Below are positions 1-64,000 of a stretch of 64,000 bases of DNA, piece after piece. Under the pieces are notes generated by a model. That model had not been told where the DNA came from, did no database searches, and saw only the letters and a list, made by a program, of their open reading frames with translations. A program made the position numbers and the translations under genes. The stretch spans positions 326,221 to 390,220 of the forward strand of contig JBFMDH010000002.1 in NCBI GenBank assembly GCA_040754075.1, in the 5' to 3' direction. Within the stretch, counting starts at the first letter, position 1, and the number at the start of each line of letters is the position of its first letter. The DNA comes from Acidobacteriota bacterium. Its GTDB lineage: Bacteria > Acidobacteriota > Blastocatellia > UBA7656.

Positions 1-1667
1 CCAATACCAAAATTCTTGTTGACCTCGAAGGTCAATCAACCGGCAGAGGGACTTTGCCCGATCCATTTTTAGGGCTGTTCAATTCCAGTTGCACGTTGTT
101 GGCAACCAATGATGATGGCGGTTATTACCACAATGCCCGATTGGATTTTACGGTTCCGGCAGATGGGGTTTTCATTTTGGGCGTGTCGAGATGTTGCGAT
201 GCTGATTTTGCCGGCGGCGGCATCGGAACTTATATGTTGACGATTGCCCAATTCGTGGATGCGCGGCTCATCAGCGGTGGCATCGTTGATGCGGCGACCG
301 GTGCGCCGCTAACCGGTCAAAATTACCCTTATGCGCGCGCGGAATTATATCGTTGCAGCAACGGGCAATGTAACGAAAATGTTGCCACCGCAGGCACTGA
401 TAGCAACGGGAGATTTAAATTTGACCGGATTTACTATAGCAATCCCATTCCTGCGGGAACCTATCAGATTGCTTATTCCGCGCAACTATACAATTCAGGA
501 CAATCGGCAATTTTTACGATAGCGCCGGGAGAAGCGAAAGAGTTAGGTAATTTTTCTTTGACGCAGGTTCCGCTGGCGGATTCGATTGGTGGCAGGTTGC
601 TCGATTCCGAAACCGGTGCGCCACTTCCGGGAAATAGTTTTCCTTTTGCTCGCGTCGAATTGCGGCGTTGTAATAATGGCCAGTGTTATGAAGGCGTCGA
701 TTCGCAATCCACTGATAATCTGGGACGCTTTCGGTTTGAGCACGATTATTCGGGAAGACCGTTGCCAACCGGAACCTATCAAGCCTTCTTTTATGCCAAT
801 CTTTATCAACCGAGTCAATCCGCAATGTTCACGGTCGGGCAAGGGGAGAATAAGAACCTCGGAGATAACAACCTGGTTGCCTTGCCGCTTGCTGGCTCAA
901 TCAGCGCCCGCTTGGTTGATGCCAACAATGGACAAGGATTGCCCGGTAATATGCCGCCTTATGCTTATGCGCAACTCAATCGCTGTAATATATACGGCTG
1001 TTATCAAACGGTTGCCTATCGCAACCCTGATAGCTTAGGACGGATTCAATTTGATAGAGATTACTCAGGTAATCCGTTGCTTGCAGGACAGTATCAGATT
1101 TCCATTTCGGCGCAATACTATCGGCAGACACGGTCGGAAATATTTGAAGTTCCGGAAGGACAAAATAAAAATCTGGGTGATATACGAGTTCCGCCATTGC
1201 CCGTTAGATTTTCCAATATTCAACAATGTTCAAGCATTCCATCGGGAGGCGGAAGCTGTACGTTTTCGGTTAACCTCACCAATGGATTGCCATCTACCCT
1301 CTTTGCAAAAGGCTGGATATTGGTGAGCACTTACGGAAGCGGATTGAATAATCTGTTTCAATTGCCTGCCATTCAAATCATCAGTATTCCAACGGGAGCG
1401 ACCAAACCAATGCAGTTTCGCCTGGATGTGCCGGATTCAGTTCCCGATAACTCTGTGATGTGTCCTTCACTTTACGTCGGACAGGCGTCTTCGTTAGACC
1501 CGCGCAACGATAAGAATGCCTCATTCTTTAATTTGCTCGGACAGACCAATCTGTTTTGTATCGTGAAAAGACAGGGGACGTACAATGTTTTGACCGTAGA
1601 CGAATCGCGTACGCTGTTGCGTTCGTTGACTCCGCAACCCAGCCCGGACAATCAGCCCAAAAAATGA
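1..1667 (+). CDS. secreted repeat protein with three tandem ~100-aa carboxypeptidase-regulatory-like (CarbopepD_reg) repeats, each carrying an RCxNGQCxE Cys pair; 5' end lies outside the window
   Basis: Frame is open from position 3 to the stop at 1667. Three internal repeats share GGxLxDxxTGAPLxG...RCNNGQCYE...LGRFxFxxDYSG...GTYQ. Acidobacterial secreted/OM proteins commonly have this architecture. Confidence 0.55.
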   Translation, partial: NTKILVDLEGQSTGRGTLPDPFLGLFNSSCTLLATNDDGGYYHNARLDFTVPADGVFILGVSRCCDADFAGGGIGTYMLTIAQFVDARLISGGIVDAATGAPLTGQNYPYARAELYRCSNGQCNENVATAGTDSNGRFKFDRIYYSNPIPAGTYQIAYSAQLYNSGQSAIFTIAPGEAKELGNFSLTQVPLADSIGGRLLDSETGAPLPGNSFPFARVELRRCNNGQCYEGVDSQSTDNLGRFRFEHDYSGRPLPTGTYQAFFYANLYQPSQSAMFTVGQGENKNLGDNNLVALPLAGSISARLVDANNGQGLPGNMPPYAYAQLNRCNIYGCYQTVAYRNPDSLGRIQFDRDYSGNPLLAGQYQISISAQYYRQTRSEIFEVPEGQNKNLGDIRVPPLPVRFSNIQQCSSIPSGGGSCTFSVNLTNGLPSTLFAKGWILVSTYGSGLNNLFQLPAIQIISIPTGATKPMQFRLDVPDSVPDNSVMCPSLYVGQASSLDPRNDKNASFFNLLGQTNLFCIVKRQGTYNVLTVDESRTLLRSLTPQPSPDNQPKK

Positions 1668-1851
1668 AACAGAAAATCAACCCTTGATGTGAAATCGTGC
1701 AATGGCGGTTTGTATGAGTTAAGCCGGTGAATTGGAAATAGGTTCGATGAACTCATATAAACCGCCATTGCGGCGATTAACGAATTGCGCCTGACGCTTT
1801 CTTTGCGCCCAAAACAGCTAAGCCTGAACTGGCAAACTGTCCGGTCTATGT

Positions 1852-4434
1852 GTGACAATTTTTGCCGTGAACAAAATCAGACTGGTATCGGTTGGAAAAG
1901 TTATTGCCCTGGTGGTCTTCATTACCGTAGCAGTGGCGCTTGGCGTCTATTTCGTCAAAAAACGCAAACCGCTTGACCTGCCAGCGACGCCGAAAATTCT
2001 CGAAGGCGAAATTGTTGCGGTCTTCAACAACACACGCTACGCGCACGAAGTCGGCGGCAAGGTGCGTTTCGTACTCACCGCCGAAGTTGACAAAGCCTAC
2101 ACCAACGGCGCGCACGAACTTGAAAAAGTGAAGCTCGAATCGTTCGGCAACGAGGGCACACGCAATGATACGGTGACGGCTGACCGCGCCGAAGTCAGTG
2201 ATACCGCAAACCTCAACGCCCTCGAAGCCAAATTTATTTCCAATGTCGTCGTGATCACCAGCGAAGGCGCGACGATCAAGACTCAGTACCTGCATTACGA
2301 CCACGAAAAGAGCGTGATTGATACGCCGGAGTTGGTTGAATTCGACAGCGATAAAGTTTCCGGCACGACGATGGGTGCGATGATTGAAGTCAATGATGAG
2401 CGCGTGCATTTGCTGAAAGATGTTGATCTGACGATTAAACCGACGGCTGAAACCGGTAAAACCAACGCCGATAAATCTGCAAGTGCGAAACCTGAAACGA
2501 CCGAAAGCGATGCCGAACGCGCCGCCCGTAAAGCCGCAAAACGCGCCCGCAAACTCGAACGCAAACGCCAGGCGGCGCTTGCCGCGGCGAAATCGCCGAA
2601 TAAAAACGCGCCTGCTAAAAATCAAAATCAGTCACCGACCGATAATCAATTGTTAGCCGCGCGCAATGCCAAATTGCCGATTCGCATTCGCGCGGTTTCG
2701 GGTCTTTTGGAACGCCAAGACCATCGCGTCGCTTTCAATGACAAGGTCATCGTCACCCAGGGCGCAGATGAAATGCGCGCCAACACCATGCTCGGACTGT
2801 TGAGCGATGATAATAAAATCGAACGCATCGAAGCGCGTGGCAATGCCTATTTGAAACAATCTGAAAAAGCCGAAATCAAATCTTCGGATATGGATTTCTT
2901 TTTTGCCGAACAACGCTTGATTCGCGCGACGGCTACGGGTAGCGCCTTCGCGCGCACCCTCAGCGGTGAACCTGTGAAAGAAGCCCGCGCCGCCAAATTC
3001 GACGCGACCTTTATGCCGGGTGCCAAAGACAGTACGATTGATTCGTTGCAGGCGACGGGCGATGCGACATTGCAGGTTTTTGCGACAGGTTCGTCCACGG
3101 TTGATCGCGAACTTCGCGCCGCCGAAATCAATGTCGCTTTTTTGGAAGGCGCGATGAATACGGCGTTGGCAACCGGCGGCGCTGTGTTACAGGTTCACGC
3201 GCCCAAACCGAAAGATGAAAAAGCCAACCCGACCGAGCGCGAATTGACTGCGAGTCAAGTTACCGCTTCATTTTATCCGGGCGGTAAAAATCTGGCGTTT
3301 GCCGAAGCGACGGAAAACGCCGTAATGAAAGTGACGCCGGTGCGTGCCGAAAAAGGCGCGGATAAAAAGACGATTCGCGCGCCGCAGATGACCGCAGAGT
3401 TTTTTGAAAGTAATAATCGCTTGAAAAATTTCAAAGCCACCAACGGTGTGAAGGTCGAAATTGAAGCCACGGTTGAAAACGCCCATCCATTGCGCACGAC
3501 GACCAGTCGAACGCTCACAGCCGATTTCATCGAAGAGACCCAGGATGTGCAGACGCTTGTGCAGCAGGGCGATTTCAAATATAACGAAGGCGACCGCAAC
3601 GGCACGGCGGAAACCGCAACTTACAACGGGCAAATCGAGATGCTTTATCTGCGCGGCAAACGTCCGATGGTCTGGGACGCCGAAGCCCGCACCCAGGCTA
3701 ACGAAATTGATTACGACCGCAGCAAAGATGAAACCCATGCGCGCGGCGATGTGCGCACGACCTATTACAGTCGCGAAACGGCGGGTGACGCCACCCCTTT
3801 CAAAAATACCAAGTCGCCGGTCTTTATGACGGCTGAAAAAGCTGATGCGCGCAACTCGGAAGGCTATGCCATTTACACGGGCAATGCGCGGGGCTGGCAA
3901 GATAACAATTTTGTCAAAGCCGACCGCATCGAACTTTTTCAAAATGATAAAAAGATGATTGCCACCAGTCGGGTTGAAAGCGCGCTTTATAATGCGAAGA
4001 AAAATAATGACGCCAATCAACAGGAGGTGGTTCCGGGTTTTGCGACCGCCGACAAAATGATTTATTCGGATAAAGAGCGCCTCGTTCATTATGAGGGTTC
4101 CGTGAAAGCGCGACAGGGCACGGACAATATCGAAGCCGCGGTGGTGGATGTTCATTTAATGCAGGAAAGCAATGAAGTCGAAAAGATGATTGCCGAAGGC
4201 GCGGTTGTGTTGACCCAGCCCGGACGACGCGGAACCGGCGATAAAGCGATTTACACATCTGCGGATGGTCGCGCCATTTTAGTAGGAAAAAATGCCAGAG
4301 TTGAAGACGCCGAGAAGGGAACCACAACAGGCGGTCAATTGACTTTCTATAGTCGCGATGATAAGGTCGTTGTGGAGAATCAACAAGGGACAGGGCGCGT
4401 GAAAACGACTCATCGGCTAACCAAAAATAAATAA
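1852..4434 (+). CDS. LPS transport periplasmic protein, single 860-aa ORF with N-terminal TM anchor + LptC-like region, Ala/Lys-rich linker, then LptA/OstA-like beta-jellyroll repeats
   Basis: There is an N-terminal hydrophobic segment, and an OstA-like motif pattern appears after an AKR-rich linker ([30 protein letters not shown]... NAYL). The gene sits immediately upstream of lptB and rpoN, matching the conserved lptC-lptA-lptB-rpoN synteny. Domain assignment is from memory of the families. Confidence 0.6.
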
Positions 4435-4462
4435 ATTTTGTCAGCAGAAAGCAGTTGCAAAG

Positions 4463-5605
4463 GTGTCCGTGAGTAAATCACCAGCCAAAAAAAATAGACG
4501 CAGTAAATCCAACCCGACCGCCCCTAATATTAAGCGAAAGAGCGCGCCTGCGCGCTTGATTACGCCTTCGTCGGATTCGCTCATTACGACCCATTTATCT
4601 GAGGAAAATGCGGAAATTCAGGTGGGCGTGTCTGCGGCTACAGATGATTTTGAATCTCTTGCGGCATTACCGGTCAGCGTGAATTTATCTGATGCGTTGA
4701 CGCCGGAAACTGCTGAACAACTTCTGAAACACCCTGTTGAAACAACTGTGAATTTGCAAGCCGAAATTAACCAAACCGAATATGCGCCAGTCGTCATCAA
4801 TGAATTGGTCTTGTCGGAAATCAACGGCAAGCCTGTAGCGAACCGGCAAGTTGGCATCAGCGAAAGCGCCGGATTGCGAGCCTTGAGCGTACTCGGCGTT
4901 GAGCATTTGCGAAAATCCTATCGCAAACGCCCTGTGGTCAATGATGTTTCGCTTGAAATCGTACAGGGGGAAATTGTCGGACTGTTGGGTCCAAATGGCG
5001 CGGGCAAAACCACGATTTTTTATATGATAGTCGGGATCGAACGACCTGATGCCGGCAAGGTTTATCTCGATACCAAAGACATCTCGCGGTTGCCCATGTA
5101 TTTGCGAGCGCGCAACGGCATCAGCTATTTGCCGCAGGAAGCCTCGGTGTTTCGCAAATTGTCGGTTGAAGAAAATATCTGGCTGGTCTTGCAAACCCTG
5201 CCGCTTACGAAAGCTGAGCGCGAACAACGGCTTGAAAGCCTGTTAAATGATTTTGATATTGCCCGCGTGCGTCACACCAAAGCGTATCAATTATCGGGTG
5301 GTGAACGGCGGCGCACAGAAATTGCGCGTTGTCTGGTGATTGAACCGCGATTTATTTTGCTTGATGAGCCGTTTGCCGGTATTGACCCGATAGCGGTGAT
5401 TGATATACAAAAAATATTGAAAAGACTGCGCGAACGCGGCATCGGGGTTTTGATAACCGACCATAATGTCCGTGAGACTCTGGCAATTACCGACAGAGCG
5501 TATATAATCAACGAAGGGAAAATATTCAGAGCCGGAACACCGGATGCGCTGACGCGCGACAAAGAAGTGAAACAAGTTTATTTGGGAGAAAATTTCAGGA
5601 TGTAA
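4463..5605 (+). CDS. lptB: LPS export ABC transporter ATP-binding protein LptB, with ~135-aa N-terminal extension (or start at an internal TTG near 4880)
   Basis: Walker [23 protein letters not shown] signature and Walker [12 protein letters not shown] are present, and the gene follows the lptA-like ORF. The extension is an uninterrupted 140-codon open frame upstream of the conserved LptB N-terminus. Confidence 0.8.
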
Positions 5606-5606
5606 G

Positions 5607-5686
5607 AGTCAGTAGTCAGTAGTCAGTAGTCAGTTCTTAAAACCAAAAATTTACTGACCACCGACGACCGACGACCGACGACCGAT
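5607..5686. terminator. inverted heptamer arrays (AGTCAGT x4 ... CGACCGA x4) forming an imperfect hairpin immediately after the lptB stop; terminator/REP-like
   Basis: gagtcagtagtcagtagtcagtagtcagt, an 18-nt AT-rich spacer, then actgaccaccgacgaccgacgaccgacgaccga. The two arms are partially complementary. Confidence 0.5.
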
Positions 5687-5696
5687 TGGTAGCATT

Positions 5697-7250
5697 ATGT
5701 CAGTTAGACCAAATCTTCAAACCAGCCTTTCGCAGAAATTGGTGCTCACGCCGCAGATGCGTCAACGTATCGAGCTACTGGCGATGACCAAGCTCGAAAT
5801 GGCTGACATGATTACCACGGAAATCACCGCCAATCCTGTGCTCGAAGCCGTCGAACCGGGAGACGCGCCGGATACTTCGATGAACGAAGAGATCGCCTCA
5901 ATCGATGCGACGATTGCCGATTATGCGGCACCTGAAACGCCCGTTCAAAGCACTGAAACCCGCGCGGCAGAATCCTTTGATACGGTTGAGCCTTCTGTCA
6001 CTAATACCGCAACCGAGGCTTCACCTTTTGAGGGCGATACGGAACCTGACCGCGAACGCGATTCTTTTCAGGAAATCGATTTCGGCTCCACTTTTGAAGA
6101 ATATCTCGATCCGGGTTACAAGACCCACGAATATGAAGCGCGCGAAGAGACCTCGTTTGAAAATATGCTGACCCGCCGCCAGTCGCTTTATGAACAATTG
6201 ATGTGGCAATTGCATCTGGTGGAAGCGCCTAAAGAGGTGATTCGCGCCGGCGAAGCGATTATCGGCAACCTTGATGAAAACACCGGCTTTCTTGATGCCA
6301 CGATTGCAGAGATTGCGGCGATGGGTCCGTGGTCAGAAGAGGTCGTGCAACAGGCTTTGCACATCATTCAGCGATTAGACCCGGTCGGTGTGGCGGCTGC
6401 TAATGTTCGCGAATCGTTAATGATTCAACTCGAATATTATGGATACGGCGAACGCCTGGCATATCGGATGGTGCGCGACCATTTTGAAAATTTGCAAACC
6501 CATAAACTGCCCGACCTCGCCAAGAACCTGGGGGTTTCAGTTGATCAGGTGCTCGCCGAAATGGCGATTATTAAAAAGCTCGACCCCAAACCCGGTCGCA
6601 AATATTCCGCCGAAGAAGCGCAACCCGTGGTTCCCGAAGTGACCATCGAAAAAGTCGGTGATGATTATGTCATCCGCTTTGAAGATGACGGGGTGCCGGG
6701 GTTGAGAATCAATCGCACCTACCGGCAGATGATGGAATCCAAAGACGCCTCGAAAGAGACCCGCGATTACATCAAAGAGCGTTTTCGTTCGGCAGTCGAT
6801 TTACTGAAAAATATCGAACATCGACGGCAGACGATTTACCGCGTTTGCCAGTCAATCGTTGAACGTCAGCGCGAATTTCTCGACAAAGGCACAGAGCATA
6901 TCAAGCCGATGATGCTCAAAGATATTGCCGAAGACATCGGTATGCACCTCAGCACCGTTTCGCGCGTTGTCAATCGCAAATATGTCAATACGCCGCAGGG
7001 CGTTTATGAACTGCGAAGGTTTTTTACCGAAGGCATGCGCTCGGATACCGGTGAAGATGTTTCGACGCGGGTGCTCAAATTGAAGATTAAAAAAATGATT
7101 GAGGAAGAAGATTCGCACAACCCGATTACCGACGACGAAATTGCCAAGCGCGTCGCCAAAGAAGGCGTCAAATTGAGCCGCCGCACGGTTGCCAAATATC
7201 GCGACCAGATGAATATTCCCGGCTCGCGCGAACGTCGGTCAATTGTCTGA
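5697..7250 (+). CDS. rpoN: RNA polymerase sigma-54 factor
   Basis: A Gln/Leu-rich N-terminus, an acidic region, a core-binding region, an HTH and the C-terminal RpoN box (ARRTVAKYR) are all present. The gene is in the conserved lpt-rpoN-hpf context. Confidence 0.9.
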
Positions 7251-7386
7251 GTTTTTCGTCTTTCCTTGTTCTTTGACCGCCTCTCAATCAGCGAGGAGTA
7301 AGCATGTTGCAGAATTGAGTTGTTGAAAATCGCTGCCTACTGCCTACTGCCTGCCATCTACTTCAAAGAAAGGAGCATATGCTGTT

Positions 7387-7920
7387 ATGGAATTTGAATT
7401 CACAGGTCGTCATATTGAAGTAACTCCTGCAATTGAGAAACTGGCACAAAAAGAGTTGCAAAAACTTAATAAAGTTCTGGATTCCGCGCCCATGCGGACG
7501 CACATCATCCTGTCATCCGAAAAACATCGCAAACGCGCCGAGATTGTTATACGTTGGCGTGATACGGTCTTTACCGGGATTGCCGAAAATAACGATGTCA
7601 AGCAATCTATCATCCTCGCGGCAACCAAAGTTACAAAACAAATTTTCAAGGTCAAAGAAAAATTTCAGTCCGCAAAACGCAATCGTCAACCGGTTAAAGA
7701 AGTCGCCCCCGTGCCCGGTGGCATTATCGAAGCCGCACCACCTGCGCCACGCATCATTCCGGCGCGTCGCTATAAAGTGAAACCCATGACTCCCGAAGAG
7801 GCGGCTTTGCTGGTCGCCGATTCTGAAGATTTATTTATCGTCTTTCGCGATGCCGAAACCAACAAGGTCGGCGTCCTCTACAAACGCACAGATGGCAACT
7901 TCGGTTTGATTGAACCTTAA
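7387..7920 (+). CDS. hpf: ribosome hibernation promoting factor (long form)
   Basis: An N-terminal S30AE/YfiA domain (MEFEFTGRHIEVTPAIE...) is followed by a C-terminal dimerisation extension. The gene lies directly downstream of rpoN. Confidence 0.85.
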   Translation: MEFEFTGRHIEVTPAIEKLAQKELQKLNKVLDSAPMRTHIILSSEKHRKRAEIVIRWRDTVFTGIAENNDVKQSIILAATKVTKQIFKVKEKFQSAKRNRQPVKEVAPVPGGIIEAAPPAPRIIPARRYKVKPMTPEEAALLVADSEDLFIVFRDAETNKVGVLYKRTDGNFGLIEP

Positions 7921-7923
7921 CGC

Positions 7924-8002
7924 GGTAGCCAGTAGCCGGTAGCCGGTAGTCAGTCGTAATGGCGAATAACCGGCTTCCGACCACCGACTGCCGACTACTG
8001 AT
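7924..8002. terminator. inverted heptamer arrays (GGTAGCC-type ... CCGACTR-type) between hpf and rapZ
   Basis: ggtagccagtagccggtagccggtagtcagt, a spacer, then ccggcttccgaccaccgactgccgactactga. Architecture matches the element at 5607. Confidence 0.45.
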
Positions 8003-8004
8003 TT

Positions 8005-8880
8005 ATGGCTGTTTCCGTTGTCATTATTACCGGGATGAGTGGCGCAGGGATGTCTTCTGCGCTCAAAGTGTTTGAAGATTTAGGCTATTTCGCGGTTGAT
8101 AATCTTCCGGTGCAACTCATTCCCACATTCGTCCGCCTGTGTGATGAATCCATGGAAATCAACCGCACAGCTTTTGTCGTTGATGTGCGGTCGCGCGATT
8201 TGGTTAATCTCTTTCCGCAAATTCATCAGGAGTTACTCGCCAAAGACGTTGATGTCACGGTGGTGTTTCTGGAAGCCGATACTGATGTCTTGCTCAGGCG
8301 TTACAGCGAAACCCGCCGACCGCATCCGCTGCCGGAAGGCACGGTTTCTGCCGCAACCGAACAGGAGCGCGAAATGCTCGCGGAAATTCGCACTCTTGCC
8401 GATGTGATTATTGATACGTCGGAACATACCGTGCACACCTTGCGCGATGTCATCAAAGAGCGGTTTGCCGAAAAAGGTCAGGCAAAAGATTTGAGCGTCA
8501 CCATCGCCTCATTCGGATTCCGCCACGGCATTCCGCGTAGTTCCGACATGATTTTCGATGTCCGGTTTTTGCCAAATCCGCATTTCATCCCTGAACTCAG
8601 AGCCTATACCGGGCGTGATGCGCCGGTGATTGAATATCTGGAAAACGAATCCGAAGTCGAAGAGGCGATTTATCGTTTCGTTGATTTACTGGCGTATCTA
8701 TTGCCGCGTTATCAACGCGAAGGCAAAAGTTATTTGACCATTGGCATCGGTTGTACAGGCGGGCGGCATCGTTCGGTGATGATTGCTGAAGCTTTGCATA
8801 AACAATTGAATGCACGCGGTTATAAAACCCGTGTGATGCATCGCGATATTGATAAAGACCAGCAACGATATAAAGCATGA
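8005..8880 (+). CDS. rapZ: RNase adapter protein RapZ (P-loop NTPase YhbJ family)
   Basis: N-terminal P-loop ITGMSGAGMS, overall RapZ length (291 aa) and position in the rpoN cluster. Confidence 0.88.
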   Translation: MAVSVVIITGMSGAGMSSALKVFEDLGYFAVDNLPVQLIPTFVRLCDESMEINRTAFVVDVRSRDLVNLFPQIHQELLAKDVDVTVVFLEADTDVLLRRYSETRRPHPLPEGTVSAATEQEREMLAEIRTLADVIIDTSEHTVHTLRDVIKERFAEKGQAKDLSVTIASFGFRHGIPRSSDMIFDVRFLPNPHFIPELRAYTGRDAPVIEYLENESEVEEAIYRFVDLLAYLLPRYQREGKSYLTIGIGCTGGRHRSVMIAEALHKQLNARGYKTRVMHRDIDKDQQRYKA

Positions 8881-8887
8881 AAGGAGC

Positions 8888-9038
8888 TAGGATTCAGGAT
8901 ACAGGATACAGGATTCAGGGAGAAGAAACGATGAAGGCTGAACGATGAACAACTACAAAACGCTTTCGGTTCATCGTTCAGCCTTCCTACTTCATACTTT
9001 CCTTTCCCTGAATCCTGTATCCTGGCTCCTGTATCCTG
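8888..9038. repeat. ~150-bp long imperfect palindrome: outer CAGGATA/GGATTCAGG heptamer arrays plus inner perfect 17-bp stem
   Basis: Left arm is ggattcaggatacaggatacaggattcaggg...gaaggctgaacgatgaac. Right arm is gttcatcgttcagccttc...ccctgaatcctgtatcctggctcctgtatcctg. Inner stem is 8934-8950 / 8969-8986. Confidence 0.6.
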
Positions 9039-9045
9039 AAAGCTG

Positions 9046-9453
9046 ATGATTGGCGGAGTGATCGTAACCCACGGACAACTGGCTAACGAACTGGTGTTGG
9101 CTGCCGAAACCATCGTTGGCGAAATTCATCACATTAAAGCCGTGTCCATCGGCTGGCACGACGATGTAGACATTGCCCGCGAAGAAATCGAACGCGCCAT
9201 CAATCAGGTCAATAGCGGCGCGGGCGTGTTGCTACTAACAGATGTTTTCGGCGGCACGCCGACCAATCTTGCCGCCAGTTTCCTCGATGATTTGCCGGTT
9301 GAAGTCGTCACCGGCGTCAATCTGCCGATGGTCATTAAACTCGCAACCCAGGACGCGGATTTAAAACTGAGCGACCTCGCGCATCTGGTGCGCGACGAGG
9401 GACAAAAGCAAATCTATTTAGCAAGCGACATCCTCTCCCCGCGAAAAAAATAA
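9046..9453 (+). CDS. PTS EIIA component, mannose/fructose family
   Basis: MIGGVIVTHGQLA... matches the EIIA-Man fold family, with the conserved His near the N-terminus. It sits next to rapZ in place of the ptsN usually found there. Confidence 0.7.
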   Translation: MIGGVIVTHGQLANELVLAAETIVGEIHHIKAVSIGWHDDVDIAREEIERAINQVNSGAGVLLLTDVFGGTPTNLAASFLDDLPVEVVTGVNLPMVIKLATQDADLKLSDLAHLVRDEGQKQIYLASDILSPRKK

Positions 9454-9506
9454 ATGTAGTTGCCGATAGGTAAACAAATTTCATTATCTGCGACACGCCA
9501 AAGACG

Positions 9507-10586
9507 GTGCATTTTGTTAAAGACTCAAACATGAGCGAAACCGATAACTTGCAATCCCTGAGCAACAATCCGCAATCCGCAATCCGCAATCCGCAATTGA
9601 ACGGTTCGCAATCCGCAAGTGAAGCGTCTGCTATTCTCGAAATCAAAAATCTGCGAGTCTACTTTCATACCGAAGATGGAATTTTAAAAGCCGTTGATGG
9701 GGTGAATCTGCAAATGCGCGCAGGTGAAACTTTGGGACTGGTTGGCGAATCGGGTTGCGGCAAATCGGTCACGGCATTTTCGATTCTGCAATTGCTGCCC
9801 GTGCCGCCCGCCAAATACGAAGGCGGCGAGATACGTTTTCAAGGCGAAAATTTACTCGCGAAAAATGAAAAAGAATTGCGACGGGTGCGCGGCAATCTGA
9901 TTTCCATGATTTTTCAAGAGCCGATGTCGTCGCTCAATCCCATCATGTCCATCGGCAAACAAATCACCGAAGCCATCATTGAGCATCAGAAAACGTCGGA
10001 AGCTGAAGCGCGGCGCCTGGCGGTTGAAATGCTCAGGCGCGTCGGCATCCCTTCGCCGGAAACCCGATTTGATGAATACCCGCACCAGATGTCGGGCGGC
10101 ATGAAACAGCGCGCCATGATCGCGATGGCATTGGTTTGTAAACCGCAATTGCTGATTGCCGATGAACCGACCACGGCGCTCGATGTGACGATTCAAGCGC
10201 AAATCCTTGAACTTTTAAGAGAACTGCAAGGCGAATTCAATATGGCGGTTTTGCTCATCACTCATGATTTGGGTGTGGTTGCCGAAACCTGTGATAATGT
10301 CGCGGTGATGTATGCGGGCAAGATTGTCGAATACGCCAGCGTCAATGATTTGTTCGAGCGCCCGAAACATCCGTACACACACGGACTGTTTCGTTCATTA
10401 CCTTCGATAGCAGAAAAGAAAGCGACGCTTGACGTGATACCCGGCGCAGTGCCGAGTCCTTTGGATTTCCCCACCGGTTGTCGATTTCGCAATCGCTGTC
10501 CGCTGGCGCAAGATGAATGCAAAACCGAACCTGCGCTACGCGAACTCGCGCCGCAGCATGTCGTCGCCTGTCATTTCGCCGAATAA
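9507..10586 (+). CDS. oligopeptide/dipeptide-type ABC transporter ATP-binding protein (OppD/DppD-like), orphan
   Basis: Walker [24 protein letters not shown] signature, Walker [13 protein letters not shown], and the C-terminal oligopeptide-ABC extension with its Cys cluster. The annotated N-terminus contains a CAATCCG x4 heptamer array ([10 protein letters not shown]), so the real start may be downstream, near LEIKNLRV. Confidence 0.85.
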
Positions 10587-10624
10587 AATCTCATATGCTG
10601 CGACTCGTTAAACAAAAAGGCGGT

Positions 10625-10665
10625 CACTGACCGCCCCTGAATCCTGATTCCTAAATCCTGCTTTC
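10625..10665. terminator. small GC hairpin (ggcggtca c tgaccgcc) plus a single CTGAATCCTGATTCC heptamer arm between convergent oppD-like and guaB genes
   Basis: Palindrome ggcggtcactgaccgcc followed by cctgaatcctgattcctaaatcctg. Confidence 0.4.
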
Positions 10666-12188
10666 TATTCAATCTGATAATTCGGCGCTTCTTTGGTGAT
10701 GATGACATCATGGACGTGGCTTTCGCGAAGCCCGGCGTTGGTGACGCGAATGAATTGGGCGCGCTCTTTGAGTTCTTGAATAGTGCGACAACCGGTATAA
10801 CCCATACCGGATTTTAAACCGCCGACCAGTTGTTGAATCATTGCCGATAGCGGTCCTTTGTAAGGCACACGCCCTTCGATGCCTTCGGGGACGAGCTTGG
10901 ACATTTCGGTATCAGCCTGTCCGTAGCGGTCTTTGCTGCCTTCGCGCATCGCGCCAATCGAACCCATACCGCGATAGGATTTAAATGAACGCCCTTGATA
11001 TAAAATAATTTCGCCGGGACTTTCATCGGTTCCGGCAAACAATGAACCAATCATGACAGTGTCTGCGCCTGCGGCAATCGCTTTGGCAATCTCACCGGAA
11101 TATTTGATGCCGCCATCAGAGATAATCGGAACACCGGTTCCATGCGCGGCTCTCGAACATTCCATTACCGCAGTTACCTGCGGAATACCTGCGCCGCTGA
11201 CGATTCGCGTTGTGCAGATACTACCACTGCCTTGCCCGACTTTAATGGCATCAACGCCTGCGAGAATCAAATCTTTCGTGCCTTCCGCAGTCGATACATT
11301 ACCGGCTACCAAATCAACATCAGGGAATTGTCTTTTGATGGCTTTTACCGCGCTGATAACCCCTTCGGTGTGCCCGTGTGCGGTGTCAATCACCAAGGCG
11401 TCAACGCGGGCGCGAACCAGTTCCTGGGCGCGCTCGACAAAATCGCCGGTCGCGCCGATGGCTGCGGCGACCCGCAAACGTCCGAGATTATCTTTAGCGG
11501 CAAGCGGGTATTTGATAGCTTTTTGAATGTCTTTGACGGTGATTAAACCTTTGAGCTTTTGATTCTCGTCAACCACCAGGAGTTTTTCGACGCGATGTTG
11601 TTGCAGTTTGGCTTTGGCTTCAATCAGCGTGGTGCCAACCGGGACGGTGATGAGCGGCTCTTTGGTCATCACTTCGCTGATGGGTAAATCCGAACGGGTT
11701 TCAAAGCGCAAATCGCGGTTCGTCAGAATGCCTACGAGGTGACCGTTGGCTTCGACAATCGGCACGCCCGAAATGCGATAACGCTGCATCATTTCCATTG
11801 CCTCGGCAATTTTTCTGTCAGGCGTCATGGTTATCGGGTCAACAATCATGCCCGATTCGCTGCGTTTCACTTTATCGACTTCGTCGCGTTGCGCGTCGAT
11901 GGACAGATTTTTGTGAACGACTCCGATGCCGCCTTGTTGAGCAATGGCAATCGCCAGATGCGATTCCGTAACCGTATCCATTGCGGCGGAGGTGATGGGA
12001 ATATTGAGAGGAATATTGCGTGAGAATCGGGTTTCGGTTTCTGCCTGATTGGGAAGCACGCCACTGCGCGCCGGAACCAGGGAAACGTCGTCAAAGGTTA
12101 AAGCTTCAAGAATGTCACCAGCCAGCATCTTTAATTTACCTCGCGAAGCATCAATGGCTTGATGCAGTTTGAATTTGATGCTGGTCAC
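10665..12188 (-). CDS. guaB: IMP dehydrogenase
   Basis: IMPDH TIM-barrel with a CBS pair, catalytic Cys loop GIGPGSICTTR-like ([20 protein letters not shown]) and C-terminal flap. Full-length at 507 aa. The biological start is probably the internal [10 protein letters not shown]. Confidence 0.95.
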
Positions 12189-12330
12189 TACCGTGCCAGC
12201 TATGGATGCTAACAGAGTGCTTCGCCGATTAGCAAACGGGATTGATTTGTCATTCGCCGAATTATACGAAAAAGCCTGTAAAATCGGGCTTTTTTTATTA
12301 TCGAGGTGGGGATGAGGAAGTTCGTTTGGC

Positions 12331-12972
12331 TTAATCGCGGTTATGTGGATGGGTAAGCGCCCCGGTGGTCAAGCGACCGACTTTACGCTCCGGCGCTTTC
12401 GACGGGTCTTTGACGGCGCGCGCCGTAAATTTCACTTTGCCGTTTTCGACCACGACAATGAAATCGACGGCTTCGGTTTTCAAGGTCTGTTTAATCTGGT
12501 CTGAGCGCGTGAAGATAAAATTCTGGAAGGTGTCAAATTTCAAACCATTGATGCGCTCACCACATTCGCGTTTAGCCGCCAGCAGATAATCATAAAGTTC
12601 GCTGACTTTTTCAGGTTCGCGTTTCGGGTCGCGACAACGAATCGCGACGTTGATGGATTTGACTGCCGCGACCGCTTCGACAGTTGGCAAAACGCCATTT
12701 TCTTCGCGCTTCTGTTGCTGACGCCGCCACAATTCGCGCATCACATTGTAGCGGGCGACCAGGTTGTTATAACGAAACCGCTGACCGAATGACATGCCCT
12801 TCAAATCGAAGATGCGTTTAATCATGGCTTCGACGCGACCTTTGGTATCCATCGGTGGTTTAGCCGTGCCGCCATTGAAAAAAATATCATACTCAACTTT
12901 CAAACGACGGATTTCAGTTTCCAATCGGTCAAGGTCCTGGTCAATCGGATTGATGGGCTTTTGTGGTTCCAT
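12331..12972 (-). CDS. conserved hypothetical protein (213 aa), N-terminal coiled-coil
   Basis: Long ORF with coding-like composition and no family recognised from sequence alone. Confidence 0.4.
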
Positions 12973-13057
12973 TTAATAAAATTTCGTCAGAGGCTTAGAT
13001 AATTTGGGGGTTATGCTAGAATCTAAGATAGCCGCTTGGGCGTGTCAATAATAATCC

Positions 13058-14515
13058 ATGTCGAACGAATTACTGAGAGCGTTGCCATCTATCGAAAAAT
13101 TGCTCGCAAGTTCTGCGGCAGTGAAACTCTCTGCAACCTTGAGCCGCGACCGCGTTCGTGATTTGTTGCGTGAAATCGTCGACGAATTGCGCGAACAACT
13201 GGTTCAGGATTCAGGATTCAGGATTCAGGATTCAGGAAAGGGAAGCCCGGAGTCTGGCGTCGATTTAGAAGCAGAGATTACGCAAAGGCTTGAGAGCAAA
13301 GCGAGGGTTGTGATGCAACCTTCGCTCAGGCGCGTGATAAACGCAACCGGGGTGATTATTCATACCAACTTGGGACGCGCGCCGCTTGCCCGAGAGGCGA
13401 TTGCCGCAATTGCAGACGCCGCTTCGCATTATGCAAATCTCGAATACGATTTGCTTGCGGGCAGACGCGGCAAACGCGAAATGCATTGTCAGCAGTTGCT
13501 GGCGCGACTCGTTGGCAGCGAGGACGCGATTGTCGCCAACAATTGCGCGGCGGCGGTGCTGCTGGTATTAAACACCCTTGCCGAAGGCGGCGAAGTGATT
13601 GTTTCGCGTGGCGAGTTGATTGAAATCGGCGGCAGTTTTCGTATTCCCGAAGTGATGGAAAAAAGCGGCGCAAAACTTCGCGAAGTCGGCACCACCAATC
13701 GCACACGCATCAGCGATTATGCAAGTGCCATTAACGAACATACGCGGTTGATTTTACGTGTGCATCCGTCGAATTATCGCGTTATTGGATTTACTGAACG
13801 CCCGACGCTGGCAGAAATCGCCGAATTATCAGAACGCGCAGGCATCCCGGTATTTGAAGATTTGGGTTCAGGATGTTTGATTGACCTTGCGCCTTACGGC
13901 GTCAAAGATGAGCCGGTGGTGAATGAATCTTTCAAAGCTGGGATTTCGGTTGCGGCATTTAGCGGCGATAAAATGTTAGGCGGGCCGCAAGCCGGTATCA
14001 TTGCCGGAACCCGCGCGATTATTGAACGGGTGAGAAAGAATCCATTAATGCGCGCCTTGCGGGTTGACAAGATGACTTATGCGGCGCTTGAAGCGACTTT
14101 GAGAATTTATGAACGCGGCGCTGCTACTCGCGATGTGCCGGTGATTCGCGCGATGGCAATGAACGAAAATGAAATTGCCGGACGCGCCGAAGCATTTTGT
14201 CAGCGGTTGATTGCCGCAACCGGCAAGCGTTTGCACATCGCGCTCGAACGCGGCGCATCGGTAATTGGTGGCGGTTCGGCTCCCGAAGTGAAATTGTCCA
14301 CGGTGCTGGTGACCATTCAATCAGCAGAATTATCTGCGGCAACCATTGAAACGCAGTTGAGAAATCAACCGATTCCGATTGTTGCACGAACTGAACGTGA
14401 CCGCGTGGTGATTGATTTACGAACCGTCGCGCCAGATGAAGAGGCGATGATTATTGAGTCATTGATGGGGCTCGCGCAACCTACCCAGCCAGGCGCGGCA
14501 TCAGTAGAAACATAG
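13058..14515 (+). CDS. selA: L-seryl-tRNA(Sec) selenium transferase
   Basis: SelA N-terminal LRALPSIEKLL motif, the PLP fold-type I core, and the lysine in FSGDKMLGGPQAG. A 4-unit CAGGATT heptamer array sits in frame at 13203-13232, encoding QDSGFRIQDSG. Confidence 0.88.
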   Translation: MSNELLRALPSIEKLLASSAAVKLSATLSRDRVRDLLREIVDELREQLVQDSGFRIQDSGKGSPESGVDLEAEITQRLESKARVVMQPSLRRVINATGVIIHTNLGRAPLAREAIAAIADAASHYANLEYDLLAGRRGKREMHCQQLLARLVGSEDAIVANNCAAAVLLVLNTLAEGGEVIVSRGELIEIGGSFRIPEVMEKSGAKLREVGTTNRTRISDYASAINEHTRLILRVHPSNYRVIGFTERPTLAEIAELSERAGIPVFEDLGSGCLIDLAPYGVKDEPVVNESFKAGISVAAFSGDKMLGGPQAGIIAGTRAIIERVRKNPLMRALRVDKMTYAALEATLRIYERGAATRDVPVIRAMAMNENEIAGRAEAFCQRLIAATGKRLHIALERGASVIGGGSAPEVKLSTVLVTIQSAELSAATIETQLRNQPIPIVARTERDRVVIDLRTVAPDEEAMIIESLMGLAQPTQPGAASVET

Positions 14516-14578
14516 GACAGAAGTCTTGCTTGAGCAGCAATCAGGCAGACTGTTATTCTCAAAATGGGACGATAAAGC

Positions 14579-16240
14579 ATGCGTTTAACACTTATTTATT
14601 TCTTGCAGGCGCAACCGGCGAAAGTTTCGTGGTTGCTTTGGACGGTTGGCATTTTCTTCTTTCTTGCGGGACTCGCCTTGCTGGTTTATTTGATGATTAA
14701 CCGCAAGCGGGGCGGGGTGGAAGATGAACCGGAGATTAAAAAATTATTGACCGATGAACCGCCAATCGTCACCGAACAGGAAAGCGTTCTGGAATCTGCG
14801 CCTGATGAAATTCTTGAGGCAGAGATTACCGCAAAAAAAAACGCGCTTGATGAGGTTCCGTCACCGCACAAATACTGGAGCGATGAAATTGCCGGTGAAT
14901 CAAGCGTTGATGAATCGCCCGAAGCGGTAGCCGTTGAATCTTCTCCATCATTTGAGGAAGCGCCGTCCGAAGTTGAATCTGCCACGTTGCCTGTTGAACC
15001 GGAAAATGTGAAAGCCGAAGCGTCAACACCCGCGCAAGCAGCCTTGATAGACGAAGCAAATGTTACATTAGCCCATCAAAATGAAACTCAGACTGCGCCC
15101 GATGAAACGCTTATTCTGTCGAGTTCGTCTGCGCCGCCAGCGGTTGATGAAACCGCGATGCTAACGTCTGCGCCCGAACCTGAGATTGCCGCAAATGAAG
15201 AAACCCCCTTTAGTGATGAAGTATGGGAAGAGTTAAAAGCCGAGCCGACTTCAACGCTTACCAGTGAGCGACAAGCGCCGGTGACGACCCAATATGCCGC
15301 ATTTGAGGACAGCGCGACAAAACCATTGGCAAGCGTCATCAGCGAAGCCTCGGCGCGCGTTGAGCCGCCCGCTGCACAGGAAAATTTCACGCCGCCCCGC
15401 CCGCGCCGCGAGCCGTTTGAACCGCCACGCATCGAGCCGCTGATTCCGCAAAGCGAACCCGCGCCCTCACCTGCACAGACGCGAACCATCGCGCCCTTGC
15501 GCACCAAAGAAACGCGAATTGATAGAGAGCCGGTTTTTGAAAACGCGAAACCGCAGCCTGTGCCGGTTTTCAATCCGCAAACCGAAGTGGTGACCGCGCA
15601 CCCCAAGGCGGACTGGCACCCTGCGCCAGCCAATCGCAAAGTTGCAGGAGCCGTTCTGGGGTTGCCGGTCGAAGCCAGCGATGCGCCACTGGTAATTGGC
15701 AAACCCGTCATTGCTGAAGAGGAAATCGGCGTCACCGGATTTACCCATTATGGCGAACCGACGGATACCGGCGACACGAGTCGTGGTGGGTTGATTACCT
15801 TTTTAATTGTTTTGTTAATAATGGGCGGCGGTGTGGCAGCCTATTTCAAAATTCCTTCATTTCATAATCGCGTCGATGCGGTGCTGGCGCGATTGCGCAC
15901 AGGGCAAGCGCCCGCTCCTGCGGTTGAAACCCCGCGAGCGCAAATCATTCCTTCGCGTAACCCGGAAGTGAATAAAAATATCGTCAAAGCCCGAGGCGCG
16001 GTGTTGAATATTTCACAGGAAACGCTCGAAGAGTTATCGGTTGAAATTACTTTTTATCGCGGCGAAAACCCCATTGAAGTTCGTCAGGTCGCCATCACCC
16101 CCGCTACCCTCGAACCCAGCCAGCAGGGAACTTACGAGTTTGAATATGATGGTAGCAAAAGCGGCGGCTTTGCCCGCTACAGCGTCACCAAACTGCTCGG
16201 CAAAAATGGCGAAATCAAATTTACTTCGGCAAAACAATAA
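14579..16240 (+). CDS. membrane-anchored low-complexity (Pro/Glu/Ala-rich) protein with two TM segments and a ~130-aa C-terminal globular domain
   Basis: TM at the N-terminus (WLLWTVGIFFFLAGLALLVYLMI), a second TM near residue 400, and a long acidic proline-rich spacer. No family assigned. Confidence 0.45.
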   Translation: MRLTLIYFLQAQPAKVSWLLWTVGIFFFLAGLALLVYLMINRKRGGVEDEPEIKKLLTDEPPIVTEQESVLESAPDEILEAEITAKKNALDEVPSPHKYWSDEIAGESSVDESPEAVAVESSPSFEEAPSEVESATLPVEPENVKAEASTPAQAALIDEANVTLAHQNETQTAPDETLILSSSSAPPAVDETAMLTSAPEPEIAANEETPFSDEVWEELKAEPTSTLTSERQAPVTTQYAAFEDSATKPLASVISEASARVEPPAAQENFTPPRPRREPFEPPRIEPLIPQSEPAPSPAQTRTIAPLRTKETRIDREPVFENAKPQPVPVFNPQTEVVTAHPKADWHPAPANRKVAGAVLGLPVEASDAPLVIGKPVIAEEEIGVTGFTHYGEPTDTGDTSRGGLITFLIVLLIMGGGVAAYFKIPSFHNRVDAVLARLRTGQAPAPAVETPRAQIIPSRNPEVNKNIVKARGAVLNISQETLEELSVEITFYRGENPIEVRQVAITPATLEPSQQGTYEFEYDGSKSGGFARYSVTKLLGKNGEIKFTSAKQ

Positions 16241-16245
16241 AAAAT

Positions 16246-16376
16246 CGGTAGCTGGTAATCGGTAGCCGGTAATGGGTAGCTGACAGACGATAATTGGTGG
16301 TTTGGGAAACGGCATAACTTTTATCAGAAATTCCTGACTACCGGCTACCGAGTACCGGTTACCGACCACCGACCAC
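16246..16376. repeat. inverted heptamer arrays (CGGTAGC/GGTAATC ... CTACCGR/TACCGAC) downstream of 14579..16240
   Basis: cggtagctggtaatcggtagccggtaatgggtagctgaca, a 45-nt spacer, then cctgactaccggctaccgagtaccggttaccgaccaccgacc. Confidence 0.5.
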
Positions 16377-16560
16377 CCGCTGAAAACTAAACTGTTGAAG
16401 TGCATTTTGGTTGAACCTATAATACCAACGCTGAAACTGTCGCTAGCTTAACCCGTCGTCAATCTCTGAGTTTGAAGAAGGCTGCCCCTTTGCACTGAAC
16501 CTCGTCAACTTTCATTGATGGTATAAACAGTTTACTAACCCAGATTTCAAAGAGGCAAAA

Positions 16561-17769
16561 ATGTCAGCAAGCATTGACCAACTATTAACCCTTGCCTGTA
16601 GCAAGGGGGCATCGGATTTACACATCAAAGCCGGGAGCTTTCCATTTCTACGAATCAACGGTGACCTTCAAGCGATGGTCGAAGCGCAAAGACTTTCAGC
16701 CGAAGATACGCTTAACATGGCTTTTTCAATGATGAATAACCGGCAGAAACAACGCTTCAGTGAAAATTCGGAAATCGACGTGGCTTATGCGGTGCAAGGG
16801 TTAGGGCGTTTCCGCTGCAATATCTTTCAACAACGCGGCACCGTCGGTATGGTGCTGCGCGTCATTCCGACGACCGTTCGTACCATCGAAGAATTACGCC
16901 TGCCGACGGCGATTAATCATTTATCCGATAATTCGCGCGGTCTGGTGCTGGTTACGGGAACCACAGGCTCCGGCAAATCCACCACGCTGGCAGCCATGAT
17001 TGATTACATCAACCGCATGCGCACAGGGCACATTGTCACCATCGAAGACCCGATTGAATTTTTGCATCGCGACAAAAAAGCTTATGTCAATCAACGCGAA
17101 GTCGATGTCGATACCCGCAGTTTTTATGAGGCGTTGCGCGGCGCATTGCGACAAGACCCGGATGTTATTCTGGTCGGTGAAATGCGTGACCACGAAACCA
17201 TTGAAACGGCTTTGATGGCAGCCGAAACCGGACACCTGGTTTTATCAACGCTGCACACCCTGGATGCGACGGAAACCATTCAACGCATCGTTTCGAGTTT
17301 TCCGCCGCATCAGCAGAATTCCATTCGCCTGCAACTGGCGAGCGTCCTGCGTGGGGTGATTTCCATGCGATTGGTGCGCGCCGCTGACCCGACGCTTGGT
17401 CGTGTGCCTGCCGTCGAAGTGATGGTCGTAACCCCTTACATACGCGATTGCGTGGTCTATGCTGAAAAGACCCATTTGATTCGTGACGCGATTGCTCAAG
17501 GAACTTCACAATACGGCATGCAGACTTTTGATCAATCGCTATTTGATTTGTATTCACAAGGGTTGATAACGTATGAAGAGGCGTTGGCAAGTTCGACCAA
17601 TCCCGATGAATTTAAATTGCGGGTTTCCGGGATTCGTTCAGCCGCCGATCAGGCGCGCGACGATATGGAACGTTCGCGTAAACGCACGGCATCACTTGAA
17701 GGCGCAAAACCTGAAACCAAACAGTTCGTCAATTGGCTTTTAGAAGGAAAAGAACAGATTATCCGATAA
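16561..17769 (+). CDS. pilT: type IV pilus retraction ATPase PilT/PilU family (with ~40-aa C-terminal extension)
   Basis: Walker A GTTGSGKST, Asp box, Walker B ILVGEMRD, His box LSTLHT and the AIRNLIRE-like motif (TIQRIVSSF). Confidence 0.85.
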   Translation: MSASIDQLLTLACSKGASDLHIKAGSFPFLRINGDLQAMVEAQRLSAEDTLNMAFSMMNNRQKQRFSENSEIDVAYAVQGLGRFRCNIFQQRGTVGMVLRVIPTTVRTIEELRLPTAINHLSDNSRGLVLVTGTTGSGKSTTLAAMIDYINRMRTGHIVTIEDPIEFLHRDKKAYVNQREVDVDTRSFYEALRGALRQDPDVILVGEMRDHETIETALMAAETGHLVLSTLHTLDATETIQRIVSSFPPHQQNSIRLQLASVLRGVISMRLVRAADPTLGRVPAVEVMVVTPYIRDCVVYAEKTHLIRDAIAQGTSQYGMQTFDQSLFDLYSQGLITYEEALASSTNPDEFKLRVSGIRSAADQARDDMERSRKRTASLEGAKPETKQFVNWLLEGKEQIIR

Positions 17770-18356
17770 ACCGCGCCCGTCGCGGCACAGGCAAGGCTTA
17801 TCCGGGAGCGGAACAAAATTCCGCAGCCGATGAAGATGTTGAAAGCAAACCGCGCGCGCCGTTAAGCGAAGAAAAGGCGCGCCAGAAGGCGATGAATGCG
17901 GCGCTCAAACTGCTTGCCGCCAGAGCGCGAAGCGAACAACAGTTGCGCGAAAAGTTACTTGAAAAAAGCTGGCTTGAGCCGCAAATGATTGAACAGGCGA
18001 TTGCCAGACTGAAAGAGTTGGGCTATATCAATGACCGCAGTTTTGCGCTCAACTACGCTGAGTCGCGCCTCAGTTTGCGCGCCATCGGTAAATCGCGGTT
18101 GCGGCGTGAACTGGTTGAAAAAAAGGTTCCGCGCGCAATTATCGAAGAGACTTTTGAGAAAATTTATGCGGAGAGTACGGAAGAGAATTCTCTGCAACAA
18201 GCAATAGATAAGCACCTGCGCATTCACGGCCTCCCGGATGACCCGAAAAGTAAACGCCGGATTATCGCGCATCTGATCAGGCAGGGTTTTTCATATGATT
18301 TGATTATGAAAAAACTGCGCCTGATTGAAAATGCCACAGACGAAGAATGGACATAA
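17733..18356 (+). CDS. recX: recombination regulator RecX (start probably internal, near 17890)
   Basis: RecX three-helical repeat pattern (ALKLLAARARSEQQLREKLLEK...). The annotated start overlaps pilT by 37 nt. The most likely true start is MNAALKLL. Confidence 0.7.
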   Translation: MAFRRKRTDYPINRARRGTGKAYPGAEQNSAADEDVESKPRAPLSEEKARQKAMNAALKLLAARARSEQQLREKLLEKSWLEPQMIEQAIARLKELGYINDRSFALNYAESRLSLRAIGKSRLRRELVEKKVPRAIIEETFEKIYAESTEENSLQQAIDKHLRIHGLPDDPKSKRRIIAHLIRQGFSYDLIMKKLRLIENATDEEWT

Positions 18357-18452
18357 ATCAGATTGCATCCGTTGATTTTCAGAAATCCACGCTGCCTTGT
18401 GTAGTTGATTATGCTCAAGCGATAAGACCGCGAAAGAAAAAGAGAATACCCA

Positions 18453-19367
18453 ATGGTTTCAAAAGACAATGAACGAAGACGCGCCAAGCGCGTCAGTTAT
18501 ATCTGCGAAATTCAATGCGAAGGCAAAGGCATCGGCAGACTCAACACGCGCATTAACGACATCAGCATAACCGGACTGTTTATTGATTCGCTGGCGCATC
18601 TGGCAATCGGTTCAATTTTGAAAATGCGCTTTGTGGTTTTAGGACTGCCGATGGAAATCGAAGGCGAAGTGCGATATTGCATGCCGCAGGTCGGCATGGG
18701 GATTCAATTTTTGAAATTAAAACCCGAACAGGAATATGCCATTCGCTGTCTCGTTGAAAAAGAACCTTTTGACAAAAATATTTATCTTTCGCTAACTAAA
18801 TCAACAGTGCCTTTGAATTCGGGCGGTCTCACTTTGCCGCAAAACAGTCCGCCGACCGGCAATTTATCGACGGGCAAGTCGCCGCAACCTGCAAACGAGG
18901 CAAACCCGCCGACCGCGCCGCTCAATAAACCTGCGCCGCCGCCTGCCGGTACACGTGTACCGACACAAAATTTGAATCCGCCGCAGGCGGTTCGGCAAAT
19001 GAACAGCGGTTATCTGGCGCAAAGTATGCCGGACGAGCAGACCATCCTGACCGGCAATTTCGCGATTATCAATCTCTTTGATGTCATTCAGATGATTGAA
19101 AACAGCAAAGTGTCGGGTGAGTTGGTCATTCCTTTAAATGACGAACAGGGCATTATCTATTTCAACGAAGGTCGTCTGGTCAATGCGAAATTCGGGCTGC
19201 TGACCGGTTCGCAGGCGCTCAGTATTTTTCTCGATTTACACGAAGGCTCATTCGCCTTCAGAAAAACCGATAAAGCCTACACACAGATTTTTCACACCGG
19301 CAACAACACCGGGCTGTTGCTCGACATTCTCGCAAGCAAAGACGAAGAGAACGCCCACATCAATTAA
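18453..19367 (+). CDS. PilZ domain protein with C-terminal DUF4388-like domain
   Basis: N-terminal RxxxR...DxSxxG PilZ signature (RRRAKRVSY...NDISITGLF), a Pro/Asn-rich linker, and a C-terminal GNFAIINLFDVIQMIENSKVSGELVI...IYFNEGRLVNAKF motif typical of DUF4388. Confidence 0.55.
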   Translation: MVSKDNERRRAKRVSYICEIQCEGKGIGRLNTRINDISITGLFIDSLAHLAIGSILKMRFVVLGLPMEIEGEVRYCMPQVGMGIQFLKLKPEQEYAIRCLVEKEPFDKNIYLSLTKSTVPLNSGGLTLPQNSPPTGNLSTGKSPQPANEANPPTAPLNKPAPPPAGTRVPTQNLNPPQAVRQMNSGYLAQSMPDEQTILTGNFAIINLFDVIQMIENSKVSGELVIPLNDEQGIIYFNEGRLVNAKFGLLTGSQALSIFLDLHEGSFAFRKTDKAYTQIFHTGNNTGLLLDILASKDEENAHIN

Positions 19368-19384
19368 TTGGCAATCACACGCGC

Positions 19385-19447
19385 TGTCGCTTATTTTCCG
19401 TTTCAGTTACTACCTCCGAAGAGCGTGTGCCTTTTTTCAAGAGAGAG
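19385..19447 (+). terminator. candidate intrinsic terminator downstream of the PilZ protein gene
   Basis: Stem cacacgcgct...agcgtgtg followed by ccttttttc. Confidence 0.4.
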
Positions 19448-19630
19448 GGTTCAGCTTTCGGATGCGGCTGTTCGCGAGGATTCGTTGAGCGGATTGAATC
19501 CGTCAAATCCGTTTCATCCGTTCAATCCCAAGATGATTTTTACCACTCATTGCAGACCAATTGAGTGTGCGGAAAGCCGTAAAGCTTATTCATCGCCTTC
19601 CCCTCACTTCAATAACTATCGGGCGCTACT

Positions 19631-19658
19631 GTGACAGTCTGCTTTGGTTTGTTATAAT
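19631..19658 (+). promoter_or_regulatory. candidate sigma-70-type promoter for alaS (gtgaca-16nt-tataat)
   Basis: -35-like GTGACA and a perfect -10 TATAAT with a 16-nt spacer, about 35 nt upstream of the alaS start. Confidence 0.35.
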
Positions 19659-19693
19659 CCGCATTTCAACTTTAAACATAAAAGATAACCGTT

Positions 19694-22456
19694 ATGACTG
19701 GACATGAAATCAGACAAAAGTTTTTAGACTATTTTGCCGAGCGCGGGCATCGCATCGTGAAAAGCTCGCCTCTGCTTCCGGCAAATGACCCGACTTTGTT
19801 ATTTACCAATGCCGGGATGAATCAATTCAAAGATGTATTTTTGGGCGCGGAACAACGCGACTACAAACGCGCTACGTCTTCGCAAAAATGTATACGCGCG
19901 GGCGGCAAACATAACGACCTCGACGAAGTCGGACGCACCACGCGCCATCATACCTTTTTTGAGATGCTCGGCAATTTTTCATTCGGCGATTACTTCAAAA
20001 AAGAAGCCATCTATTTTTCGTGGGATTTGCTGGTAAACGTTTTTGGTCTTGACCCGAAGCGTTTGTGGTTTACGGTGTTCGGCGGCGACGATGAAGTTCC
20101 GGCAGACGACGAAGCAGCGCGTTACTGGGAACAGGTCGGCGCGCCGCCTGAGCGCATCCTCAGATTCGGACGCAAAGACAATTTCTGGCAGATGGGCGAA
20201 ACCGGACCCTGCGGACCCTGTTCGGAAATTCATTACTATCAAGGCGAACACCCGGAAGACCCTGAGTTCAATCGCGCCGAATATGTCAATGGCACGGGCG
20301 ACATCACCATGGAAATCTGGAACGACGTGTTCATGCAATACAACCGCTACGTCAAACCGGGAACCGAAAATCAATATGTGCTTGACCCATTACCCGCGCC
20401 ATCCGTGGATACCGGCATGGGACTTGAGCGCATCACCGCAGTCATTCAAGGCGTCAGTTCAAATTACGAAACCGACCTCATCAAGCCGATTATCAATTTC
20501 ATCGCAGAGCTTGCGGGAAAAGTTTATGTCTATGATTCGCCCGAAGGTTTTGCTATGCGGGTGCTGGCTGACCACGCGCGTTCGGCTTCGTTTTCAATTG
20601 CCGATGGCATCGCGCCGGGCAATGTCGGCAGAAATTATGTGCTCAGAAAAATTTTGCGCCGCGCCATCTATCACGGCATCACGGGACTCAAGTTGCAACC
20701 GCCGTTTTTCCATAAAGTGTGCGAGTTTGTCATTGAGTTAATGAAAGAGCCGTACCCTGAACTCATCGCGGCGCGTCCGGCTATCGTGGAAATCGTTCAG
20801 CGCGAAGAACGCAGCTATAGCCGCATTTTAAATATTGCCGAACCGCGCAGCGCCGAGGTGTTCAATAAATACAAAGATGAAATGCCGCCGATGAGTGAAC
20901 TCGCGAAGTTGTACGACACTTATGGGGTGCCGACCGATTTGATTCGCGTCAAACTCAGTCAACGCGGTTGGGACATTGAAGAGAACGAATTCACCGAACA
21001 GTTCAACGCGGCGATTGCCGAATTGCAACAAAGCGGCGCGCAGGAAGCGACGACTATAGCTAAAAGAACAAGCCCCATTTATGGGTTAGCTGCAAGACTC
21101 ACAATCAACTTTGCGCCACGATTTATCGGCTACGAAGAGCTTGAGACTTCAAATGCGCGTGTTCTTGCTATTATTGTTGACGGTAAGTTGCGAGCTATCG
21201 ATAACGATGCACCTGAAGGGCCTCTCGCGTATGACAATAAACCTGTTATTAACAATAAGCCTCTATTAGCCGGGGAAAATGGAGAGGTTCTTCTTAGCAG
21301 CACACCTTTTTATGCTGAAGCAGGTGGTCAAGTTGGTGACACTGGAATATTGGAAGGTGAGAATATTTTAGCAACTGTACAAGATACTTTTTCTCCATCA
21401 CAGGGGTTTATTTTCCATAAAGTAAAAATAGAAAGCGGTCAACTCAACGTAGGAGACAGTGTGACGGCACGGGTTGACGCCGAGCGTCGCCGGAAGATCA
21501 AAGCCAATCACACGGGCACGCATTTATTGCACGCGGCGTTGCGCGAGGTTTTGGGTCCGCACGTCAAACAAGCCGGTTCGCTGGTTGCGCCCGATAGATT
21601 ACGGTTCGATTTTTCGCATTACGCGCCGCTCAGCGCCGAAGAAATTGCTGAGATTGAAGAACTCGTCAACCGCGAAATACTGCTCAATCGCCCGACCCAG
21701 ACCGAACTCAAATCTTATGATGAAGCGGTGAAATCGGGCGCGATGGCGCTATTCGGCGAAAAATATGGCTCTACGGTGCGCGTCGTCAGCGTGCCGGGAT
21801 TTTCAACTGAACTTTGCGGCGGCACGCACGTTCGCGCCACGGGCGATATTGGTCCTTTCAAAATCATCAGCGATTCGTCGATTGCCGCAGGTGTCAGACG
21901 ACTTGAAGCGGTTACCGCCGATGCGGCAATCGCGCGATTTCAAGCCGATGAACAGGTCGTCACCGAACTCACCCAGAGTTTGAAAGTGACGCCCAATGAA
22001 CTGCCGCAGGCGATTGATAAATTGCAGGAGCAGGTGCGCAAGTACGAACGCGAAATCGAGCAGTTGAAATTAAAGATTGCCCAATCGGCGGCGGCTTCGG
22101 CTACGGAAAATGCGCGACAGATTGCCGACATCAAGGCGCTTGCAACTGAAGTGTCGAACCTCGATGCCAATGGTATGCGCCAGCTTGCCGATAACTTGTC
22201 GCAAAAAATCAAGAGCGGGGTTGTCGTCTTAGGACAAAAGGGCGATGGCAAAGTTTCGCTGGTGGTTCGCGTGTCGGATGATTTGACCAAACGACTCAAC
22301 GCCGGGCAGATTGTTCGCGAAGTGTCGGCGTTTGTCGGCGGCAAAGGCGGCGGTCGCCCGGATATGGCAACCGGCGGCGGCGCGCAGGTCGAAAACCTGG
22401 AATCGGCTCTGGAAGCCAGTTACAAGGTCGTTGAACAAATGTTGAACGGTAAATAA
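19694..22456 (+). CDS. alaS: alanine--tRNA ligase (920 aa, ~40 aa longer than typical)
   Basis: Class II aaRS motifs, editing-domain HxxxH...CGGTH motif (CGGTHV), a C-terminal coiled coil and a DHHA1-like end (GGKGGGRPDMA). Confidence 0.95.
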   Translation: MTGHEIRQKFLDYFAERGHRIVKSSPLLPANDPTLLFTNAGMNQFKDVFLGAEQRDYKRATSSQKCIRAGGKHNDLDEVGRTTRHHTFFEMLGNFSFGDYFKKEAIYFSWDLLVNVFGLDPKRLWFTVFGGDDEVPADDEAARYWEQVGAPPERILRFGRKDNFWQMGETGPCGPCSEIHYYQGEHPEDPEFNRAEYVNGTGDITMEIWNDVFMQYNRYVKPGTENQYVLDPLPAPSVDTGMGLERITAVIQGVSSNYETDLIKPIINFIAELAGKVYVYDSPEGFAMRVLADHARSASFSIADGIAPGNVGRNYVLRKILRRAIYHGITGLKLQPPFFHKVCEFVIELMKEPYPELIAARPAIVEIVQREERSYSRILNIAEPRSAEVFNKYKDEMPPMSELAKLYDTYGVPTDLIRVKLSQRGWDIEENEFTEQFNAAIAELQQSGAQEATTIAKRTSPIYGLAARLTINFAPRFIGYEELETSNARVLAIIVDGKLRAIDNDAPEGPLAYDNKPVINNKPLLAGENGEVLLSSTPFYAEAGGQVGDTGILEGENILATVQDTFSPSQGFIFHKVKIESGQLNVGDSVTARVDAERRRKIKANHTGTHLLHAALREVLGPHVKQAGSLVAPDRLRFDFSHYAPLSAEEIAEIEELVNREILLNRPTQTELKSYDEAVKSGAMALFGEKYGSTVRVVSVPGFSTELCGGTHVRATGDIGPFKIISDSSIAAGVRRLEAVTADAAIARFQADEQVVTELTQSLKVTPNELPQAIDKLQEQVRKYEREIEQLKLKIAQSAAASATENARQIADIKALATEVSNLDANGMRQLADNLSQKIKSGVVVLGQKGDGKVSLVVRVSDDLTKRLNAGQIVREVSAFVGGKGGGRPDMATGGGAQVENLESALEASYKVVEQMLNGK

Positions 22457-22477
22457 TTTTTAGGTGAAAAGAACGAA

Positions 22478-23110
22478 ATGACTGAACTGAATAACATTAA
22501 TAATGAACCGTCACTGAGACGAAAAGATTTAGCCGCGAGTCCGTTTGCACAATTCGACAAATGGTACAAAGAGGCACAAAACACCGAACACAAATTCGCC
22601 AATGCCATGACGCTGGCAACCGCGACCCGCGAAAATGTGCCGTCGGCGCGGGTGGTATTGCTCAAAGATTTTGATGAAGAAGGTTTCGTTTTCTTCACCA
22701 ACTATGACAGCCAGAAAGGCGACGAACTTGCTGAAAACCCCATTGCCTGCCTGAATTTCTACTGGGAACAACTTGATAGACAGGTGCGCATCACCGGGCG
22801 GGTGACGAAAACTTCGCGCGAAGAGTCCGAAGAATATTTCCGCACCCGCCCGCTGGAAAGCCGTCTTGGCGCATGGGCTTCCAAACAAAGCCGCGTGATT
22901 GAGTCGCGGGCGGTTTTAGAAAATGAAATGCAACAGCTCAAGGAAAAATACGCCGATGGCGAAGTCCCGTTGCCGGCTTACTGGGGCGGGTATCGGGTAG
23001 CGGCAGAGGCGATAGAGTTCTGGCAAAATCGCACAGGACGATTGCACGACCGCTTTCGTTATACCCGACAAGCGGATGGCAGTTGGTTGATTGAGCGGTT
23101 GTCGCCTTAA
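22478..23110 (+). CDS. pdxH: pyridoxamine 5'-phosphate oxidase
   Basis: FMN-binding split barrel and the C-terminal WGGYRV...EFWQ...RLHDR motif. Confidence 0.9.
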   Translation: MTELNNINNEPSLRRKDLAASPFAQFDKWYKEAQNTEHKFANAMTLATATRENVPSARVVLLKDFDEEGFVFFTNYDSQKGDELAENPIACLNFYWEQLDRQVRITGRVTKTSREESEEYFRTRPLESRLGAWASKQSRVIESRAVLENEMQQLKEKYADGEVPLPAYWGGYRVAAEAIEFWQNRTGRLHDRFRYTRQADGSWLIERLSP

Positions 23111-23416
23111 ATTTTCTTTGCGAGCAGCTTAAATTTTTCTTACAGCTTGATATTTTCCTCTCCTTCAAATATAACGATTCCGATTCACCCGGCAGTATTA
23201 TCGCTTTCCCTAGCTATGCGGTTTTATGAAGGTTAATAAACTGGAAATCATTAACGCGACCCGTTCAAAGAGGCGGGTTGTAATTTTGCTCACTCAAGAA
23301 CTAACTCGGTAAGGATGAAATTCAGGTTTGCGGTTGATCCCCCCTTTCAACACTTTATGTACTGGCAATCGTAAGATTTGAATTTCCGCTCCTATTTAAA
23401 GCATGGAGGACAATCT

Positions 23417-26400
23417 ATGGAGATGTTCAAAAAGTCAAAATGGATAGTTGCTTTTCTTTTGACCTTTACGCTGGGATTTCAAGCCAGCGTTTTCGCGCAA
23501 ACCCAAATCACCACAGGGGTGATTCAAGGAACGGTTTTAGACCCGCAAGGCGCATCGGTTGCCGATGCGAAAGTTGAAGTCAAAAACGCGGATACCAATT
23601 TTTCGCGAACCTTATCGACCGATGCGGATGGACGATTTGTGTTTTTGCAGTTGCAACCGGGACGCTACAGCGTCACCATCTCGAAACAGGGTTTCGCAAC
23701 CCTCGTGCAAGAGAATCTCGAACTCACCGTCGGTAAAGCGATCTCTCTCACCTTAAACATGAAAATTTCGCAACTCGAAGAGAAGGTCATCATTACCGCT
23801 GCGCCGACCATTGATGTGGTCAAAACCGAATCCAGTACCACCCTCAATGAACTCGCTGTCAACACCACGCCGATCTTAGGCAGAAAATTTGAAGACCTGT
23901 TGACTCTCACACCCGGCGTCAGCATTACTCAGGGACCGGATGGCGATGAAATCAATTTCGCCGGACAACGCGGCATTTTCAACAATGTCAGTCTTGATGG
24001 CGGCGATTACAACAACGGATTTTTTGGTGAACAGGCGGGCGGTCAACGCGCTGCAATTGACATCACCCTGGAAGCCGTCAAAGAGTTTCAAGTCGTCGCC
24101 ACCGGCGCAAGCGCCGAATTCGGACGCACGGCGGGCGGCGTCATCAACGTCATTACCAAATCCGGCACCAATGATATTCGCGGCAGCCTGTTTCATTTTC
24201 AACGGCTCGAAGGGTTGACCGCAAAAACTTCGGATGGCAAAAAGCTCAATGATTTTCACCGCGAACAATTCGGCGGCACCATCGGCGGCCCGATTGTCAA
24301 AGACACCGCTTTTTACTTTTTTGCCTTCGAGCAAATATTTGAAAAACTCAATCGCGACAATTTGAGCGTGCAAATTGGCGCAACCCCTTGCTCCGTACAA
24401 GCGCCGACGGTTCGCAACAACGAAGCCTTAATCAACAGCAACCCGGATTGTCAACGTCTGGCGTTGCTCAACTTTTTCCGTTCTTCGGTCGGACAGGAAG
24501 AGGGCAATCCGGTCAGCCATAAAATCCGCAACTCAGCGATTCTCGGCAAACTGGATTTCAGTTTGAATTCAGCCAACAAACTGGCGCTCTCGTATAATTT
24601 TGACCGCTCAAGAAATGCCAACCAGACTTTCGACGTGGATACCTATGGCAATTCCGCCAACGGCACCGAAGGACCATCGAAAATCAATGTCGTCAACGTC
24701 AATTTGTTCAGTTCGATTTCAGCGACCACATTGAACGAAGCGCATTTCACCTATGCGCGTGAAACCCGTCCACGTTCGGCTACGCCTTCCAACATTCCTG
24801 CGGATACCGCGATGGGTTTTGCAACGACGTTTCGTTTCGGCAATCCCTTCTTTTTGCAACCCGGCGTTGACGAAGTGTTCTGGCGCTCCCAGCTCAAAGA
24901 TAACTTCTCGGTTATTGCCGGGGCGCATACTTTTAAAGTAGGCGGCGAATGGATTCACAGTCTCAATGACCAGGTATTTCGCGGCTTTTTCACCGGTCGT
25001 TATATTTTCGATAGCGTAGCCGGATTCCTGCGCTACGCATCGCCTGCGGCATCGGGTGGATTCGGCCCGCGAACCGTCGCCTGCTCAAACGGCACCTATG
25101 TTACCGCGCCCGCGAGTTGTCCGGCAGGCACCACGGCAACCGGCGGTCCGCTGCTGCTTTATTTGCAAGGCGCAGGACGTTCAGGACCGGCAACCGATGA
25201 AGCCGGTGCCTCGAAAATCGACAATGAAGATTATGCGATATTTGCTCAGGATAAATGGCAGATACGCCCGAACTTCACCTTCAATTACGGACTGCGCTGG
25301 GAAGCCCAAATCTTTCCGCAAATGTCGGTCGCGCCGCAAGACACCGCTTATGGCATTTTCCTGAGCGACCCGCGCTTTCCCTCGGACGGCACCTTGCCGA
25401 GCCAGAAGAAGATGTTTCAACCGCGTGTTGGTTTCGCCTGGGATATTTCCGGCAATGCCAAATCGGTTTTGCGAGCCAGTTGGGGAATTTATAACGCCCG
25501 GCAAAATATGTTGTCACAGGTCGGCTCAATCACCACAAACGGCGTGCAACAACAAACCATCTTTCTCAACACCCCGATTATCGCAAGCGGCGCAACCCCG
25601 CCGACCTGGCCTGGACTGGTGACACCGACGGCGCAAAGCTGCGGCTCGAATCCTTTTCCCTGTTTTAGCGGGGTTCGCGTCTTCAGCCGCGATTATGCCA
25701 ACCCGCGCATCTATACCACCAATGTTGCATTCGAGCAGGAGTTGGCTGCAAATCTCGCATTGTATCTCGATTTCACCCACTCGAAAGGCGTACATCTGAC
25801 GCGCTTTTTCAATGCCAATTTTTCGGGAATCTTTTCACCGGAACTCGGTGAAGTCATGGTCGCTTCAAGCTCTGCGAAATCGCTTTATCGCGGGTTCACC
25901 ATCGGACTCAGAAAACGCTTCAGCGACGGGTTCCAGATGGAAACCAATTACACCTGGTCAAAAGACCTCGATGATGATTCCAATGAACGCGACCCGTTCA
26001 CCGACCGCGTCTTTGACCACAATGATTTCTCGAAAGATTATTCGCTGTCGGATCGCGACATTCGCCACAAATTTAACTTTGTCGCGTTTGCCGAAATCGG
26101 CGCAGGATTCCAGTTCAACGGGCGTATTCAAGCGCGTTCGGCGCAACCGATTACGCCGAACCCGCGTGTTGTAAACGGCGTTGATTTGGGACGCAACAGC
26201 ATTCGCAAAGACAATGAATTTTTCTCCTTCGATTGGCGATTGACGCGCCCGTTCAAATGGGGTGAACGCTATTCGCTGATTCCGATTTTTGAAATGTTCA
26301 ACACCTTTAACAATAAAAACAACATCAACCCGCTGGCAACCCCCGGACTGTTCAACTTCGACGGCTTCCTGCGCGTTGGTGTTGGCGACCCCAGACAAGT

Positions 26401-26428
26401 GCAACTTGCCCTGAGGTTCACTTTCTAA
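23417..26428 (+). CDS. TonB-dependent outer-membrane receptor with N-terminal carboxypeptidase-regulatory-like domain (track start 23378; ATG at 23417 follows a GGAGGA RBS)
   Basis: Signal peptide MEMFKKSKWIVAFLLTFTLGFQASVFAQT, a CarbopepD_reg domain (GVIQGTVLDPQGASVADAKVEV...GRYSVTIS), the plug domain, and a long beta-barrel ending in an aromatic residue (LRFTF). Confidence 0.8.
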   Translation: MEMFKKSKWIVAFLLTFTLGFQASVFAQTQITTGVIQGTVLDPQGASVADAKVEVKNADTNFSRTLSTDADGRFVFLQLQPGRYSVTISKQGFATLVQENLELTVGKAISLTLNMKISQLEEKVIITAAPTIDVVKTESSTTLNELAVNTTPILGRKFEDLLTLTPGVSITQGPDGDEINFAGQRGIFNNVSLDGGDYNNGFFGEQAGGQRAAIDITLEAVKEFQVVATGASAEFGRTAGGVINVITKSGTNDIRGSLFHFQRLEGLTAKTSDGKKLNDFHREQFGGTIGGPIVKDTAFYFFAFEQIFEKLNRDNLSVQIGATPCSVQAPTVRNNEALINSNPDCQRLALLNFFRSSVGQEEGNPVSHKIRNSAILGKLDFSLNSANKLALSYNFDRSRNANQTFDVDTYGNSANGTEGPSKINVVNVNLFSSISATTLNEAHFTYARETRPRSATPSNIPADTAMGFATTFRFGNPFFLQPGVDEVFWRSQLKDNFSVIAGAHTFKVGGEWIHSLNDQVFRGFFTGRYIFDSVAGFLRYASPAASGGFGPRTVACSNGTYVTAPASCPAGTTATGGPLLLYLQGAGRSGPATDEAGASKIDNEDYAIFAQDKWQIRPNFTFNYGLRWEAQIFPQMSVAPQDTAYGIFLSDPRFPSDGTLPSQKKMFQPRVGFAWDISGNAKSVLRASWGIYNARQNMLSQVGSITTNGVQQQTIFLNTPIIASGATPPTWPGLVTPTAQSCGSNPFPCFSGVRVFSRDYANPRIYTTNVAFEQELAANLALYLDFTHSKGVHLTRFFNANFSGIFSPELGEVMVASSSAKSLYRGFTIGLRKRFSDGFQMETNYTWSKDLDDDSNERDPFTDRVFDHNDFSKDYSLSDRDIRHKFNFVAFAEIGAGFQFNGRIQARSAQPITPNPRVVNGVDLGRNSIRKDNEFFSFDWRLTRPFKWGERYSLIPIFEMFNTFNNKNNINPLATPGLFNFDGFLRVGVGDPRQVQLALRFTF

Positions 26429-26502
26429 TTTGCGCTTGCTGTGATTTAAATGGTCAACTGAAAACCCCGAAACGTCTTGCGGTTGTTAGACGCTTCGGGG
26501 TT

Positions 26503-28194
26503 TTGTTATATTGCGCCGCGCGTTCCCTGTTGCAATTCAATCACAAAAAAACGAATTTCGGAGCCACATTCTTGCGCGTTATTTCGCTTATTGGGTTTTT
26601 CATCATTCTCAGCCTCGCCTGGCTGGTTTCGTTCAATCGGCGTGACGTAAAACTGCGCCCGGTCATTTGGGGCATCGCCTTGCTGTTGATTCTGGCAATC
26701 ATCATTTTTCGTCAGGATGCGTTGAGTTTCGTCGGGATGACGTTGCTTGCGCTTCTGGTGATTGTTTACCTGCTTGAACGGACGGCTGAAAACCAGCAAC
26801 AGAAATGGCAATGGCGAATTTTTGTCGTCGTTGGCGCTTTGCTTGTCGGGGCGCTTTCTTTGCTATTGCCGACGCGATTTCTCATCATCGGATTTTTTGT
26901 GCTCATTCCGATTCTCTTGATTAACGGGCGATTTAAATTGCTGCCCAACGCGCAAAAATATGCAAGCGCGTTGCTCATCATTTTTGCGACTGCCAGTTTG
27001 ATAAAACAGAACCTTCACGGCAACCAGTTGTTTCAAATCATCGGCGATAAAATCACCAGCTTTCTGAATCTGTCGGATTACGGCGCAAGGTTTTTATTCG
27101 GCAACCTTGCCGACCCGCAATATTACTTTCCGAATGCCGAGACTAACTGGCCCGGACTTGGGTTTCTGGTTGCCTTCAAAGTGTTGCCGGTGATCATTTT
27201 TTTCAGCGCCTTGATGGCGTTGCTCTACTACCTGGGGATTATGCAAAGCGTGCTGGCGGCTGTCAGTCGTTTCGTTTGCTGGACGACCGGCACGAGCGGC
27301 GCGGAAACCCTGGTCTGTACCGCAAACATTTTCATCGGGCAAACCGAAGCGCCGCTGTTGATTCGCCCGTATATGGACGGCTTGACCAATTCCGAAGTTG
27401 TGACGGTGATGCTTGCGGGGTTTGCGACCATGGCGGGTAGCACGCTTGGGGTGTACGGCGCATTCGGCATTCCGATTCAACATATCCTTGCGGCGTCTGT
27501 GTTGTCTGCGCCGGCGGCACTGGTCATCGCGAAAATTCTGTTTCCCGAAAAGGAACATCCGCAAACCGCAGGCGATGTTGAAATTCCCAAAGTCCATGTG
27601 GGCGCGAATGTCTTTGAGGCACTGGCAAACGGCATCGGCGATGGATTGAAATTAGCCGCGAATGTCGGCGCGATGTTGATTGGCTTTATCGCTTTGGTTG
27701 CGGCGCTCGATTCACTATTCAGCCTTTGCGATTACTGGATTGACGGGAGACTACTAGGCGGCGAGCACATCGACTATGCGGTTCGTGGACTCACGCCGGT
27801 GAATGGCGAATACGTCGGCATTTTCCCGGGGTCGCTGCAAACCCTGTTTGGCACGATTATGCGCCCGGTTGCGTGGTTAATTGGCGTGCAATGGTCGGAA
27901 GCGGCGCAGGTCGGCAACCTCATCGGCATTCAACTTTCGCTCAACGAATTTATCGCTTACGGGACATTGGGCGGCTACATTCGCGCCGGGGCAATCAGTG
28001 AACGCTCGATGATTTTAACCACCTATGCAATTTGCAGCTTTGCCAATTTTTCAAGCATCGGCATTCAAATCGGCGGCTTGAGCGCGTTGGTTCCCGGTCG
28101 CAAAAAAGATTTCGCGCGCTTCGCCCTGAGAGCCATGTTTGGTGGCGCAATGGCTTCGTGGCTCACGGCTGCGCTGGCGGGAATGTTGTTATAA
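26503..28194 (+). CDS. concentrative nucleoside transporter (NupC/CNT family) with N-terminal extension
   Basis: CNT-family motifs (GxxxxxGVYGAFGIP and the C-terminal hairpin region GIQLSLNEFIAYG...) and multi-TM hydropathy. The real start is probably downstream of the annotated one. Confidence 0.75.
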   Translation: MLYCAARSLLQFNHKKTNFGATFLRVISLIGFFIILSLAWLVSFNRRDVKLRPVIWGIALLLILAIIIFRQDALSFVGMTLLALLVIVYLLERTAENQQQKWQWRIFVVVGALLVGALSLLLPTRFLIIGFFVLIPILLINGRFKLLPNAQKYASALLIIFATASLIKQNLHGNQLFQIIGDKITSFLNLSDYGARFLFGNLADPQYYFPNAETNWPGLGFLVAFKVLPVIIFFSALMALLYYLGIMQSVLAAVSRFVCWTTGTSGAETLVCTANIFIGQTEAPLLIRPYMDGLTNSEVVTVMLAGFATMAGSTLGVYGAFGIPIQHILAASVLSAPAALVIAKILFPEKEHPQTAGDVEIPKVHVGANVFEALANGIGDGLKLAANVGAMLIGFIALVAALDSLFSLCDYWIDGRLLGGEHIDYAVRGLTPVNGEYVGIFPGSLQTLFGTIMRPVAWLIGVQWSEAAQVGNLIGIQLSLNEFIAYGTLGGYIRAGAISERSMILTTYAICSFANFSSIGIQIGGLSALVPGRKKDFARFALRAMFGGAMASWLTAALAGMLL

Positions 28195-28201
28195 TTGGCT
28201 A

Positions 28202-29998
28202 ATGAAACCGTCATCATTTCTACATAACTCATTAATCGTCATCGGCGGCGCGTCGCTCGATATTCTGCATTTTGCGGGGCGCACCGAACGTTCAGCCGGA
28301 GGCTCAGGGCTTTATACATCGCTTGCGGCGCATCGCATGGGGCGGCGTGTGACCATGATTGCGCCGCGTCCCAGTCCTGTGCCGCCTGAGCTTGAACTTG
28401 CTGATGAGCGCCTGGATTGGCGTGGCGTCGCGTTTCCTCCCGAAGAGTTGCCGACCTTTGAAATCGCGCACCTCGGCAACGGACAAACCAAATATCTGAA
28501 CATCTGGTGGCGAGCCGAAAAATATCTGTCGCTCGATTACGTGCCGGATGATTTGCCTGAAGGCCTGGTCTACTGCATCCCGATGATTGATACCCAACAT
28601 CAGGTAGAATTTTTGCGCCACTTCAAATCGCTTGGTCGCGTTATTGCCTGCGGCACCCATCAAGGAGCGGTGAATCAGCAACTCGAAGCGGTGCGCGAGT
28701 CACTGAGCCTTGTGGATTTTTTCTTCTGCAATGAAGATGAAGCGCGCGGCATTTTCGGCACGCTCGACCGGGCGCGAACTGCAGCCGGTAAAACGCTTTT
28801 CATTACACGCGGCGCGCAAGGTGTGCGGGTTATTCAAGGCGAATACGCAACTGATGTTGCGGGCGTCTGGGTTGATGAATTAGACCCGACGGGTGCGGGC
28901 GATACTTTTTGTGGCACGACGCTCGCGCTGCTTGCCGAAGGCGCGCATCCGGTAATGGCGGCGCGATATGGCGTGGTTGCAGCGGCAGAAATGGTAACGA
29001 AAATCGGACCCGATGCTTTATTTAATGCGCCGCCTGTGACTGGGCAGGATGCCCGCGTAGAGATTGACTTGGAGCAGATAAAAAATATTGCATCATTCAT
29101 TCGCGGGATTTCGGAAGTAACGGCTTATGATTTCGTCGGCGAATATTTTCCCGAAGTCGGAAGCCCGCAGGCGCTTGACTATTTTTTCACAGCGACCTTG
29201 CAGCAATTCGGTTTTTGGAGCGAACAGGACGGGCGCTACTTTGAACCGATGATTGCTTCGATAAATGGTCGAAAGCTGAAAGGCAGTGATTATCTGTGGG
29301 CGACCTATTACCGGATGATGAACGAGCAGGCTGATTTGCTTTCACCCGCAGGACATGCCGCGCTTGATGCCGCAACGCTTGAAACCTTCTATCGTGCCGA
29401 TGACGCGAGCAATCCGCTGTCGGTTTTTGATGAACGGTTGAAACTGGCGCAAACTTACGGGCGCGATTTGCAAACCTTGGGACTCACGCCCGCTGAAATT
29501 ATTGAACGCGCCAACGCGAGCAACAAACCTTTGCAAACGTTTCTCGCTTTTCTCGATTACCTTGGCGGTTACAAAGAAGACCCGTTAAGAAAAAAATCGG
29601 CATTGCTGGCGATTATTTTGCAACAACGACCGGAAAAGTTTTTGCGTGAGTCAGGCGATGAACTGGTGCCGCCGATTGTTGATTATCACATTCAACGAAG
29701 TTGTTTGCGCATTGGATTGGTGAAAGTCGTTGACCGTGATTTACGCGAGCGTCTTGAACGACGCGAAGTCTTACTGCCCGCTGAAGAGTGGGCGATTCGC
29801 GAAGCGGTTTATCGCGCGATGAATGAATTGCAACAAGTGAGCGGCTGTTCGATGGGCGCACTGGATAAATTCTTTTTCGATAATCGTCACCGCTGTCCCG
29901 AAATGAGCGAACCCGATTGCGCCAGTTGCCCGATTGATGCAGTCTGCGCGCATCAGAAATCGCTTTTTCAACCGGTCATCCGCACAACCTTTTATTGA
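28202..29998 (+). CDS. PfkB-family carbohydrate/nucleoside kinase fused to ~320-aa C-terminal domain of unknown function ending in a 4-Cys motif
   Basis: Ribokinase-like N-terminal domain (IVIGGASLDIL...GGSGLYTS...DPTGAGDTFCG with the GAGD anion hole). The C-terminal half has no confident family; DUF2419/Q_salvage-like is tentative. The tail reads CPEMSEPDCASCPIDAVCAH. Track start 28139 overlaps the transporter; the ATG at 28202 is preferred. Confidence 0.6.
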   Translation: MKPSSFLHNSLIVIGGASLDILHFAGRTERSAGGSGLYTSLAAHRMGRRVTMIAPRPSPVPPELELADERLDWRGVAFPPEELPTFEIAHLGNGQTKYLNIWWRAEKYLSLDYVPDDLPEGLVYCIPMIDTQHQVEFLRHFKSLGRVIACGTHQGAVNQQLEAVRESLSLVDFFFCNEDEARGIFGTLDRARTAAGKTLFITRGAQGVRVIQGEYATDVAGVWVDELDPTGAGDTFCGTTLALLAEGAHPVMAARYGVVAAAEMVTKIGPDALFNAPPVTGQDARVEIDLEQIKNIASFIRGISEVTAYDFVGEYFPEVGSPQALDYFFTATLQQFGFWSEQDGRYFEPMIASINGRKLKGSDYLWATYYRMMNEQADLLSPAGHAALDAATLETFYRADDASNPLSVFDERLKLAQTYGRDLQTLGLTPAEIIERANASNKPLQTFLAFLDYLGGYKEDPLRKKSALLAIILQQRPEKFLRESGDELVPPIVDYHIQRSCLRIGLVKVVDRDLRERLERREVLLPAEEWAIREAVYRAMNELQQVSGCSMGALDKFFFDNRHRCPEMSEPDCASCPIDAVCAHQKSLFQPVIRTTFY

Positions 29999-30282
29999 AA
30001 ATTATCTCTTTAGAGCGGGTTGCAAAACGATTTACTGAGGTTAAACAAGCCCAACGACGCGGTCAAAGATCGCTTCCTCAACTTTTCCATTTTTCTGCTC
30101 GCAAAATTTCCAGTCAGGTTTCACTAAGGCTTCACGCCTGAAGCGGCGATGAAAACGGAGGTGAAATGAAATGTGTGAAATCATCGCACAGGCGTTTACC
30201 GGCATCGGCAATTTACTGCTGATGTTTTTTTAGTAAATAACTCTTAGTCTTCCGAAACCGACAGGCATATAATTCAGCCGCC

Positions 30283-30831
30283 ATGTTCAAAGGTTTATTC
30301 GACAATCAAACCGCCAAAGAGATTCAACAACAAGAGCGCGAATATCTTGACAATCAAAAACGCGAAGACCTCACGCGCCGCGCCGCGCAATTTGATTTAA
30401 GCGCGCTTGATGAAGCGCGCGGCAATGCCAATCGTTATCAGGAAATTTTAGATACTCTCATCGAACAAATTTTTGCGAGTCAGGAAAAATTAGAGGCGCT
30501 CGTCAGCCACATTTCAAAAAGCCGTGAACTTCGCGCCTCTCAACGGCTTGCTGAAATCGTAATGGAACAGTTTAAAAATTCACCAAACACAAAAAACTTG
30601 ACGCAGATGTTACACATTGCCGCGCTTGCCGATGATGCGGCAGTTTTCGGAAAAAGTATTGAACTCGCGGTAGATTTTTGGAAAAAAGGATTGCTGCCGA
30701 AATTATCTGCAAAAAAATTGCTCACTCTGATGCAGAGCGAGTATTGGTTGCTCTCGTCAACTGCGAAACGTTCAGGCGATGGGTTTGGTTTAAAAACCCG
30801 CCTCGGTGAACTTCGCAATCAGTTGACCTGA
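30283..30831 (+). CDS. hypothetical protein (182 aa), precedes flotillin-like gene
   Basis: ORF with coding composition and no recognised family. Confidence 0.4.
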   Translation: MFKGLFDNQTAKEIQQQEREYLDNQKREDLTRRAAQFDLSALDEARGNANRYQEILDTLIEQIFASQEKLEALVSHISKSRELRASQRLAEIVMEQFKNSPNTKNLTQMLHIAALADDAAVFGKSIELAVDFWKKGLLPKLSAKKLLTLMQSEYWLLSSTAKRSGDGFGLKTRLGELRNQLT

Positions 30832-30898
30832 TGTAACCTCAGTCAACCCGGATTGAAAATGCCGCAATCCGTTTTGTGAGATTGCGGAGACGAAAAGG

Positions 30899-33103
30899 AT
30901 GCTTATGAGAAACTTTGATTTTGCTGCTTATGTGCCACTGGCGATTTTAGGATTTATCGCTTTTCTGTTTCTGGTGTTTATCCTGCGACGATTCTTCGTC
31001 AACGTCGGGGCGCGTGAAATCGCCGTTAAAGAACGTCGCTATTTCGGCGCGAAAATGCCGCCGGGTCGCGTCATCGCTACCGAAGGCGAAGTCGGTATTC
31101 AAGCCGATGTTTTAAAACCCGGACTGCATTTAATCAAATGGCCTTTTGAACGAGTAGTGCAGAAATTCCCGTTGATAGAAATTGGCCCCGACGAAATCGG
31201 CGTCGTTGAAGCGATTGACGGCGAACCGATGCCGCCCGGCAGAATCTTTGCGCCCGACCGCGCGCAAAACGCTCATAACAATTTCCAGGACCCCATCGCC
31301 TTTATTAAACAAGGCGGCGTAAAAGGCATACAACTTCGCACTCTGCCGCCGGGATTGTGGCCGATTCACCCTTACCTATTCCGTGTGTCGCTCAACAAAA
31401 TGACGGTGATTCCGCAAGGCAAGGTCGGCGTGGTTTACGCCGCAGACGGGGCACCGCTTGATGCCGGACGGCTTTGCGCCAAAGCCATTGACGGGCACCG
31501 TAATTTCCAGGATGCCGAACAGTTCATCGCTTCGGGTGGTCAAAAAGGGCCACAGGTTGAAATCCTCACGCCCGGAACCTATCGCATTCTGACAGAATCA
31601 ATCCCGCTCGGCGGCGGACAGGAACGCAAACCCGGATTGCTTTCGGTGCGGTTGTATGATGCGACGATTATCAATGAGAATCAGGTCGGTTTGGTTGAAG
31701 CCCTGGACGGCGCACCGCTTGACCCGCGCGATTATGTTGCCACGCCCGTCGAAGGTCACGACAATTTTAATGACGGTAATGAATTCATTCGGCGCGGCGG
31801 TCAACGCGGACCACAAAAAGACATCCTTCTTCCGGGTACTTATTACATCAATCCGTTGCTTTTCAAAGTGATTCCCGAAAAAGCCGGAGAGGTGAAACCC
31901 GGCGAAGTCGCGGTGATTGTTTCAAACGTTGGCAAAGACCCCTCGGATGAAGTGCGTCGTCGGATGGCTGAAAAAGTCCGCGAACGATTGGAACGCGAAG
32001 AGCAGGAGCAGATTGATAAAGCGGCTGCCCATCTCGACAAATTAGATGGGGACGCGGCGCGAACCGTTGAAGAGATCAAAGAAGAGTTGATGAAAGGCGA
32101 CCCTGCCGATCAACGCCTTGATGAAGGCGCGCACGAAGCCTACGTTGTGCCCGAAGGTTATCGCGGTATTCAGGAAACCGTCGTCGGCCCGGGTCGTTAC
32201 TATGTCAACACGCTTGCCGTATCGCCGATTATCATTCCCACGACGAACCAGACTGTGGAATGGACAGCGGGCGAAATCGCCAGTTCTTTCGACCCCTTTG
32301 AAGTCATCTCGAAAGACGGTTTCACCATGCAACTTGAAGTTCGCGTGGTGTTTCGCGTCAAACCCGAAGACGCGCCGTTTATGGTGGCGAAAATCGGTTC
32401 GATTGACCGCTTGATTCAAAACGTCATGCATCCGTTGATTGACTCGATTTTCCGCAATCAGGCGTCGGAAAGCTCGGCGATGGCTTACCTGCAAAACCGT
32501 CACGAAGAACAGGAACGCGCCGAAGCCCGTGTGCGAACCCATTTGCTCAAATATCATGTTGATGTAGTGAATGTTTTGATCTGTCACATACGTCTGCCGG
32601 AAGAGTTGATGAAAACGCAGACCGAAAAAATTCTCGCAGAACAGCGACAGACCATGTACAACGCTCAGCGCGAAGCCGAAGAGAAACGCATTCAGTTGGA
32701 AAAAACCAAAGCCCACGCCGACAATCAAAAGAATTTGATGGAGGCGACAGTTGGTGTGGAAATCGCCAGCAAACGTTCCGAACAACGCAAAGCCGAAGCC
32801 GACGGTGAAGCGCACTACATTCTTTCAACCGGTAAAGCCGAAGCCGAAAAAGTTCGCTTGATGGGCGAAGCGCAGGGTGTGGCGTATGCCGAACAGGTGA
32901 ATGCCATCGGACCGCAAGGCATTGCCTTGATTGAGACTTTGAAAGTCATCGGTGAAAAAGGCGTTCGCATCACCCCGGATGTAATGGCATCGGGCGGAAC
33001 GGGCGATAGCGGCAGCAACCTTGGAACATTGTTATTGTTGAACCTTTTCAAAAACCAGATGAATTTTGAAAACGGTTCCGGCAATGGCAATAAAAACAAG
33101 TAA
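30899..33103 (+). CDS. SPFH/band-7 (flotillin-like) membrane protein with triplicated ~100-aa N-terminal repeat and C-terminal coiled coil
   Basis: N-terminal TM, three repeats sharing DGxPxxxGR...HxNFQD...FIxxGGxxGxQ...LxPGxY, and a C-terminal SPFH-like region followed by an EA-rich coiled coil (flotillin-type). Confidence 0.6.
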   Translation: MLMRNFDFAAYVPLAILGFIAFLFLVFILRRFFVNVGAREIAVKERRYFGAKMPPGRVIATEGEVGIQADVLKPGLHLIKWPFERVVQKFPLIEIGPDEIGVVEAIDGEPMPPGRIFAPDRAQNAHNNFQDPIAFIKQGGVKGIQLRTLPPGLWPIHPYLFRVSLNKMTVIPQGKVGVVYAADGAPLDAGRLCAKAIDGHRNFQDAEQFIASGGQKGPQVEILTPGTYRILTESIPLGGGQERKPGLLSVRLYDATIINENQVGLVEALDGAPLDPRDYVATPVEGHDNFNDGNEFIRRGGQRGPQKDILLPGTYYINPLLFKVIPEKAGEVKPGEVAVIVSNVGKDPSDEVRRRMAEKVRERLEREEQEQIDKAAAHLDKLDGDAARTVEEIKEELMKGDPADQRLDEGAHEAYVVPEGYRGIQETVVGPGRYYVNTLAVSPIIIPTTNQTVEWTAGEIASSFDPFEVISKDGFTMQLEVRVVFRVKPEDAPFMVAKIGSIDRLIQNVMHPLIDSIFRNQASESSAMAYLQNRHEEQERAEARVRTHLLKYHVDVVNVLICHIRLPEELMKTQTEKILAEQRQTMYNAQREAEEKRIQLEKTKAHADNQKNLMEATVGVEIASKRSEQRKAEADGEAHYILSTGKAEAEKVRLMGEAQGVAYAEQVNAIGPQGIALIETLKVIGEKGVRITPDVMASGGTGDSGSNLGTLLLLNLFKNQMNFENGSGNGNKNK

Positions 33104-33183
33104 GGTTCAAGCTAACTGATAGAAAAATTTATATGCACAGATTCATTTTAATCTGTGCATATTTTTTGCGGAAAGGAATCAAA

Positions 33184-33426
33184 ATGGAAGCCATCAAACA
33201 TAAAGTTAGAATCCCTGCTGACAAACAAATCAAAATTCGCCTTCCCGATTATGTACTTGTCGATGAAGAGGCAGAAGTTATTGTACTTTTTAAGTCCGCG
33301 TCATCTAACCAGAGTAAAAAAGTTTCGCAGATGCAAGAGGCTGTTAATGATCCACTATTTCTGGCTGATTTAAATACTGTGATGGAAGATTTCAAATATG
33401 CCGATAACCTTGGAGAAGATTTATGA
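33184..33426 (+). CDS. MazE/AbrB-like antitoxin candidate (track start 33133)
   Basis: Small ORF (MEAIKHKVRIPADKQIKIRLPDYVLVDEE...) overlaps the downstream MazF-like ORF by 4 nt (ATGA) and lies in an AT-rich islet. Confidence 0.45.
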   Translation: MEAIKHKVRIPADKQIKIRLPDYVLVDEEAEVIVLFKSASSNQSKKVSQMQEAVNDPLFLADLNTVMEDFKYADNLGEDL

Positions 33427-33614
33427 AGGTTTCGCAATGGAGCGTTTGGCTTGCTAACCTTGACCCTGTTGTTGGTTCGGAGCAAGGGAAGACACGCCCT
33501 GTTTTAATTATCAGCGATACGGATTTGAATAATATTTTGCCTGTGGTCAATGTCCTACCTATCACTGGATGCTGTACGGTTCCAATTTGGAATCGCTTAA
33601 TGATTAAGTATTGA
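33423..33614 (+). pseudogene. truncated MazF/PemK-family toxin remnant (first ~48 aa only)
   Basis: MKVSQWSVWLANLDPVVGSEQGKTRPVLIISDTDLNNILPVVNVLPITG matches the MazF N-terminal half. The ORF then diverges and stops, and no C-terminal half appears in any frame. Confidence 0.6.
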
Positions 33615-33710
33615 ATCGCCTACCTGCCTCGCCTATACTGGCTGAGCCTGTCTGTCTGCAAAATCGCCCCGCAACTTTAATCATCCTTTTCGGAAATTCA
33701 CCGGGCGTTA

Positions 33711-34586
33711 ATGGAATCGAAACCTCTCAGAATTATCGCGCCGCTTGCGGTTTTATTGCTGTTTTACTGGGCGATTTATGTCGCGCCGCTCATGACTGGC
33801 AAAGATTCAGCGATTTTGAATGCCGAACAGGCGCATGAAATTTTTGACGAGAGCCGTTTCCAACTTCATGAAAAAAAATATCAGGAAGCGCTGGAACTCA
33901 CTGAGCGATTGAATAAAGCCTTTCCGCAAAATCATATCTATCTGGAACAACTGGCAACCATTCATCATTACCTGGGCAATTTCAAAGAAGAAGCTGACGC
34001 CTGGGAACGCTATATGCTCTATTCACCGACTCCCCTGGATGCCTGCCCGCAATTTGGCGAAGCTTACCGCGCCCTCAACCGGATTCCTGAAATGTTTGAG
34101 GCTTGTAAAAAATGCTATGAGTTAGACCCGCGTAACACTTACTCGATTTTCTTCCTGGCGCTTTCCTATGAACGGCTCGGGCAGCTTGAAAAAGCCCAAG
34201 AACTTTATGAAAAAGGCGTGGAAATATATCCGATTTACCCGGATTTGCGCATCGGTCTTACGCGCATCCATATACGCCTTGGCAACCTGGCGCAAGCGCG
34301 CGCGATCATCACCAAAGTCTATGAAGAATATCCCGACAATGTTGATGGATTATTGGCGATGGGGGTATTGCTGAGAGCCGAAGGTCGCGCCGGTGAAGCG
34401 AAAATGTTTCTTGAACGCGGCGTCGAGCTTTCACCCCGCTACACCGATTTTTACATCGTGCTGGCGGGGATTGCCGAAAGCGAAGGCAACCGCGAGGATG
34501 CCGTGGCTTATTACGATAAGGTTCTGGAACTTGCCCCCGATAATCCTGATATTGAAAGCAAACGCAAGCGATTGCTGGGAGGCTAG
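33711..34586 (+). CDS. TPR-repeat protein with N-terminal TM/signal segment
   Basis: Multiple 34-aa TPR units (AxxxYxxLG...A) and an N-terminal hydrophobic segment. Confidence 0.65.
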   Translation: MESKPLRIIAPLAVLLLFYWAIYVAPLMTGKDSAILNAEQAHEIFDESRFQLHEKKYQEALELTERLNKAFPQNHIYLEQLATIHHYLGNFKEEADAWERYMLYSPTPLDACPQFGEAYRALNRIPEMFEACKKCYELDPRNTYSIFFLALSYERLGQLEKAQELYEKGVEIYPIYPDLRIGLTRIHIRLGNLAQARAIITKVYEEYPDNVDGLLAMGVLLRAEGRAGEAKMFLERGVELSPRYTDFYIVLAGIAESEGNREDAVAYYDKVLELAPDNPDIESKRKRLLGG

Positions 34587-34588
34587 GG

Positions 34589-37102
34589 GTGTTCATACAA
34601 AAAGCTATCAGTTATGGTTCACGCCTGCTTTTTCTCGGCTTTTTTGTGTTGACCTCGGTTTATTGCCTGCTCGCCTATATTCCGTTTGCCTACTTTCAAT
34701 TTTTAAAATTCAATCACCTTGCCACGCTTACGGCTTTCGTTAAATTTCATCCGCTTATTTTCTGGGCAGTCGTGGTGGTTATTTTCCTAGGACTTCGCGA
34801 AGCCTTGCGTGCCGAGAAAACCCGTAACCTGACGCGCTTGCTTTTGGGCTTTCTCGTATTGACGGGTGTCGCGCTCAGCCTTCATCCGGCGCTTGCCAAT
34901 ATTCAAAACAACTTTGCGAGTTTCGTTTTCAGCATCCTTGCGTTAATTCCGGTTTTATTGCTCATCCTGATTGATTGGAAAACCCACATTGAAAAAGTTG
35001 AATGGACGAAAACCGATTTTAGCGAAGACCGGCGTATCTTTTTTGCGACCGTCTGCACTGCGCTTTTTGTCGCGCTGCTCTATACAACGATTTTCACTAT
35101 CCGGCAGGGGCAACAATCCGGCGGTTTGACAAAAAACGAACTGATGATTGCCGCAAGTTGGAGTCTGGTCTCGCACCTGTTGCTGTTTACCGCGCTGTTT
35201 GTGGCATTCAATTTCATTCGCGCCATCGCCCGATTATCCGAAAAGCCTGCCAAGACCGAATTTTTGATGTGCAATTTGCTCGGCATGTTGATGATGGCGT
35301 ATTCACTGAGAACCGTCGCGCTTGCCGGTATCTCGTTTTATGGTTTGCTCGCCAGCCTTTATTCTTACGTTGCGAGTTTCACTATCGTCGGCTTCATTGC
35401 CAGCCTCAGTTTACGCTTGTACAAACCCGAAGCCGGCGAAGTGCGTAGCGGGCTTGCATTCGCTTTGCTGCCATTTACTCTTGGACGCATTCATTCACCC
35501 ATCGCTCGCGCCATCTGGGTCGTTACGCTCATGGTTGTCGCCTATTTGCTTGCTGTTCAAGTTGCGTTATTTGACTGGAATTTTCTCGCGCAAAAACTCA
35601 CTGTCAACCTGATGTGGGTGGTGATATTCGCGTTCTTTTACGCAGTCACCAGGCGGTCATACAATAAACGCGATTTGACCTACGTTTTACTGGTGGTTGC
35701 CGCACTCAGTCTGGGATTTTATAAAGGCTTGAACCGGGCGCAGACGCAACTACCGGCGCTGACGAAAAACGCCAATCTCGATGTGCGCTCAACCCTTGAA
35801 CGCTATGCCGGTCAGGACATTTCGTTTCGCCTGATCAACGAAATCCTTACCCCGGTGCGCGATGACGGTTCATTCTTTCGGTTTCTGCAAAAAAATACCA
35901 ACATCCCGCAAGCCACCAGAGTTGACCCGGTGGATATAAAACTGGTTTCGGATTTGCAGGCGACGAAACATAAAAAGCCGAATATCTTTATCTTCACCAT
36001 TGACAGTCTGAGACAGGATTATCTATCCGCCTACAATGCGAAAGTGAATTTCACGCCGTCGCTTGATGCCTTTGCCAGAGAGAGCATCGTGATGGAAAAC
36101 GCTTTTACGCATTACGGCGCGACAGGGCTTTCGGAACCGTCAATCTGGGTTGGCGGAATGAGTGTGCATAAACAATATGTCACGCCGTTTCATCCGATGA
36201 ATACTTTACAGAAATTGATTGAGTCGGAAGGCTATCAAGCCTATATCAGCATGGATACGATTCTTTCCGTAGTCGTCAAACCTGAGCCGTATATCGAAGA
36301 GTTGAATGATGAAGAGAGCGGCAGAGAATATGAACTATGTGGCTGTTTAAAAAGTTTGCAAACCAAAATCGAAGCGCGAGCCGACACCGCCAATCCGCTT
36401 TTCGTTTATACCCAGCCGCAAAATATTCATGTTTCGGTGATTAACCGGCAAGGGCAATCCATTGTCGAAGCCGGAGATTACACAGGATTTTATGCGCCGT
36501 ATGCTTCACGGGTTAAAAAAATCGACAGATGTTTCGGCGAATTTGTGGAGTTTCTCAAACGTAAAGAGATGTATGACAACAGCGTGATTGTGTTTACCTC
36601 AGACCACGGCGATTCGCTCGGCGAAAATGGACGCTGGGGACATGCCTATACGATTTATCCCGAAATTATTCGCATTCCGCTCATCATTCATCTGCCGCCG
36701 CATTTACAAAAAGGGCTGGTTTGGAATACGCAAACCCTGGCTTTTTCAACAGACATCACCCCGAGTCTGTATTACCTGTTCGGACATCGGAACTTGATGA
36801 ATCATCCGATGTTCGGCAGACCGTTGTTTACCGAAAGCGAAGAGGAACAGTCGGCTTACTTACAGCCCTGGTATTTGATTAGTTCGAGCTATGGCGCGGT
36901 CTATGGCATTTTGAGCAACAACGGTCGGTCGCTCTATATCAGCGATGCGGTGAATTACGCCGATTACTTTTACGATTTGGAACACGACCCGGCGGGCACA
37001 CACAATCAAACGAACTCGTTTATTAAAATGGAAAATGAAAAATTGATTCGTGAAGGCATTGAAAAGATTAACGAAATGTATCGCTTTAACCCCGCTGAGT
37101 GA
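34589..37102 (+). CDS. polytopic membrane protein with C-terminal sulfatase/alkaline-phosphatase-superfamily domain (LtaS/EptA/BcsG-like phospho-transferase)
   Basis: About 430 aa of multiple TM helices, then NIFIFTIDSLRQDY... and TSDHGDSLGENGRWGH, which are metal-binding motifs of the sulfatase family. First gene of the putative EPS locus. Confidence 0.7.
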   Translation: MFIQKAISYGSRLLFLGFFVLTSVYCLLAYIPFAYFQFLKFNHLATLTAFVKFHPLIFWAVVVVIFLGLREALRAEKTRNLTRLLLGFLVLTGVALSLHPALANIQNNFASFVFSILALIPVLLLILIDWKTHIEKVEWTKTDFSEDRRIFFATVCTALFVALLYTTIFTIRQGQQSGGLTKNELMIAASWSLVSHLLLFTALFVAFNFIRAIARLSEKPAKTEFLMCNLLGMLMMAYSLRTVALAGISFYGLLASLYSYVASFTIVGFIASLSLRLYKPEAGEVRSGLAFALLPFTLGRIHSPIARAIWVVTLMVVAYLLAVQVALFDWNFLAQKLTVNLMWVVIFAFFYAVTRRSYNKRDLTYVLLVVAALSLGFYKGLNRAQTQLPALTKNANLDVRSTLERYAGQDISFRLINEILTPVRDDGSFFRFLQKNTNIPQATRVDPVDIKLVSDLQATKHKKPNIFIFTIDSLRQDYLSAYNAKVNFTPSLDAFARESIVMENAFTHYGATGLSEPSIWVGGMSVHKQYVTPFHPMNTLQKLIESEGYQAYISMDTILSVVVKPEPYIEELNDEESGREYELCGCLKSLQTKIEARADTANPLFVYTQPQNIHVSVINRQGQSIVEAGDYTGFYAPYASRVKKIDRCFGEFVEFLKRKEMYDNSVIVFTSDHGDSLGENGRWGHAYTIYPEIIRIPLIIHLPPHLQKGLVWNTQTLAFSTDITPSLYYLFGHRNLMNHPMFGRPLFTESEEEQSAYLQPWYLISSSYGAVYGILSNNGRSLYISDAVNYADYFYDLEHDPAGTHNQTNSFIKMENEKLIREGIEKINEMYRFNPAE

Positions 37103-37293
37103 CGCTAAAAATTTGTATTGTAACCTGTTAAGGGGAGCCTTAAAATCTAGAAGCTTTTGTCAGGGCGCAAATTATAAATATAAATTCAGTTACCAAGCTA
37201 CAGCGTATTTGCCTCAGACTTCCTGAATGCCCCTCATCCTGAAAGGCTGTCATGCTGCCTGTTTTTGGGTTCAATCTTTGTGAGTATTTGTCT

Positions 37294-38526
37294 ATGGTTC
37301 GTCAGCTTTATCCCTTCTTTAAAATGCTGGCAATTATTATTTGTCTGGCGATTCCGGTTTTTTCACAAGCGGAAAGCTTGGATGACCTCTATGCGAAAGC
37401 CCGCGATTTAGCTTTCGATGGCAAACGTCAGGAGGCAAAAACGCTTTGCGCGACAATCCTTGAACGAAATCCCAATTACCACGATGCGCGTTTATTGCTT
37501 GGACGGCTGCACCTGTGGGACTGGGAGTATGAATCTGCAAGAGCGGAATTAACCCGGGTGGTTACCTTAAAGCCCGCGTATGCGGATGCGCGCGATGCCT
37601 TGATCGATGTGGAGTTGTGGTCGGAACATAATCAGGAGGCGCTCCAGCTTTGTGAAGCAGGACTTCAACTGGACGCCAACAATAAAATTTTTTATTACAA
37701 AAAAGCCAAAGCTTTAAAATATTTGAAACGCGAAAAGGAAGCTATTGAATCGGTAAAAATTGCCTTGCAGCTTGAACCGGAATATCGCGAAGCCCGGATT
37801 TTGCTGAAAGATTTGCAGGAGTCGCAGAAAGCCTACTGGGTAAAAGCCGAATACTCCTATGATTATTTCGATAAAAATTTAGACCCCTGGCAACAACTGT
37901 CCGTGAGCGTTTCCCGACAGACAAAAATCGGTTCGATGATTGGTCGTGTCAATCATGCCAAACGCTTCAATGACCATGCGACGCAATTTGAAATCGATTC
38001 CTATCCGCGCCTCCGGCAGGGAACCACGGCTTACTGGAACGTTGGCGTGTCGTCGTCTTACGCCTTTCCAAAATTCAGGTTCGGAGCAGAGGTTTATCAG
38101 AAACTCTCGGATGGGTTTGATAGTTCAATCGGCGTTCGTTACCTGCATTTTACCGGCGCGAACATCATGATTTACACAGGGTCTATCGGCAAATATCACG
38201 GCAACTACCTATTTCAATTTCACCCGTTCATTACGCCGAGTTCCATCGGTTCTTCGGTGTCGGGAAATTTCAGCGTCCGCCGCTATCTTGAAAACGCCGA
38301 TAACTATTTCACCGTATCGGTTGGCTTGGGTTCGTCGCCGGATGAACGCTATAACGCGCTGGAATTGATTCGTTTGAAATCGCAGAAACTCGGCGTGGAT
38401 TGGCGCAAAGCCGTAGGCGCTGGGTTGATTGTCGAAGGTTATTTCGGATTATCGAATCAGCAATTGAAGTATGGAGAGAGCCGCAGAAATTACACTTTCA
38501 GTTTTGCAATGGCAAAAAGATTTTAA
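37294..38526 (+). CDS. outer-membrane protein: signal peptide + TPR repeats + C-terminal YaiO-type beta-barrel (short PgaA-like porin); track start 37252
   Basis: Signal peptide MLAIIICLAIPVFSQAES and TPR units in the N-terminal half. The C-terminal half shows an amphipathic beta-strand pattern with a terminal aromatic residue (AMAKRF). Confidence 0.65.
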   Translation: MVRQLYPFFKMLAIIICLAIPVFSQAESLDDLYAKARDLAFDGKRQEAKTLCATILERNPNYHDARLLLGRLHLWDWEYESARAELTRVVTLKPAYADARDALIDVELWSEHNQEALQLCEAGLQLDANNKIFYYKKAKALKYLKREKEAIESVKIALQLEPEYREARILLKDLQESQKAYWVKAEYSYDYFDKNLDPWQQLSVSVSRQTKIGSMIGRVNHAKRFNDHATQFEIDSYPRLRQGTTAYWNVGVSSSYAFPKFRFGAEVYQKLSDGFDSSIGVRYLHFTGANIMIYTGSIGKYHGNYLFQFHPFITPSSIGSSVSGNFSVRRYLENADNYFTVSVGLGSSPDERYNALELIRLKSQKLGVDWRKAVGAGLIVEGYFGLSNQQLKYGESRRNYTFSFAMAKRF

Positions 38527-38545
38527 GATGTGACTAAAAATAAAT

Positions 38546-39616
38546 GTGTCGAGGTTGGACAAAAATACAGAAGAAAGTTTTGTAGTCAAGATGGGTTTAT
38601 GGAGAGAGACAACTCAGGAGCTTGGTACAGAACCGGAAAAAGAAGAGCTGGAGAATCAGGAGAAAGGAATGCTTTGGGGAGATACAGCGTCAAAACCTGA
38701 TATATCATCCGGGCAATTTGAAATTACGGTAAACGGCGAGAGCCATGCAACCATCGCGTTTGCGACAACCGAACCGGTTGCTGACCTCATCGTTCATCTT
38801 CCCGTCGAAGTTTTTGAAACCCCTGCCGAAATTTTATCCGTGCTTGCGGGCAAAAGAATGGCGGTCATCGGTTTTGAAAATTCCGAAGCGGACAAAATTT
38901 TAAAAACCTTTACGCCTACGCAAATTTCTTCAACCGTTCTGGAGTGGGCAGAGGTGTTGCCGCAATCGGAATCGCTGCGCCAACACGATGCGTTTGTCTT
39001 GAATTTTCCCAGCAAAAATAATGATGCCGTATGGTTGAAACTGAGCGATTTATCGAGGGTGAAAAAGCCGATTATCTGCATCGGACACGCCGCGCTGCTT
39101 TTGCAACGGGCGCATAAAATCAGAGACTATGTGAGCGAATTTTTAATCACCCCGGTGCGCGAAGAAGAATTGTTGCTGCGCCTTTACAATGCCCTGTCAG
39201 CCGTTGTCACTGAAACTGCGGGTCAAACGGTTGCGAAAAATGCAACGGTTAAAGTTGTACTCGCCGATGATGACCCGACGACGGTTACGCTGGTTTCAAC
39301 GATTTTAAGAAAATACGACATCGAATGTCACATCGCGCAAAACGGGCAGGAGGTGGTTGATTTGTGTAAAGCCGTGCAACCCGACGCCGCCATCTTTGAC
39401 ATCAGTTTGCCGTACATTGATGGGTTTGAAGTTTTGAAATTATTGAAAAATGATGCAACAACCTTTGAAATTCCGGTCATCTTGTTGACCGCGCGAAAAC
39501 AGGAAACCGATATTATGCGAGCTTTTGCTTTGGGTACGGAAGATTACATTACCAAACCATTCAATCCGATGGAACTCATTGCCCGACTCAAACGACTGTT
39601 AAAACTGCCTGCATAA
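38546..39616 (+). CDS. response regulator: degenerate receiver-like domain + C-terminal canonical REC domain, no output domain
   Basis: The C-terminal section has a REC Asp pocket (ADDDP...D in IFDISLPYIDG...T...K in ITKPF). The preceding domain has a REC-like topology but lacks the acidic residues. Confidence 0.65.
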   Translation: MSRLDKNTEESFVVKMGLWRETTQELGTEPEKEELENQEKGMLWGDTASKPDISSGQFEITVNGESHATIAFATTEPVADLIVHLPVEVFETPAEILSVLAGKRMAVIGFENSEADKILKTFTPTQISSTVLEWAEVLPQSESLRQHDAFVLNFPSKNNDAVWLKLSDLSRVKKPIICIGHAALLLQRAHKIRDYVSEFLITPVREEELLLRLYNALSAVVTETAGQTVAKNATVKVVLADDDPTTVTLVSTILRKYDIECHIAQNGQEVVDLCKAVQPDAAIFDISLPYIDGFEVLKLLKNDATTFEIPVILLTARKQETDIMRAFALGTEDYITKPFNPMELIARLKRLLKLPA

Positions 39617-39651
39617 GCGAATGTTATTTTTGCCATTATCGACTGACTGAT

Positions 39652-40833
39652 ATGCAAGTTGCAAAACTGACCACAAAAGCCATGATCTGGTTTAAAACCA
39701 TGCTGGTCGCAGGCGTGTACGTCATTGCCATCGCAATGGTTTTCGCCAAAGTATTTTCCAAAACCCCTGACACCTTGCCCTTTCTGATTGCGCTTTCATT
39801 TTTGGCGGTGCAGACCGGCGCTATCGTGGCGTTGATTGCCGTGGTTATTTACAAAAGAGTGTTTGCGGAAATCAAAGCGAAACGTGAACGGAAAATTTTA
39901 CCGGTCATTCGTGAACTGCTGGCAGCGCATACGCTCGGCGATGACCGTTTGGCGGAACTCCGAGAACTGAATGGCGATTACCCGGATGAGGTCGAACAGA
40001 GTCTTGCGCACTTTCTCACCTCATTTACCGGCGAAGCGCGAGACCGCATTTCCGAACTGGCAGTGAATCTGGGGCTTTTGCGACGATGGGTAAAGCGCAG
40101 TAAATCGTTCAATCCGGCGCGTCGCGAAGAGGCGATACTCAGAATCGGACAGTTGACCTGCGATGAAGCGAGCGACCTGCTGTTTGCCGCGCTGAAAGAT
40201 GACGAACCGGGCGCGCGCACGGAAGCCTATCGCGCCTTGATTCGGTCGGAACAGCCTGACCGCATCGCGCAAGTATTTCCCTTCATCGCCAGTGAATCAC
40301 TGCTTGTACGGGCATTGCTGGTTGACGAACTGCAACCGCACGCGCTCTTTTTAATCAAAGCAGTCATCCCCGAATTGATTTCCTCAAACGATGCGAAAAA
40401 AATCATGGCGACGTTTGAATTGATTGGCGCGTGGAAAAATATTCTGCCGCTTGCTGATGTCTTTCATCTGCTCGACCATTCCGAACCCGAAGTCCGCGCC
40501 AAAGCCTTGCGGGCGCTCTCTTACACGATGGCTGGCGAAGAGTTGGAAATCCGTATCATCAACGCCTTTGAAGATGAACACCACGAAGTCAAAATCGCTG
40601 CCGCTTACGCTGCCGCAAGACTAAAAATCGAACAGGCGCTCGAAAAATTAGAACATTGTTTGCAGGATGCCCGTGAAGAAGTTCGCCGCGCCGCTGCCTA
40701 TGCGCTCGCCCAACTGGGCGCGAAAGGCACGGCGGTGCTTGAACGCGAAATGCTCTCCGCCAATCACTATACCGCGTCAACGGCGCTTGAAATGCTTGAG
40801 CGCGTCTACATAGACCGATGTGAGGTCGTATGA
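39652..40833 (+). CDS. HEAT/PBS-lyase-repeat protein with two N-terminal TM helices
   Basis: Two N-terminal hydrophobic helices, then repeated EVRxxAxxALxxLG HEAT-like units. The stop overlaps the GT2 gene start (ATGA). Confidence 0.6.
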   Translation: MQVAKLTTKAMIWFKTMLVAGVYVIAIAMVFAKVFSKTPDTLPFLIALSFLAVQTGAIVALIAVVIYKRVFAEIKAKRERKILPVIRELLAAHTLGDDRLAELRELNGDYPDEVEQSLAHFLTSFTGEARDRISELAVNLGLLRRWVKRSKSFNPARREEAILRIGQLTCDEASDLLFAALKDDEPGARTEAYRALIRSEQPDRIAQVFPFIASESLLVRALLVDELQPHALFLIKAVIPELISSNDAKKIMATFELIGAWKNILPLADVFHLLDHSEPEVRAKALRALSYTMAGEELEIRIINAFEDEHHEVKIAAAYAAARLKIEQALEKLEHCLQDAREEVRRAAAYALAQLGAKGTAVLEREMLSANHYTASTALEMLERVYIDRCEVV

Positions 40834-42302
40834 TGCTGCTGGAATTCAATATCAACTTTTACAAAATATTCAATTTCTTTGAGTATTTCATCATTCTGTA
40901 TGTCGGTCTCATCGCGGTTATCTATTTTTTAATGATGACGCTTGGCTATTTCGGATTGCGCAATTATCGCGCGCGATTCAAACGCGATGAACTGGAAGCC
41001 TTGTTGAAATCGCCCCTGTTGCCGCAGGTCGCCATTCTCGCGCCGGCATATAACGAAGCCGCAACCTGTCGCGACAGTGTGCGCGCCATGCTCAAGTTGC
41101 ATTATCCGAATCACGAAGTCATCGTCATTAACGACGGTTCCAAAGATGACACCCTGAACATTCTCATCGAAGAGTTTCGCCTGTATCGTTCGAGTCGCGT
41201 GGCATCGGATGCCATCGTCACCAAACCGATTAAAGCGATTTACGAATCCCGCGACCCCATTCGCCTGGTGGTGATTGATAAAGAAAATGGCGGCAAAGCC
41301 GATTCCTTGAATGCCGGATTGAATGTTGCGCGCGCCTCGCTGGTTTGCGCCGTGGATGCCGATTCACTGCTTGAATCGGATGCTTTGCTGCTTTCCGTAA
41401 AACCTTTTCTGGAAGAGCCTGATAAAACCATCGCGGTTGGTGGAACGATTCGCATCGCCAACGGTTGTTCCGTCGAACATGGGAAAATCACCCGCGTGGT
41501 TGCGCCCAATTCGATGCTTGCCAAATTTCAAGCCGTCGAATATATGCGGGCATTTTTAGGCGGGCGCGTGGCATTCAGTTTCATCAATGCATTGTTGATT
41601 ATCTCAGGCGCGTTCGGGGTTTTTCGCCGTGATGCGATGCTGGCGATTGGCGGATTTTATCCCGACACGGTTGGCGAAGATATGGAACTGGTGGTGCGAC
41701 TCCACAGAACCTGGCGCGAAATGAAAAAGGATTATCGCATCGTGTTTATTCCTGAGCCGGTGTGTTGGACGGAAGTGCCTGAGAAATTAAAAATCCTGCA
41801 TCGCCAGCGCAATCGCTGGCAACGCGGCACCGTTGATAGTCTCTGGTTTCATCGCAAAATGATGTTCAATCCGAAATACGGGGTGATTGGCACCTTTGCT
41901 TTTCCCTATTTTCTGATGTTTGAAATGTTCGGTCCAGCGGTTGAAGCGACCGGTTATTTTCTGACGGTTATCGGGCTTTTTTTGAACATCATTTCCTGGA
42001 AAGCGGCGTTTCTGTTTTTTCTGGTTTCGGTGGTCTTCGGTATTCTGCTCTCCGTCAGTGCATTTATTCTTGAAGAACTCACGTTGCGTCGCTATCCAAC
42101 ACTCAAAGATGCAAGCAAACTGTTCATTGCCGCCATCATTGAAAATTTCGGGTTTCGCCAACTGATGACCCTGTGGCGAGCCGAAGGGTTGATTGATGGC
42201 ATCCGTCGCAAACAGGGGTGGGGGGCAATGGAACGCAAAGGATTTCAAGCTACACAAGCCATTCAACAACCGACCGCTGCGCCGCCAAACCCGCTACCGT
42301 AG
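40830..42302 (+). CDS. family-2 glycosyltransferase, processive synthase type (PgaC/IcaA/HmsR-like, poly-beta-1,6-GlcNAc synthase family)
   Basis: N- and C-terminal TM helices, DxD-type motifs (NDGSKDDT, DADS), GGKADSLNAG and the QRNRW processivity motif. Similarity to PgaC is from memory of conserved blocks. Confidence 0.75.
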   Translation: MMLLEFNINFYKIFNFFEYFIILYVGLIAVIYFLMMTLGYFGLRNYRARFKRDELEALLKSPLLPQVAILAPAYNEAATCRDSVRAMLKLHYPNHEVIVINDGSKDDTLNILIEEFRLYRSSRVASDAIVTKPIKAIYESRDPIRLVVIDKENGGKADSLNAGLNVARASLVCAVDADSLLESDALLLSVKPFLEEPDKTIAVGGTIRIANGCSVEHGKITRVVAPNSMLAKFQAVEYMRAFLGGRVAFSFINALLIISGAFGVFRRDAMLAIGGFYPDTVGEDMELVVRLHRTWREMKKDYRIVFIPEPVCWTEVPEKLKILHRQRNRWQRGTVDSLWFHRKMMFNPKYGVIGTFAFPYFLMFEMFGPAVEATGYFLTVIGLFLNIISWKAAFLFFLVSVVFGILLSVSAFILEELTLRRYPTLKDASKLFIAAIIENFGFRQLMTLWRAEGLIDGIRRKQGWGAMERKGFQATQAIQQPTAAPPNPLP

Positions 42303-43811
42303 CCGTTTTCGCGGCTCTATACGTTTGACGAATTTCCCTTCAAGATTGAGCACCTCGACAGTGCCGAGTTCGGCGAGTTGCGCGCCGAGTTTCGCCGCAT
42401 CGCCGACCACAATAATAATTGCATCATTGGTTTGAATATATTTTTGCGCGGCTTGCTGGATTTGTTCGGCAGTGACGGCTTCAACGCGCTCACGATAGGT
42501 TTCCAGAATAGTTTTCGGCAGTCCGAGCATTCGATAGGTGACGATGCGGTCGGTGATGCCGCCCTGGGTTGAAAGCGAAAGCGAAAAATAACCGTTCAAA
42601 TAATTCTTGGCGTTTTGCAAGTCAGCGGCGCTTACGGGGACTCTACGCAGGCGTTCAAATTCCGCGAGCATCTCTTTGATTGCTGCAAGAGTCACAGCGG
42701 TTCGGGTCTCACTTGCGCCGAAAAAGACGCCGCGCTGGCGCGGAGCCGCGACCGAACTCGACACGTCATAAGTGAAACCTTTCTTCTCGCGCAAATTCAA
42801 AAAAAGTCGGGAACTTGTCCCATCACCTAAAATCGCGTTCGCGACCAGCAGCGGGAAAAAATCTGCGTCGGCGCGCGCCACGCCTAAACTGCCGATGCGA
42901 AAATCGGCTTGTTCGGATGCGGCGCGGTCAATCAGATAAATTTTGCGTTTCGTGGATTCGGGCATCGCTGGCAATGTCGCGGTTTGCGAATCGGCGGATT
43001 GCCATTTGCCGAAAAGCGCTTCTAGTTTGCCCTGGATTTTCGTCGCATCAAAGTCACCTGTCACAACCAATATGGAATTGGTCGGGGTGTAATAGCTTTT
43101 GTGAAAGCTTGCGATTTTTGCGCGGTCAATCGCCGCGATAGATTCCGGCGTAGGCGTTGAGTTGGCGTAAGGGTGCGCGCCATAAATGGCTTTATAAAAT
43201 TGCCGGGCGACGAGAAACGACGGCTCCTGTCGTTGCACGGTTAAACTTTCAACGCGATTTTTTTTGTAGAGCGCAACTTCGTTTTCAGGAAAACTCGGAT
43301 GCAAAACGGCATCGCTGAATACCTCAAGCATGCGTTCAAGGTTTTCGGCAATCACCGTGGTCATGATTTCCGTGTAATCTTCATAAGACGCGGCGGATAG
43401 TTGCGCGCCCAGGGTTTCAACTTCGCGGTCGATTTCTACACTGGTACGATTGCCAGAGCCTTCGGTGATGAGCGCAGCGGTAGTTTCAGCAAGTCCCGTG
43501 AGGTTGGGCGGGTCGTTGATGTCACCAACCGGAATCCCCAGGTTGACACTAACCATCGGAATGCGATGGTCGGGAATTAAAATCAGTGTCAGTCCGTTAT
43601 CAAGTTTGACTTCACGCTGATTGGGTAATTTCAAAGGACGTGGCGGAACCTGCGGCGGCGGCTGTTTGCGCCAGGCTTCAATGACGGTGGTTTTTTTAGT
43701 CGGAGCGGTTTGGTTTTTTTGCGGGCGTTGTGCAACGCCGCTTATCTGGATAGCGATAAGCAAAAGTAACGCAAGGCTCAGGTTGCCAGATAACGCTTTC
43801 TTCATCTTCAT
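42294..43811 (-). CDS. M16-family peptidase, non-catalytic subunit (no HxxEH)
   Basis: Insulinase fold with a signal peptide and no inverted zincin motif. Paired with the catalytic M16 gene at 44627. Confidence 0.7.
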   Translation of the reverse strand: MKMKKALSGNLSLALLLLIAIQISGVAQRPQKNQTAPTKKTTVIEAWRKQPPPQVPPRPLKLPNQREVKLDNGLTLILIPDHRIPMVSVNLGIPVGDINDPPNLTGLAETTAALITEGSGNRTSVEIDREVETLGAQLSAASYEDYTEIMTTVIAENLERMLEVFSDAVLHPSFPENEVALYKKNRVESLTVQRQEPSFLVARQFYKAIYGAHPYANSTPTPESIAAIDRAKIASFHKSYYTPTNSILVVTGDFDATKIQGKLEALFGKWQSADSQTATLPAMPESTKRKIYLIDRAASEQADFRIGSLGVARADADFFPLLVANAILGDGTSSRLFLNLREKKGFTYDVSSSVAAPRQRGVFFGASETRTAVTLAAIKEMLAEFERLRRVPVSAADLQNAKNYLNGYFSLSLSTQGGITDRIVTYRMLGLPKTILETYRERVEAVTAEQIQQAAQKYIQTNDAIIIVVGDAAKLGAQLAELGTVEVLNLEGKFVKRIEPRKRLR

Positions 43812-44587
43812 TAAATTTTATCGGGGTCTTTGCCGAGTTCGCGCAGCCTTGCCGCCAACCGTTCAGCTTTTTGCAACGCTTCTTCGGCTTTCAGCAATGC
43901 GGCTTCTTTTTCGGCGCGTTCTTTTTCTTTTTCGGCGCGTTCAAGTTTGGCGCGTTCTTCGCCGGTTAGCAGCAGATTGCCTGCTTCATCAACCCAGCGC
44001 AACCAGGCGCGCTTGACGCCTTCAAATTCGCCTTCCCACAAAATCAATCCCAAGCCGATGGTTTCGAGTTTGTGAGAGAGCTGTTTGCGGTAACGAAAGC
44101 CATGTAGTTTATAAATCGTCAGCACGTTTTTGCTGAGAAATTTATCCGGGTCGAAGATGACATAATATTCGACCTTCATCCGCGCATACTTGCGCATCTT
44201 TTCACCGGCTTCTTCGCCGACCTGATTGGAAACGATTTCGAGAGCGACTTCGGGCGGTTTGCCAAATTCCCAGATGAAGTACGAGCGGTGCTCTTTCGCC
44301 CACCAGTCTTCGGCGACTTCGACATCAAGGCTTAAAAATATATCCGGCACCACCGGCGGATTTTTCGCTTGATAAAAAATGCCGACGTTGGCACAGGCTA
44401 AAAATTTGCGCTTCCCCTCAACGTCTTTCCACGAAGTGTAAAGTGTGCGGGTGAGCAAGCGTTGCTGTTTCTCCGAAGGGATATTATCCACAGGTTCATC
44501 ATCCTCCGTGATGAGGTCTTCGATATTTGGCGTATAGAGATTAAGCGCCTGTGACATAAGCTTTCCTCCGCTTGAACTGGCAACCAC
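43811..44587 (-). CDS. Uma2-family (DUF820) putative restriction-endonuclease-like protein with C-terminal Glu/Lys/Ala coiled coil
   Basis: PD-(D/E)xK-like core (DIFLSLDVEV...EYFIWEF...EIVS) typical of the Uma2 family, and a C-terminal KLERAEKEKERAEKEAALLKAEEALQKAERLAARLREL tail. Confidence 0.65.
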   Translation of the reverse strand: MVASSSGGKLMSQALNLYTPNIEDLITEDDEPVDNIPSEKQQRLLTRTLYTSWKDVEGKRKFLACANVGIFYQAKNPPVVPDIFLSLDVEVAEDWWAKEHRSYFIWEFGKPPEVALEIVSNQVGEEAGEKMRKYARMKVEYYVIFDPDKFLSKNVLTIYKLHGFRYRKQLSHKLETIGLGLILWEGEFEGVKRAWLRWVDEAGNLLLTGEERAKLERAEKEKERAEKEAALLKAEEALQKAERLAARLRELGKDPDKI

Positions 44588-44626
44588 TCCCAGTTTATGA
44601 GTTGCATCCGGTTGCCGTCAATCAGG

Positions 44627-46036
44627 TCATTTCCTGGCAGCGGGTTTAATGTAGAGCACTGTGCGGTTGGCGGTGCCGAAATATTTTTTTGCAGCGTTGC
44701 GCACCTGCTCCGGTGTGACTGCGAGATAACGCTCAAGTTCCGTGTTAATGAGTGACGGGTCATTGTCAAAGAGCGTGTATTCGGCAAGCATCAAGGCGCG
44801 ACCAAGCGCCGTTTGCACACTGGTGTATTCGCCGTCTTCACCGCCAACGAACTGTCCCAGCCGGTATTGATTTTTAACCTTCGCGAGTTCTTCGCGACTC
44901 ACCCCTGCGGATTTGATGCGTTCAAATTCGGCTTCGATGAGCGATTGAATTTGTTCGGGCTTGGCATCTTGTTTGAGAATCGAAAAGACCGTAAGCGCCG
45001 AAGGTCCGCGCCGTTCATCCATCATGCCCTGCACTTCGAGCGCCACCTGTTTGTCTTTCACCAAGGTTTGATAGAGCCTGGCGCTTTCGCCATCAAACAG
45101 TATGGATTTAAGCATGGCTATCGGATAAGCGTCGGGCGCGCGCCGCGGCGGCAGTTTCCAGGCAATGGCAATCGCAGGGGTTTCGGCGTGCGTGTCTTCG
45201 GCAAGGTTTTTTTGCAACACGGTTTCAAAAGGTTCCGTGACATCGACAGCAGGCGGCGCGGGTTGTTTCGCTATGGTTGAAAAATATTTGCGCACCAGCG
45301 TTTCCGCCTGTGCCAAATCAATGTCACCGGCAATCGCCAGCACCGCGTTATTCGGCGCGTAATAGATTTTGAAAAAATTCTTCACATCGGTGATGGTTGC
45401 GGCGTCGAGGTCTGCCATTGAACCGATGGTCGAATGGGCGTTTGCCCAGTTTTTGAAAATCGCTTCGTCCATCTTTGTCAGCGCCGGCCAGTACGCTTGA
45501 TTATCCACGTTCAAACGTTTCTCTTCCTTAACCGCCTCTTTTTGATTCTGCAAATTGGCGGGCGTAATTTTCAAACTGCGCATGCGGTCGGATTCCAGCC
45601 ACAAAGCCATTTCCAATTGATTGGATGGCAGAAATTCGTAGTAGTTGGTGTAGTCGGTGTGCGTCGAACCATTCAAAAAACCGCCGTTATTTTCGACATA
45701 TTTGAAATGCCCGGCTTTTTCGATGTTTTCCGAACCTTGAAACATCATATGCTCGAAAAGGTGCGCAAACCCCGAACGCCCTTTAACTTCGTTGCGCGAC
45801 CCGACATCGTAATAAACCGCTACGGCGACAACCGGAGCCGCGTGGTCTTCCGAAAGCACCACGCGCAAACCGTTTTCGAGTTGAAATTGTTTAAACGGCA
45901 CATTGAACGATTGCGCGAAATGAACAGAGATAGATGGGATAAACAGGATGTAAACAAGCGAAAAGCAAACCGCAAGCTTGCATAAATCCGGTTTTGCCTT
46001 TTGCCTTTTGCCTTTTGCCTTTTGCCTTAATTTCAT
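44627..46036 (-). CDS. M16-family zinc peptidase, catalytic subunit
   Basis: HLFEHMMFQG is an inverted zincin HxxEH, there is a downstream Glu, and a signal peptide is present. The Lys-rich N-region is encoded by a TTTTGCC x5 heptamer array (45996-46030). Confidence 0.8.
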   Translation of the reverse strand: MKLRQKAKGKRQKAKPDLCKLAVCFSLVYILFIPSISVHFAQSFNVPFKQFQLENGLRVVLSEDHAAPVVAVAVYYDVGSRNEVKGRSGFAHLFEHMMFQGSENIEKAGHFKYVENNGGFLNGSTHTDYTNYYEFLPSNQLEMALWLESDRMRSLKITPANLQNQKEAVKEEKRLNVDNQAYWPALTKMDEAIFKNWANAHSTIGSMADLDAATITDVKNFFKIYYAPNNAVLAIAGDIDLAQAETLVRKYFSTIAKQPAPPAVDVTEPFETVLQKNLAEDTHAETPAIAIAWKLPPRRAPDAYPIAMLKSILFDGESARLYQTLVKDKQVALEVQGMMDERRGPSALTVFSILKQDAKPEQIQSLIEAEFERIKSAGVSREELAKVKNQYRLGQFVGGEDGEYTSVQTALGRALMLAEYTLFDNDPSLINTELERYLAVTPEQVRNAAKKYFGTANRTVLYIKPAARK

Positions 46037-46054
46037 TTGGTATTCCTTGAGAAA

Positions 46055-47401
46055 TTAAATCACCCCCATGCGTTTGCCGACTTTTTGAAATGCCGCAAGC
46101 GCGCGGTCTAAATCGTCGCGGGTGTGAGCGGCGGAAATCTGGGCGCGAAGTCGGGCTTCGCCTTTCGGAACCACCGGATACCACAGCCCTTTGATGTAGA
46201 CGCCTTCGGGGAGTAGTTCGCGGCTCATGTCCTGCGCGATGGCAGCTTCACCGAGCATGATCGGCACAATCGCATGCGTACCTTCGATGATAGTGAAACC
46301 AAGATCGACAATCTCTTTGCGAAAATAGGCGGTGTTATCCTGCAATTGTTTGACGATGGAAAAATCGCTTTCGATTAAATCGAGCGCGGCAATCGAACCG
46401 GCAACCACCGATGGCGGCATGGTATTTGAAAATGTATAAGGACGCGATTTCTGCCTGAGAAATTCAATCAATTCTTTGCGACCGGCAATAAATCCGCCCG
46501 ATGCGCCGCCGAGGGCTTTGCCAAATGTCCCGGTGATGACATCAATCTCGCCGAGCACATTTTGTTCTTCGGGTGTGCCGCGTCCGGTTTTACCGAGCAC
46601 GCCGGTTGAATGCGATTCGTCAACGACAAGTAATGCTTGATGTTCTTTAGCGATGCTGACCAGTTCCGGCAGGTGCGCGAGTTCGCCTTCCATTGAAAAG
46701 ACGCCGTCGGTGACGATGATTTTGATGCGGTAATTTTTATCGCGGTCTTCTTCGAGCATCTGTTTCAAATGCTCAAGGTCGTTATGGCGATAGGGGCGTG
46801 AAACCGTCGGTTTGGCAATCATTCGACAAAGGCGTATGCCATCGATGATGCTTGCGTGATTGAGCGCATCACTATAAATCGCGTCTTGATAATTCTGTTC
46901 ACCGAAATCGTTGGCAAGAAGCGCCGAGAAAAACGCTTCGTTGGCGGCAAAACATGACGAATGCAAAATCGCCGTTTCACAACCGACAAACTGCGCGATG
47001 CGGCGTTCGAGTTCAAAATGAATCGGCTCGGTGCCGCATAAAAAACGAACCGACGCTAAGCCGTATCCCCATTCATCAAGCCCGCGATGCGCGGCTTCTT
47101 TAACTTTGGGATGATTCGCCAGCCCCAGATAGTTATTCGATGCCAGCATCACGACATTTTCATGACCCACTGTGACGGTGCCGCCTTGTTCGCTCTCTAG
47201 CGGCACTTCGTATTTGAAGGTCTTGGCGGCTTTGATATTTTCGAGTTCATTTGCAAGCGTGTTATAAAGTTCATTGACCTGCATAATTTCGTCTCCTTGG
47301 ATGGCATTTGGAATATATTCAATGCGAGGCGAAATTATAGTTTGTAGAAAGTCATTTGTGTAATCGCTGTGCAAGACTTGCGTGTAGGAAGGCATATCCA
47401 A
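46055..47401 (-). CDS. kbl: glycine C-acetyltransferase (2-amino-3-ketobutyrate CoA ligase), alpha-oxoamine synthase family; ~40-aa N-terminal extension or internal start
   Basis: Block-wise match to Kbl: [41 protein letters not shown] (PLP Lys), [23 protein letters not shown]. BioF or serine palmitoyltransferase is not fully excluded. Confidence 0.8.
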
Positions 47402-48042
47402 TGAAAATAATTTCAGTCAATGTCGGACAACCCAGAGAAATCACGGTTGATGGGCAAACGATTTTAACGGGCATTTTTAAAGAACCGATTGCCGGGCGAG
47501 TTGGCGTGCGACGGCATAATCTGGATGGCGACCGGCAAGCCGATTTAACTGTACATGGCGGGGTGCATAAAGCGGTTTATGCCTACGGGGCAGAGCATTA
47601 TGAATTCTGGAAAAGGGAACTCGCGGAAATGGAATTAGCGTTTGGGGGTTTTGGCGAAAACCTCACCACGGAAGGGCTGGTTGAAGCTGATACGAATATC
47701 GGCGACATCTTTAAAATCGGTTCCGCGTTGTTGCAAGTGACGCAACCGCGTATGCCTTGTTACAAACTGGCTGCGAAATTCGGGCGCAATGACATCATCA
47801 AACGCTTTATGCAAAGCGAACGTTCAGGCATCTACTTTTCGGTGATTGAAGAAGGCGAACTCGGCGCGGGCGATGCAATTGAATTGCTTGAACGCGATAA
47901 AAATGAGGTTCGCGTGCGTGACATCACACGCCTTTATGCAACGCAAAAATACAATGTGGAATTGCTGCGTCGAGCCGTTCAAGTCGAAGCTTTGCCTGTT
48001 GAATGGCGCGATTATTTTCAAGAGCAGTTGCATAAATTGTGA
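47401..48042 (+). CDS. MOSC-domain protein (YiiM-like); track start 47356
   Basis: MOSC beta-barrel motifs (GDRQADL...VHGG...GENL...MPCYKL). Confidence 0.8.
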
Positions 48043-48259
48043 CCTCGTGGCGAGAACTTTCTGAAAGTTCTTAACACCAGGGGCACCAAAGACACGAAAC
48101 GAATAAACAACGAACTGACAGCGACTGCGGTATTTGAAACGCAGCGCGTCACTGATGATTCAGCAAATCTTCGTGGTCTTCGCGCCCTTGGTGTTTTAAC
48201 CTTTGCGCTTCTGTTACTATCTCAAAAGTTTTTGCAAAAAAATCATTGAAGGTGAACGC

Positions 48260-49048
48260 ATGAAAATTGCCATCAACAATATCAATCTTGATTATCGTGA
48301 TGAAGGCGAGGGAACGCCGATAATTTTTATCCACGCCTTTGCGCTCAATCAAACCATGTGGGACGCGCAGGTTGCTGCGCTCAAAAATCAATATCGCGTC
48401 ATCACTGTGGATTTGCGCGGCTTTGGCGCGTCTGATGTCGTGCAGGGCACATCGCACATGGAACAGATGGCGGCAGATATTCACGAATTGATGCGACAAC
48501 TGGCAATCGAAAAAGCTGTGCTCGTCGGGCTTTCGATGGGCGGCTATGTGCTGTTTGCGTTTTATAGAGAATTCAAAGAGGCGGTGCAGGCTCTGGTCTT
48601 TGCCGACACCCGCGCCACCGCAGACACCGATGAAGCGCGCGCCAGTCGGTTGCGCTCGGCAGAAAAAGCCGAACGCGAAGGCTCGGCAGCAATCGCTGAT
48701 GAAACGACGCCGAAACTGCTTGGTGACACCACACTTGCGAGTAACCCCGAACTTGTAAAGCGCGTGCATGCGATGCAGGCGGCGAATTCACCCGATGGCA
48801 TCGCCGCAGCGCAACGCGGCATGGCGGCGCGCTGCGATTCCACGGATTTACTTTCGCAGATTGATTGCCCGACGCTGGTGATTGTCGGGACGGAAGATAA
48901 ACTCACGCCGCCCGCCGAAGCCGAATTGATTCAACGCGGCATACCTCATTCAACCTTGCGTGTGATTGAACGCTCAGGACATCTGGCGAACCTGGAAACG
49001 CCTGAAGAATTTAATCGGGAATTATTGGATTTTATTGAATCGCTTTGA
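48260..49048 (+). CDS. alpha/beta-fold hydrolase (3-oxoadipate enol-lactonase-like); track start 48203
   Basis: HAFALNQTMW, nucleophile elbow GLSMGG, and a C-terminal His region (SGHLANLE). Confidence 0.75.
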   Translation: MKIAINNINLDYRDEGEGTPIIFIHAFALNQTMWDAQVAALKNQYRVITVDLRGFGASDVVQGTSHMEQMAADIHELMRQLAIEKAVLVGLSMGGYVLFAFYREFKEAVQALVFADTRATADTDEARASRLRSAEKAEREGSAAIADETTPKLLGDTTLASNPELVKRVHAMQAANSPDGIAAAQRGMAARCDSTDLLSQIDCPTLVIVGTEDKLTPPAEAELIQRGIPHSTLRVIERSGHLANLETPEEFNRELLDFIESL

Positions 49049-49082
49049 AAGAAATAATCTGAACCGGGTGATTCAGTTGTTC

Positions 49083-49346
49083 TTATTCGACTTTGACCAC
49101 CACATCACCGGCGCGAACTAAACCGAGATAGTGACGCGCAAACTCTTCAATCTTTTTCTTGTCAGATTGCAAGGCGCGAATCTCGCGTTCCAGCCGCTCG
49201 TTTTGAATTTTTAAGGCTTCGATCTTTTCGCTTGACGCCTGGCGCTTGGCTTTAGCGGCAGCAAGTTCGGCACTGGTTCGTGCATAGAACGAAAGACAAA
49301 TCGCCGACACCGCTAAAATAATCATGATAATGATGGCATCCGTCAT
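49083..49346 (-). CDS. ftsB: cell-division protein FtsB/DivIC family (septum formation initiator); track start 49433
   Basis: Short N-terminus, one TM, a coiled coil and a C-terminal YARxxLGxVxxGDVVVK-like motif. Confidence 0.6.
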   Translation of the reverse strand: MTDAIIIMIILAVSAICLSFYARTSAELAAAKAKRQASSEKIEALKIQNERLEREIRALQSDKKKIEEFARHYLGLVRAGDVVVKVE

Positions 49347-49401
49347 GCGGCGTTTGCGCGCTATTTTATCGGCTCTCGCGCCAACCAGCGTATCCACTCG
49401 A

Positions 49402-50790
49402 CTAGCTAAGAATGTATTGACTGCCTGTCCCAATGAGCACCTCCAAATCCTGTTCGCTTTCTGCTTCTGCGTAAATTCTCACCAGCGGTTCGGTTCCCGA
49501 TGGGCGCATCAGCATCCACGAATCATCATCAAAAATAAATTTCACACCATCCACACGATTGATTTCTTTGACTCGCCGCCCGCCGAAATCTTCGGGCGCA
49601 CTGGCGAGTTTTTCCGGCAAAGCCTGTTGCAACTGCGGCGTCAGTTTTACACCGATGCGTTTGCTCACCAACTTGCCAACTTCCGTATAAATTTTTTCAA
49701 GCATCGCTTGAATCGTCGTACCGCGTTTGGCGACCATTTCGGCTACCAATAAACACGCGAGAATGCCGTCTTTTTCGGGGATATGCCCGCGAATCGAAAG
49801 CCCGGCGCTCTCTTCACCGCCGAGATAAATTTTATCGTCGTTAATCAGTTGCCCGATGAATTTAAATCCGACCGGCGTTTCAATAACCGGAATGCCGCGC
49901 CTGGCACACACCCGGTCAACCATATTGGTGGTCGCCACCGAACGCGCCACACCATTTGTCCAACCACGCGATTCGGCTAAGTAATCCGCCAGTAATGCAA
50001 TCACCAGATTCGGTAAGATGAAGGCGCCATCACGGTCTAAAATGCCGAAACGGTCGGCGTCGCCATCCGTCGATAACCCGATGTTGTAGCCGCCGGTGAT
50101 TACCTCATGCTTTAGCTCTTCGATATTTTCTGCGTCGGGTTCGGGGCTGCGATTGCCAAAATAGACATCGCGCCAATCATGCAACATCTTCACATCGCAA
50201 CCAACATCAGCAAGAGCTTTGTTCAAATAGCCGCGACCTGTGCCCCAAAGCGGGTCATAAGCGATGCGCAAGCCCGCCGCAGCAATCGCCTGCAAATCGA
50301 CTTTGGCGGCAATCTCTTTCAAATAATCATCAACCAATGAAAGCGACTTAACGTTGCCCTTTGCAGGTTTCGCTATCTCTGTGCCTTCGAGCTTACTAAT
50401 TTCTTGTTCGATTTGTTTGGTAACTTCCGGCAGCGCCGGTGCGCCATCGGGAGTCGAAAATTTCATGCCGCAATATTGCGGCGGGTTGTGGCTCGCCGTG
50501 AAATTGATGGCACCTGCCGCGCCGCTTGCGCGAATCGCATATGAGATTGCCGGAGTCGGCGTCGGTCTATCGCACAGATAAGTTTCAAATCCGTTTGCCG
50601 CAAGCAGGTTGGCGCACTCTTCGGCAAACACCTCTGCCATAAACCGCGTGTCGCAGCCAACAATAATTTGCTTGCTTGTGGCGTTGGCTTGCAAGTAATT
50701 GGCAATCGCTTGTGTGACCCGTCTTACAGTGACGAAGGTGAATTCGTCGGCGATGATTGCACGCCAACCCGAAGTCCCAAACTTAATCAT
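49402..50790 (-). CDS. phosphohexomutase family (phosphomannomutase/phosphoglucomutase-like)
   Basis: Active-site TASHNP, metal-binding DGDADR and the GEESAG sugar-binding loop. Confidence 0.8.
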   Translation of the reverse strand: MIKFGTSGWRAIIADEFTFVTVRRVTQAIANYLQANATSKQIIVGCDTRFMAEVFAEECANLLAANGFETYLCDRPTPTPAISYAIRASGAAGAINFTASHNPPQYCGMKFSTPDGAPALPEVTKQIEQEISKLEGTEIAKPAKGNVKSLSLVDDYLKEIAAKVDLQAIAAAGLRIAYDPLWGTGRGYLNKALADVGCDVKMLHDWRDVYFGNRSPEPDAENIEELKHEVITGGYNIGLSTDGDADRFGILDRDGAFILPNLVIALLADYLAESRGWTNGVARSVATTNMVDRVCARRGIPVIETPVGFKFIGQLINDDKIYLGGEESAGLSIRGHIPEKDGILACLLVAEMVAKRGTTIQAMLEKIYTEVGKLVSKRIGVKLTPQLQQALPEKLASAPEDFGGRRVKEINRVDGVKFIFDDDSWMLMRPSGTEPLVRIYAEAESEQDLEVLIGTGSQYILS

Positions 50791-51419
50791 GATTTAGACT
50801 CGCAGCCTACCTGTTCCCAAATAAGGTGGCTGAAATTATTTGAATATTGAAAAAACTATTAGGGCAAATTAGGGCAATAGAACCGAAGAGGGATTCGATA
50901 TTGCTGACAGGTGAGGACTGTAGCAGCTTTTATGACGTCTTGCAAGTATTTTCTTTTGAATAATTCAAAAGGGTAAGTTAAAGTTTCACGTTAAGTAAAA
51001 TGTCTCATTGATAAAACGCCGGTAAAAGTTATAAACAGGTGAAGTTCAGCTGTTGAAATTCTGTATTGGCGAAAAGCTGTTGAGCAATTAAGCCTACCTG
51101 TGAGCAGATGTGAGGGAAAATCTTTGATTTAAACTGTTCAACCGAAGATTGAGTTTGGAATTCTCGAATCGCAAACCGCCGGTCTATAAACCGGTTTGAA
51201 TTTTCCAACAGATGCAGCGGATAATTTGCGCCTATCGGCTCAATCCGCAATATCCGCCGGAAAACCCCGGTTGAAATTTTAGCCCGGTCACCTTTCGCGG
51301 ATTTTCGGTTACTGATTCTTTCATAAATTTTTCATAGCCGGACACCGGGCTAGGCAACTGCAAATCCCCATCAAGAAAAATTCGCTTTCAATTGCGACTC
51401 AGGCTTTGAATCATTATGC

Positions 51420-52400
51420 TTGGGACTGCAAAAAATTCGGAGGGCAAGCGCATTGTACGTAAACCATCTCGTTGAACACATCAGACGCGAAATTCACAAA
51501 GTCATCGTCGGACAAGACCACGTACTCGAACAAATTTTAATCGTTCTCTTAACCGAAGGGCACGCTTTGATTGAAGGCGTGCCGGGCACTGCGAAAACCT
51601 TGATTGTTAAAACCCTGGCGCGCATCATCGGTTTGCATTTCGGGCGCATTCAATTCACGCCCGACTTGATGCCTGCGGATGTCACCGGCACCAATATTTT
51701 CAACATGGCGACTTCGACTTTTAATCTACGCTATGGGCCGATTTTTACCGACCTGTTGCTTGCAGATGAAATCAACCGCACACCGCCCAAGACCCAAGCC
51801 GCGCTGCTTGAAGCAATGGAAGAGCGCCAGGTGACGATTGACGGCGAGCTGCACAAACTGTCGCCGATGTTTACGGTACTGGCGACACAAAACCCGATTG
51901 AATACGAAGGGACGTATCCGTTACCGGAAGCCCAACTCGACAGATTTTTATTGAAGATTCTGGTGAATTACCCTGAAGAGTTGCAGGAAGTGCAAGTCGT
52001 CGCCAACTGGAACGCGGGATTTAATGCGCGAAGACTTGAAGATGTAAACATCATTCCGCTGCAAGACCCGGCGCTGCTTTTGCAAGCGCGTTCGCAGGTG
52101 CGAGGGGTAACTGTCGAAGACGGCATTCAACGTTACATCGTGTCAATTGTGCGCGCCACACGTTCGGCATTAAACATCACTTGGGGCGCAAGCCCGCGTG
52201 CCTGTGTCGCGTTGTTGCTCTGCTCGAAAGCCCTGGCGGCGCTTCGCGGGCGCGAATTCGTCACCCCCGATGATGTGAAAGAGATTGCCAAGCCCGTCCT
52301 TCGCCATCGCCTGGTCTTGCGTTCGGAAGCCGAAATCGAAGGCACGTCAGCCGACGAAGTTCTCGACGAAGTGATTTCAGGCATCGAAGTTCCGCGATAA
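51420..52400 (+). CDS. MoxR-family AAA+ ATPase
   Basis: GVPGTAKT Walker A, DEINR Walker B and a C-terminal MoxR lid. Partner DUF58 protein is at 53247. Confidence 0.88.
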
Positions 52401-52492
52401 TTGCGGCTTGCGAAATGCGAATTGCCGATTGCGAGAACTATCTTGCTTTTTGTTTTATGTTTCAATTCACAACCTAATCGGTAAACGATGAA

Positions 52493-53113
52493 TTGAATAC
52501 ATTGCCTGAAATACAAATGAATAAAGAAGAAGTTGATAAAAACGAAAATTCGCCGGAGCCATCGCAAACCATCCGCAATCCGCAATCTGCAATCTGCAAT
52601 TCTCCGATTCCTGCGGCAGCGGTAGCGTTGGTGCGAGATACCGCGCAGGGGATTGAAGTCTATTTGAATAAACGTCCGGCGCATTTTCGTTATTATCCCG
52701 GCGCCTTTGTTTTTCCCGGCGGGCGGGTTGATGAAACTGACGGCGACATACAGGTTACCGCCTGTCGCGAAGTGCGCGAAGAAATCGGCGTTGAGATTCA
52801 TCCCGAAGGTCTGGCTTTGCTCAGAGACATTTACACCAACCCGAAAGCCGGGCCGGTCTATCATATGAAAACCTTCGCCTATGAAATCATCGGCGAGATG
52901 CCGACAGTTTTGAACACGGAAGAAGTAGACGGCGAAATCTGGATTGGCGCCAAAGAAGTTCTCAGTTTACGCGAAACGATTTTTACGCCCTATCAGGTGA
53001 GCGCGGCAATTTATACCATCTCGCGATTTGATAAAGTCTTGGAGTTGCTCGCGGCTTTGCAACACGGACACATCAACGACCAGTATCTGCCGCACAGGGA
53101 TTATTGGCTTTAA
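52493..53113 (+). CDS. NUDIX hydrolase (start likely downstream of annotated; N-terminus contains GCAATCC/GCAATCT heptamer array)
   Basis: Nudix box GGRVDETDGDIQVTACREVREEIGV. Confidence 0.7.
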   Translation: MNTLPEIQMNKEEVDKNENSPEPSQTIRNPQSAICNSPIPAAAVALVRDTAQGIEVYLNKRPAHFRYYPGAFVFPGGRVDETDGDIQVTACREVREEIGVEIHPEGLALLRDIYTNPKAGPVYHMKTFAYEIIGEMPTVLNTEEVDGEIWIGAKEVLSLRETIFTPYQVSAAIYTISRFDKVLELLAALQHGHINDQYLPHRDYWL

Positions 53114-53250
53114 GAGTCCGTAGTCCGTAGTCTGTAGTCCGTAGCAGAAAACGAAGCTTTTGAAATTGGCTCCTGTAGCCGGTTTCGAGGCAACGCTGCT
53201 ACTGACTACTGACGACTGACTACCGACTACTGACTACCGACTACTGATGC
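53114..53250. repeat. inverted heptamer arrays (GTCCGTA x4 ... CTGACTA/CCGACTA x6) between NUDIX gene and DUF58 gene
   Basis: gagtccgtagtccgtagtctgtagtccgtagcag, a spacer, then ctactgactactgacgactgactaccgactactgactaccgactactga. Confidence 0.5.
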
Positions 53251-54569
53251 TGAATTTTGTTTTTACCAATTTATTTTTTTATCTGCTCGCGCTAGGGATT
53301 GCGCTCTTGTCGCTTGGCTGGATAAATCGCGGGGCGCTCTATTTGACGATTCTCTATGACGCCATACTTTTTTTGCTTGCCAGTCTGGATTATTTCATTT
53401 CCGAAAGCGGCAAGGATTTTCAAATTGAGCGCGAGATGGATGAACGGTTTGCGATGGGCGCGGAAAATCCGGTTGCCGTTAAAATTCGCAATCGTACGCG
53501 CCGTCCGGTGAAATTCATTGTAAAGGACGAATACCCGGCGCAGATGGAACTGGTAAGTCCGCGCATCGCCGTGCTTACGGTGCCGCCTGGTCGCGCGCGC
53601 ACCTGGAAATATGAACTGCTGCCAACGACACGCGGCAAATACGAATTTGGCAATACGGCTCTCAGGTTTCGCTCAAAGCTTGGACTGTTGTGGAAGCAAT
53701 ACAGCTATCCGACGGCAAGCGATGTCAAAGTTTATCCCAACATTCGTGAAGCAAAAAAAAATGAATTGTACGCGCATCGCAATCGTCGCCCAGACCCCGG
53801 CATTCGCCGTATGCAACTCAAAGGGCAGGGGCGCGAGTTTGAATCCATGCGCGAATTCGTGACTGGCGATGAGATTCGCCATATCTCCTGGGCAGCAAGC
53901 GCGCGGCGCGGCAAACTCATCACCCGGCAATATACCATCGAGCGCAGTCAAAATATTGTCATCGTGCTCGACACCGGGCGGTTGATGACGGCGCGCATCG
54001 GCAAACTTTCTAAATTAGATCACGCCATCAATGCCGCGCTCTCTATCGCCTACGTAGCCGCATCAGGCGGCGATAACATCGGGCTTTTGGCATTTTCGCG
54101 AAAGGTGATTGATTATCTGCCGCCGCGCAAAGGGCACGACCAACTCAATCGCCTGCTGGAATCGCTTTATCATCTGGAGCCGCAGCTTGTTGAACCGAGC
54201 TACACGCGGGCGTTCAATTTTTTCAGCAGCAATTGTAAGCGGCGTTCGCTGGTCGTCATCTTAACCGACCTAGTTGACCGCGAAGCCTCTGCGGAGCTTT
54301 TAACTCATACGTCGAAACTCATCCCGCGCCATTTGCCGTTGATTGTGACGATTGGCGATACCGACCTGCGTGAACTGGTGCGCACGGTGCCCGCGAAATC
54401 ATCCGAGGTCTATGAACAGGGCGTTGCTGAAGAGATTTTAAGACAACGCGAAGAAGCCCTCTCACGCATTCGTCACGCCGGTGGTCTTGCACTTGATGTT
54501 CCCGCCCGCCAGCTTTCGATTTCATTAGTGAACAAGTACCTCGAAGTTAAAGAACGTGGGCTGTTATAG
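53247..54569 (+). CDS. DUF58-family protein (vWA-like, MoxR partner)
   Basis: Two N-terminal TM segments and the DUF58 core, including FESMREFVTGDEIRHISW. Confidence 0.8.
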   Translation: MLNFVFTNLFFYLLALGIALLSLGWINRGALYLTILYDAILFLLASLDYFISESGKDFQIEREMDERFAMGAENPVAVKIRNRTRRPVKFIVKDEYPAQMELVSPRIAVLTVPPGRARTWKYELLPTTRGKYEFGNTALRFRSKLGLLWKQYSYPTASDVKVYPNIREAKKNELYAHRNRRPDPGIRRMQLKGQGREFESMREFVTGDEIRHISWAASARRGKLITRQYTIERSQNIVIVLDTGRLMTARIGKLSKLDHAINAALSIAYVAASGGDNIGLLAFSRKVIDYLPPRKGHDQLNRLLESLYHLEPQLVEPSYTRAFNFFSSNCKRRSLVVILTDLVDREASAELLTHTSKLIPRHLPLIVTIGDTDLRELVRTVPAKSSEVYEQGVAEEILRQREEALSRIRHAGGLALDVPARQLSISLVNKYLEVKERGLL

Positions 54570-54642
54570 GAAAGGCAAAAGGCAAAAATCAAAGGGCAGA
54601 AGTGAATTGCGCTTATGAAAGCAGCGTTCAAAAAATATAAGT

Positions 54643-55041
54643 ATGGAAACCGGTTACCTGAACACAGATTTGGTGATTGATTCAAAAGATGATCTCTCGC
54701 CAATCGTGGAAGCATTCGGTGATCGTGTTCTGGTTTTACATCACGGTGAAATAGGTGAATGCCGTCACGCTGCTTTTGAATTGACAGCTAGTGGACTTGA
54801 AAAAGACCCGGAGACAACGATTAAAAATTTTTGTTTGCTGGTTGAAAGCCTTCCCGAAGAAGTTCGGGAAATTTGGGATGCCTGTGGTTCGCGAATCCTG
54901 GATATCGGATATGAGAGCGGCATCGCCCCATTCAATTTTGAATCCGAAATCAGCGCCGCTACTCTCCAACGAGTTGCCGGAATCGGCGCAAGCATCAAGG
55001 TCACGATTTATGCGTACCGTGAAGTGAATGATGCGCAATAA
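54643..55041 (+). CDS. hypothetical small protein (132 aa) in AT-rich islet; stop immediately followed by 33-bp repeat copy A
   Basis: ORF lies in a low-GC segment and has no recognised family. Confidence 0.4.
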   Translation: METGYLNTDLVIDSKDDLSPIVEAFGDRVLVLHHGEIGECRHAAFELTASGLEKDPETTIKNFCLLVESLPEEVREIWDACGSRILDIGYESGIAPFNFESEISAATLQRVAGIGASIKVTIYAYREVNDAQ

Positions 55042-55070
55042 CGACAGGCGCGGTCAGAGACCGCTTGCTC
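55038..55070 (+). repeat. dispersed ~33-bp repeat, copy A (TAACGACAGGCGCGGTCAGAGACCGCTTGCTC)
   Basis: Near-identical copy at 55485-55516. Related cores at 56066-56110 and 59757-59770. Confidence 0.7.
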
Positions 55071-55117
55071 GATCTGAAAAGAATTTTGCATTCAATAATG
55101 GAAGGTAAGTAAAGGAG

Positions 55118-55453
55118 TTGGACTTGGCAGATTGGGTATTTACCGGTGGAACAACCACTATAATTCAAGGAATAGACAACTCAATTTCAGATTATGAACA
55201 ATGGCGACAACGTGTTGTGCAATTCATCTTAAAGATTGCTGAGAGTCCCGATTTTGCAGTAAAGGACAATGGTTATGAAAAATTTCCAGAGGTCTTAGTT
55301 GGTGGAGTTGCGTGCTTTTATCGAGGCAAGCCTTTTGCAATTTTTTGTGATTTACCAAATGAACTTATTATTTGCCACAATTCTCTGAGGCTTCAATTAG
55401 CAAACGATCTTATCAATGAACTTAAAACATTGTGGCTAAAAACCATGTATTAA
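55118..55453 (+). CDS. hypothetical small protein (111 aa) in AT-rich islet, flanked by direct-repeat copies A and B
   Basis: ORF between two copies of the 33-bp repeat, with low GC. Confidence 0.4.
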   Translation: MDLADWVFTGGTTTIIQGIDNSISDYEQWRQRVVQFILKIAESPDFAVKDNGYEKFPEVLVGGVACFYRGKPFAIFCDLPNELIICHNSLRLQLANDLINELKTLWLKTMY

Positions 55454-55484
55454 GTTTCCTTAATAAGGGAATTCTTAATCAGAC

Positions 55485-55542
55485 TAACGACAGGCGCGGT
55501 CAGAGACCGCTTGCTCAACCTGTTGAATGAGGGTTTCTGACC
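55485..55542 (+). repeat. dispersed repeat copy B extended into an imperfect palindrome (GGTCAGA...TCAAC-CT-GTTGA...TCTGACC)
   Basis: taacgacaggcgcggtcagagaccgcttgctcaacctgttgaatgagggtttctgacc. Confidence 0.65.
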
Positions 55543-55582
55543 AACGAAGAACCTTTGCTCAACTTAGCGAACAGCTTTGCAA

Positions 55583-56005
55583 TTAATCGTGAACCTCAAA
55601 CGGTTTGCCCATCAAAAAAATACCGCTGGCGCGAACGATCTGTTTTTTACCAACCGTTAAACAGGCGCTCGCAAAAGCCGTTCGACCTTCCTTCTTTTGA
55701 ATTTCAACGCGGGCTTCGACCCAATCGCCGTTTCTTGCGCTGCCGATGAAATCAACCGTCAAATTAACCGTCACCAGTGAACGCGGCGGCATGGTTGAAA
55801 AGACCAGATTGTAACCAAGCGCAATGTCGGCAAGCGATGCCAGCACGCCGCCATGCGCGATGCCGCGCGTATTCGCATGTTTTTCTTCAATGCGTAAACC
55901 GATGACTGCGTATTCGTCCTCTTTTTTGATGTAGACAGGACCGAGTGTATGGATGAACGGACTCGGACGATTGAACAGAACAAAACCTTCGGGAATTTCT
56001 TTCAT
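55583..56005 (-). CDS. hotdog-fold acyl-CoA thioesterase (PaaI/YbgC-like)
   Basis: GIAHGGVLASLADIALGYN is the PaaI-type catalytic region. Length 140 aa. Confidence 0.75.
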   Translation of the reverse strand: MKEIPEGFVLFNRPSPFIHTLGPVYIKKEDEYAVIGLRIEEKHANTRGIAHGGVLASLADIALGYNLVFSTMPPRSLVTVNLTVDFIGSARNGDWVEARVEIQKKEGRTAFASACLTVGKKQIVRASGIFLMGKPFEVHD

Positions 56006-56196
56006 GGGGTTTCAATTGAATAAATAAAAATTTGAATTGCGCTTCAAGCCATATGCCTATCGCAACCATCAGGCAAGAATGCAATCCGCTTGCTCAACCT
56101 GTTAATTGTTGGCAGAGACCGCTTGTGCAATTTGAGTGGTTAGAGACTACTTCCTCAACTTTTTACTTTTGCCTTTTGATTTTTGCCTTTTGCCTT

Positions 56197-56967
56197 TTAC
56201 TTAAACGTTCCGTGTTTGCCTTCGCCTTGCGCGAAACGTCGAGCGCCCGCCACCGATTCACCGGAATCGAGAATCGCTTTACCGAGGGTGAATTCGTTTC
56301 TGATGGCTTCGTCCCAACTCAAATCCCACTGCTCATAAGCCGATTGTCTATCCGAACGCATACAGGCTTGCGGAAAGGCGGCAATCTGTTGAGCAACTTT
56401 GATGGCTTCAGCTAAAGCTTCGCCGCTTTCAACCAGACGATTGACGAGTCCCATTCTCAAAGCTTCTTCACCGGTTACGCCGCGGCCCGTCAAAATCAAA
56501 TCCATCGCATTGCTATGACCGATAAGCCTCGGCAAACGAATCGTGCCGAGGTCAATGAGCGGCACGCCGAAGCGGCGACAATAAACGCCAAATATCGCGT
56601 CGCGCGCCGCCACACGCATATCGCACCACAGGGCTAATTCCAAACCGCCCGCAACCGCGAAGCCTTCAACCGCCGCAATCACCGGTTTCGTGAGCCGCAT
56701 TCGGGTTGGTCCCATCGGCGCGAGTTCGCTGTGCTCATCGTTGTCGCGTTTGTCGCCTCCGGCAACCGCTTTCAAATCTGCGCCCGCGCAAAAGACGCCC
56801 TCTGCGCCGGTAAACACTGCGACATTCAATGAATCGTCGGCGTCGAATTTGGCAAAGGCGTCAAAGAGTTCAATCGCGGTGTCGGAATCAACCGCGTTGC
56901 GAACCTGCGGGCGGTTGATGGTCACAATAGCAATAGAATCCTGCGTTTCAAAAATGACGTTTGGCAT
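56197..56967 (-). CDS. enoyl-CoA hydratase/isomerase (crotonase family)
   Basis: Oxyanion-hole motifs AVEGFAVAGGLELAL and FTGAEGVFCAGADLK. Confidence 0.85.
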   Translation of the reverse strand: MPNVIFETQDSIAIVTINRPQVRNAVDSDTAIELFDAFAKFDADDSLNVAVFTGAEGVFCAGADLKAVAGGDKRDNDEHSELAPMGPTRMRLTKPVIAAVEGFAVAGGLELALWCDMRVAARDAIFGVYCRRFGVPLIDLGTIRLPRLIGHSNAMDLILTGRGVTGEEALRMGLVNRLVESGEALAEAIKVAQQIAAFPQACMRSDRQSAYEQWDLSWDEAIRNEFTLGKAILDSGESVAGARRFAQGEGKHGTFK

Positions 56968-57019
56968 ATATTCTCCAAATAAGAATTTGTCAGTACCGCC
57001 TGCTTGAGCGGACGGAGAA

Positions 57020-57597
57020 GTCAGTACCGCCTGCGGTAGCGGGCGGGTACTTCAGTCAAATTCCGGAAGCACATCACCTTGTCCGTTAATGACATAGTCA
57101 ATAGCTCGTTCGACGCTGTTCTCAGTCCACAAATATCGTTTACTTCCTTTGTCTGCCCAAGGACTACATTGCCGTTGCCAGTATCCATCTTGGCGCATTT
57201 GCCGCGTTGCATTAGCTTTCAAAGCGTTAAGTGCAAGTTCGGGTTTTAACTCTCCAATTGAAGCAACAAGGTGAATATGATTGGTGCGAACATTAATTGC
57301 AAGGAGCGACCATTTGCGTAAATCACAGGTCTCTCGAATAGCAAACTCCACAGACTTTCGTTGACTGGGATCTAATGTGACAGGTTCACCTTTTAGAATT
57401 TGCTTATTGTACTTTTCCCATTGTTTGTTGGGTGAAATAAAAGGCGATTGGTAACGATTATGGAAACGGTCTGTTGAGCGACGTGAGTCCCCATGCAGCC
57501 AAGTTCCATGGCAGCGAAATGTGATGAGATAGGCTAAAGGGGTATCTGTGTCGTTCCACATAATTCAAACCCGCCCGCTACCACAGGCGGTACTGAC
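57020..57597. mobile_element. IS200/IS605-like Y1 (HUH) transposase / REP-associated tyrosine transposase unit flanked by 29-bp inverted repeats
   Basis: Left IR is gtcagtaccgcctgcggtagcgggcgggt (57020-57048). Right IR is acccgcccgctaccacaggcggtactgac (57569-57597), with one mismatch. An extra partial left copy sits at 56989-57019. Confidence 0.75.
57052..57561 (-). CDS. Y1 HUH transposase (IS200-like / RAYT)
   Basis: HUH motif TNHIHLV, a downstream catalytic Tyr region and a length of 169 aa. Confidence 0.75.
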   Translation of the reverse strand: MWNDTDTPLAYLITFRCHGTWLHGDSRRSTDRFHNRYQSPFISPNKQWEKYNKQILKGEPVTLDPSQRKSVEFAIRETCDLRKWSLLAINVRTNHIHLVASIGELKPELALNALKANATRQMRQDGYWQRQCSPWADKGSKRYLWTENSVERAIDYVINGQGDVLPEFD

Positions 57598-57629
57598 AAT
57601 CACGCTACCGCAAAATACTCGCTACCGCA

Positions 57630-58598
57630 TTACGGACGGGCACTGCCTGCTGCTTCACGACGGTCGGGCTTGAGGAAATAGACCACTAAAAAAATGGCGC
57701 TCATCATTGAAACCGCAAATTTGTAATAAGGCGAAACCGGCGCCGGTGAAAGAAAACCTTCGATGAGACCTGCGACCAGTAACATCGGCACACAACCCAG
57801 AATCAGTTTAATTGCCAATAATCCGTTGGTCACCAGCGCATCAATGCGCCGCATATCGCCGGGCATCAACATCGCTTTGCCGATCAGTAAACCCGCGCCG
57901 CCCGATATAAAAATCGCGGTGAGTTCGATGACTCCGTGGGCGCTAACGAAAATCGGCACATCGGTAAATTTATATTTCAGACAAAGCCCCATCACGACGC
58001 CGAACATCAAGCCGTTATTCGCCATCACGTAAAGCGTCAATAGCCCAGCCGTCACGCCGCCCGCAAAGGCTATGAAAGTAACTTGAATATTATTGGCTTG
58101 AATTGCGGTTGCGAATATCGGGTTTTTATTGCCTTCGTTGAGGCTCGCTGTCCAATTTTCGTGATTGATAATTTTGCGGCGCAAATCCGGGTAAGTCTTT
58201 TCGGTGAACCGCTCATCGAGGAAACTCACGCCAAAACCGAACGCCGTGGTGAATAAAAAAATCAGAAACGAAGTGAGGATATAGCCAAATGCCTGACGGA
58301 AGGCGGCAGGAAATTCGTAACGAAAAAAATCTTTGAAGACGCCAAAGCCCGATGACTCGCTGCGATAAATCGCGCCGTGCGCGCGGGCGACCAGATGATT
58401 TAAATAATTCACCAGGCGTTGATCGCGCACCTCTTCGCGGGCAATCGCCAAATCCGCCGCCGTGCGACGATAGAGTTGTCCGAACTCGCGCACCTCTTCG
58501 CCCGATAGGTTGGTTAAGCGGTATTTCGAGGCGCGTCCGGTTAAATCTTCGAGCCGTTTCCATTTTGCAAGTCGCGTTTTCAAGAGGTCTTTGAGCAT
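57630..58598 (-). CDS. DUF95/SpoIIM-family integral membrane protein
   Basis: N-terminal soluble region, then five to six TM helices matching the stage II sporulation protein M-like family. Confidence 0.55.
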   Translation of the reverse strand: MLKDLLKTRLAKWKRLEDLTGRASKYRLTNLSGEEVREFGQLYRRTAADLAIAREEVRDQRLVNYLNHLVARAHGAIYRSESSGFGVFKDFFRYEFPAAFRQAFGYILTSFLIFLFTTAFGFGVSFLDERFTEKTYPDLRRKIINHENWTASLNEGNKNPIFATAIQANNIQVTFIAFAGGVTAGLLTLYVMANNGLMFGVVMGLCLKYKFTDVPIFVSAHGVIELTAIFISGGAGLLIGKAMLMPGDMRRIDALVTNGLLAIKLILGCVPMLLVAGLIEGFLSPAPVSPYYKFAVSMMSAIFLVVYFLKPDRREAAGSARP

Positions 58599-58624
58599 AG
58601 ACGCAAGATTAGCACGCGGAAAAG

Positions 58625-58752
58625 CAGAAGTCAGGAGTCAGAATCCAGAAGTCAGAATAATTCGATTGGCTAAATTTTAAAGATAAACCTCATTCTCAAC
58701 TAAAGGCGCATCGTCTATACTTCTGACTTCTGATTTCTGACTCCTGGATTCT
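58625..58752. repeat. inverted heptamer arrays (AGAAGTC/AGGAGTC ... TTCTGAC/CTCCTGG) in the divergent region upstream of holB
   Basis: cagaagtcaggagtcagaatccagaagtcagaa, a 62-nt AT-rich spacer, then ttctgacttctgatttctgactcctggattct. Confidence 0.55.
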
Positions 58753-59738
58753 TGTACATGAAATTTTCTTCTCTGGTTGGCAACGAACGCATAAAAGAGT
58801 TGTTGATGCGGGCTGTGAGTGACGGGCGCATCGGGCAAGGGTTAATTTTCGCGGGTGAGCGCGGCATCGGCAAACATCAATTTGCGATGGCGCTGGCACA
58901 GGCGGTCAATTGTGAACAACCGGTTGGCGGCGATTCCTGCGGCGGGTGTTTGAATTGTCGTAAATTTGCGGCGCGCGATTTTACTGATGTGAAAATCATC
59001 GTGCCCGACGGGCAATTTATCAAAATTGAGCAAACCCGTGAAATGTCAAAAGAGGCATACTTCAAACCTTTTGAAGGTCGCCGTCGCGTCTTCATTATTG
59101 ATGAAGCCGAACGCTTGAAAGAGCAAGCCGCGAATTCGATTTTGAAAACCCTGGAGGAGCCGCCCGACACCTCGCTCATCATTTTAATTACCGAAAAACC
59201 TTATGCGCTGTTGCAGACCATTCGTTCGCGTTGTCAGATGTTGAACTTTGCGCCGCTAACTTATCAGGAGTTGGAAGCCTTTTTGAAAGCCAACTACAAA
59301 CGCCCAATGGAAGAAACCCGACTGCTGGCGCGGCTGGCGCGCGGCAGCATCGGGCGCGCCCTGGAAATCGATTTGGGTGAATATCGCGAAGCGCGGCAGG
59401 CGGCGCTTGAAATTATCGAAGCGCAACTCGTGACCCACGATGCCATTCGGTTGCTTGCGGCAGCGGAACATCTGGGGCGCAAACTCGACAAACCGGAGTT
59501 TGAAAAGCAGACCGATTTAATGCTGATTTTATTGCAGGATATTTTTTATCTGAAATCGGGTAAAGCGATTGACTCGCTTACCAACGCTGACATTGCCGAG
59601 CGATTGAAACGGATTGCCGATGCGTCTTCGTTTGAGCAAATCAGCCATTTTGTCGAACGACTGGAAGGGGTTTTGCAAAACCTCGCCCGCAATATCAATC
59701 GCCATCTGGCGCTCGAAGCGGCTTTCGTTGCCGGTTAA
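58752..59738 (+). CDS. holB: DNA polymerase III delta-prime subunit (likely true start ATG 58758)
   Basis: AAA+ fold with GxxGxGKH Walker A, a zinc module (CxxC...CGGCLNC), the SRC motif (SRCQ) and the C-terminal clamp-loader domain. Confidence 0.82.
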   Translation: MYMKFSSLVGNERIKELLMRAVSDGRIGQGLIFAGERGIGKHQFAMALAQAVNCEQPVGGDSCGGCLNCRKFAARDFTDVKIIVPDGQFIKIEQTREMSKEAYFKPFEGRRRVFIIDEAERLKEQAANSILKTLEEPPDTSLIILITEKPYALLQTIRSRCQMLNFAPLTYQELEAFLKANYKRPMEETRLLARLARGSIGRALEIDLGEYREARQAALEIIEAQLVTHDAIRLLAAAEHLGRKLDKPEFEKQTDLMLILLQDIFYLKSGKAIDSLTNADIAERLKRIADASSFEQISHFVERLEGVLQNLARNINRHLALEAAFVAG

Positions 59739-59802
59739 GGTATCACCTGTCGAATGATGGTCAGAGACCGCCATTTTTATTACCGGGTTTTGTTTCTCCA
59801 GC

Positions 59803-59859
59803 GTTGAACAAGCGGTCTTTGACCGCGCCCTTCGCTGGTCTCAGACCGCTTGTTCAACG
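59803..59859. terminator. 16-bp perfect inverted repeat (GTTGAACAAGCGGTCT / AGACCGCTTGTTCAAC) between convergent holB and radical-SAM genes; built from the dispersed GGTC..AGACCGCTTG.TCAAC repeat family
   Basis: gttgaacaagcggtctttgaccgcgcccttcgctggtctcagaccgcttgttcaac. Confidence 0.5.
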
Positions 59860-59908
59860 AAACAAAATTTATTTGAGTGAGCAATACGAAATCTGCTTGA
59901 GCCTTGAC

Positions 59909-61756
59909 TCAATCGCCTACCGAAAGCACCGGCAAAGCCTTTGCCGCTTTGGGTTCGGCGACCAGTTGTTCATAAAAACCTTCGGGCAAATCGCCGTTGT
60001 CTTCGCGCAGGTATTTCCATTGATGCGTTTTGATGGTTGCCAGAAGTTCTTTGCGGGTTTTGGTTTTCAATGGCTTGCCAACATAAATTTTACCCATCTT
60101 ATCCATCAGCCATTCCGGGATGGCGCTTGAAAACATAAACAGCGGCCATTTGAATCCCGGCCCGTTGGTCTTTCTGAGTTTCCACGCCCATAACCCCAAC
60201 GCGCCGACGCGCCAGGCGGTTGGTGCCCACCAACTGTATTGACCCGGACGCAGATTCATCTTCCAGCACTTCATAATCAACTGCCATTGCAAAGGCGTAA
60301 GCTGCATGGTCTCTTTGACGCCCTCTTTATCCTGCATGCGGGTGTCGTGCAGCGGCGTGAATATCGAAGGAATGAAGAACGCGAATTGCCCGCGCCGCTC
60401 GACTTCATAAATCAAATCCAATGTCGCCATGACATCTTCATCGGTTTCGCCGGGATTGCCAACAATCAAAGTGACTGCCGGAAACCAGTTATTTTCATTC
60501 AACACCCGCAAGCCTTCGATGAACACTGAGGGCCAATCTTCAACCGAAAAGGGCACCCCTTTGCTCGGCATCACCTGCTTTGCCATGCGCACCGAGCCGG
60601 TTTCGAGACCAATGAGCGGGGTGAGCGCTTTTTTCAAGGGATGCGTGCTGAGCATCGGCAAATGAATCGGACTTTTATCGAGGAGAATTTCCGAAAGCTT
60701 TTTAATCAACAGCGGGTCAACGACCGCAGGGGCGATGGTTGAATGGCTCAGCACATGTTGTTCAACGCCCGGCGTGTTGACGATGTCGGAATATAAATCG
60801 AGCAAGGCTTCGCGATTCGGAAAATAGAAAGGCGTGTCGGTATGCACCTGTCCCCAGATGAACATATCTTCGGTGGCTAAGCTGATTTGCTTATTGCCAT
60901 CGCGAACGTTGGCGCGCACCGCATCCATGATTTTGTCTTTCGGCATATCGATTTGCGGATTCAAATCGGGAACGCAAAATTGACAACGCCGCCCGCAACC
61001 CGTAGTCATTTCGACGACGCCGAAGGTTGTGCGTTTATCGGGGAAAAGAATTTCGTTGCGGTCTTTCGGATGCACGACATCAACCTGACGCGGCAACGTT
61101 TCACCGGCAATCGCTTTGTTGAATAAATCCAAAACGTCTGTGGATTCGCTGCGCCCTTCGACGACACAATCGATGCTGAGTTCTTCATAAGTGTCGGTTT
61201 GAATGATTTGCCAGCCGCCCGAACCGCCGACGATTACTTTGAATTGATCGCGAAAGGGGCTGCCTTTAATTTTGGCAAACATGTCTTTTGAGTAATGTGA
61301 ATTGATAGGCTCTTTCGATGAACCGAAAATCGAAGTGTAAACCCCGGCGGCAAAGGTAACCCCCAAGGGGTTATGCGTCGATACGGCAACCACGCGGGTG
61401 TTTTCGCCGATGAATTTATCCAAATCCTGCGGGTAACAACAGGCAATATCATCCGCTTTGAACCACCGTGAAATGGATTTTTCCAACACTCGGACGCCTG
61501 CGGGCATATAACGCGCGGTGCCGTCGTCATTGTATTCAACATCACGCCAGGTCGGGTATTTTTTATTGAGAATGCCTTCGAGCCAGATGGGCAAAGATGC
61601 CATACTCATTTGAATGAAATAGCCTGCGTGATCGATGGTTTCCGTAAGCGGGGCAGTTAAAACAATCAACTTCCCACCATCTTTGGGAGTCGTTGCGGCG
61701 TGACCGTTCAAGTGACCATTACTGGTCGCGCCTTGAGTTGCGTTAGTATTGCCCAT
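59909..61756 (-). CDS. B12-binding-domain radical SAM protein (615 aa), function unknown
   Basis: N-terminal cobalamin-binding Rossmann-like region, CGRRCQFC (Cx3Cx2C) and a long C-terminal extension. Confidence 0.65.
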   Translation of the reverse strand: MGNTNATQGATSNGHLNGHAATTPKDGGKLIVLTAPLTETIDHAGYFIQMSMASLPIWLEGILNKKYPTWRDVEYNDDGTARYMPAGVRVLEKSISRWFKADDIACCYPQDLDKFIGENTRVVAVSTHNPLGVTFAAGVYTSIFGSSKEPINSHYSKDMFAKIKGSPFRDQFKVIVGGSGGWQIIQTDTYEELSIDCVVEGRSESTDVLDLFNKAIAGETLPRQVDVVHPKDRNEILFPDKRTTFGVVEMTTGCGRRCQFCVPDLNPQIDMPKDKIMDAVRANVRDGNKQISLATEDMFIWGQVHTDTPFYFPNREALLDLYSDIVNTPGVEQHVLSHSTIAPAVVDPLLIKKLSEILLDKSPIHLPMLSTHPLKKALTPLIGLETGSVRMAKQVMPSKGVPFSVEDWPSVFIEGLRVLNENNWFPAVTLIVGNPGETDEDVMATLDLIYEVERRGQFAFFIPSIFTPLHDTRMQDKEGVKETMQLTPLQWQLIMKCWKMNLRPGQYSWWAPTAWRVGALGLWAWKLRKTNGPGFKWPLFMFSSAIPEWLMDKMGKIYVGKPLKTKTRKELLATIKTHQWKYLREDNGDLPEGFYEQLVAEPKAAKALPVLSVGD

Positions 61757-61907
61757 CCAATCCTCCTTTTAGTTTGTCCATTTATTTATTGGAATATTTA
61801 TTGAGTAGTTTGTTATCGGGCTAATCGCGACCTGTATGTTACATGCAAACACCGATGAATTGCCAGTGCTCGGTTCATTTTATTTCGGGAAGCAGATAAA
61901 GGCGCAG

Positions 61908-62372
61908 TTAATCTCCGGGCAGGGATTTTTCGCTTTGCGACGCGGTTAAAACTTTTTTGTGAGCGATGACCTGCTCATTGGAAGCGGTTGTGATGTAAAC
62001 CGCTTCTTCGTTGGCGATTTCGGGTGTTGGCAAACTGAACGAGGTGTTTTCGGATTTGCTGACGCCATGCATCATGCCCCATTCGCACATCGATTCAATG
62101 ACCGGTTTGAGACTTGCGCCCAAAGCAGTCAGCGAATATTCGACTTTGGGAGGAACTTGCGCGTAAACTTCGCGGTGAATGATGCCGTCCTGTTCGAGTT
62201 CGCGCAGTTGTTGGGTGAGCATTTTTTGCGACACCCCTTTCAGAATTTTCTGCAACTGGGAAAAGCGCTTCACGCCTAAGAAAAGTTGATAGAGGATGAG
62301 CGCCTTCCAGCGCCCGCCAATTATCGCGAGGGTAAATTCGACCGGACATTTCGGAACTCTTCGCTTCATCAA
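61908..62372 (-). CDS. HxlR-family transcriptional regulator
   Basis: [22 protein letters not shown] winged-helix HxlR signature. Confidence 0.85.
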
Positions 62373-62494
62373 CTCAAACCTCTCTCAGTTTCTTTTTGGT
62401 AACTATAGCACCTGAAAGTGCCTTCTTCACAATCGGCGAACATCTTGCTATAACATGAGGGCGTTAAATTTTAAGCAAGTGAAGGAGAAGATTT

Positions 62495-62920
62495 ATGCCG
62501 GTAAGACAAGCAGAAGCCGAATGGAAAGGGAATCTTCTTGAGGGCAAAGGCAGCATCAAACTTGGAAGCGGCGCATTTGAAGGTTCATATGACTGGCGCG
62601 CGCGTTCAGCCGACGGCCCCGGAACCAACCCCGAAGAATTATTGGGCGCATCCCATGCCGGTTGCTTTTCAATGGCGCTTTCCGCGCAACTGGCAAACAA
62701 TAACACCCCCGCAACCCGCATCCATACCAATGCCAAAGTGCATCTTGAAAAACTGGAAAGCGGTTTTGCGATTACTCAAATCGAACTCGAAACTCAAGTC
62801 GAAGCGCCAGGTATTGACGAGGCGAAATTTCAGGAACTCGCAAACGTAGCGAAGACCAACTGCCCGATTTCCAAAGCCCTTGCCAGCACGACGATTCACC
62901 TGAAAGCAACCCTTCTTTAG
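62495..62920 (+). CDS. OsmC/Ohr-family peroxiredoxin-like protein
   Basis: Two conserved Cys (GCFSMAL...TNCPISKAL) in OsmC spacing. Length 141 aa. Confidence 0.82.
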   Translation: MPVRQAEAEWKGNLLEGKGSIKLGSGAFEGSYDWRARSADGPGTNPEELLGASHAGCFSMALSAQLANNNTPATRIHTNAKVHLEKLESGFAITQIELETQVEAPGIDEAKFQELANVAKTNCPISKALASTTIHLKATLL

Positions 62921-63090
62921 CGGTACTCCGAATTTGACCGGCAACCGCTTCACGCCATTCGTTGATGAGGCGATTGCCGGTTGAATGCAACCCTATCCTC
63001 ATTTTTCTGACGTTTATACAACCGACAACCGAAAGCCTGGTTGGTCGCGTAATTGGTTCAACAAATTTTATTGATGAAAGGTAAACATTC

Positions 63091-64000
63091 ATGGCAATGA
63101 TGAAAGCAGTGAGGATGCATGAATATGGCAGCATTGACGGACTGGTTTACGAAGAGGTAGCAAAACCCCAACCGGCAACCGATGAAGTGTTGATTCAAGT
63201 CAAGTCCGCAGGCGTCAATCCGGTGGATTGGAAAATGGTCGAAGGCTTTGGTCAAGGGTGGATGGGGCATTTGATGCCGCACATTTTAGGCGTCGATGTC
63301 GCAGGTGTTGTTGAAGCGGTCGGAAGCCGTGTAACGAAATTCAAAGCCGGTGATGCGGTTTACGGGTATGCGACTTTTTCCCGTGAAGGTTCGTTCGCCG
63401 AATATGTTGCCGTCAAAGCTTCGGATATTGCGGCAAAACCTGCAACACTCGATTTCGTTCAGGCGGCAGCCGTGCCGGTTGCGGCGATGACTTCGTGGCA
63501 AGGAATATTGGCTCAAGGGAAACTTTCGGCGGGACAGAAAATCTTGATTCACGCGGCAGCCGGGGGCGTCGGCTTGATGGCTGTGCAACTTGCGAAAGCC
63601 CAAGGCGCAGTAGTCATCGGTACAGCCTCGGCGCGTAACCTGGAATTCGTTAAAGCCTGGGGCGCAGACGAAGTCATTGATTACACCAGCGTGAAATTTG
63701 AAGACGCGGTGAGCGATGTGGACGTGGTTTTCGATTTAATCGGTGGCGACACGCAAGCGCGTTCTCTCAAGGTGTTGAAAAAAGGCGGCATTCTGGTTTC
63801 GGCAGTCGCGCCGCCCGACGAACAGGCTGCCGAGGCGCAAGGGGTTCGCGCGGTGATGGTTGGCGTACAACCTGACGGCGCGCAACTTGAAGCGCTTACC
63901 GAATTGATTGACGCCGGCAAAGTGAAAGTTTTTGTCGAACAGGTTTTCCCGCTTGCCGAGGCAAAAGCGGCGCTCCGGTTAAACAAGCAGGGGCGCACAC
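63091..64000 (+). CDS. NADPH:quinone oxidoreductase / zinc-free MDR-family alcohol dehydrogenase, 3' end lies outside the window
   Basis: MAMMKAVRMHEYGS...GVNPVDWK...AAGGVGLMAVQLAKAQGA is the Rossmann GxGxxG of the quinone-oxidoreductase subgroup. No stop occurs before the window end. Confidence 0.85.
   Translation, partial: MAMMKAVRMHEYGSIDGLVYEEVAKPQPATDEVLIQVKSAGVNPVDWKMVEGFGQGWMGHLMPHILGVDVAGVVEAVGSRVTKFKAGDAVYGYATFSREGSFAEYVAVKASDIAAKPATLDFVQAAAVPVAAMTSWQGILAQGKLSAGQKILIHAAAGGVGLMAVQLAKAQGAVVIGTASARNLEFVKAWGADEVIDYTSVKFEDAVSDVDVVFDLIGGDTQARSLKVLKKGGILVSAVAPPDEQAAEAQGVRAVMVGVQPDGAQLEALTELIDAGKVKVFVEQVFPLAEAKAALRLNKQGRT

Follow-up and report, generated by a model that had tools for sequence, protein, structure and literature searches.

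The DNA analysed here, a 64-kb stretch that we call the window, carries 14 sites built from tandem 7-nt units, three of the paired ones falling within the gene string lptB-rpoN-hpf-rapZ-EIIA. Six of these sites are inverted pairs (S1 to S6), in which two heptamer arrays face each other across a spacer, and eight are single arrays. Arrays were located with Tandem Repeats Finder, and periods 2-15 were compared at one fixed score threshold, with 20 dinucleotide shuffles of the window as the null. At this threshold the window holds 11 arrays of period 7, 10 of period 14 and none of any other period, and the shuffles yielded 0-0.1 arrays. The initial annotation of this DNA had listed seven sites, all of which exist, their positions and units being recovered by Tandem Repeats Finder. 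It overlooked the single arrays at 7333, 9566, 13203, 45992, 52571, 54571 and 56158, three of which (9566, 13203 and 52571) lie inside ORFs.

The first pair, S1, occupies the gap between lptB and rpoN. Its 5' arm, (AGTCAGT)x4 at 5607-5634, begins 2 nt past the lptB stop codon (5603-5605), and its 3' arm at 5652-5686, ACTGACC followed by three to four copies of ACCGACG, ends 11 nt short of the rpoN ATG (5697); Tandem Repeats Finder reports the arms as 4.0 copies of AGTCAGT at 5607-5634 and 4.3 copies of GACGACC at 5656-5685. The rpoN-hpf gap contains a single array, (CTGCCTA)x2.9 at 7333-7352, located 5' of the hpf Shine-Dalgarno sequence AAAGGAG; this unit recurs in the relative L161, where it builds the hpf-rapZ hairpin. 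In S2, a 5' arm of GGTAGCC and AGTAGCC units (7923-7956) begins 3 nt past the hpf stop codon (7918-7920), and a 3' arm of CCGACCA, CCGACTG and CCGACTA units (7966-8000) ends 4 nt short of the rapZ ATG (8005), with arrays called at 7925-7954 and 7969-7995. S3 lies between rapZ and the EIIA-man gene and is the most elaborate: AAGGAGCT stands between the rapZ stop codon (8878-8880) and a 5' arm of AGGATTC and AGGATAC units (8885-8921), an inner hairpin at 8933-8986 has a perfect 18-bp stem formed by GAAGGCTGAACGATGAAC (8933-8950) and GTTCATCGTTCAGCCTTC (8969-8986), its 5' side again heptamer-periodic (AACGATG, by Tandem Repeats Finder), and a 3' arm of CCTGAAT and CCTGTAT units (9004-9044) ends 1 nt short of the EIIA-man ATG (9046). 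The corresponding array calls are 8889-8919 and 9007-9040.

Farther downstream, (CAATCCG)x4.6 at 9566-9597 (plus strand) encodes part of the N-terminal tail of an oligopeptide-type ABC ATPase ORF, ahead of the ABC domain; the L001 orthologue has (ATCCAAC)x4 at the equivalent position. A half-site on the minus strand (10628-10665; CCTGAAT, CCTGATT and CCTAAAT units) has no partner arm and is flanked on one side by the stop codon of IMPDH (minus strand, 10665) and on the other by a canonical intrinsic terminator; Tandem Repeats Finder calls it as a single array at 10636-10660. At 13203-13237 (plus strand), (TTCAGGA)x5 runs in frame through the SelA linker between the N-terminal and core domains, where it encodes QDSGFRI-QDSGFR. 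S4 follows a 553-aa ORF, its 5' arm (16243-16282) beginning 3 nt past the stop (16240) and alternating AATCGGT, AGCTGGT and AGCCGGT with a 14-nt super-period, its 3' arm (16336-16377) consisting of GACTACC, GGCTACC, GAGTACC, GGTTACC and GACCACC units; the next gene starts at 16561, leaving a spacer of 184 nt with a sigma-70-like promoter match at 16395-16423. The array calls for S4 coincide with these arms (16243-16282 and 16336-16377). The single array (TTTTGCC)x5.3 at 45992-46028, which reads (GGCAAAA)n on the minus strand, lies between an aminotransferase stop and an M16 peptidase start, both on the minus strand, and (ATCCGCA)x4.3 at 52571-52600 (plus strand) lies in the N-terminal tail of a NUDIX ORF, ahead of the NUDIX domain. 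S5 begins 2 nt past the stop of this ORF (53113) with (AGTCCGT)x4.3 at 53115-53147 and closes with seven CTACTGA or CTACCGA units at 53196-53246 that abut the DUF58 ATG (53247); the arrays called there are 53115-53144 and 53199-53247. A degenerate single array, (AAAGGCA)x4.6 at 54571-54602, stands directly past the DUF58 stop (54569), and another, of ACTTTTT and TTTTGCC units (56158-56202), lies at the 3' end of an enoyl-CoA hydratase gene on the minus strand. S6, the sole pair in the window between divergent genes, has a 5' arm of CAGAAGT, CAGGAGT and CAGAATC units 27 nt from the start (58598) of a minus-strand SpoIIM-like gene and a 3' arm of ACTTCTG, ATTTCTG and ACTCCTG units that ends where the gene for DNA polymerase III delta-prime starts; its arms are 88% complementary, and their calls match the arm limits (58625-58657 and 58719-58752). 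Neither tRNA nor tmRNA genes were found in the window, and Rfam covariance models run over the whole window on both strands gave no match at the gathering score.

Across the six pairs, the arms are 76-89% complementary, and the pairing follows the period: in registers that are multiples of 7 the arms pair at 71-84%, out of phase at most at 34-53%. Folding as RNA gave hairpins at six of six paired sites on both strands (z -3.1 to -13.7), with stems of 25-60 bp and loops of 18-80 nt, so the paired-arm hairpins proposed in the initial annotation stand. The spacers, which it had described as AT-rich, are not uniformly so; that of S3 (site 8881-9045) holds the nested 18-bp inner hairpin, and the whole S3 gap folds as RNA at -92 kcal/mol (z -13.7). 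S1, whose arms are 78% complementary and which had been presented as the first instance of the family, and S2 are the weakest sense-strand folds (z -3.4 and -3.1 as RNA; -1.7 and -1.6 as DNA). Their A.C mismatches on the plus strand become G.U on the minus strand, and for this reason both fold far better as antisense. The sense strand was the better fold in 9 of 23 co-directional pairs, that is, no preference for it is seen; together with the antisense-favoured S1 and S2, this is the opposite of what RNA-level selection on the mRNA strand predicts. In 16 of 23 pairs the 5' arm is the G-rich and the 3' arm the C-rich one, a trend that is not significant (p = 0.09), and the unit variants mirrored between the arms of S3, S5 and S6, for which in-register complementarity lies weakly above that of arms shifted by one unit, are suggestive at most of palindromic copying.

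Could these hairpins simply end transcription, as had been proposed? They are stable stem-loops directly past stop codons, and S4, with its 184-nt spacer and promoter-like match downstream, could mark the end of a transcription unit. However, none of the 3' arms of the six pairs is followed by a T-run, a consensus scan was negative for all six on the sense strand, and its sole match within an element (5683-5656, minus strand) is a stem inside the 3' arm of S1 that is antisense to lptB and rpoN. The genome does use such a terminator elsewhere, the canonical hairpin plus T-run at 10638-10616 on the minus strand, and the stems and 18-80-nt loops of the heptamer elements are far outside that geometry of a short GC-rich stem, a 3-8-nt loop and a U-tract. 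Moreover, three sites lie within the conserved lptB-rpoN-hpf-rapZ-EIIA string, where the 3' arms end 1-11 nt ahead of the next start, and S6 lies between divergent genes. We regard Rho-independent termination as highly improbable and do not read the elements as intrinsic terminators.

The same architecture recurs across the phylum. In 1.9 Mb of other Acidobacteriota, drawn from survey loci that are centred on one operon and include orthologous, non-independent sites, period 7 accounted for 69 arrays and the remaining periods between 4 and 12 for 0-9. When the window and 160 related loci are taken together, an inverted partner within 220 nt accompanies 60 of 90 arrays (67%) and a direct one 7, compared with 1 of 87 in control regions. 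Of adjacent array pairs, 17 of 22 are complementary at 6/7 positions or better versus 2.6% in the null. The location at gene boundaries noted for the window is borne out as well, with 65 of 90 arrays (72%) outside ORF calls, in 8.4% of the sequence (p about 1e-49, for a set with non-independent sites). Flanking genes are co-directional for 23 of 27 pairs, and divergent gaps, at 1 of 27 pairs versus 15% of gene junctions, are under-represented. Typically, the distance from a stop codon to the 5' arm is about 0-6 nt and that from the 3' arm to the next start codon about 0-30 nt, so that a pair spans the gap from stop to start. This adjacency is weak functional evidence, because any insert in a tiny gap would show the same.

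Arrays are distributed patchily, with 68 of 97 loci array-free and 8 carrying three or more (chi-square p 5e-20), and they recur in Blastocatellia, Pyrinomonadaceae, Bryobacteraceae and Terriglobia with a unit vocabulary that is partly common. The earlier description as genome-specific thus holds for the patchiness among genomes but not for the elements or their units as such. Site pairs with identical units number 50, against 6.7 +/- 2.6 expected, and make up 5.8% of site pairs within a locus, 0.8% between loci and 0.09% after shuffling. Such a limited, partly genome-specific vocabulary would suit arrays that are bound by a trans-acting protein covering 7 nt, be it a cold-shock-domain protein, an S1-type single-strand binder or a DNA-binding protein, with the inverted layout reflecting binding geometry; by eye, a number of units in the window have a GTAG or GGATT core in common, and MacGregor proposed S1, Csp or CsrA binding for TAACTGA arrays (PMC4679880). 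At the same time, the 111 arrays are built from at least 66 different canonical units, and the 64 kb of the window by itself has four to five unit families with no relation to one another, a diversity that is hard to fit to one sequence-specific binder, and single-strand binding does not require the consistent complementarity of the arms. We therefore consider a protein-binding role very unlikely.

Hairpins occupy the orthologous lptB>rpoN>hpf>rapZ>EIIA gaps not only in the window but also in L001, L081, L082, L161 and L162, with unrelated units: the hpf>rapZ gap, for example, is built from GGTAGCC, GGTCGTC, AAGTAAA, AAGGCAG, GTAGGCA or GGTCGGT depending on the genome. Despite this replacement of units, arm complementarity in the lptB-EIIA gaps is retained in every genome. 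Most array-free species have only 0-20 nt between stop and start; median gaps without arrays are 23.5 nt for rapZ>EIIA and 32 nt for rpoN>hpf, versus 117.5 and 132 nt with arrays. This shows the hairpins to be roughly 100-nt additions to otherwise very short gaps, and shows elements staying at the same gaps over long spans of evolution as one unit sequence gives way to another. The gaps of about 25 nt in relatives also mean that the hairpins are dispensable for the operon. In the lptB>rpoN gap, the hairpins of the window and L001 are 71% identical, compared with 50% at four-fold degenerate sites. Synteny with L001 is broken beyond IMPDH, and the comparison with it stops short of the SelA array and S4. 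A candidate case of a conserved loop with replaced arms (L006 versus L010 and L012) was rejected, the loop identity of 0.60 not differing significantly from the null of 0.52 +/- 0.05.

The rapZ>EIIA hairpins of the window, L161 and L162 are otherwise unrelated, and all three have AAGGAG(Y)T on their 5' side, directly past the rapZ stop codon. This conserved 5'-side Shine-Dalgarno sequence is limited to that gap in these three related genomes; the AAGGAG of L001 is located within the loop. Downstream of the hairpin, a Shine-Dalgarno sequence is present in 0 of 3 rapZ>EIIA gaps with arrays and in 3 of 3 without, a count from the few orthologues with an exactly aligned start codon and too small to support a loss downstream of hairpins, and that of hpf is kept with or without arrays.

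The initial annotation had further suggested a hotspot for slippage. Between species this fits, since copy number and unit sequence turn over completely; at the strain level, L162 and L163, the only same-species pair, are identical over 4,916 nt including all four hairpins and are therefore uninformative. Looking up the exact Hpf, EIIA and RapZ proteins of the window in search of strain variants gave no contigs, and a homologue search returned the source MAG at 100% identity and no relatives between 85% and 100%. The same observations bear on phase variation, in which changes in copy number would switch neighbouring genes. Tandem repeats do lie beside start codons and in N-terminal coding regions, with copy numbers that vary between species, but the neighbours are the core housekeeping genes lptB, rpoN, hpf, rapZ, selA and holB (DNA polymerase III delta-prime), a 7-nt indel within an ORF would frameshift an essential gene, and one relative has all four hairpins unchanged in two independent samples. 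Rehm et al. likewise obtained a negative result for Xanthomonas and Nostoc (PMC4692102), and we attach next to no probability to contingency loci.

How do these elements relate to known repeats? The closest relatives are the cyanobacterial STRRs, to which the elements had been compared from the start, and with the excess of inverted over direct partners and over control regions given above, the idea of a comparable repetitive-element class has held up. Both consist of tandem 7-nt units, several types per genome, dispersed in intergenic regions including those between cistrons, and both can form hairpins (PMC2670836; PMC4692102; PMC4679880). The hairpin form, which had been offered as the distinction from STRRs, is not one: the STRRs in the cyanobacterial hupS-hupL gap are already hairpins of 7-bp repeats, for which transcript stabilisation or translational coupling was proposed (PMC2670836), and Xanthomonas GGGAATC repeats occur in convergent pairs (PMC4692102). 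What differs is the host, Acidobacteriota (Blastocatellia), and the inverted pair as the dominant form, quantified here at 67% of arrays. The canonical units STRR1 (CCCCAGT), STRR2 (TTGGTCA) and STRR3 (CAACAGT) form no tandem arrays in the window or the 160 loci (1.9 Mb), and since the host is not a cyanobacterium either, we class the elements as STRR-like rather than STRR proper. The nearest match to a canonical unit is GTGGTCA in L041, 6/7 identical to STRR2.

With the GGGAATC repeats of Xanthomonas, which form 70-75 convergent inverted pairs per genome (Rehm et al. 2015, PMC4692102), and the GGGGA(C/T)T repeats of Nostoc, the acidobacterial elements share arrays of about four heptamers, a strong intergenic bias, convergent pairs, occurrence in the same gaps of related species with variation in length and sequence, scarcity between divergent genes and an association with housekeeping genes (PMC4692102). 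Xanthomonas, however, uses essentially one G-rich, G-quadruplex-capable unit, whereas the acidobacterial units are diverse and mostly do not form G-tracts (those of the window contain no G3 tracts), so the quadruplex explanation does not carry over; GGGAATC tandems themselves are sporadic, found only in L015, L037 and L080 among the window and 160 loci. TAACTGA repeats are known from marine Beggiatoaceae, Cyanobacteria and Bacteroidetes (MacGregor 2015, PMC4679880), and likewise form heptamer arrays of 2-6 copies just 5' of starts without a canonical ribosome-binding site, patchily across phyla. A TAACTGA array is present in the acidobacterial locus L021 (9880-9937), and CTACTGA of the S5 3' arm matches this unit at 6/7 positions. 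The Beggiatoa arrays, though, use a single unit and are nearly all direct (169 direct sets versus one indirect), in contrast to the many units and dominant inverted pairs seen here.

REP/BIME palindromes are known exonuclease barriers, and the REPs of a genome have a single conserved sequence of about 35 nt that RAYT transposases disperse. Like the REP/BIME elements of enterobacteria, the heptamer elements are intergenic, often between cistrons, imperfectly palindromic, dispensable for the operon and, if transcribed as we infer, would form stem-loops in mRNA; unlike them, they share no whole-element sequence, have internally tandem-repetitive arms, and only their 7-nt unit families recur. This difference also weighs on the possibility that they are non-autonomous mobile elements, MITE-like or REP/RAYT-like, that transpose into intergenic gaps. 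Unit families do recur at non-orthologous sites within and across genomes, the insertions are discrete and of about 100 nt, and the architecture is a REP-like palindrome. Yet loops, units and lengths vary by site, there are neither near-identical copies nor the conserved terminal inverted repeats of MITEs, no two elements being alike as a whole, and no target-site duplication was seen by eye in the flanks of S1, S2, S3 and S5. No transposase was identified among the 23 of roughly 55 window proteins scanned against Pfam. With one conserved sequence per genome expected of REP families, we judge mobility in this sense very improbable.

Taken together, we favour, with moderate confidence, the reading that the elements are STRR-like palindromes of heptamer simple-sequence repeats, built by slippage and acting, if at all, as REP-like stem-loops between cistrons. 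Each arm would be a tandem 7-nt array that replication slippage grows, shrinks and homogenises, and the arms may be held as reverse complements by selection for folding or by hairpin-templated strand switching. As most pairs lie between co-directional genes and span stop to start, they are probably transcribed into mRNA, where they would fold into stem-loops of 20-40 bp between cistrons. The most likely effect would be REP/BIME-like, as a barrier to 3'-to-5' exonucleases and thus a processing or stability determinant for the upstream cistron; a REP-like mRNA-stabilising role is plausible. Once folded, the element would also hold the preceding stop codon near the downstream start, together with the Shine-Dalgarno sequence in one gap, by which we propose that translational coupling could survive the insertion. 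Split ribosome-binding sites are proven for the T4 genes 38 and 25 (PMC3014915), and in the rapZ>EIIA gap of the window, L161 and L162 an AAGGAG 5' of the hairpin and an ATG 3' of it would similarly be brought within roughly 10-17 nt. The likeness has its bounds: the hairpins measure 70-160 nt compared with the 16-17 nt of intervening structure in T4, and the putative geometry is confined to one gap. S6, between divergent genes, counts against a role at the RNA level, as neither transcript need span both arms.

The palindromes might instead be a neutral by-product of a lineage-specific replication or repair bias that favours 7-nt slippage and inverted duplication, piling up where they are tolerated (intergenic gaps, N-terminal tails, linkers) and functionless as DNA or RNA. 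Their patchiness, with most loci array-free and a few carrying three or more, the gaps of about 25 nt in related species, the lack of a strand preference in folding, the single arrays in ORF tails and linkers and the pair between divergent genes are all consistent with this view, and an excess of heptamers has been ascribed to polymerase slippage (Mrazek 2007, as cited in PMC4679880 and PMC4692102). What speaks against it is persistence: the expanded gaps are kept in four of four consecutive gaps and in six to seven relatives, with synonymous sites near saturation, although bacterial genomes are usually biased toward deletion. Nor would neutrality readily account for arms that stay complementary through complete unit turnover, for the better conservation of S1 than of four-fold degenerate sites, or for the under-representation of divergent gaps. 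We consider a purely neutral origin possible but unlikely.

It is also tempting to speculate that heptamer-array hairpins form one cross-phylum class, spanning Acidobacteriota, Cyanobacteria, Xanthomonas, Beggiatoaceae and Bacteroidetes, that is actively generated by a transferable trans-acting factor, or by a replication or repair activity working in 7-nt steps, found only in heptamer-rich genomes. Such an array-writing and homogenising factor would explain the patchy distribution, the common unit cores (ACTGA, GGATT, GTAG) and the homogenisation within genomes, and the palindrome would be selected because the folded RNA keeps the stop codon or Shine-Dalgarno sequence beside the next start. 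If true, the element could invade tightly coupled cistron junctions with coupling intact. We rate this scenario as rather improbable; the slippage-built, STRR-like palindrome remains our preferred reading.

In many bacteria, no other long simple-sequence repeats are as over-represented as tandem heptamers, which was noticed nearly two decades ago (PMC4692102, PMC4679880). A search of the literature on heptamer repeats in Acidobacteria found no prior report, a 2025 tree-of-life survey of short tandem repeats does not mention heptamers, and a 2026 paper on 3' stem-loops contained nothing relevant. Equivalent elements are published for cyanobacteria and Xanthomonas, and their occurrence in Acidobacteriota is the addition made here. 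In practice, the sites will mislead software that predicts terminators, calls operons or assigns start codons in MAGs of Acidobacteriota, and they are candidate spots for assembly errors. More broadly, the work extends the phenomenon to a major, poorly studied soil phylum and places constraints on any explanation of it: the default form is the inverted pair and not the single array, the same cistron junctions are retained through complete replacement of the units while the arms stay complementary, and the elements are additions of about 100 nt to junctions that measure 0-30 nt in relatives, some of them apparently translationally coupled.

Under a single score threshold fixed for all periods from 2 to 15, the window yields 11 arrays of period 7, 10 of period 14 and none of any other period, and 20 dinucleotide shuffles give 0–0.1 arrays. 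Every array named in the initial annotation was recovered with its unit by Tandem Repeats Finder and by direct reading of the sequence; the site list itself was incomplete, as seven more single arrays (7333, 9566, 13203, 45992, 52571, 54571 and 56158) had been overlooked, bringing the unpartnered arrays to eight together with the half-site at 10628–10665. At six sites two tandem arrays form the proposed inverted pair, their arms being 76–89% complementary: S1 between lptB and rpoN (5607–5686), S2 between hpf and rapZ (7923–8000), S3 between rapZ and EIIA (8881–9045), S4 (16243–16377), S5 between NUDIX and DUF58 genes (53115–53246) and S6 between divergent genes (58625–58752). No Pfam family matches the 553-aa ORF directly upstream of S4 (14579–16240) at E ≤ 0.001. 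Arm complementarity is 71–84% in every in-phase register and at most 34–53% out of phase; thus, the stems are able to slip by whole units. When both strands are folded, all six gaps form one long RNA hairpin each (z −3.1 to −13.7 versus dinucleotide shuffles). Sense-strand folding is weakest at S1, the first instance originally described, and S2, both of which carry regular mismatches that read A·C on the plus strand and G·U on the minus strand. Because of these mismatches, S1 reaches −23.5 kcal/mol as plus-strand RNA versus −39.5 kcal/mol as minus-strand RNA, and z −1.7 versus −4.8 as DNA.

We surveyed 160 related loci, found with RpoN in species-representative genomes and with RapZ in metagenomes (1.9 Mb including the window). 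In this sample, in which genes were called crudely as longest ORFs, the loci surround one operon and some sites are orthologous and hence non-independent, period 7 accounts for 69 arrays versus 0–9 for periods 4–12. Adjacent arrays, spaced up to 150 nt, are reverse complementary in at least 6 of 7 positions in 17 of 22 cases, compared to 2.6% of random unit pairs, and their direct similarity is at background level. Of 90 arrays, 60 have an inverted partner no more than 220 nt away (14 or more of 18 bases matching) and 7 have a direct partner; 1 of 87 control regions matches. The placement at gene boundaries noted initially is borne out: 65 of 90 arrays fall into the 8.4% of sequence outside longest-ORF calls (p about 1e-49), and most of the others are found 0–200 nt from the start of an over-extended ORF or at an ORF 3′ end. 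Among 27 inverted pairs with clear flanks, 23 are co-directional and one is divergent, compared to 69% and 15% of background junctions; typically, 0–6 nt separate the upstream stop codon from the 5′ arm, and 0–30 nt separate the 3′ arm from the downstream start. Arrays are strongly over-dispersed between genomes: of 97 loci measuring 8 kb or more, 68 have none and eight have three or more (chi-square p 5e-20). The elements are palindromes of heptamer repeats and are restricted to gene boundaries.

In the window, an LptC/LptA-fusion gene is followed by lptB (correctly named at the outset), rpoN, hpf, rapZ, EIIA-man, an oligopeptide-type ABC ATPase gene, IMPDH (minus strand), selA and further housekeeping genes. 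The 860-aa ORF before lptB (1852–4434) contains an LptC domain and three LptA/LptD_N-type stretches and is, by its domain content, a fused periplasmic Lpt bridge protein of unusual size. The lptB ORF (4463–5605) can start about 140 codons 5′ of the ABC domain, with a GTG at 4463, and in relatives, too, gene callers give 366–376 aa. The window IMPDH has 507 aa and no intein; the called IMPDH product of the relative L162 (6626–8876, minus strand) exceeds 940 residues, and its Pfam matches to Intein_splicing and LAGLIDADG_3 indicate an inserted intein with a homing endonuclease.

Nearly all of the lptB–rpoN, rpoN–hpf, hpf–rapZ and rapZ–EIIA gaps of the window and five relatives (RapZ identity to the window: L001, a Blastocatellia MAG, 85%; L161 84%; L162 79%; L081 77%; L082 74%) hold heptamer-armed hairpins, and the units are unrelated between genomes. 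Between hpf and rapZ, the unit is GGTAGCC in the window, GGTCGTC in L001, GTAGGCA in L161, GGTCGGT in L162, AAGTAAA in L081 and AAGGCAG in L082, and in each of the six genomes the complementary 3′ arm matches its unit. One further relative has gaps of 101–144 nt at the four junctions, judged from gene coordinates alone. Across all loci, the median gap is 117.5 nt with arrays versus 23.5 nt without between rapZ and EIIA, and 132 versus 32 nt between rpoN and hpf; in most array-free species, 0–20 nt separate the rapZ stop from the EIIA start, often as 'taa-AAGG...-ATG'. Judging from these spacings, the elements are additions of about 100 nt to short junctions, for which translational coupling is probable.

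Identity between the window and L001, whose RpoN proteins are 90% identical, is 50% at four-fold degenerate sites, 38% for the rapZ–EIIA hairpin and 71% for the lptB–rpoN hairpin, the last value covering the loop and 12 nt before the ATG; low sequence complexity inflates alignments of this kind. The stretch of about 12 nt preceding the rpoN ATG, (A)TTGGTAGCATT, does not differ between the window (5686–5696) and L001 (702–713); it lacks a Shine-Dalgarno motif and may represent a conserved element of translation initiation or regulation. Taken together, the position of the elements is long-lived, their sequence is short-lived and arm complementarity is retained.

How could such turnover come about? 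Within-arm homogeneity at S1 reaches 95–100% although its two arms differ from each other; we infer that the arms evolve by slippage. Either selection for folding or strand switching templated by the hairpin would then re-establish complementarity. At S3, a perfect 18-bp inner hairpin (8933–8950/8969–8986), whose 5′ side is itself heptamer-periodic (AACGATG), is nested within the outer arms, and the rpoN–hpf gap of L081 (5203–5351) also holds two nested arm pairs with differing units, which suggests growth by new arrays added at the apex. The unit vocabulary of the 111 arrays comprises 66 canonical units. Identical units occur at 50 pairs of independent sites, compared to 6.7 ± 2.6 in composition-matched shuffles; their share is 5.8% within loci, 0.8% between loci (partly through orthology, e.g. 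L010, L012 and L041) and 0.09% after shuffling. In the window, S1, S2, S4, S5 and the 7333 array have GTAG-N3 in common, S3 and the arrays at 10636, 13203, 9566 and 52571 share GGATT, and those at 45992, 54571 and 56158 share GGCAAAA. Three of the eight single arrays lie in frame within ORFs, where arrays are without exception single and their units stop-free: in the N-terminal tails of the ABC ATPase (9566–9597) and a NUDIX protein (52571–52600), and between the N-terminal and core domains of SelA (13203–13237, residues about 49–60), encoding the 7-residue repeat QDSGFRI-QDSGFR. The L001 ABC ATPase orthologue carries another unit, (ATCCAAC)x4, at the matching position.

Terminator function, one of two roles initially considered probable, does not hold: a T-run follows none of the sites, stems and loops are much too long, three sites lie inside a conserved gene string and end 1–11 nt short of the following ATG, and S6 separates divergent genes. 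A canonical intrinsic terminator, AGGGGCGGTCAGTGACCGCC then TTTTTGTTT, is found downstream of IMPDH (10616–10638, minus strand), directly abutting the half-site; the genome thus uses ordinary terminators beside the heptamer hairpins. Rfam and tRNA scans of the window were empty. MITEs and REPs are rejected, as the whole elements have no sequence, termini or target duplications in common. Phase-variation loci are rejected as well, since housekeeping genes flank the elements and the contigs of one relative from two independent samples (L162, JGI 3300045319, and L163, Logan SRR23702543; positions 1–4916) are identical at every base over lptB-rpoN-hpf-rapZ, including all four hairpins; the two represent one strain, so the pair is uninformative on repeat instability.

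Because they would be transcribed within operons, the elements should form stem-loops between cistrons. A REP/BIME-like exonuclease barrier, likewise proposed for the cyanobacterial STRR hairpins between hupS and hupL (PMC2670836), is the best-supported functional analogy, and we lean slightly towards it. A specific hint that folding matters is the conserved AAGGAG(C/T)T, which directly follows the rapZ stop in the window (8881–8888), L161 (2084–2094) and L162 (4877–4887), on the 5′ side of otherwise unrelated hairpins whose stem is closely followed by the ATG. The motif has the appearance of an EIIA Shine-Dalgarno sequence parted from its ATG by an inserted hairpin, a geometry resembling that of the split ribosome-binding sites proven by experiment for T4 genes 38 and 25 (PMC3014915); it is absent from L001, where the motif lies inside the loop, and from other gaps. 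Against a role at the RNA level, the sense strand folds better in only 9 of 23 co-directional pairs, which is no preference, folding of S1 and S2 is better on the antisense strand, S6 lies between divergent genes, and relatives do without the elements. Because of these four points, a purely neutral, mutation-driven origin, though the less probable explanation, is still a serious rival to the REP-like reading.

Three published systems match these elements closely, and the finding, real, statistically solid and useful for annotation, is therefore not categorically new. Xanthomonas GGGAATC arrays form 70–75 convergent pairs per genome, vary in length and sequence at matching gaps of related species and are under-represented where the flanking genes diverge; no function is known for them (PMC4692102). 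Cyanobacterial STRRs consist of 7-bp repeats and form hairpins between cistrons (PMC2670836), and TAACTGA arrays of Beggiatoaceae, Cyanobacteria and Bacteroidetes lie directly 5′ of starts without a canonical ribosome-binding site (PMC4679880). The exact TAACTGA unit reported by MacGregor (2015) is contained in an 8-copy TTGATAA/CTGATAA/CTGACAA array of the Pyrinomonadaceae-like MAG L021 (9880–9937). According to summaries of Mrazek 2007 (PMC4692102, PMC4679880), the commonest long simple-sequence repeats of most genomes are heptamers, polymerase slippage being the sole cause these summaries give. The acidobacterial elements differ in host phylum, unit diversity and missing G-tracts, and our literature search on heptamer repeats in Acidobacteria found no paper reporting such elements. 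What is new is the quantitative picture: inverted pairs are the default, positions persist while units turn over completely, and the elements are inserted where cistrons lie close together.

What the first reader, a model, noticed from the sequence alone, without database searches (positions are those of the whole stretch)
26503..29998. NupC-family nucleoside transporter followed by a PfkB-kinase fused to a ~320-aa unknown domain with a Cys4 tail: candidate nucleoside (possibly queuosine) salvage module
The second gene starts within or immediately after the transporter gene. Its N-terminal half is a ribokinase-like kinase (GAGD anion hole). Its C-terminal half matches nothing I can place confidently. 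A kinase fused to a second catalytic domain directly downstream of a nucleoside importer reads as a substrate-channelling salvage pathway: import the nucleoside, phosphorylate it at the 5' position, then process it. One speculative fit is queuosine salvage. The DUF2419/Qng1 family hydrolyses queuosine-5'-phosphate and has been noted near nucleoside transporters, and a fused kinase would supply its substrate. This identification is inference only. The C-terminal CPEMSEPDCASCPIDAVCAH motif suggests a metal or Fe-S site not expected for either family.
Basis: inference. Interest (0 to 1): 0.6.

Follow-up and report, generated by a model that had tools for sequence, protein, structure and literature searches.

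The report
Nucleoside importer plus kinase–Qng1-like glycosidase fusion
An Acidobacteriota operon pairs a nucleoside importer with one protein that joins a nucleoside kinase to an iron-sulfur-motif relative of the queuosine-salvage enzyme Qng1, which points to a candidate family for the still-unidentified kinase that feeds Qng1.

Summary
Two co-directional genes lie 7 nt apart: a NupC/CNT transporter (probable start 26572, stop 28194) and a 598-aa protein (28202..29998).

The N-terminal half of the second protein is a PfkB kinase with its catalytic motifs intact. The "unknown" C-terminal half is a clear Qng1/DUF2419 homologue:
- Pfam Q_salvage scores above its threshold.
- hhalign against canonical Qng1 gives probability 97%.

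The Qng1 catalytic Asp-Tyr, the HhH lysine, the base-reading Asp and the C-terminal Tyr are all conserved. The Cys4 tail is invariant and aligns in register with the four [4Fe-4S] ligands of endonuclease III.

The fusion occurs in at least 363 species, mostly Chloroflexota, Gemmatimonadota and Acidobacteriota among the 80 best loci. NupC is directly adjacent in 9 loci, with at least 5 different flanking contexts and both gene orders.

Most likely mechanism: import a nucleoside, phosphorylate it at the 5' position, then cleave the nucleotide to base plus ribose-5-phosphate. This is the logic of the pseudouridine psuT-psuK-psuG module, built here on a Qng1 fold.

Queuosine is the leading substrate but is unproven. 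Two residues of the Qng1 queuine pocket (Tyr93/Trp94) are Ser/Asp here, no Q-pathway gene is operonically linked, and no riboswitch was found. I found no published description of this fusion.

The parts
26572..28194 (+). NupC/CNT-family nucleoside transporter gene. The mechanical ORF starts at 26503; the probable start is TTG 26572, giving 540 aa.
   Evidence: Pfam Nucleos_tra2_N, Gate and Nucleos_tra2_C all pass threshold. It is 32% identical to E. coli PsuT and NupX (E 5e-65 and 4e-69). The start is supported by a GGAG 8 nt upstream and by the L001 orthologue.
28202..29998 (+). Gene for the 598-aa bifunctional protein: PfkB kinase fused to a Qng1-like glycosidase.
   Evidence: It is identical to P0001 and has more than 120 full-length homologues. 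The AF2 model has pLDDT 94.9 and pTM 0.94.
28229..29026 (+). PfkB (ribokinase-like) nucleoside kinase domain, residues ~10-275. It carries GG 15-16, D20, NEDE 177-180 and GAGD 231-234 (nt 28892-28903).
   Evidence: PF00294 E 1.7e-21. Foldseek top hits are ribokinases and nucleoside kinases, for example 3kd6. The phmmer best hit is 3kd6, E 1.5e-11. The motifs are invariant or nearly invariant.
29057..29995 (+). Qng1/DUF2419-like HhH-fold nucleotide N-glycosidase domain, residues ~286-598. It carries K464, D494-Y495-H496 (nt 29681-29689), E529, D555 and F559.
29894..29947 (+). Cys4 motif CPEMSEPDCASCPIDAVC (C565, C573, C576, C582), a putative [4Fe-4S] cluster loop.
   Evidence: All four Cys are invariant in 120 sequences. 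The exact spacing occurs in 58 of 66 complete family representatives. The only hhalign match to E. coli Nth puts all four Cys in register with C187, C194, C197 and C203.
29963..29995 (+). C-terminal tail LFQPVIRTTFY ending in invariant Tyr598. It is the counterpart of the Qng1 tail ...RTRTIFY323, whose terminal carboxylate is part of the active site.
   Evidence: Conservation is shown. The role of Y323 is from PMC9881137.
26461..26507 (+). Strong hairpin followed by a T-rich run, between the upstream TonB-dependent receptor gene and NupC. It is a probable terminator and so marks the 5' boundary of the NupC-fusion unit.
   Evidence: The sequence is and the fold. An equivalent hairpin with different sequence is present in L001.
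30201..30236 (+). Terminator-like stem-loop plus T run, about 200 nt after the fusion gene's stop codon.
   Evidence: Pattern scan only. Such sites were not enriched over shuffled sequence.

Best explanation
This is a two-gene nucleoside salvage unit. The NupC/CNT transporter imports a ribonucleoside. The N-terminal PfkB domain of the next protein phosphorylates its 5'-OH with ATP, which traps it in the cell. The C-terminal Qng1-type HhH-fold domain then hydrolyses the N-glycosidic bond of the resulting nucleoside 5'-monophosphate, releasing the free base and ribose-5-phosphate.

The glycosidase probably uses Asp494 as nucleophile or oxocarbenium stabiliser, Lys464 and the terminal carboxylate of Tyr598 to hold the ribose, and Asp555 to read a guanine-type edge. 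It probably carries an endonuclease-III-like [4Fe-4S] cluster on Cys565, 573, 576 and 582.

The substrate is most likely a guanine-type or 7-deazaguanine-type modified nucleoside. Queuosine is the leading candidate (about 0.35-0.4): Q to Q-5'-MP to queuine.

Shown here: the domain identities, the conservation of catalytic residues, the recurrence of the fusion and the NupC linkage. Inferred: the order of the reactions, the Fe-S cluster and the identity of the substrate.
For: Domain identities:
- PfkB and Q_salvage both pass Pfam thresholds.
- hhalign to canonical bacterial Qng1 gives probability 97.3% over 274 columns.

Residue mapping, StQng1 to this protein:
- D231-Y232 to D494-Y495
- K199 to K464
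- I203 to L468
- E267 to E529
- D298 to D555
- W302 to F559
- F75/W76 to F338/W339
- Y323 to Y598
All of these are invariant or nearly invariant in 120 sequences. Their roles in Qng1 are taken from PMC9881137.

Substrate logic:
- Q-5'-MP, not Q, is the preferred Qng1 substrate, and the kinase that makes it is still unidentified.
- A basic patch sits at the position of the Qng1 phosphate pocket: H496, R562, H563, R564 and K360.
- The kinase motifs GG, D20, NxxE and GAGD are conserved.
- The nearest solved relative of the kinase domain is a nucleoside kinase, 3kd6.

Genomic recurrence:
- The fusion is conserved in at least 363 GTDB species.
- NupC is directly adjacent in 9 loci, with 0-26 nt gaps, at least 5 different flanking contexts and both gene orders.

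Precedent: E. coli psuK (PfkB), psuG (nucleotide glycosidase) and psuT (NupC family) form one cluster. PsuG-PsuK fusions exist in eukaryotes.

Cys4 motif: it aligns with the endonuclease III cluster ligands.
Against: - No enzymology was possible.
- The queuine-specific pocket is only partly kept. Y93/W94 become the invariant S362/D363, H53 becomes F316, and W299 becomes K556 in this protein (Trp in most relatives).
- tblastn found none of Tgt, QueA, QueC, QueD, QueE, QueF or YhhQ in 168 loci or in the window. QueG lies 5-10 kb away on the opposite strand in only two lineages.
- No preQ1 or other riboswitch was found.
- NupC adjacency holds in only about 10% of loci. Other neighbours are heterogeneous.
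- Canonical Qng1 genes show no kinase or NupC linkage.
- StQng1 prefers Q-5'-MP over Q by only 1.7-fold, so the order of the two reactions is not forced.
Confidence: 0.62

Rival explanations
1. The module is a general purine-nucleoside catabolic route for guanosine, inosine or xanthosine. It imports the nucleoside, makes the NMP, and splits it into base plus ribose-5-phosphate for carbon and purine salvage, with no link to queuosine.
For: - The neighbours point to general base and nucleotide metabolism. A Xan_ur_permease gene is convergent in Woeseiaceae loci. A phosphoribosyltransferase sits next to a stand-alone homologue, and an S1-P1 nuclease next to another.
- No Q-pathway gene is linked.
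- The Tyr93/Trp94 pocket residues of Qng1 are replaced.
- A divergent homologue is fused to GTP cyclohydrolase II.
- The family is widespread and highly conserved.
Against: - Characterised Qng1 enzymes do not cleave AMP, GMP, CMP or UMP.
- Aromatic pocket residues are largely retained: F311, F316 and W556 in most members.
- Bacteria already have cheaper routes for canonical nucleosides, namely phosphorylases and hydrolases (established knowledge).
Confidence: 0.15
2. The reaction order is reversed. The Qng1-like domain hydrolyses the imported nucleoside directly, and the PfkB domain is a ribokinase that captures the released ribose.
For: - Bacterial StQng1 prefers Q-5'-MP over Q by only 1.7-fold.
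- The best NCBIfam match of the kinase is ribokinase, TIGR02152, E 1.7e-13.
- Many Foldseek top hits are ribokinases.
Against: - The ribokinase profile matches only the ATP-binding C-terminal part (residues 186-291) and scores far below its cutoff (50.6 vs 299.65 bits).
- The best sequence hit in the PDB is a nucleoside kinase bound to AMP (3kd6).
- The ribokinase substrate motif GGKGANQ (from memory) reads GGSGLYT here.
- A basic patch sits at the position of the Qng1 phosphate pocket.
Confidence: 0.1
3. The module disposes of alkylated or otherwise modified guanine nucleosides, such as m7G or O6-alkylguanosine, that arise from RNA or DNA turnover. It would then be a clean-up pathway allied to DNA repair.
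For: - In Chloroflexota loci the gene follows an ATL-like protein that has only the MGMT DNA-binding domain, with PWQRV in place of PCHRV, or an AlkZ-related glycosylase homologue.
- The fold and the Fe-S motif are those of base-excision glycosylases.
- An invariant Asp363 in the pocket could pair with a cationic base (inference).
Against: - Those neighbours are limited to related Chloroflexota and may reflect synteny.
- The near-full-length alignment to Qng1 (293 of 321 residues) and the four short strands at residues 339-360 suggest that the Qng1-specific insertions, which in Qng1 block the DNA-binding cleft, are kept. Action on DNA is therefore unlikely.
- Phosphorylating a damaged nucleoside is an odd way to detoxify it.
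Confidence: 0.08

Closest known systems
Qng1/QNG1 (DUF2419, Pfam PF10343), the queuosine-5'-phosphate N-glycosylase/hydrolase of Sphaerobacter thermophilus and human C9orf64
   Same: - The same catalytic Asp-Tyr, HhH lysine and base-reading Asp.
- An aliphatic and an aromatic residue sandwiching the base.
- A Glu that anchors the tail.
- A protein that ends in ...RTxxFY, with the terminal Tyr.
   Different: - Only ~20% identity.
- Fused to a PfkB kinase; none of the top 120 canonical bacterial Qng1 hits is fused.
- A ~26-residue insertion carries an invariant Cys4 motif between the last helix and the tail.
- Tyr93/Trp94 of the queuine pocket are Ser/Asp, and His53 is Phe.
- Lys233 of the phosphate pocket is His.
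[quoted passage not shown]
   Same: The same three-part logic: a NupC-family importer, a PfkB kinase that makes the 5'-monophosphate of a modified nucleoside, and a glycosidase that acts on the nucleotide. The kinase and glycosidase are also found fused, in eukaryotes. The transporter here is 32% identical to PsuT.
   Different: - The glycosidase has an unrelated fold (HhH/Qng1, not PsuG), with no significant similarity to PsuG.
- The kinase is not a PsuK orthologue, with no significant BLASTP match.
- The domain order is kinase then glycosidase, whereas the eukaryotic fusion is PsuG then PsuK.
- The bond cleaved would be C-N, not C-C.
Endonuclease III / MutY type HhH-GPD DNA glycosylases with a C-terminal [4Fe-4S] cluster loop
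   Different: - The first spacer is 7 residues, not 6.
- The Qng1 insertions and the C-terminal tail are expected to fill the DNA cleft.
- The expected substrate is a mononucleotide.
QueK and QueL queuosine salvage of Clostridioides difficile (nucleoside hydrolase, then queuine lyase)
   Same: It is a bacterial route that takes imported queuosine and releases the base.
   Different: QueK acts on the nucleoside with no kinase step, according to the cited description. That QueK is a member of the ribonucleoside hydrolase family is my recollection, not tested here. No QueL-like gene was examined or seen near the fusion.

Membership tests
Qng1/Q_salvage (PF10343) | Sequence-profile membership | tested here: met
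   PF10343 scores 31.2 bits against a gathering threshold of 25, but covers only profile positions 7-129 of 285. The profile of the C-domain finds only DUF2419 chains in the PDB (7ugk 4.4e-7, 7u07 8.6e-4). hhalign against canonical bacterial Qng1 gives probability 97.3%, E 2.1e-11.
Qng1/Q_salvage (PF10343) | HhH fold with the Qng1-specific additions (beta-hairpins, C-terminal tail) that distinguish it from DNA glycosylases | tested here: met
   [not shown]
Qng1/Q_salvage (PF10343) | Catalytic Asp231-Tyr232, HhH Lys199, base-reading Asp298, Trp302 and C-terminal Tyr323 carboxylate | tested here: met
   The counterparts are D494-Y495, K464, D555, F559 (Trp to Phe) and Y598 as the last residue. 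All are invariant or nearly invariant.
Qng1/Q_salvage (PF10343) | Queuine (cyclopentenediol) specificity pocket: P46, W48, H53, Y93, W94, W299 | tested here: not met
   The mapping is Y309, F311, F316, S362, D363 and K556 (Trp in most relatives). Y93/W94 are replaced by an invariant Ser-Asp. The pocket is still partly aromatic.
Qng1/Q_salvage (PF10343) | 5'-phosphate pocket: R80, K233, Q306 | tested here: inconclusive
   K233 maps to H496 and Q306 to H563 (Arg in most relatives). R562, R564 and K360 lie nearby. The counterpart of R80 is uncertain because of an adjacent gap.
Qng1/Q_salvage (PF10343) | Hydrolysis of queuosine-5'-monophosphate to queuine | not testable with these tools
   This needs an enzyme assay.
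PfkB / ribokinase-like kinases (PF00294) | Profile match, plus the GG dipeptide, the ribose-binding Asp, the NxxE motif and the GAGD anion hole with its catalytic Asp | tested here: met
   PF00294 E 1.7e-21. G15-G16, D20, N177-E180 and G231-D234 are conserved. Foldseek probability is 1.00 to many ribokinases and nucleoside kinases.
Any named PfkB kinase orthologue group (ribokinase, PsuK and others) | Score above the NCBIfam equivalog cutoff, or a significant match to PsuK | tested here: not met
   The best hit is TIGR02152 at 50.6 bits against a cutoff of 299.65. There is no significant BLASTP match to E. coli PsuK.
NupC/CNT concentrative nucleoside transporters | Nucleos_tra2_N, Gate and Nucleos_tra2_C architecture | tested here: met
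   All three domains are above threshold. It is 32% identical to E. coli NupX and PsuT. TIGR00804 scores 376 bits, below its 442-bit subfamily cutoff.
Endonuclease III-type [4Fe-4S] cluster loop | Four Cys spaced C-x6-C-x2-C-x5-C after the last helix of the HhH domain | tested here: inconclusive
   The spacing here is C-x7-C-x2-C-x5-C and is invariant. The only hhalign match to E. coli Nth puts all four Cys in register, at E 0.011 but low probability. No Pfam cluster-loop hit was found. Geometry and metal content could not be tested.

The most novel reading that the evidence does not exclude
The fusion is a Rosetta-stone identification of the long-missing queuosine kinase as a PfkB-family nucleoside kinase. 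On this reading, free-living Acidobacteriota, Gemmatimonadota and Chloroflexota scavenge environmental queuosine by the same Q to Q-5'-MP to queuine route as human cells. They would do so with an iron-sulfur form of Qng1 that is the evolutionary bridge between endonuclease-III-type DNA glycosylases and the clusterless eukaryotic enzyme. It would also make PfkB kinases such as adenosine kinase or ribokinase the first candidates to test for the human activity.
Probability: 0.35. Interest if true: 0.8.

Novelty: new variant of a known kind. Interest (0 to 1): 0.66.

Why it matters
Qng1/QNG1 acts on queuosine-5'-monophosphate, yet papers from 2023 and 2025 still call the kinase that makes this nucleotide "unidentified". 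A protein that covalently joins a nucleoside kinase to a Qng1 homologue, sits in an operon with a nucleoside importer, and is conserved in hundreds of species gives a concrete, clonable candidate. It also points to one kinase family (PfkB) to test in other organisms, including humans.

The same protein family appears to keep the Fe-S cluster loop of DNA glycosylases. That links a micronutrient-salvage enzyme to its DNA-repair ancestors and would be the first metal cofactor in this family.

Even if the substrate is not queuosine, the module would be a second, independently evolved example of kinase-then-nucleotide-glycosidase recycling of modified nucleosides, after pseudouridine. Databases currently label these proteins "PfkB family carbohydrate kinase" or "hypothetical protein".

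Tried and rejected
1. NupC-kinase-Qng1 triple fusion in L008. This was an artefact of my ORF caller. NupC ends at TAG, and the kinase starts at GTG 10 nt later in another frame.

2. Riboswitch or other known RNA upstream of the operon. The window has no Rfam match at gathering score, and only one chance-level hit at E<=1 in 22400-30400.

3. Physical linkage to queuosine genes. I ran tblastn with E. coli QueA, Tgt, QueC, QueD, QueE, QueF, YhhQ and PpnN against 168 loci plus the window and got zero hits. QueG lies 5-10 kb away on the opposite strand in Palauibacter-type Gemmatimonadota and one Acidobacteriota locus. It is not operonic, and my rough estimate is that this is not significant after multiple testing.

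4. TonB-dependent receptor as part of the operon. It is conserved only in the closest relative, L001, and is separated by a hairpin terminator.

5. Conserved neighbours of stand-alone homologues. Clustering of ORFs in about 30 loci gave no recurrent partner and no PfkB nearby. ORF calling in high-GC DNA was noisy.

6. Kinase or NupC linkage of canonical bacterial Qng1. None was seen in 3 look-ups or among the architectures of the top 120 hits.

7. A Pfam hit for the Cys4 tail alone. None was found.

8. Resources that were unavailable:
- The AFDB50 fold search was not on the machine.
- Zallot et al. 2014 is not held, so I could not check whether that paper mentions bacterial fusions.


Full report
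**What is there**

The region holds two co-directional genes.

The first ORF, 26503..28194, carries the three Pfam domains of concentrative nucleoside transporters, all above threshold. It is 32% identical to E. coli NupX and PsuT.

Its true start is probably TTG 26572. A GGAG lies 8 nt upstream, and the orthologue in the closest relative (L001) starts at the equivalent codon. The stretch 26461-26507 is a strong hairpin with a T-rich tail that closes the upstream TonB-dependent receptor gene.

The NupC stop codon is followed 7 nt later by ATG 28202. That ATG opens a 598-aa protein identical to a database entry from an Acidobacteriota MAG, named "PfkB family carbohydrate kinase". A terminator-like stem-loop follows at 30201-30226. 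NupC and the fusion gene therefore look like a bicistronic unit.

**The N-terminal half**

It is a PfkB kinase (PF00294, E 1.7e-21).
- The GG dipeptide (15-16), Asp20, NxxE (177-180) and the GAGD anion hole (231-234) are invariant or nearly invariant in 120 homologues.
- It matches no named orthologue group. The best NCBIfam hit, ribokinase, scores 51 bits against a cutoff of 300 and covers only the ATP-binding part.
- It has no significant match to E. coli PsuK.
- Its best relative in the PDB is a Chlorobium nucleoside kinase bound to AMP (3kd6). Foldseek returns ribokinases, adenosine kinases and nucleoside kinases.

**The C-terminal half**

The guess is right.
- Pfam Q_salvage passes its threshold (31.2 vs 25 bits), although it covers only the first 129 of 285 profile positions.
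- A profile of the domain finds only the DUF2419 structures among all PDB sequences.
- AlphaFold models are confident: full length pLDDT 94.9 and pTM 0.94; the domain alone pLDDT 92.5.
- Profile-profile comparison with 22 canonical bacterial Qng1 sequences gives probability 97.3%, E 2e-11, over 274 columns.

**Active-site mapping**

I used the residue roles described for StQng1 (PMC9881137) and the alignments.

| StQng1 residue | Role | This protein |
|---|---|---|
| Asp231-Tyr232 | nucleophile, ribose packing | Asp494-Tyr495 |
| Lys199 | HhH lysine, orients ribose | Lys464 |
| Ile203 / Trp302 | sandwich the base | Leu468 / Phe559 |
| Asp298 | reads the guanine-type edge | Asp555 |
| Phe75 | ribose packing | Phe338 |
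| Glu267 | anchors the tail | Glu529 |

The protein ends ...RTTFY, matching the Qng1 tail ...RTRTIFY, whose terminal carboxylate is part of the active site. All these positions are invariant or nearly invariant in 120 sequences. A basic patch (His496, Arg562, His563, Arg564, Lys360) occupies the place of the Qng1 phosphate pocket.

The queuine-specific pocket differs. Tyr93/Trp94 are an invariant Ser362/Asp363, His53 is Phe316, and Trp299 is Lys556 in this protein, though it is Trp in most relatives. The catalytic machinery for cleaving a guanine-type nucleoside 5'-phosphate is therefore intact. The part of the pocket that reads the 7-substituent has been remodelled.

**The Cys4 tail**

- Cys565-x7-Cys573-x2-Cys576-x5-Cys582 is invariant.
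- The exact spacing is present in 58 of 66 complete representatives of the wider family.
- Relative to canonical Qng1 it is a ~26-residue insertion between the last helix and the C-terminal tail.
- The only hhalign match between this domain and E. coli endonuclease III is this segment.
- Endonuclease III and MutY are also among the closest non-Qng1 folds.

The simplest reading is an endonuclease-III-type [4Fe-4S] loop kept by this branch of the Qng1 superfamily and lost in the characterised enzymes. I could not measure geometry or metal content.

**Recurrence**

- The full-length fusion has more than 120 homologues at 51-78% identity and 98-100% coverage.
- It was confirmed in 363 species-level genomes. 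The best 80 split into 33 Chloroflexota, 25 Gemmatimonadota and 12 Acidobacteriota, with the remaining 10 including Polyangiaceae, Woeseiaceae, Coprothermobacterota and Spirochaetota. All 80 are MAGs.
- A search of 1.8 billion cluster representatives found 652 clusters at E<=1e-3.
- These include many stand-alone ~320-aa forms with the same Cys4 motif and tail. They occur in Kiritimatiellia, Verrucomicrobia and Uhrbacteria, and NCBI names some of them "queuosine salvage family protein".
- None of the top 120 canonical StQng1-like proteins is fused to a kinase.

**Linkage to the transporter**

A NupC gene is directly adjacent, with gaps of 0-26 nt, in 9 loci.
- Upstream: the window, L001, L002, L005, L008, L009 and L022.
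- Downstream: L006 and L035.
- About 1 kb away: L018 and L105.

These loci have at least five different flanking contexts. They span three Acidobacteriota classes and a myxobacterium, so the pairing is more than inherited synteny.

Elsewhere the neighbours vary:
- a class-V aminotransferase (L003, L014);
- a convergent nucleobase permease (L068, L074);
- in Chloroflexota, an ATL-like alkyltransferase homologue or an AlkZ-related protein.

**Mechanism**

The arrangement repeats the pseudouridine pathway. In E. coli, psuK (PfkB kinase), psuG (nucleotide glycosidase) and psuT (NupC family) sit together. The kinase and glycosidase are fused in fungi and animals.

Here the glycosidase is Qng1-like, and Qng1 prefers the 5'-nucleotide. 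I therefore propose three steps: import, then 5'-phosphorylation, then N-glycosidic hydrolysis to base plus ribose-5-phosphate.

Queuosine is the leading substrate by homology (about 0.35-0.4), but direct support is missing:
- no Tgt, QueA, QueC-F or YhhQ gene in 168 loci or in the window;
- QueG only at a distance;
- no riboswitch;
- a remodelled pocket.

The rivals are general purine-nucleoside catabolism, a hydrolase-then-ribokinase order, and disposal of alkylated guanine nucleosides.

**Novelty**

- Searches of the held literature found no paper containing "queuosine kinase".
- Searches combining DUF2419 with PfkB, or queuosine with ribokinase, found nothing relevant.
- The Qng1 structure paper mentions no fusion.
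- The kinase is still called unidentified in 2025.
- Zallot et al. 2014 could not be read.

I class this as a new variant of a known kind: a Qng1-type enzyme with a fused kinase and an apparent Fe-S loop. It has a testable bearing on an open question.

Noticed in passing
P0209; loci L175 8001-9665 and L176 3988-5652: A divergent Qng1-like domain (Cys motif C-x8-C-x2-C-x5-C, tail ending WY) is fused to a GTP cyclohydrolase II domain instead of a kinase. It lies next to acetyltransferase, Methyltransf_4, GT2 and PIG-L genes. This may be a small biosynthetic cluster that acts on a guanine-derived nucleotide.
   Followed up: partly
L048 9516-9902; L059 9135-9989 (also L032, L034, L049, L056, L038, L071): In Anaerolineales and Thermoflexales the kinase-Qng1-like gene is preceded by one of two DNA-repair-type genes. 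One is an ATL-like protein that has only the MGMT DNA-binding domain, with PWQRV in place of the active-site PCHRV. The other is an AlkZ-related protein. The alkyl-guanine repair theme is unexplained.
   Followed up: partly
window 23378-26428: A TonB-dependent receptor (CarboxypepD_reg, Plug and OMP beta-barrel domains) lies directly upstream of NupC. It is conserved at 83% identity in L001. A hairpin terminator separates it from NupC, and in L001 a 71-aa ORF that looks MbtH-like (by eye) is inserted between them.
   Followed up: partly
L085 6001-7769: In a Kiritimatiellia/Verrucomicrobia genome, a stand-alone Cys4 Qng1-like gene is followed 3 nt later by an S1-P1 nuclease gene, and then by exonuclease VII subunits. 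In L081 and L093 a phosphoribosyltransferase gene lies 7 nt upstream.
   Followed up: no
window 33711-42302: A run of co-directional genes looks like an exopolysaccharide synthesis and export cluster: a TPR protein, a sulfatase-family membrane protein, a YaiO beta-barrel with TPR, a response regulator, a HEAT-repeat protein and a family-2 glycosyltransferase.
   Followed up: no
window 13058-14515 and 30283-30831: The first ORF is the selenocysteine synthase SelA (PF03841, E 3e-142). The second is a 182-aa ORF just downstream of the fusion gene. It has no Pfam match and is conserved only in L001.
   Followed up: no
L181 5790-7981; L182 5861-8056: Canonical StQng1-like genes in two Chloroflexota-type genomes are transcribed divergently from an adenosine-deaminase-family gene. 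There is no kinase or NupC nearby.
   Followed up: no

Follow-up and report, generated by a model that had tools for sequence, protein, structure and literature searches.

What kind of secretion machinery is encoded by an Acidobacteriota gene cluster in which a PgaC/IcaA-like GT2 synthase lies beside a YaiO-type porin, a sulfatase-like membrane enzyme, a HEAT-repeat protein and an output-less response regulator? The cluster lies in a window of 64,000 nucleotides (the whole stretch of DNA that was analysed), to which all positions refer. The answer that we favour, with moderate confidence, is a synthase-dependent polysaccharide secretion system working by the mechanism proposed below, probably a phosphorylation-gated variant; no description of this type of synthase-dependent system was found. 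Its features are the following:

33611..33639, + strand: candidate sigma-70-like promoter, TTGAAT-17-TATACT, from a consensus scan, 72 nt 5' of the TPR gene that opens the locus
33711..34586, + strand: 291-aa periplasmic TPR protein (TPR Pfam matches up to 7.8e-24; signal anchor)
34589..37102, + strand: 837-aa polytopic sulfatase-like enzyme (Pfam Sulfatase 5.9e-25, aa 464-732)
37252..38526, + strand: 424-aa YaiO outer-membrane export protein (PF19413 9.5e-60; TIGR04390 2.5e-51; TPR)
38546..39616, + strand: 356-aa response regulator without output domain (Response_reg 1.1e-25, aa 237-348)
39652..40833, + strand: 393-aa HEAT-repeat inner-membrane protein (HEAT_2 3.7e-18; two N-terminal hydrophobic segments)
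40830..42302, + strand: 490-aa membrane-embedded GT2 polysaccharide synthase (GT2 Pfam families; best NCBIfam PgaC_IcaA 4.5e-46)

All six genes of this cluster for polymer synthesis and export lie on the forward strand. Five had been delineated in an earlier sequence-only reading, and their positions and domains were borne out by Pfam/NCBIfam profile searches; the TPR gene (33711-34586), which that reading missed, is the sixth gene of the locus. Its stop lies 2 nt 5' of the sulfatase-like gene, a TPR gene holds the same position in the close relative L091, and the two genes are neighbours in 16 of 19 loci, the TPR gene never being found without the other. Gaps between consecutive ORFs from the sulfatase-like gene to the GT2 gene measure 149, 19, 35 and -4 nt, the last being the claimed ATGA overlap of the HEAT stop with the synthase start, which was read directly in the sequence (40830-33), with GAGG five bases upstream. 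The promoter candidate is weak, because a consensus scan is its sole basis; 5' of it lie a toxin-antitoxin remnant and, at 33131-33162, a hairpin resembling a strong terminator. The porin likely starts at 37294 (M15), as the sequence-only reading had it, in agreement with the 410-aa gene call in a close relative and yielding a normal signal peptide. For the regulator, M16 (38591) is the probable start, matching the close relative, to whose 342-aa protein it is 62% identical over the full length.

The same gene set was seen again in dozens of independent genomes, so the locus is not a chance assembly. The five genes, which had been expected to be conserved together, nevertheless do not form one co-conserved unit: the conserved unit is the response regulator, the HEAT membrane protein and the GT2 synthase. 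At least 569 species of bacteria and archaea carry the synthase family of this core, with 45-91% identity across phyla; Gracilimonas and Fodinibius are examples of cultured carriers. Of 82 related loci, 81 have a HEAT gene immediately 5' of the synthase and in the same orientation, and such loci span Thermoplasmatota, Clostridia, Chloroflexota and Thermoleophilia, thus including archaea and single-membrane bacteria. In most related loci a receiver gene lies on the same strand within a few kb 5' of the synthase, usually encoding a 120-147-aa single domain outside Acidobacteriota, and the only other recurrent neighbours are histidine kinases (16 loci). The YaiO barrel is an addition to this core outside the single-membrane and archaeal lineages, where it accompanies 31 of 43 well-flanked loci (no barrel match was found in the other 12), as against none of nine loci within those lineages. 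The TPR and sulfatase-like pair is a lineage-specific add-on, mainly of Acidobacteriota (18 of the 19 loci, the other being from Planctomycetota). A literature search found no study of any member of the receiver-HEAT-GT2 core.

The synthase carries every processive-GT2 motif, and D102, D176xD178, E283-D284 and Q326-R-x-R-W330 are invariant in 21 homologues, in keeping with the processivity proposed for it. Pfam matches comprise GT2 families and Chitin_synth_2, with a weak one to Glyco_transf_21 (2e-5). The best-scoring families are all membrane synthases (PgaC/IcaA, XrtG-associated GT, CelA and NodC), and the PDB matches, BcsA (2e-9) and hyaluronan synthases, align across aa 39-427, spanning both GT and TM regions. 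Judged from sequence, this enzyme has the HEAT protein as a tightly coupled, obligate partner, since the HEAT gene directly precedes the synthase gene in nearly all loci and overlaps it here; the partnership proposed earlier is thereby supported. The TM segments of the HEAT protein (aa 17-35 and 48-66) are followed by the solenoid, which is placed in the cytoplasm because the net charge behind the last TM is positive in HEAT proteins (mean +3.2).

Only one domain of the regulator is matched in Pfam, a canonical receiver at aa 237-348 (D241/D242, D285, T315, K337), and no output domain follows. The N-terminus consists of an acidic region and then a pseudo-receiver (about aa 96-220) with Asn153 at the acceptor position, which gives no Pfam match and aligns with receivers in hhalign (93.9% probability, E 1.5e-7); the earlier description as one degenerate and one canonical receiver, lacking any DNA-binding domain, was thus accurate. 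No histidine kinase is encoded in this locus within the window. A PilT-like gene (16561-17769) and a PilZ gene (18453-19367) do exist in the window, 15-20 kb away amid housekeeping genes. The c-di-GMP link drawn from them is not supported, as no c-di-GMP domain was found in the locus or its relatives, which receivers, often with histidine kinases, adjoin instead.

The porin comprises a signal peptide, five TPR-like helix pairs and a C-terminal YaiO beta-barrel ending in a terminal Phe, and scores far over the YaiO family cut-offs. It is confidently modelled (AF2, pLDDT 92) as five TPR pairs and an OmpG/CymA-type barrel with 14 strands. As had been suggested, the protein is a short analogue of PgaA. 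Natural GT2-YaiO fusions keep a signal-peptide-like linker. None of the three outcomes named beforehand as counting against the sequence-only reading (a non-processive GT2, a lack of co-conservation or co-transcription, a failed barrel prediction) was found.

The sulfatase-like enzyme consists of about 450 hydrophobic residues, modelled by AF2 as 11 TM helices (pLDDT 88, pTM 0.85), and a Sulfatase domain, which is placed in the periplasm because it follows these helices; its TPR partner has one hydrophobic segment, an N-terminal signal anchor (aa 8-26). D472, T512, D672 and H673 are invariant in 40 homologues and the metal site is intact. Since this Thr replaces the formylglycine-forming Cys/Ser of sulfatases and T-G-L-S-E stands in place of C/S-x-P-x-R, true sulfatase chemistry is unlikely. 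Its membership of the alkaline-phosphatase superfamily had been recognised correctly, but the kinship claimed with LtaS, EptA and BcsG was not sustained: the enzyme fails all family tests for LtaS, EptA, BcsG and OpgB, hhalign against BcsG gives a probability of 11.6%, and the domain scores 80 bits against true sulfatases and 18-25 bits against EptA or LtaS. By sequence it joins no known transferase family and stands nearer to true sulfatases; an identical NCBI protein is annotated 'sulfatase-like hydrolase/transferase'. Its fold matches are S1 sulfatases and, at the top, PbgA/YejM, which to our knowledge is not a transferase and has no complete catalytic tetrad.

The enzyme could accordingly be a hydrolase, for instance a phosphodiesterase or an esterase, with a part in trimming or releasing the polymer or with some other envelope substrate, in which case the polymer would not be phospho-substituted. 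We consider this somewhat unlikely. It would fit the top sequence similarities (hydrolytic S1 sulfatases, PehA and phosphonate monoester hydrolases), the missing relation to transferase families, and the absence of the enzyme from most core-carrying loci, which makes it dispensable for polymer synthesis and export. The altered active-site motif argues otherwise. So does the overall architecture, which is that of enzymes transferring lipid headgroups (LtaS, EptA and BcsG): a large TM domain facing the lipid is fused to a catalytic domain in the periplasm whose nucleophile is Thr. Moreover, the gene is strictly paired with one for a periplasmic TPR scaffold and clusters with export genes.

It is less probable still that the locus is a divergent PNAG (pga/ica-type) system, with a GT2 making poly-beta-1,6-GlcNAc and other genes replacing PgaA, PgaB and PgaD lineage-specifically. 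In its favour, no named family scores higher than PgaC_IcaA, the GT2 shares 27% identity with E. coli PgaC (E 2e-30, a closer match than YaiP or NfrB), and the other matches (NodC, chitin synthase, hyaluronan synthase) are likewise UDP-GlcNAc users; this nearest-family similarity suggests a hexosamine-type polymer. The PgaC_IcaA score of 157.6 bits nevertheless falls far under the 422.3-bit equivalog cut-off, and the synthase family, whose members in different phyla share 45-70% identity, far more than the 27% to PgaC, is therefore a separate orthologous group; equating the synthase with PgaC was rejected on these figures. The porin, besides its 14 strands, reaches only 19.9 of the 366 bits that the PgaA model demands, and a deacetylase or PgaD-like gene is absent from the locus and not recurrent in about 80 relatives. 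With processive motifs and neither PgaB nor PgaD, the locus is synthase-dependent and non-pga, as originally read.

Least probable is that the GT2-HEAT pair makes a membrane glycolipid, periplasmic glucan or short oligosaccharides (cf. NodC, OpgH, GT21-type), the barrel and sulfatase-like enzyme serving envelope lipid or LPS homeostasis: the weak Glyco_transf_21 and NodC matches, the occurrence of the pair without a porin in archaea and single-membrane bacteria, the top fold match to an LPS-binding regulator and the precedent of E. coli OpgB, an alkaline-phosphatase-fold enzyme that decorates periplasmic glucans, are outweighed by the full QxxRW-type motif set, the alignment with BcsA and HAS, the complete catalytic tetrad of the sulfatase-like enzyme and the frequency of the TPR-barrel, fusions included, TPR plus barrel being a hallmark of polymer export rather than glycolipid synthesis.

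In the favoured synthase-dependent secretion system, the GT2 would build the chain at the cytoplasmic face from a nucleotide sugar, a UDP-hexosamine being the likeliest, and pass it across the membrane by a channel of its own, in complex with the HEAT protein anchored beside the enzyme. The cytoplasmic solenoid may serve as a docking platform for the output-less regulator; an unlinked histidine kinase would then control polymerisation post-translationally, turning it on or off through phosphorylation of D285. Both contacts, receiver with HEAT and HEAT with GT2, are putative, drawn from gene order only. This switch would fill the role of the c-di-GMP receptors of cellulose, PNAG, alginate and Pel systems. 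In the periplasm, two TPR scaffolds would handle the chain. In this lineage the 11-TM enzyme may also act on it there, the most plausible modification being a phospho-headgroup taken from a membrane lipid, before the chain leaves through the YaiO barrel.

Among known systems, PgaABCD of E. coli is the nearest named relative, with a GT2 membrane synthase of the same motif set, an adjoining gene for a small inner-membrane partner, and an outer-membrane protein of periplasmic TPRs and C-terminal barrel. The partner here, however, is a 393-aa HEAT protein encoded 5' of the synthase (pgaD encodes 137 aa and lies 3' of pgaC), the PgaB deacetylase/hydrolase is missing, a response regulator takes the place that c-di-GMP control would have, and the porin has 424 aa, whereas PgaA has 807 aa and a 16-stranded barrel. 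In the yaiS-yaiP-yaiX-yaiO cluster of E. coli K-12 (yaiX split by IS2), on which a literature search found no paper, the founding YaiO shares an operon with the homologous GT2 YaiP (25% identity, E 2e-13), and the pairing of GT2 with YaiO is therefore a family trait; that cluster further encodes a deacetylase and an acyltransferase, but lacks a HEAT protein, a receiver, a TPR extension on YaiO and a sulfatase-like enzyme. The HEAT protein shares its general layout with PelE, a two-TM protein whose cytoplasmic all-alpha, TPR-like repeat domain scaffolds the synthase complex, and PelB is likewise a TPR-barrel exporter. Pel (PelD/E/F/G) nonetheless has a GT4 enzyme, the c-di-GMP receptor PelD and the deacetylase PelA, and no sequence relationship between Pel and this locus was detected. 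NfrA/NfrB, which makes poly-ManNAc in E. coli, is a minimal operon of a GT2 synthase and a TPR-containing outer-membrane exporter, but the synthases lack significant similarity (E 0.008) and NfrB is c-di-GMP-activated.

With Bcs cellulose systems the locus shares a synthase alignable with BcsA, a TPR-barrel exporter and, encoded beside the synthase, a polytopic alkaline-phosphatase-superfamily enzyme with a periplasmic domain, such as the phosphoethanolamine transferase BcsG of E. coli (cf. PMC11470070). Unlike Bcs, it has no BcsB, PilZ domain or BcsE/Q/R, and its sulfatase-like enzyme is not a BcsG relative, having 11 rather than about 4-5 TM helices and a TPR partner of its own. For the proposed switch, EpsW-EpsZ of Myxococcus xanthus provides a precedent: although it belongs to a Wzx/Wzy-dependent pathway, targets a phosphoglycosyl transferase and has no HEAT adaptor, a phosphorylated receiver-only regulator there activates a polysaccharide enzyme post-translationally by direct binding (PMC12802240).

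Profile searches resolved the putative exopolysaccharide locus of the window into six tightly spaced genes on the + strand. The sequence-only reading had described a five-gene locus; its five open reading frames were recovered and its domain assignments (Sulfatase, YaiO with TPR, Response_reg, HEAT_2 and GT2) were reproduced, whereas the gene count rose to six with the TPR protein.

Genes of the locus and the small ORF pair preceding it (window coordinates, strand, product)
33184-33426 and 33423-33614, +, small ORF pair with an ATGA overlap, between the upstream hairpin and the first locus gene
33711-34586, +, TPR protein, 291 aa
34589-37102, +, sulfatase-like enzyme, 837 aa; Pfam Sulfatase 5.9e-25
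37252-38526, +, YaiO porin, 424 aa; YaiO Pfam 9.5e-60, TIGR04390 2.5e-51, plus TPR
38546-39616, +, response regulator, 356 aa; Response_reg 1.1e-25, C-terminal part only
39652-40833, +, HEAT protein, 393 aa; HEAT_2 3.7e-18
40830-42302, +, GT2 synthase, 490 aa; GT2 families, top named family PgaC_IcaA 4.5e-46

The intergenic gaps across the six genes are, in order, 2, 149, 19, 35 and -4 nt, the last being an ATGA overlap between the HEAT and GT2 genes that is seen directly in the sequence, with GAGG 5 bases upstream. At the 5' side, a perfect 13-bp hairpin followed by a T-run (33131-33162), located 28 nt past the stop of a Band_7 gene, is likely a bidirectional terminator insulating the locus from transcription upstream. 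The small ORF pair is read as a truncated toxin-antitoxin remnant, since its second member (63 aa) aligns with the PemK/MazF toxin profile (4e-12) over positions 1-44 of 109 only; the pair is missing from the close relative L091, where the matching intergenic gap measures 304 nt vs 607 nt in the window. The Band_7 gene (30899-33103) was rejected as a member of the system: synteny is confined to the closest relative, the hairpin and the toxin remnant intervene, and phmmer found no Band_7 homologue in the other loci. Convergent M16 peptidase genes set the 3' limit. Between the two lies a gene for a Uma2-family putative endonuclease (43811-44587, - strand), which looks inserted because both M16 peptidase genes are adjacent in L091. 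Proteins identical to those of the locus occur in an NCBI Acidobacteriota MAG, labelled only 'HEAT repeat domain-containing protein' and 'sulfatase-like hydrolase/transferase'. Elsewhere in the window, an 860-aa ORF (1852-4434, + strand) has an LptC-related domain at its N-terminus together with LptA/LptD_N-like domains and is followed by an ABC ATPase and sigma-54; it may represent a fused LptC-LptA within an otherwise typical lptCAB-rpoN-hpf-rapZ arrangement. A 619-aa ORF (28139-29998, + strand) is an unusual fusion of a PfkB-family sugar kinase with a queuosine-salvage (Q_salvage) domain.

The synthase has the D, DxD, (T)ED and QxxRW motifs of processive GT2s, with TM segments on both sides of the GT domain. 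The residues invariant in 21 homologues are D102, K156, D176xD178, G282-E283-D284 and Q326-R-x-R329-W330 (Q326RNRW330 in the window), which, set against BcsA numbering, amount to every motif expected of a processive membrane GT2. Its relatives in the PDB are BcsA (2e-9, aa 39-427) and hyaluronan synthases, and its named-family matches rank as PgaC/IcaA, XrtG-associated GT, CelA and NodC, to which Pfam adds Chitin_synth_2. In pairwise comparisons it shares 27% identity with Escherichia coli PgaC (E 2e-30) and 25% with YaiP, and is unrelated to NfrB. PgaC/IcaA is the nearest named family, as had been proposed, but the score lies below the equivalog cut-off of TIGR03937 (157.6 vs 422.3 bits). GlcNAc is what most of the nearest GT2 families polymerise, so a hexosamine polymer is the likeliest candidate, but only as a guess.

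One genome per species was scanned with the GT2, and the window proteins were then searched against all ORFs of the resulting loci, with searches extended by iterated profile HMMs. GT2 relatives were found in at least 569 species, with 91% identity in the closest relatives, 60-70% in Abditibacteriaceae, Planctomycetota and Thermoanaerobaculia, and 45-68% across the best 80 loci of these species. Those 80 loci derive from Acidobacteriota, Balneolaceae (including the cultured Gracilimonas sp. Q87 and Fodinibius sp. SL11), Bacteroidota, Gammaproteobacteria, Allosphingosinicella, Chloroflexota, Dehalococcoidales, Clostridia, Thermoleophilia, Margulisiibacteriota and two archaeal MAGs.

The genes accompanying the synthase differ in their spread across loci, so the system is modular. 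In 81 of 82 non-duplicate loci the GT2 gene is immediately preceded, on its own strand, by a gene for a HEAT-repeat membrane protein, and in most loci a receiver gene lies upstream within a few kb, again on that strand. The YaiO barrel, sought with a barrel-only profile, was found in none of nine single-membrane or archaeal loci vs 31 of the 43 others with adequate flanks. The sulfatase-like enzyme gene is present in 19 loci (18 Acidobacteriota, one Planctomycetota), directly adjoined in 16 of them by the 291-aa TPR protein, which was never found without that enzyme. Three modules are therefore distinguished: a universal receiver-HEAT-GT2 core, a YaiO exporter in lineages other than the single-membrane and archaeal ones, and a periplasmic pair of TPR protein and sulfatase-like enzyme that is specific to certain lineages. 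In many genomes YaiO, TPR and sulfatase-like genes form a divergent operon beside receiver-HEAT-GT2; the window and L091 have all six in one orientation. Histidine kinases are the sole further recurrent neighbour family (16 loci), and those adjacent to the system, for instance in L001, L003 and L076, are candidates for the cognate kinase. No deacetylase, second glycosyltransferase or c-di-GMP protein was found to recur in the related loci.

The HEAT protein comprises TM segments at 17-35 and 48-66, a basic stretch and about seven HEAT repeats, its top PDB matches being designed alphaRep HEAT proteins. One TM segment is present in 42 orthologues and two in 27; over the 20 residues that follow the last segment the net charge averages +3.2, which by the positive-inside rule places the solenoid in the cytoplasm. 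It diverges far more quickly than the GT2 (65% identity at a GT2 identity of 91%), which explains why a word-indexed homologue search yielded only 19 hits and was replaced by an iterated HMM for detection across loci. Orthologues conserve generic repeat positions only, and this pattern, together with the fast divergence, is more in keeping with a scaffold or adaptor role than with an enzymatic one. Gene adjacency in nearly all loci and the ATGA overlap lead us to predict that it is a co-subunit of the synthase. An apparent HEAT-GT2 fusion of 1118 aa in one related locus (L048) was discarded as an ORF-calling artefact in high-GC DNA. The pair itself extends to archaea: in the archaeal MAG RXIG01000021.1 (locus L076, 8879-13196), the HEAT protein has 355 aa with one TM helix and HEAT repeats, and the GT2 start directly follows its stop. 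Downstream of this pair lies a gene resembling those of multi-TM sensor histidine kinases, and no receiver gene was detected within the 10-kb flanks.

The regulator was proposed in the sequence-only reading to pair a degenerate with a canonical receiver, and that description holds up. Its C-terminal receiver (aa 237-348) is canonical, with D241/D242, D285, T315 and K337, and nothing significant was found by Pfam in the N-terminal 232 aa. When a 14-locus alignment of the N-terminal domain was compared by hhalign with an alignment of receivers, the roughly 125 residues preceding the canonical domain matched over about 73 columns (93.9% probability, E 1.5e-7), with Asn153, Gly180 and Thr202 at the Asp, Thr and Lys positions. 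The first 80-90 residues are acidic and conserved in the close relative, whose regulator begins at the equivalent of M16. Other Acidobacteriota have a REC-pseudoREC-REC architecture and other lineages a bare receiver, usually a single domain of 120-147 aa outside Acidobacteriota. Domain searches revealed no DNA-binding or enzymatic output domain in the regulator, and no histidine kinase adjoins the locus in the window. Since a cytoplasmic receiver would neighbour a cytoplasmic HEAT platform on the synthase, direct post-translational control of the synthase by the receiver is suggested, for which the activation of EpsZ by EpsW offers a precedent in a different pathway (PMC12802240).

A c-di-GMP link, raised in the sequence-only reading as surface behaviour suggested by the PilZ and PilT genes of the window, is not supported. 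Both the PilT-like gene and the PilZ-DUF4388 gene are real, but they lie 15-20 kb away among housekeeping genes, and their association with the system does not recur elsewhere. No PilZ, GGDEF, EAL, MshEN or GIL domain was found in the six locus proteins or in the related loci; where the general class is activated by a c-di-GMP receptor (PilZ, I-site, MshEN or GIL), receivers and histidine kinases are found here instead. The PilZ-DUF4388 fusion gene (18453-19367, + strand) begins some 700 nt past the PilT-like ATPase gene and has no detectable link to the polysaccharide locus; between selA and that ATPase gene lies a 553-aa ORF (14579-16240, + strand) with no Pfam match.

The porin has the periplasmic TPR and beta-barrel architecture of outer-membrane exporters. 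Its AF2 model (45 homologues; pLDDT 92.4, pTM 0.80) comprises a signal helix, five TPR-like pairs made up of ten helices (aa 43-191) and a run of 14 beta-strands (aa 195-423), bearing out the earlier barrel prediction, and the protein terminates in a C-terminal Phe. It scores well above the YaiO cut-offs (PF19413, 202 vs 23.9 bits; TIGR04390, 174.8 vs 32 bits) and falls short of the PgaA model TIGR03939 (cut-off 366.65 bits). Fold matches include TodX and PorV, with PgaA, BcsC and AlgE absent from the top 60. By its modelled architecture, the porin is a short analogue of PgaA/BcsC with a different, smaller barrel class. Barrel lumens are open in CymA and OmpG and plugged in FadL. The TPR-YaiO architecture recurs in 606 representative clusters at E<=1e-30. 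In Thermoanaerobaculia, three protein clusters (P0042, P0046 and P0053, 783-785 aa; 10001-12352 in loci L004/L005) are GT2-YaiO fusions, predicted to link an inner-membrane synthase to an outer-membrane TPR-barrel in a single chain. Their junction retains a signal-peptide-like segment with an AxA site ('...GWGAMERRGF-TAGVVLCLLLAPSAFA-QEDP...'), from which a cytoplasmic location is argued for the GT2 C-terminus with its GWGxMER tail.

The sulfatase-like enzyme is modelled (AF2, pLDDT 88, pTM 0.85) as 11 TM helices, linker helices and an alkaline-phosphatase-fold domain, the latter probably periplasmic given the basic N-terminus and the 11 helices; its 450-aa TM domain had no significant Pfam match. 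D472, T512, E516, D672, H673 and H685 are invariant in 40 homologues. T512 occupies the position of the sulfatase Cys/Ser (the formylglycine precursor), T512-G-L-S-E516 replacing the S1 signature C/S-x-P-x-R, and the arylsulfatase and choline-sulfatase models, with cut-offs of 433-481 bits, give only 77-80 bits. LtaS, EptA and NPP-type enzymes use a Thr nucleophile together with an Asp/Asp-His metal site, which makes phosphoryl transfer more likely than sulfate hydrolysis. The proposed likeness to LtaS, EptA and BcsG accordingly stands for the layout of lipid-headgroup phosphotransferases (alkaline-phosphatase fold, Thr nucleophile, metal ligands, predicted periplasmic location and N-terminal TM domain) and fails for family membership, with EptA at 25 vs 660 bits, LtaS at 18.4 vs 970 and YejM at 22.3 vs 825; hhalign profile comparison with E. 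coli BcsG (11.6% probability) and OpgB (4.6%) gave no family-level match. The C-terminal half is closer to S1 sulfatases than to EptA or LtaS, and Foldseek against the PDB ranks PbgA/YejM and S1 sulfatases equally (~1e-12), so that transferase and hydrolase are not separated. Given this S1 resemblance, the undiscriminating fold search and the lack of kinship with BcsG and OpgB, a polymer-modifying phosphotransferase is a reasonable hypothesis rather than a finding, and one to which we give somewhat less than even weight.

Taken as a mechanism, the HEAT co-subunit would read, in the cytoplasm, the phosphorylation of the stand-alone receiver and thereby gate polymerisation, this gating taking over from c-di-GMP control altogether. 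We tentatively propose, while leaning slightly towards doubt for the scheme as a whole, that receiver-HEAT-GT2 is a distinct and ancient polysaccharide synthase class, spanning Thermoplasmatota to Acidobacteriota and phosphorylation-gated via HEAT without c-di-GMP, to which a new type of TPR and 14-strand YaiO exporter was added outside single-membrane lineages and, in Acidobacteriota, a new 11-TM Thr enzyme decorating the polymer in the periplasm. What makes the system interesting is mainly how widely it occurs (archaea included), that phosphorylation appears to control it, and that it hints at functions for YaiO and for the 11-TM Thr enzyme, both of them uncharacterised families. The species-level genomes with the core, at least 569, include Acidobacteriota, Bacteroidota/Balneolaceae and Planctomycetota, phyla that dominate soils and sediments and whose matrix polymers are little known. 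If the mechanism is true, it would provide a phosphorylation-gated synthase and a novel kind of co-subunit; YaiO proteins, those of the cryptic E. coli yaiO-yaiP cluster among them, would gain a function, and the membrane alkaline-phosphatase-fold enzymes would gain a new branch.

The synthase-dependent systems described to date are those for cellulose, PNAG, alginate and Pel, with Nfr among a few minor additions, all of them under c-di-GMP control. PgaABCD includes the PgaB deacetylase and PgaD, whereas neither a deacetylase domain nor a small PgaD-like ORF occurs in 33.7-42.3 kb, in agreement with the sequence-only reading, and none recurs in the approximately 80 related loci. The literature searched, which covers few subscription-journal papers, contained neither functional work on YaiO, yaiP/yaiS or a HEAT-GT2 system nor a paper on a role of YaiO in polysaccharide export; it is unlikely that some member of the system has already been described. 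A systematic survey of synthase-dependent operons mentions neither HEAT proteins, response regulators nor this architecture (PMC7112194). In E. coli K-12, the cluster L086 (NC_000913.3, 380069-384616, all on one strand) comprises yaiS (deacetylase), yaiP (a GT2 gene whose product is a homologue of the window synthase), yaiX (acyltransferase, interrupted by IS2) and yaiO itself; these genes around the founding YaiO make up a cryptic polysaccharide locus, and as yaiO shares an operon with a homologous GT2 there, GT2 with YaiO is a recurring pairing. By membership the locus of the window is not pga, bcs, alg, pel or nfr; by predicted function it is a synthase-dependent secretion system.
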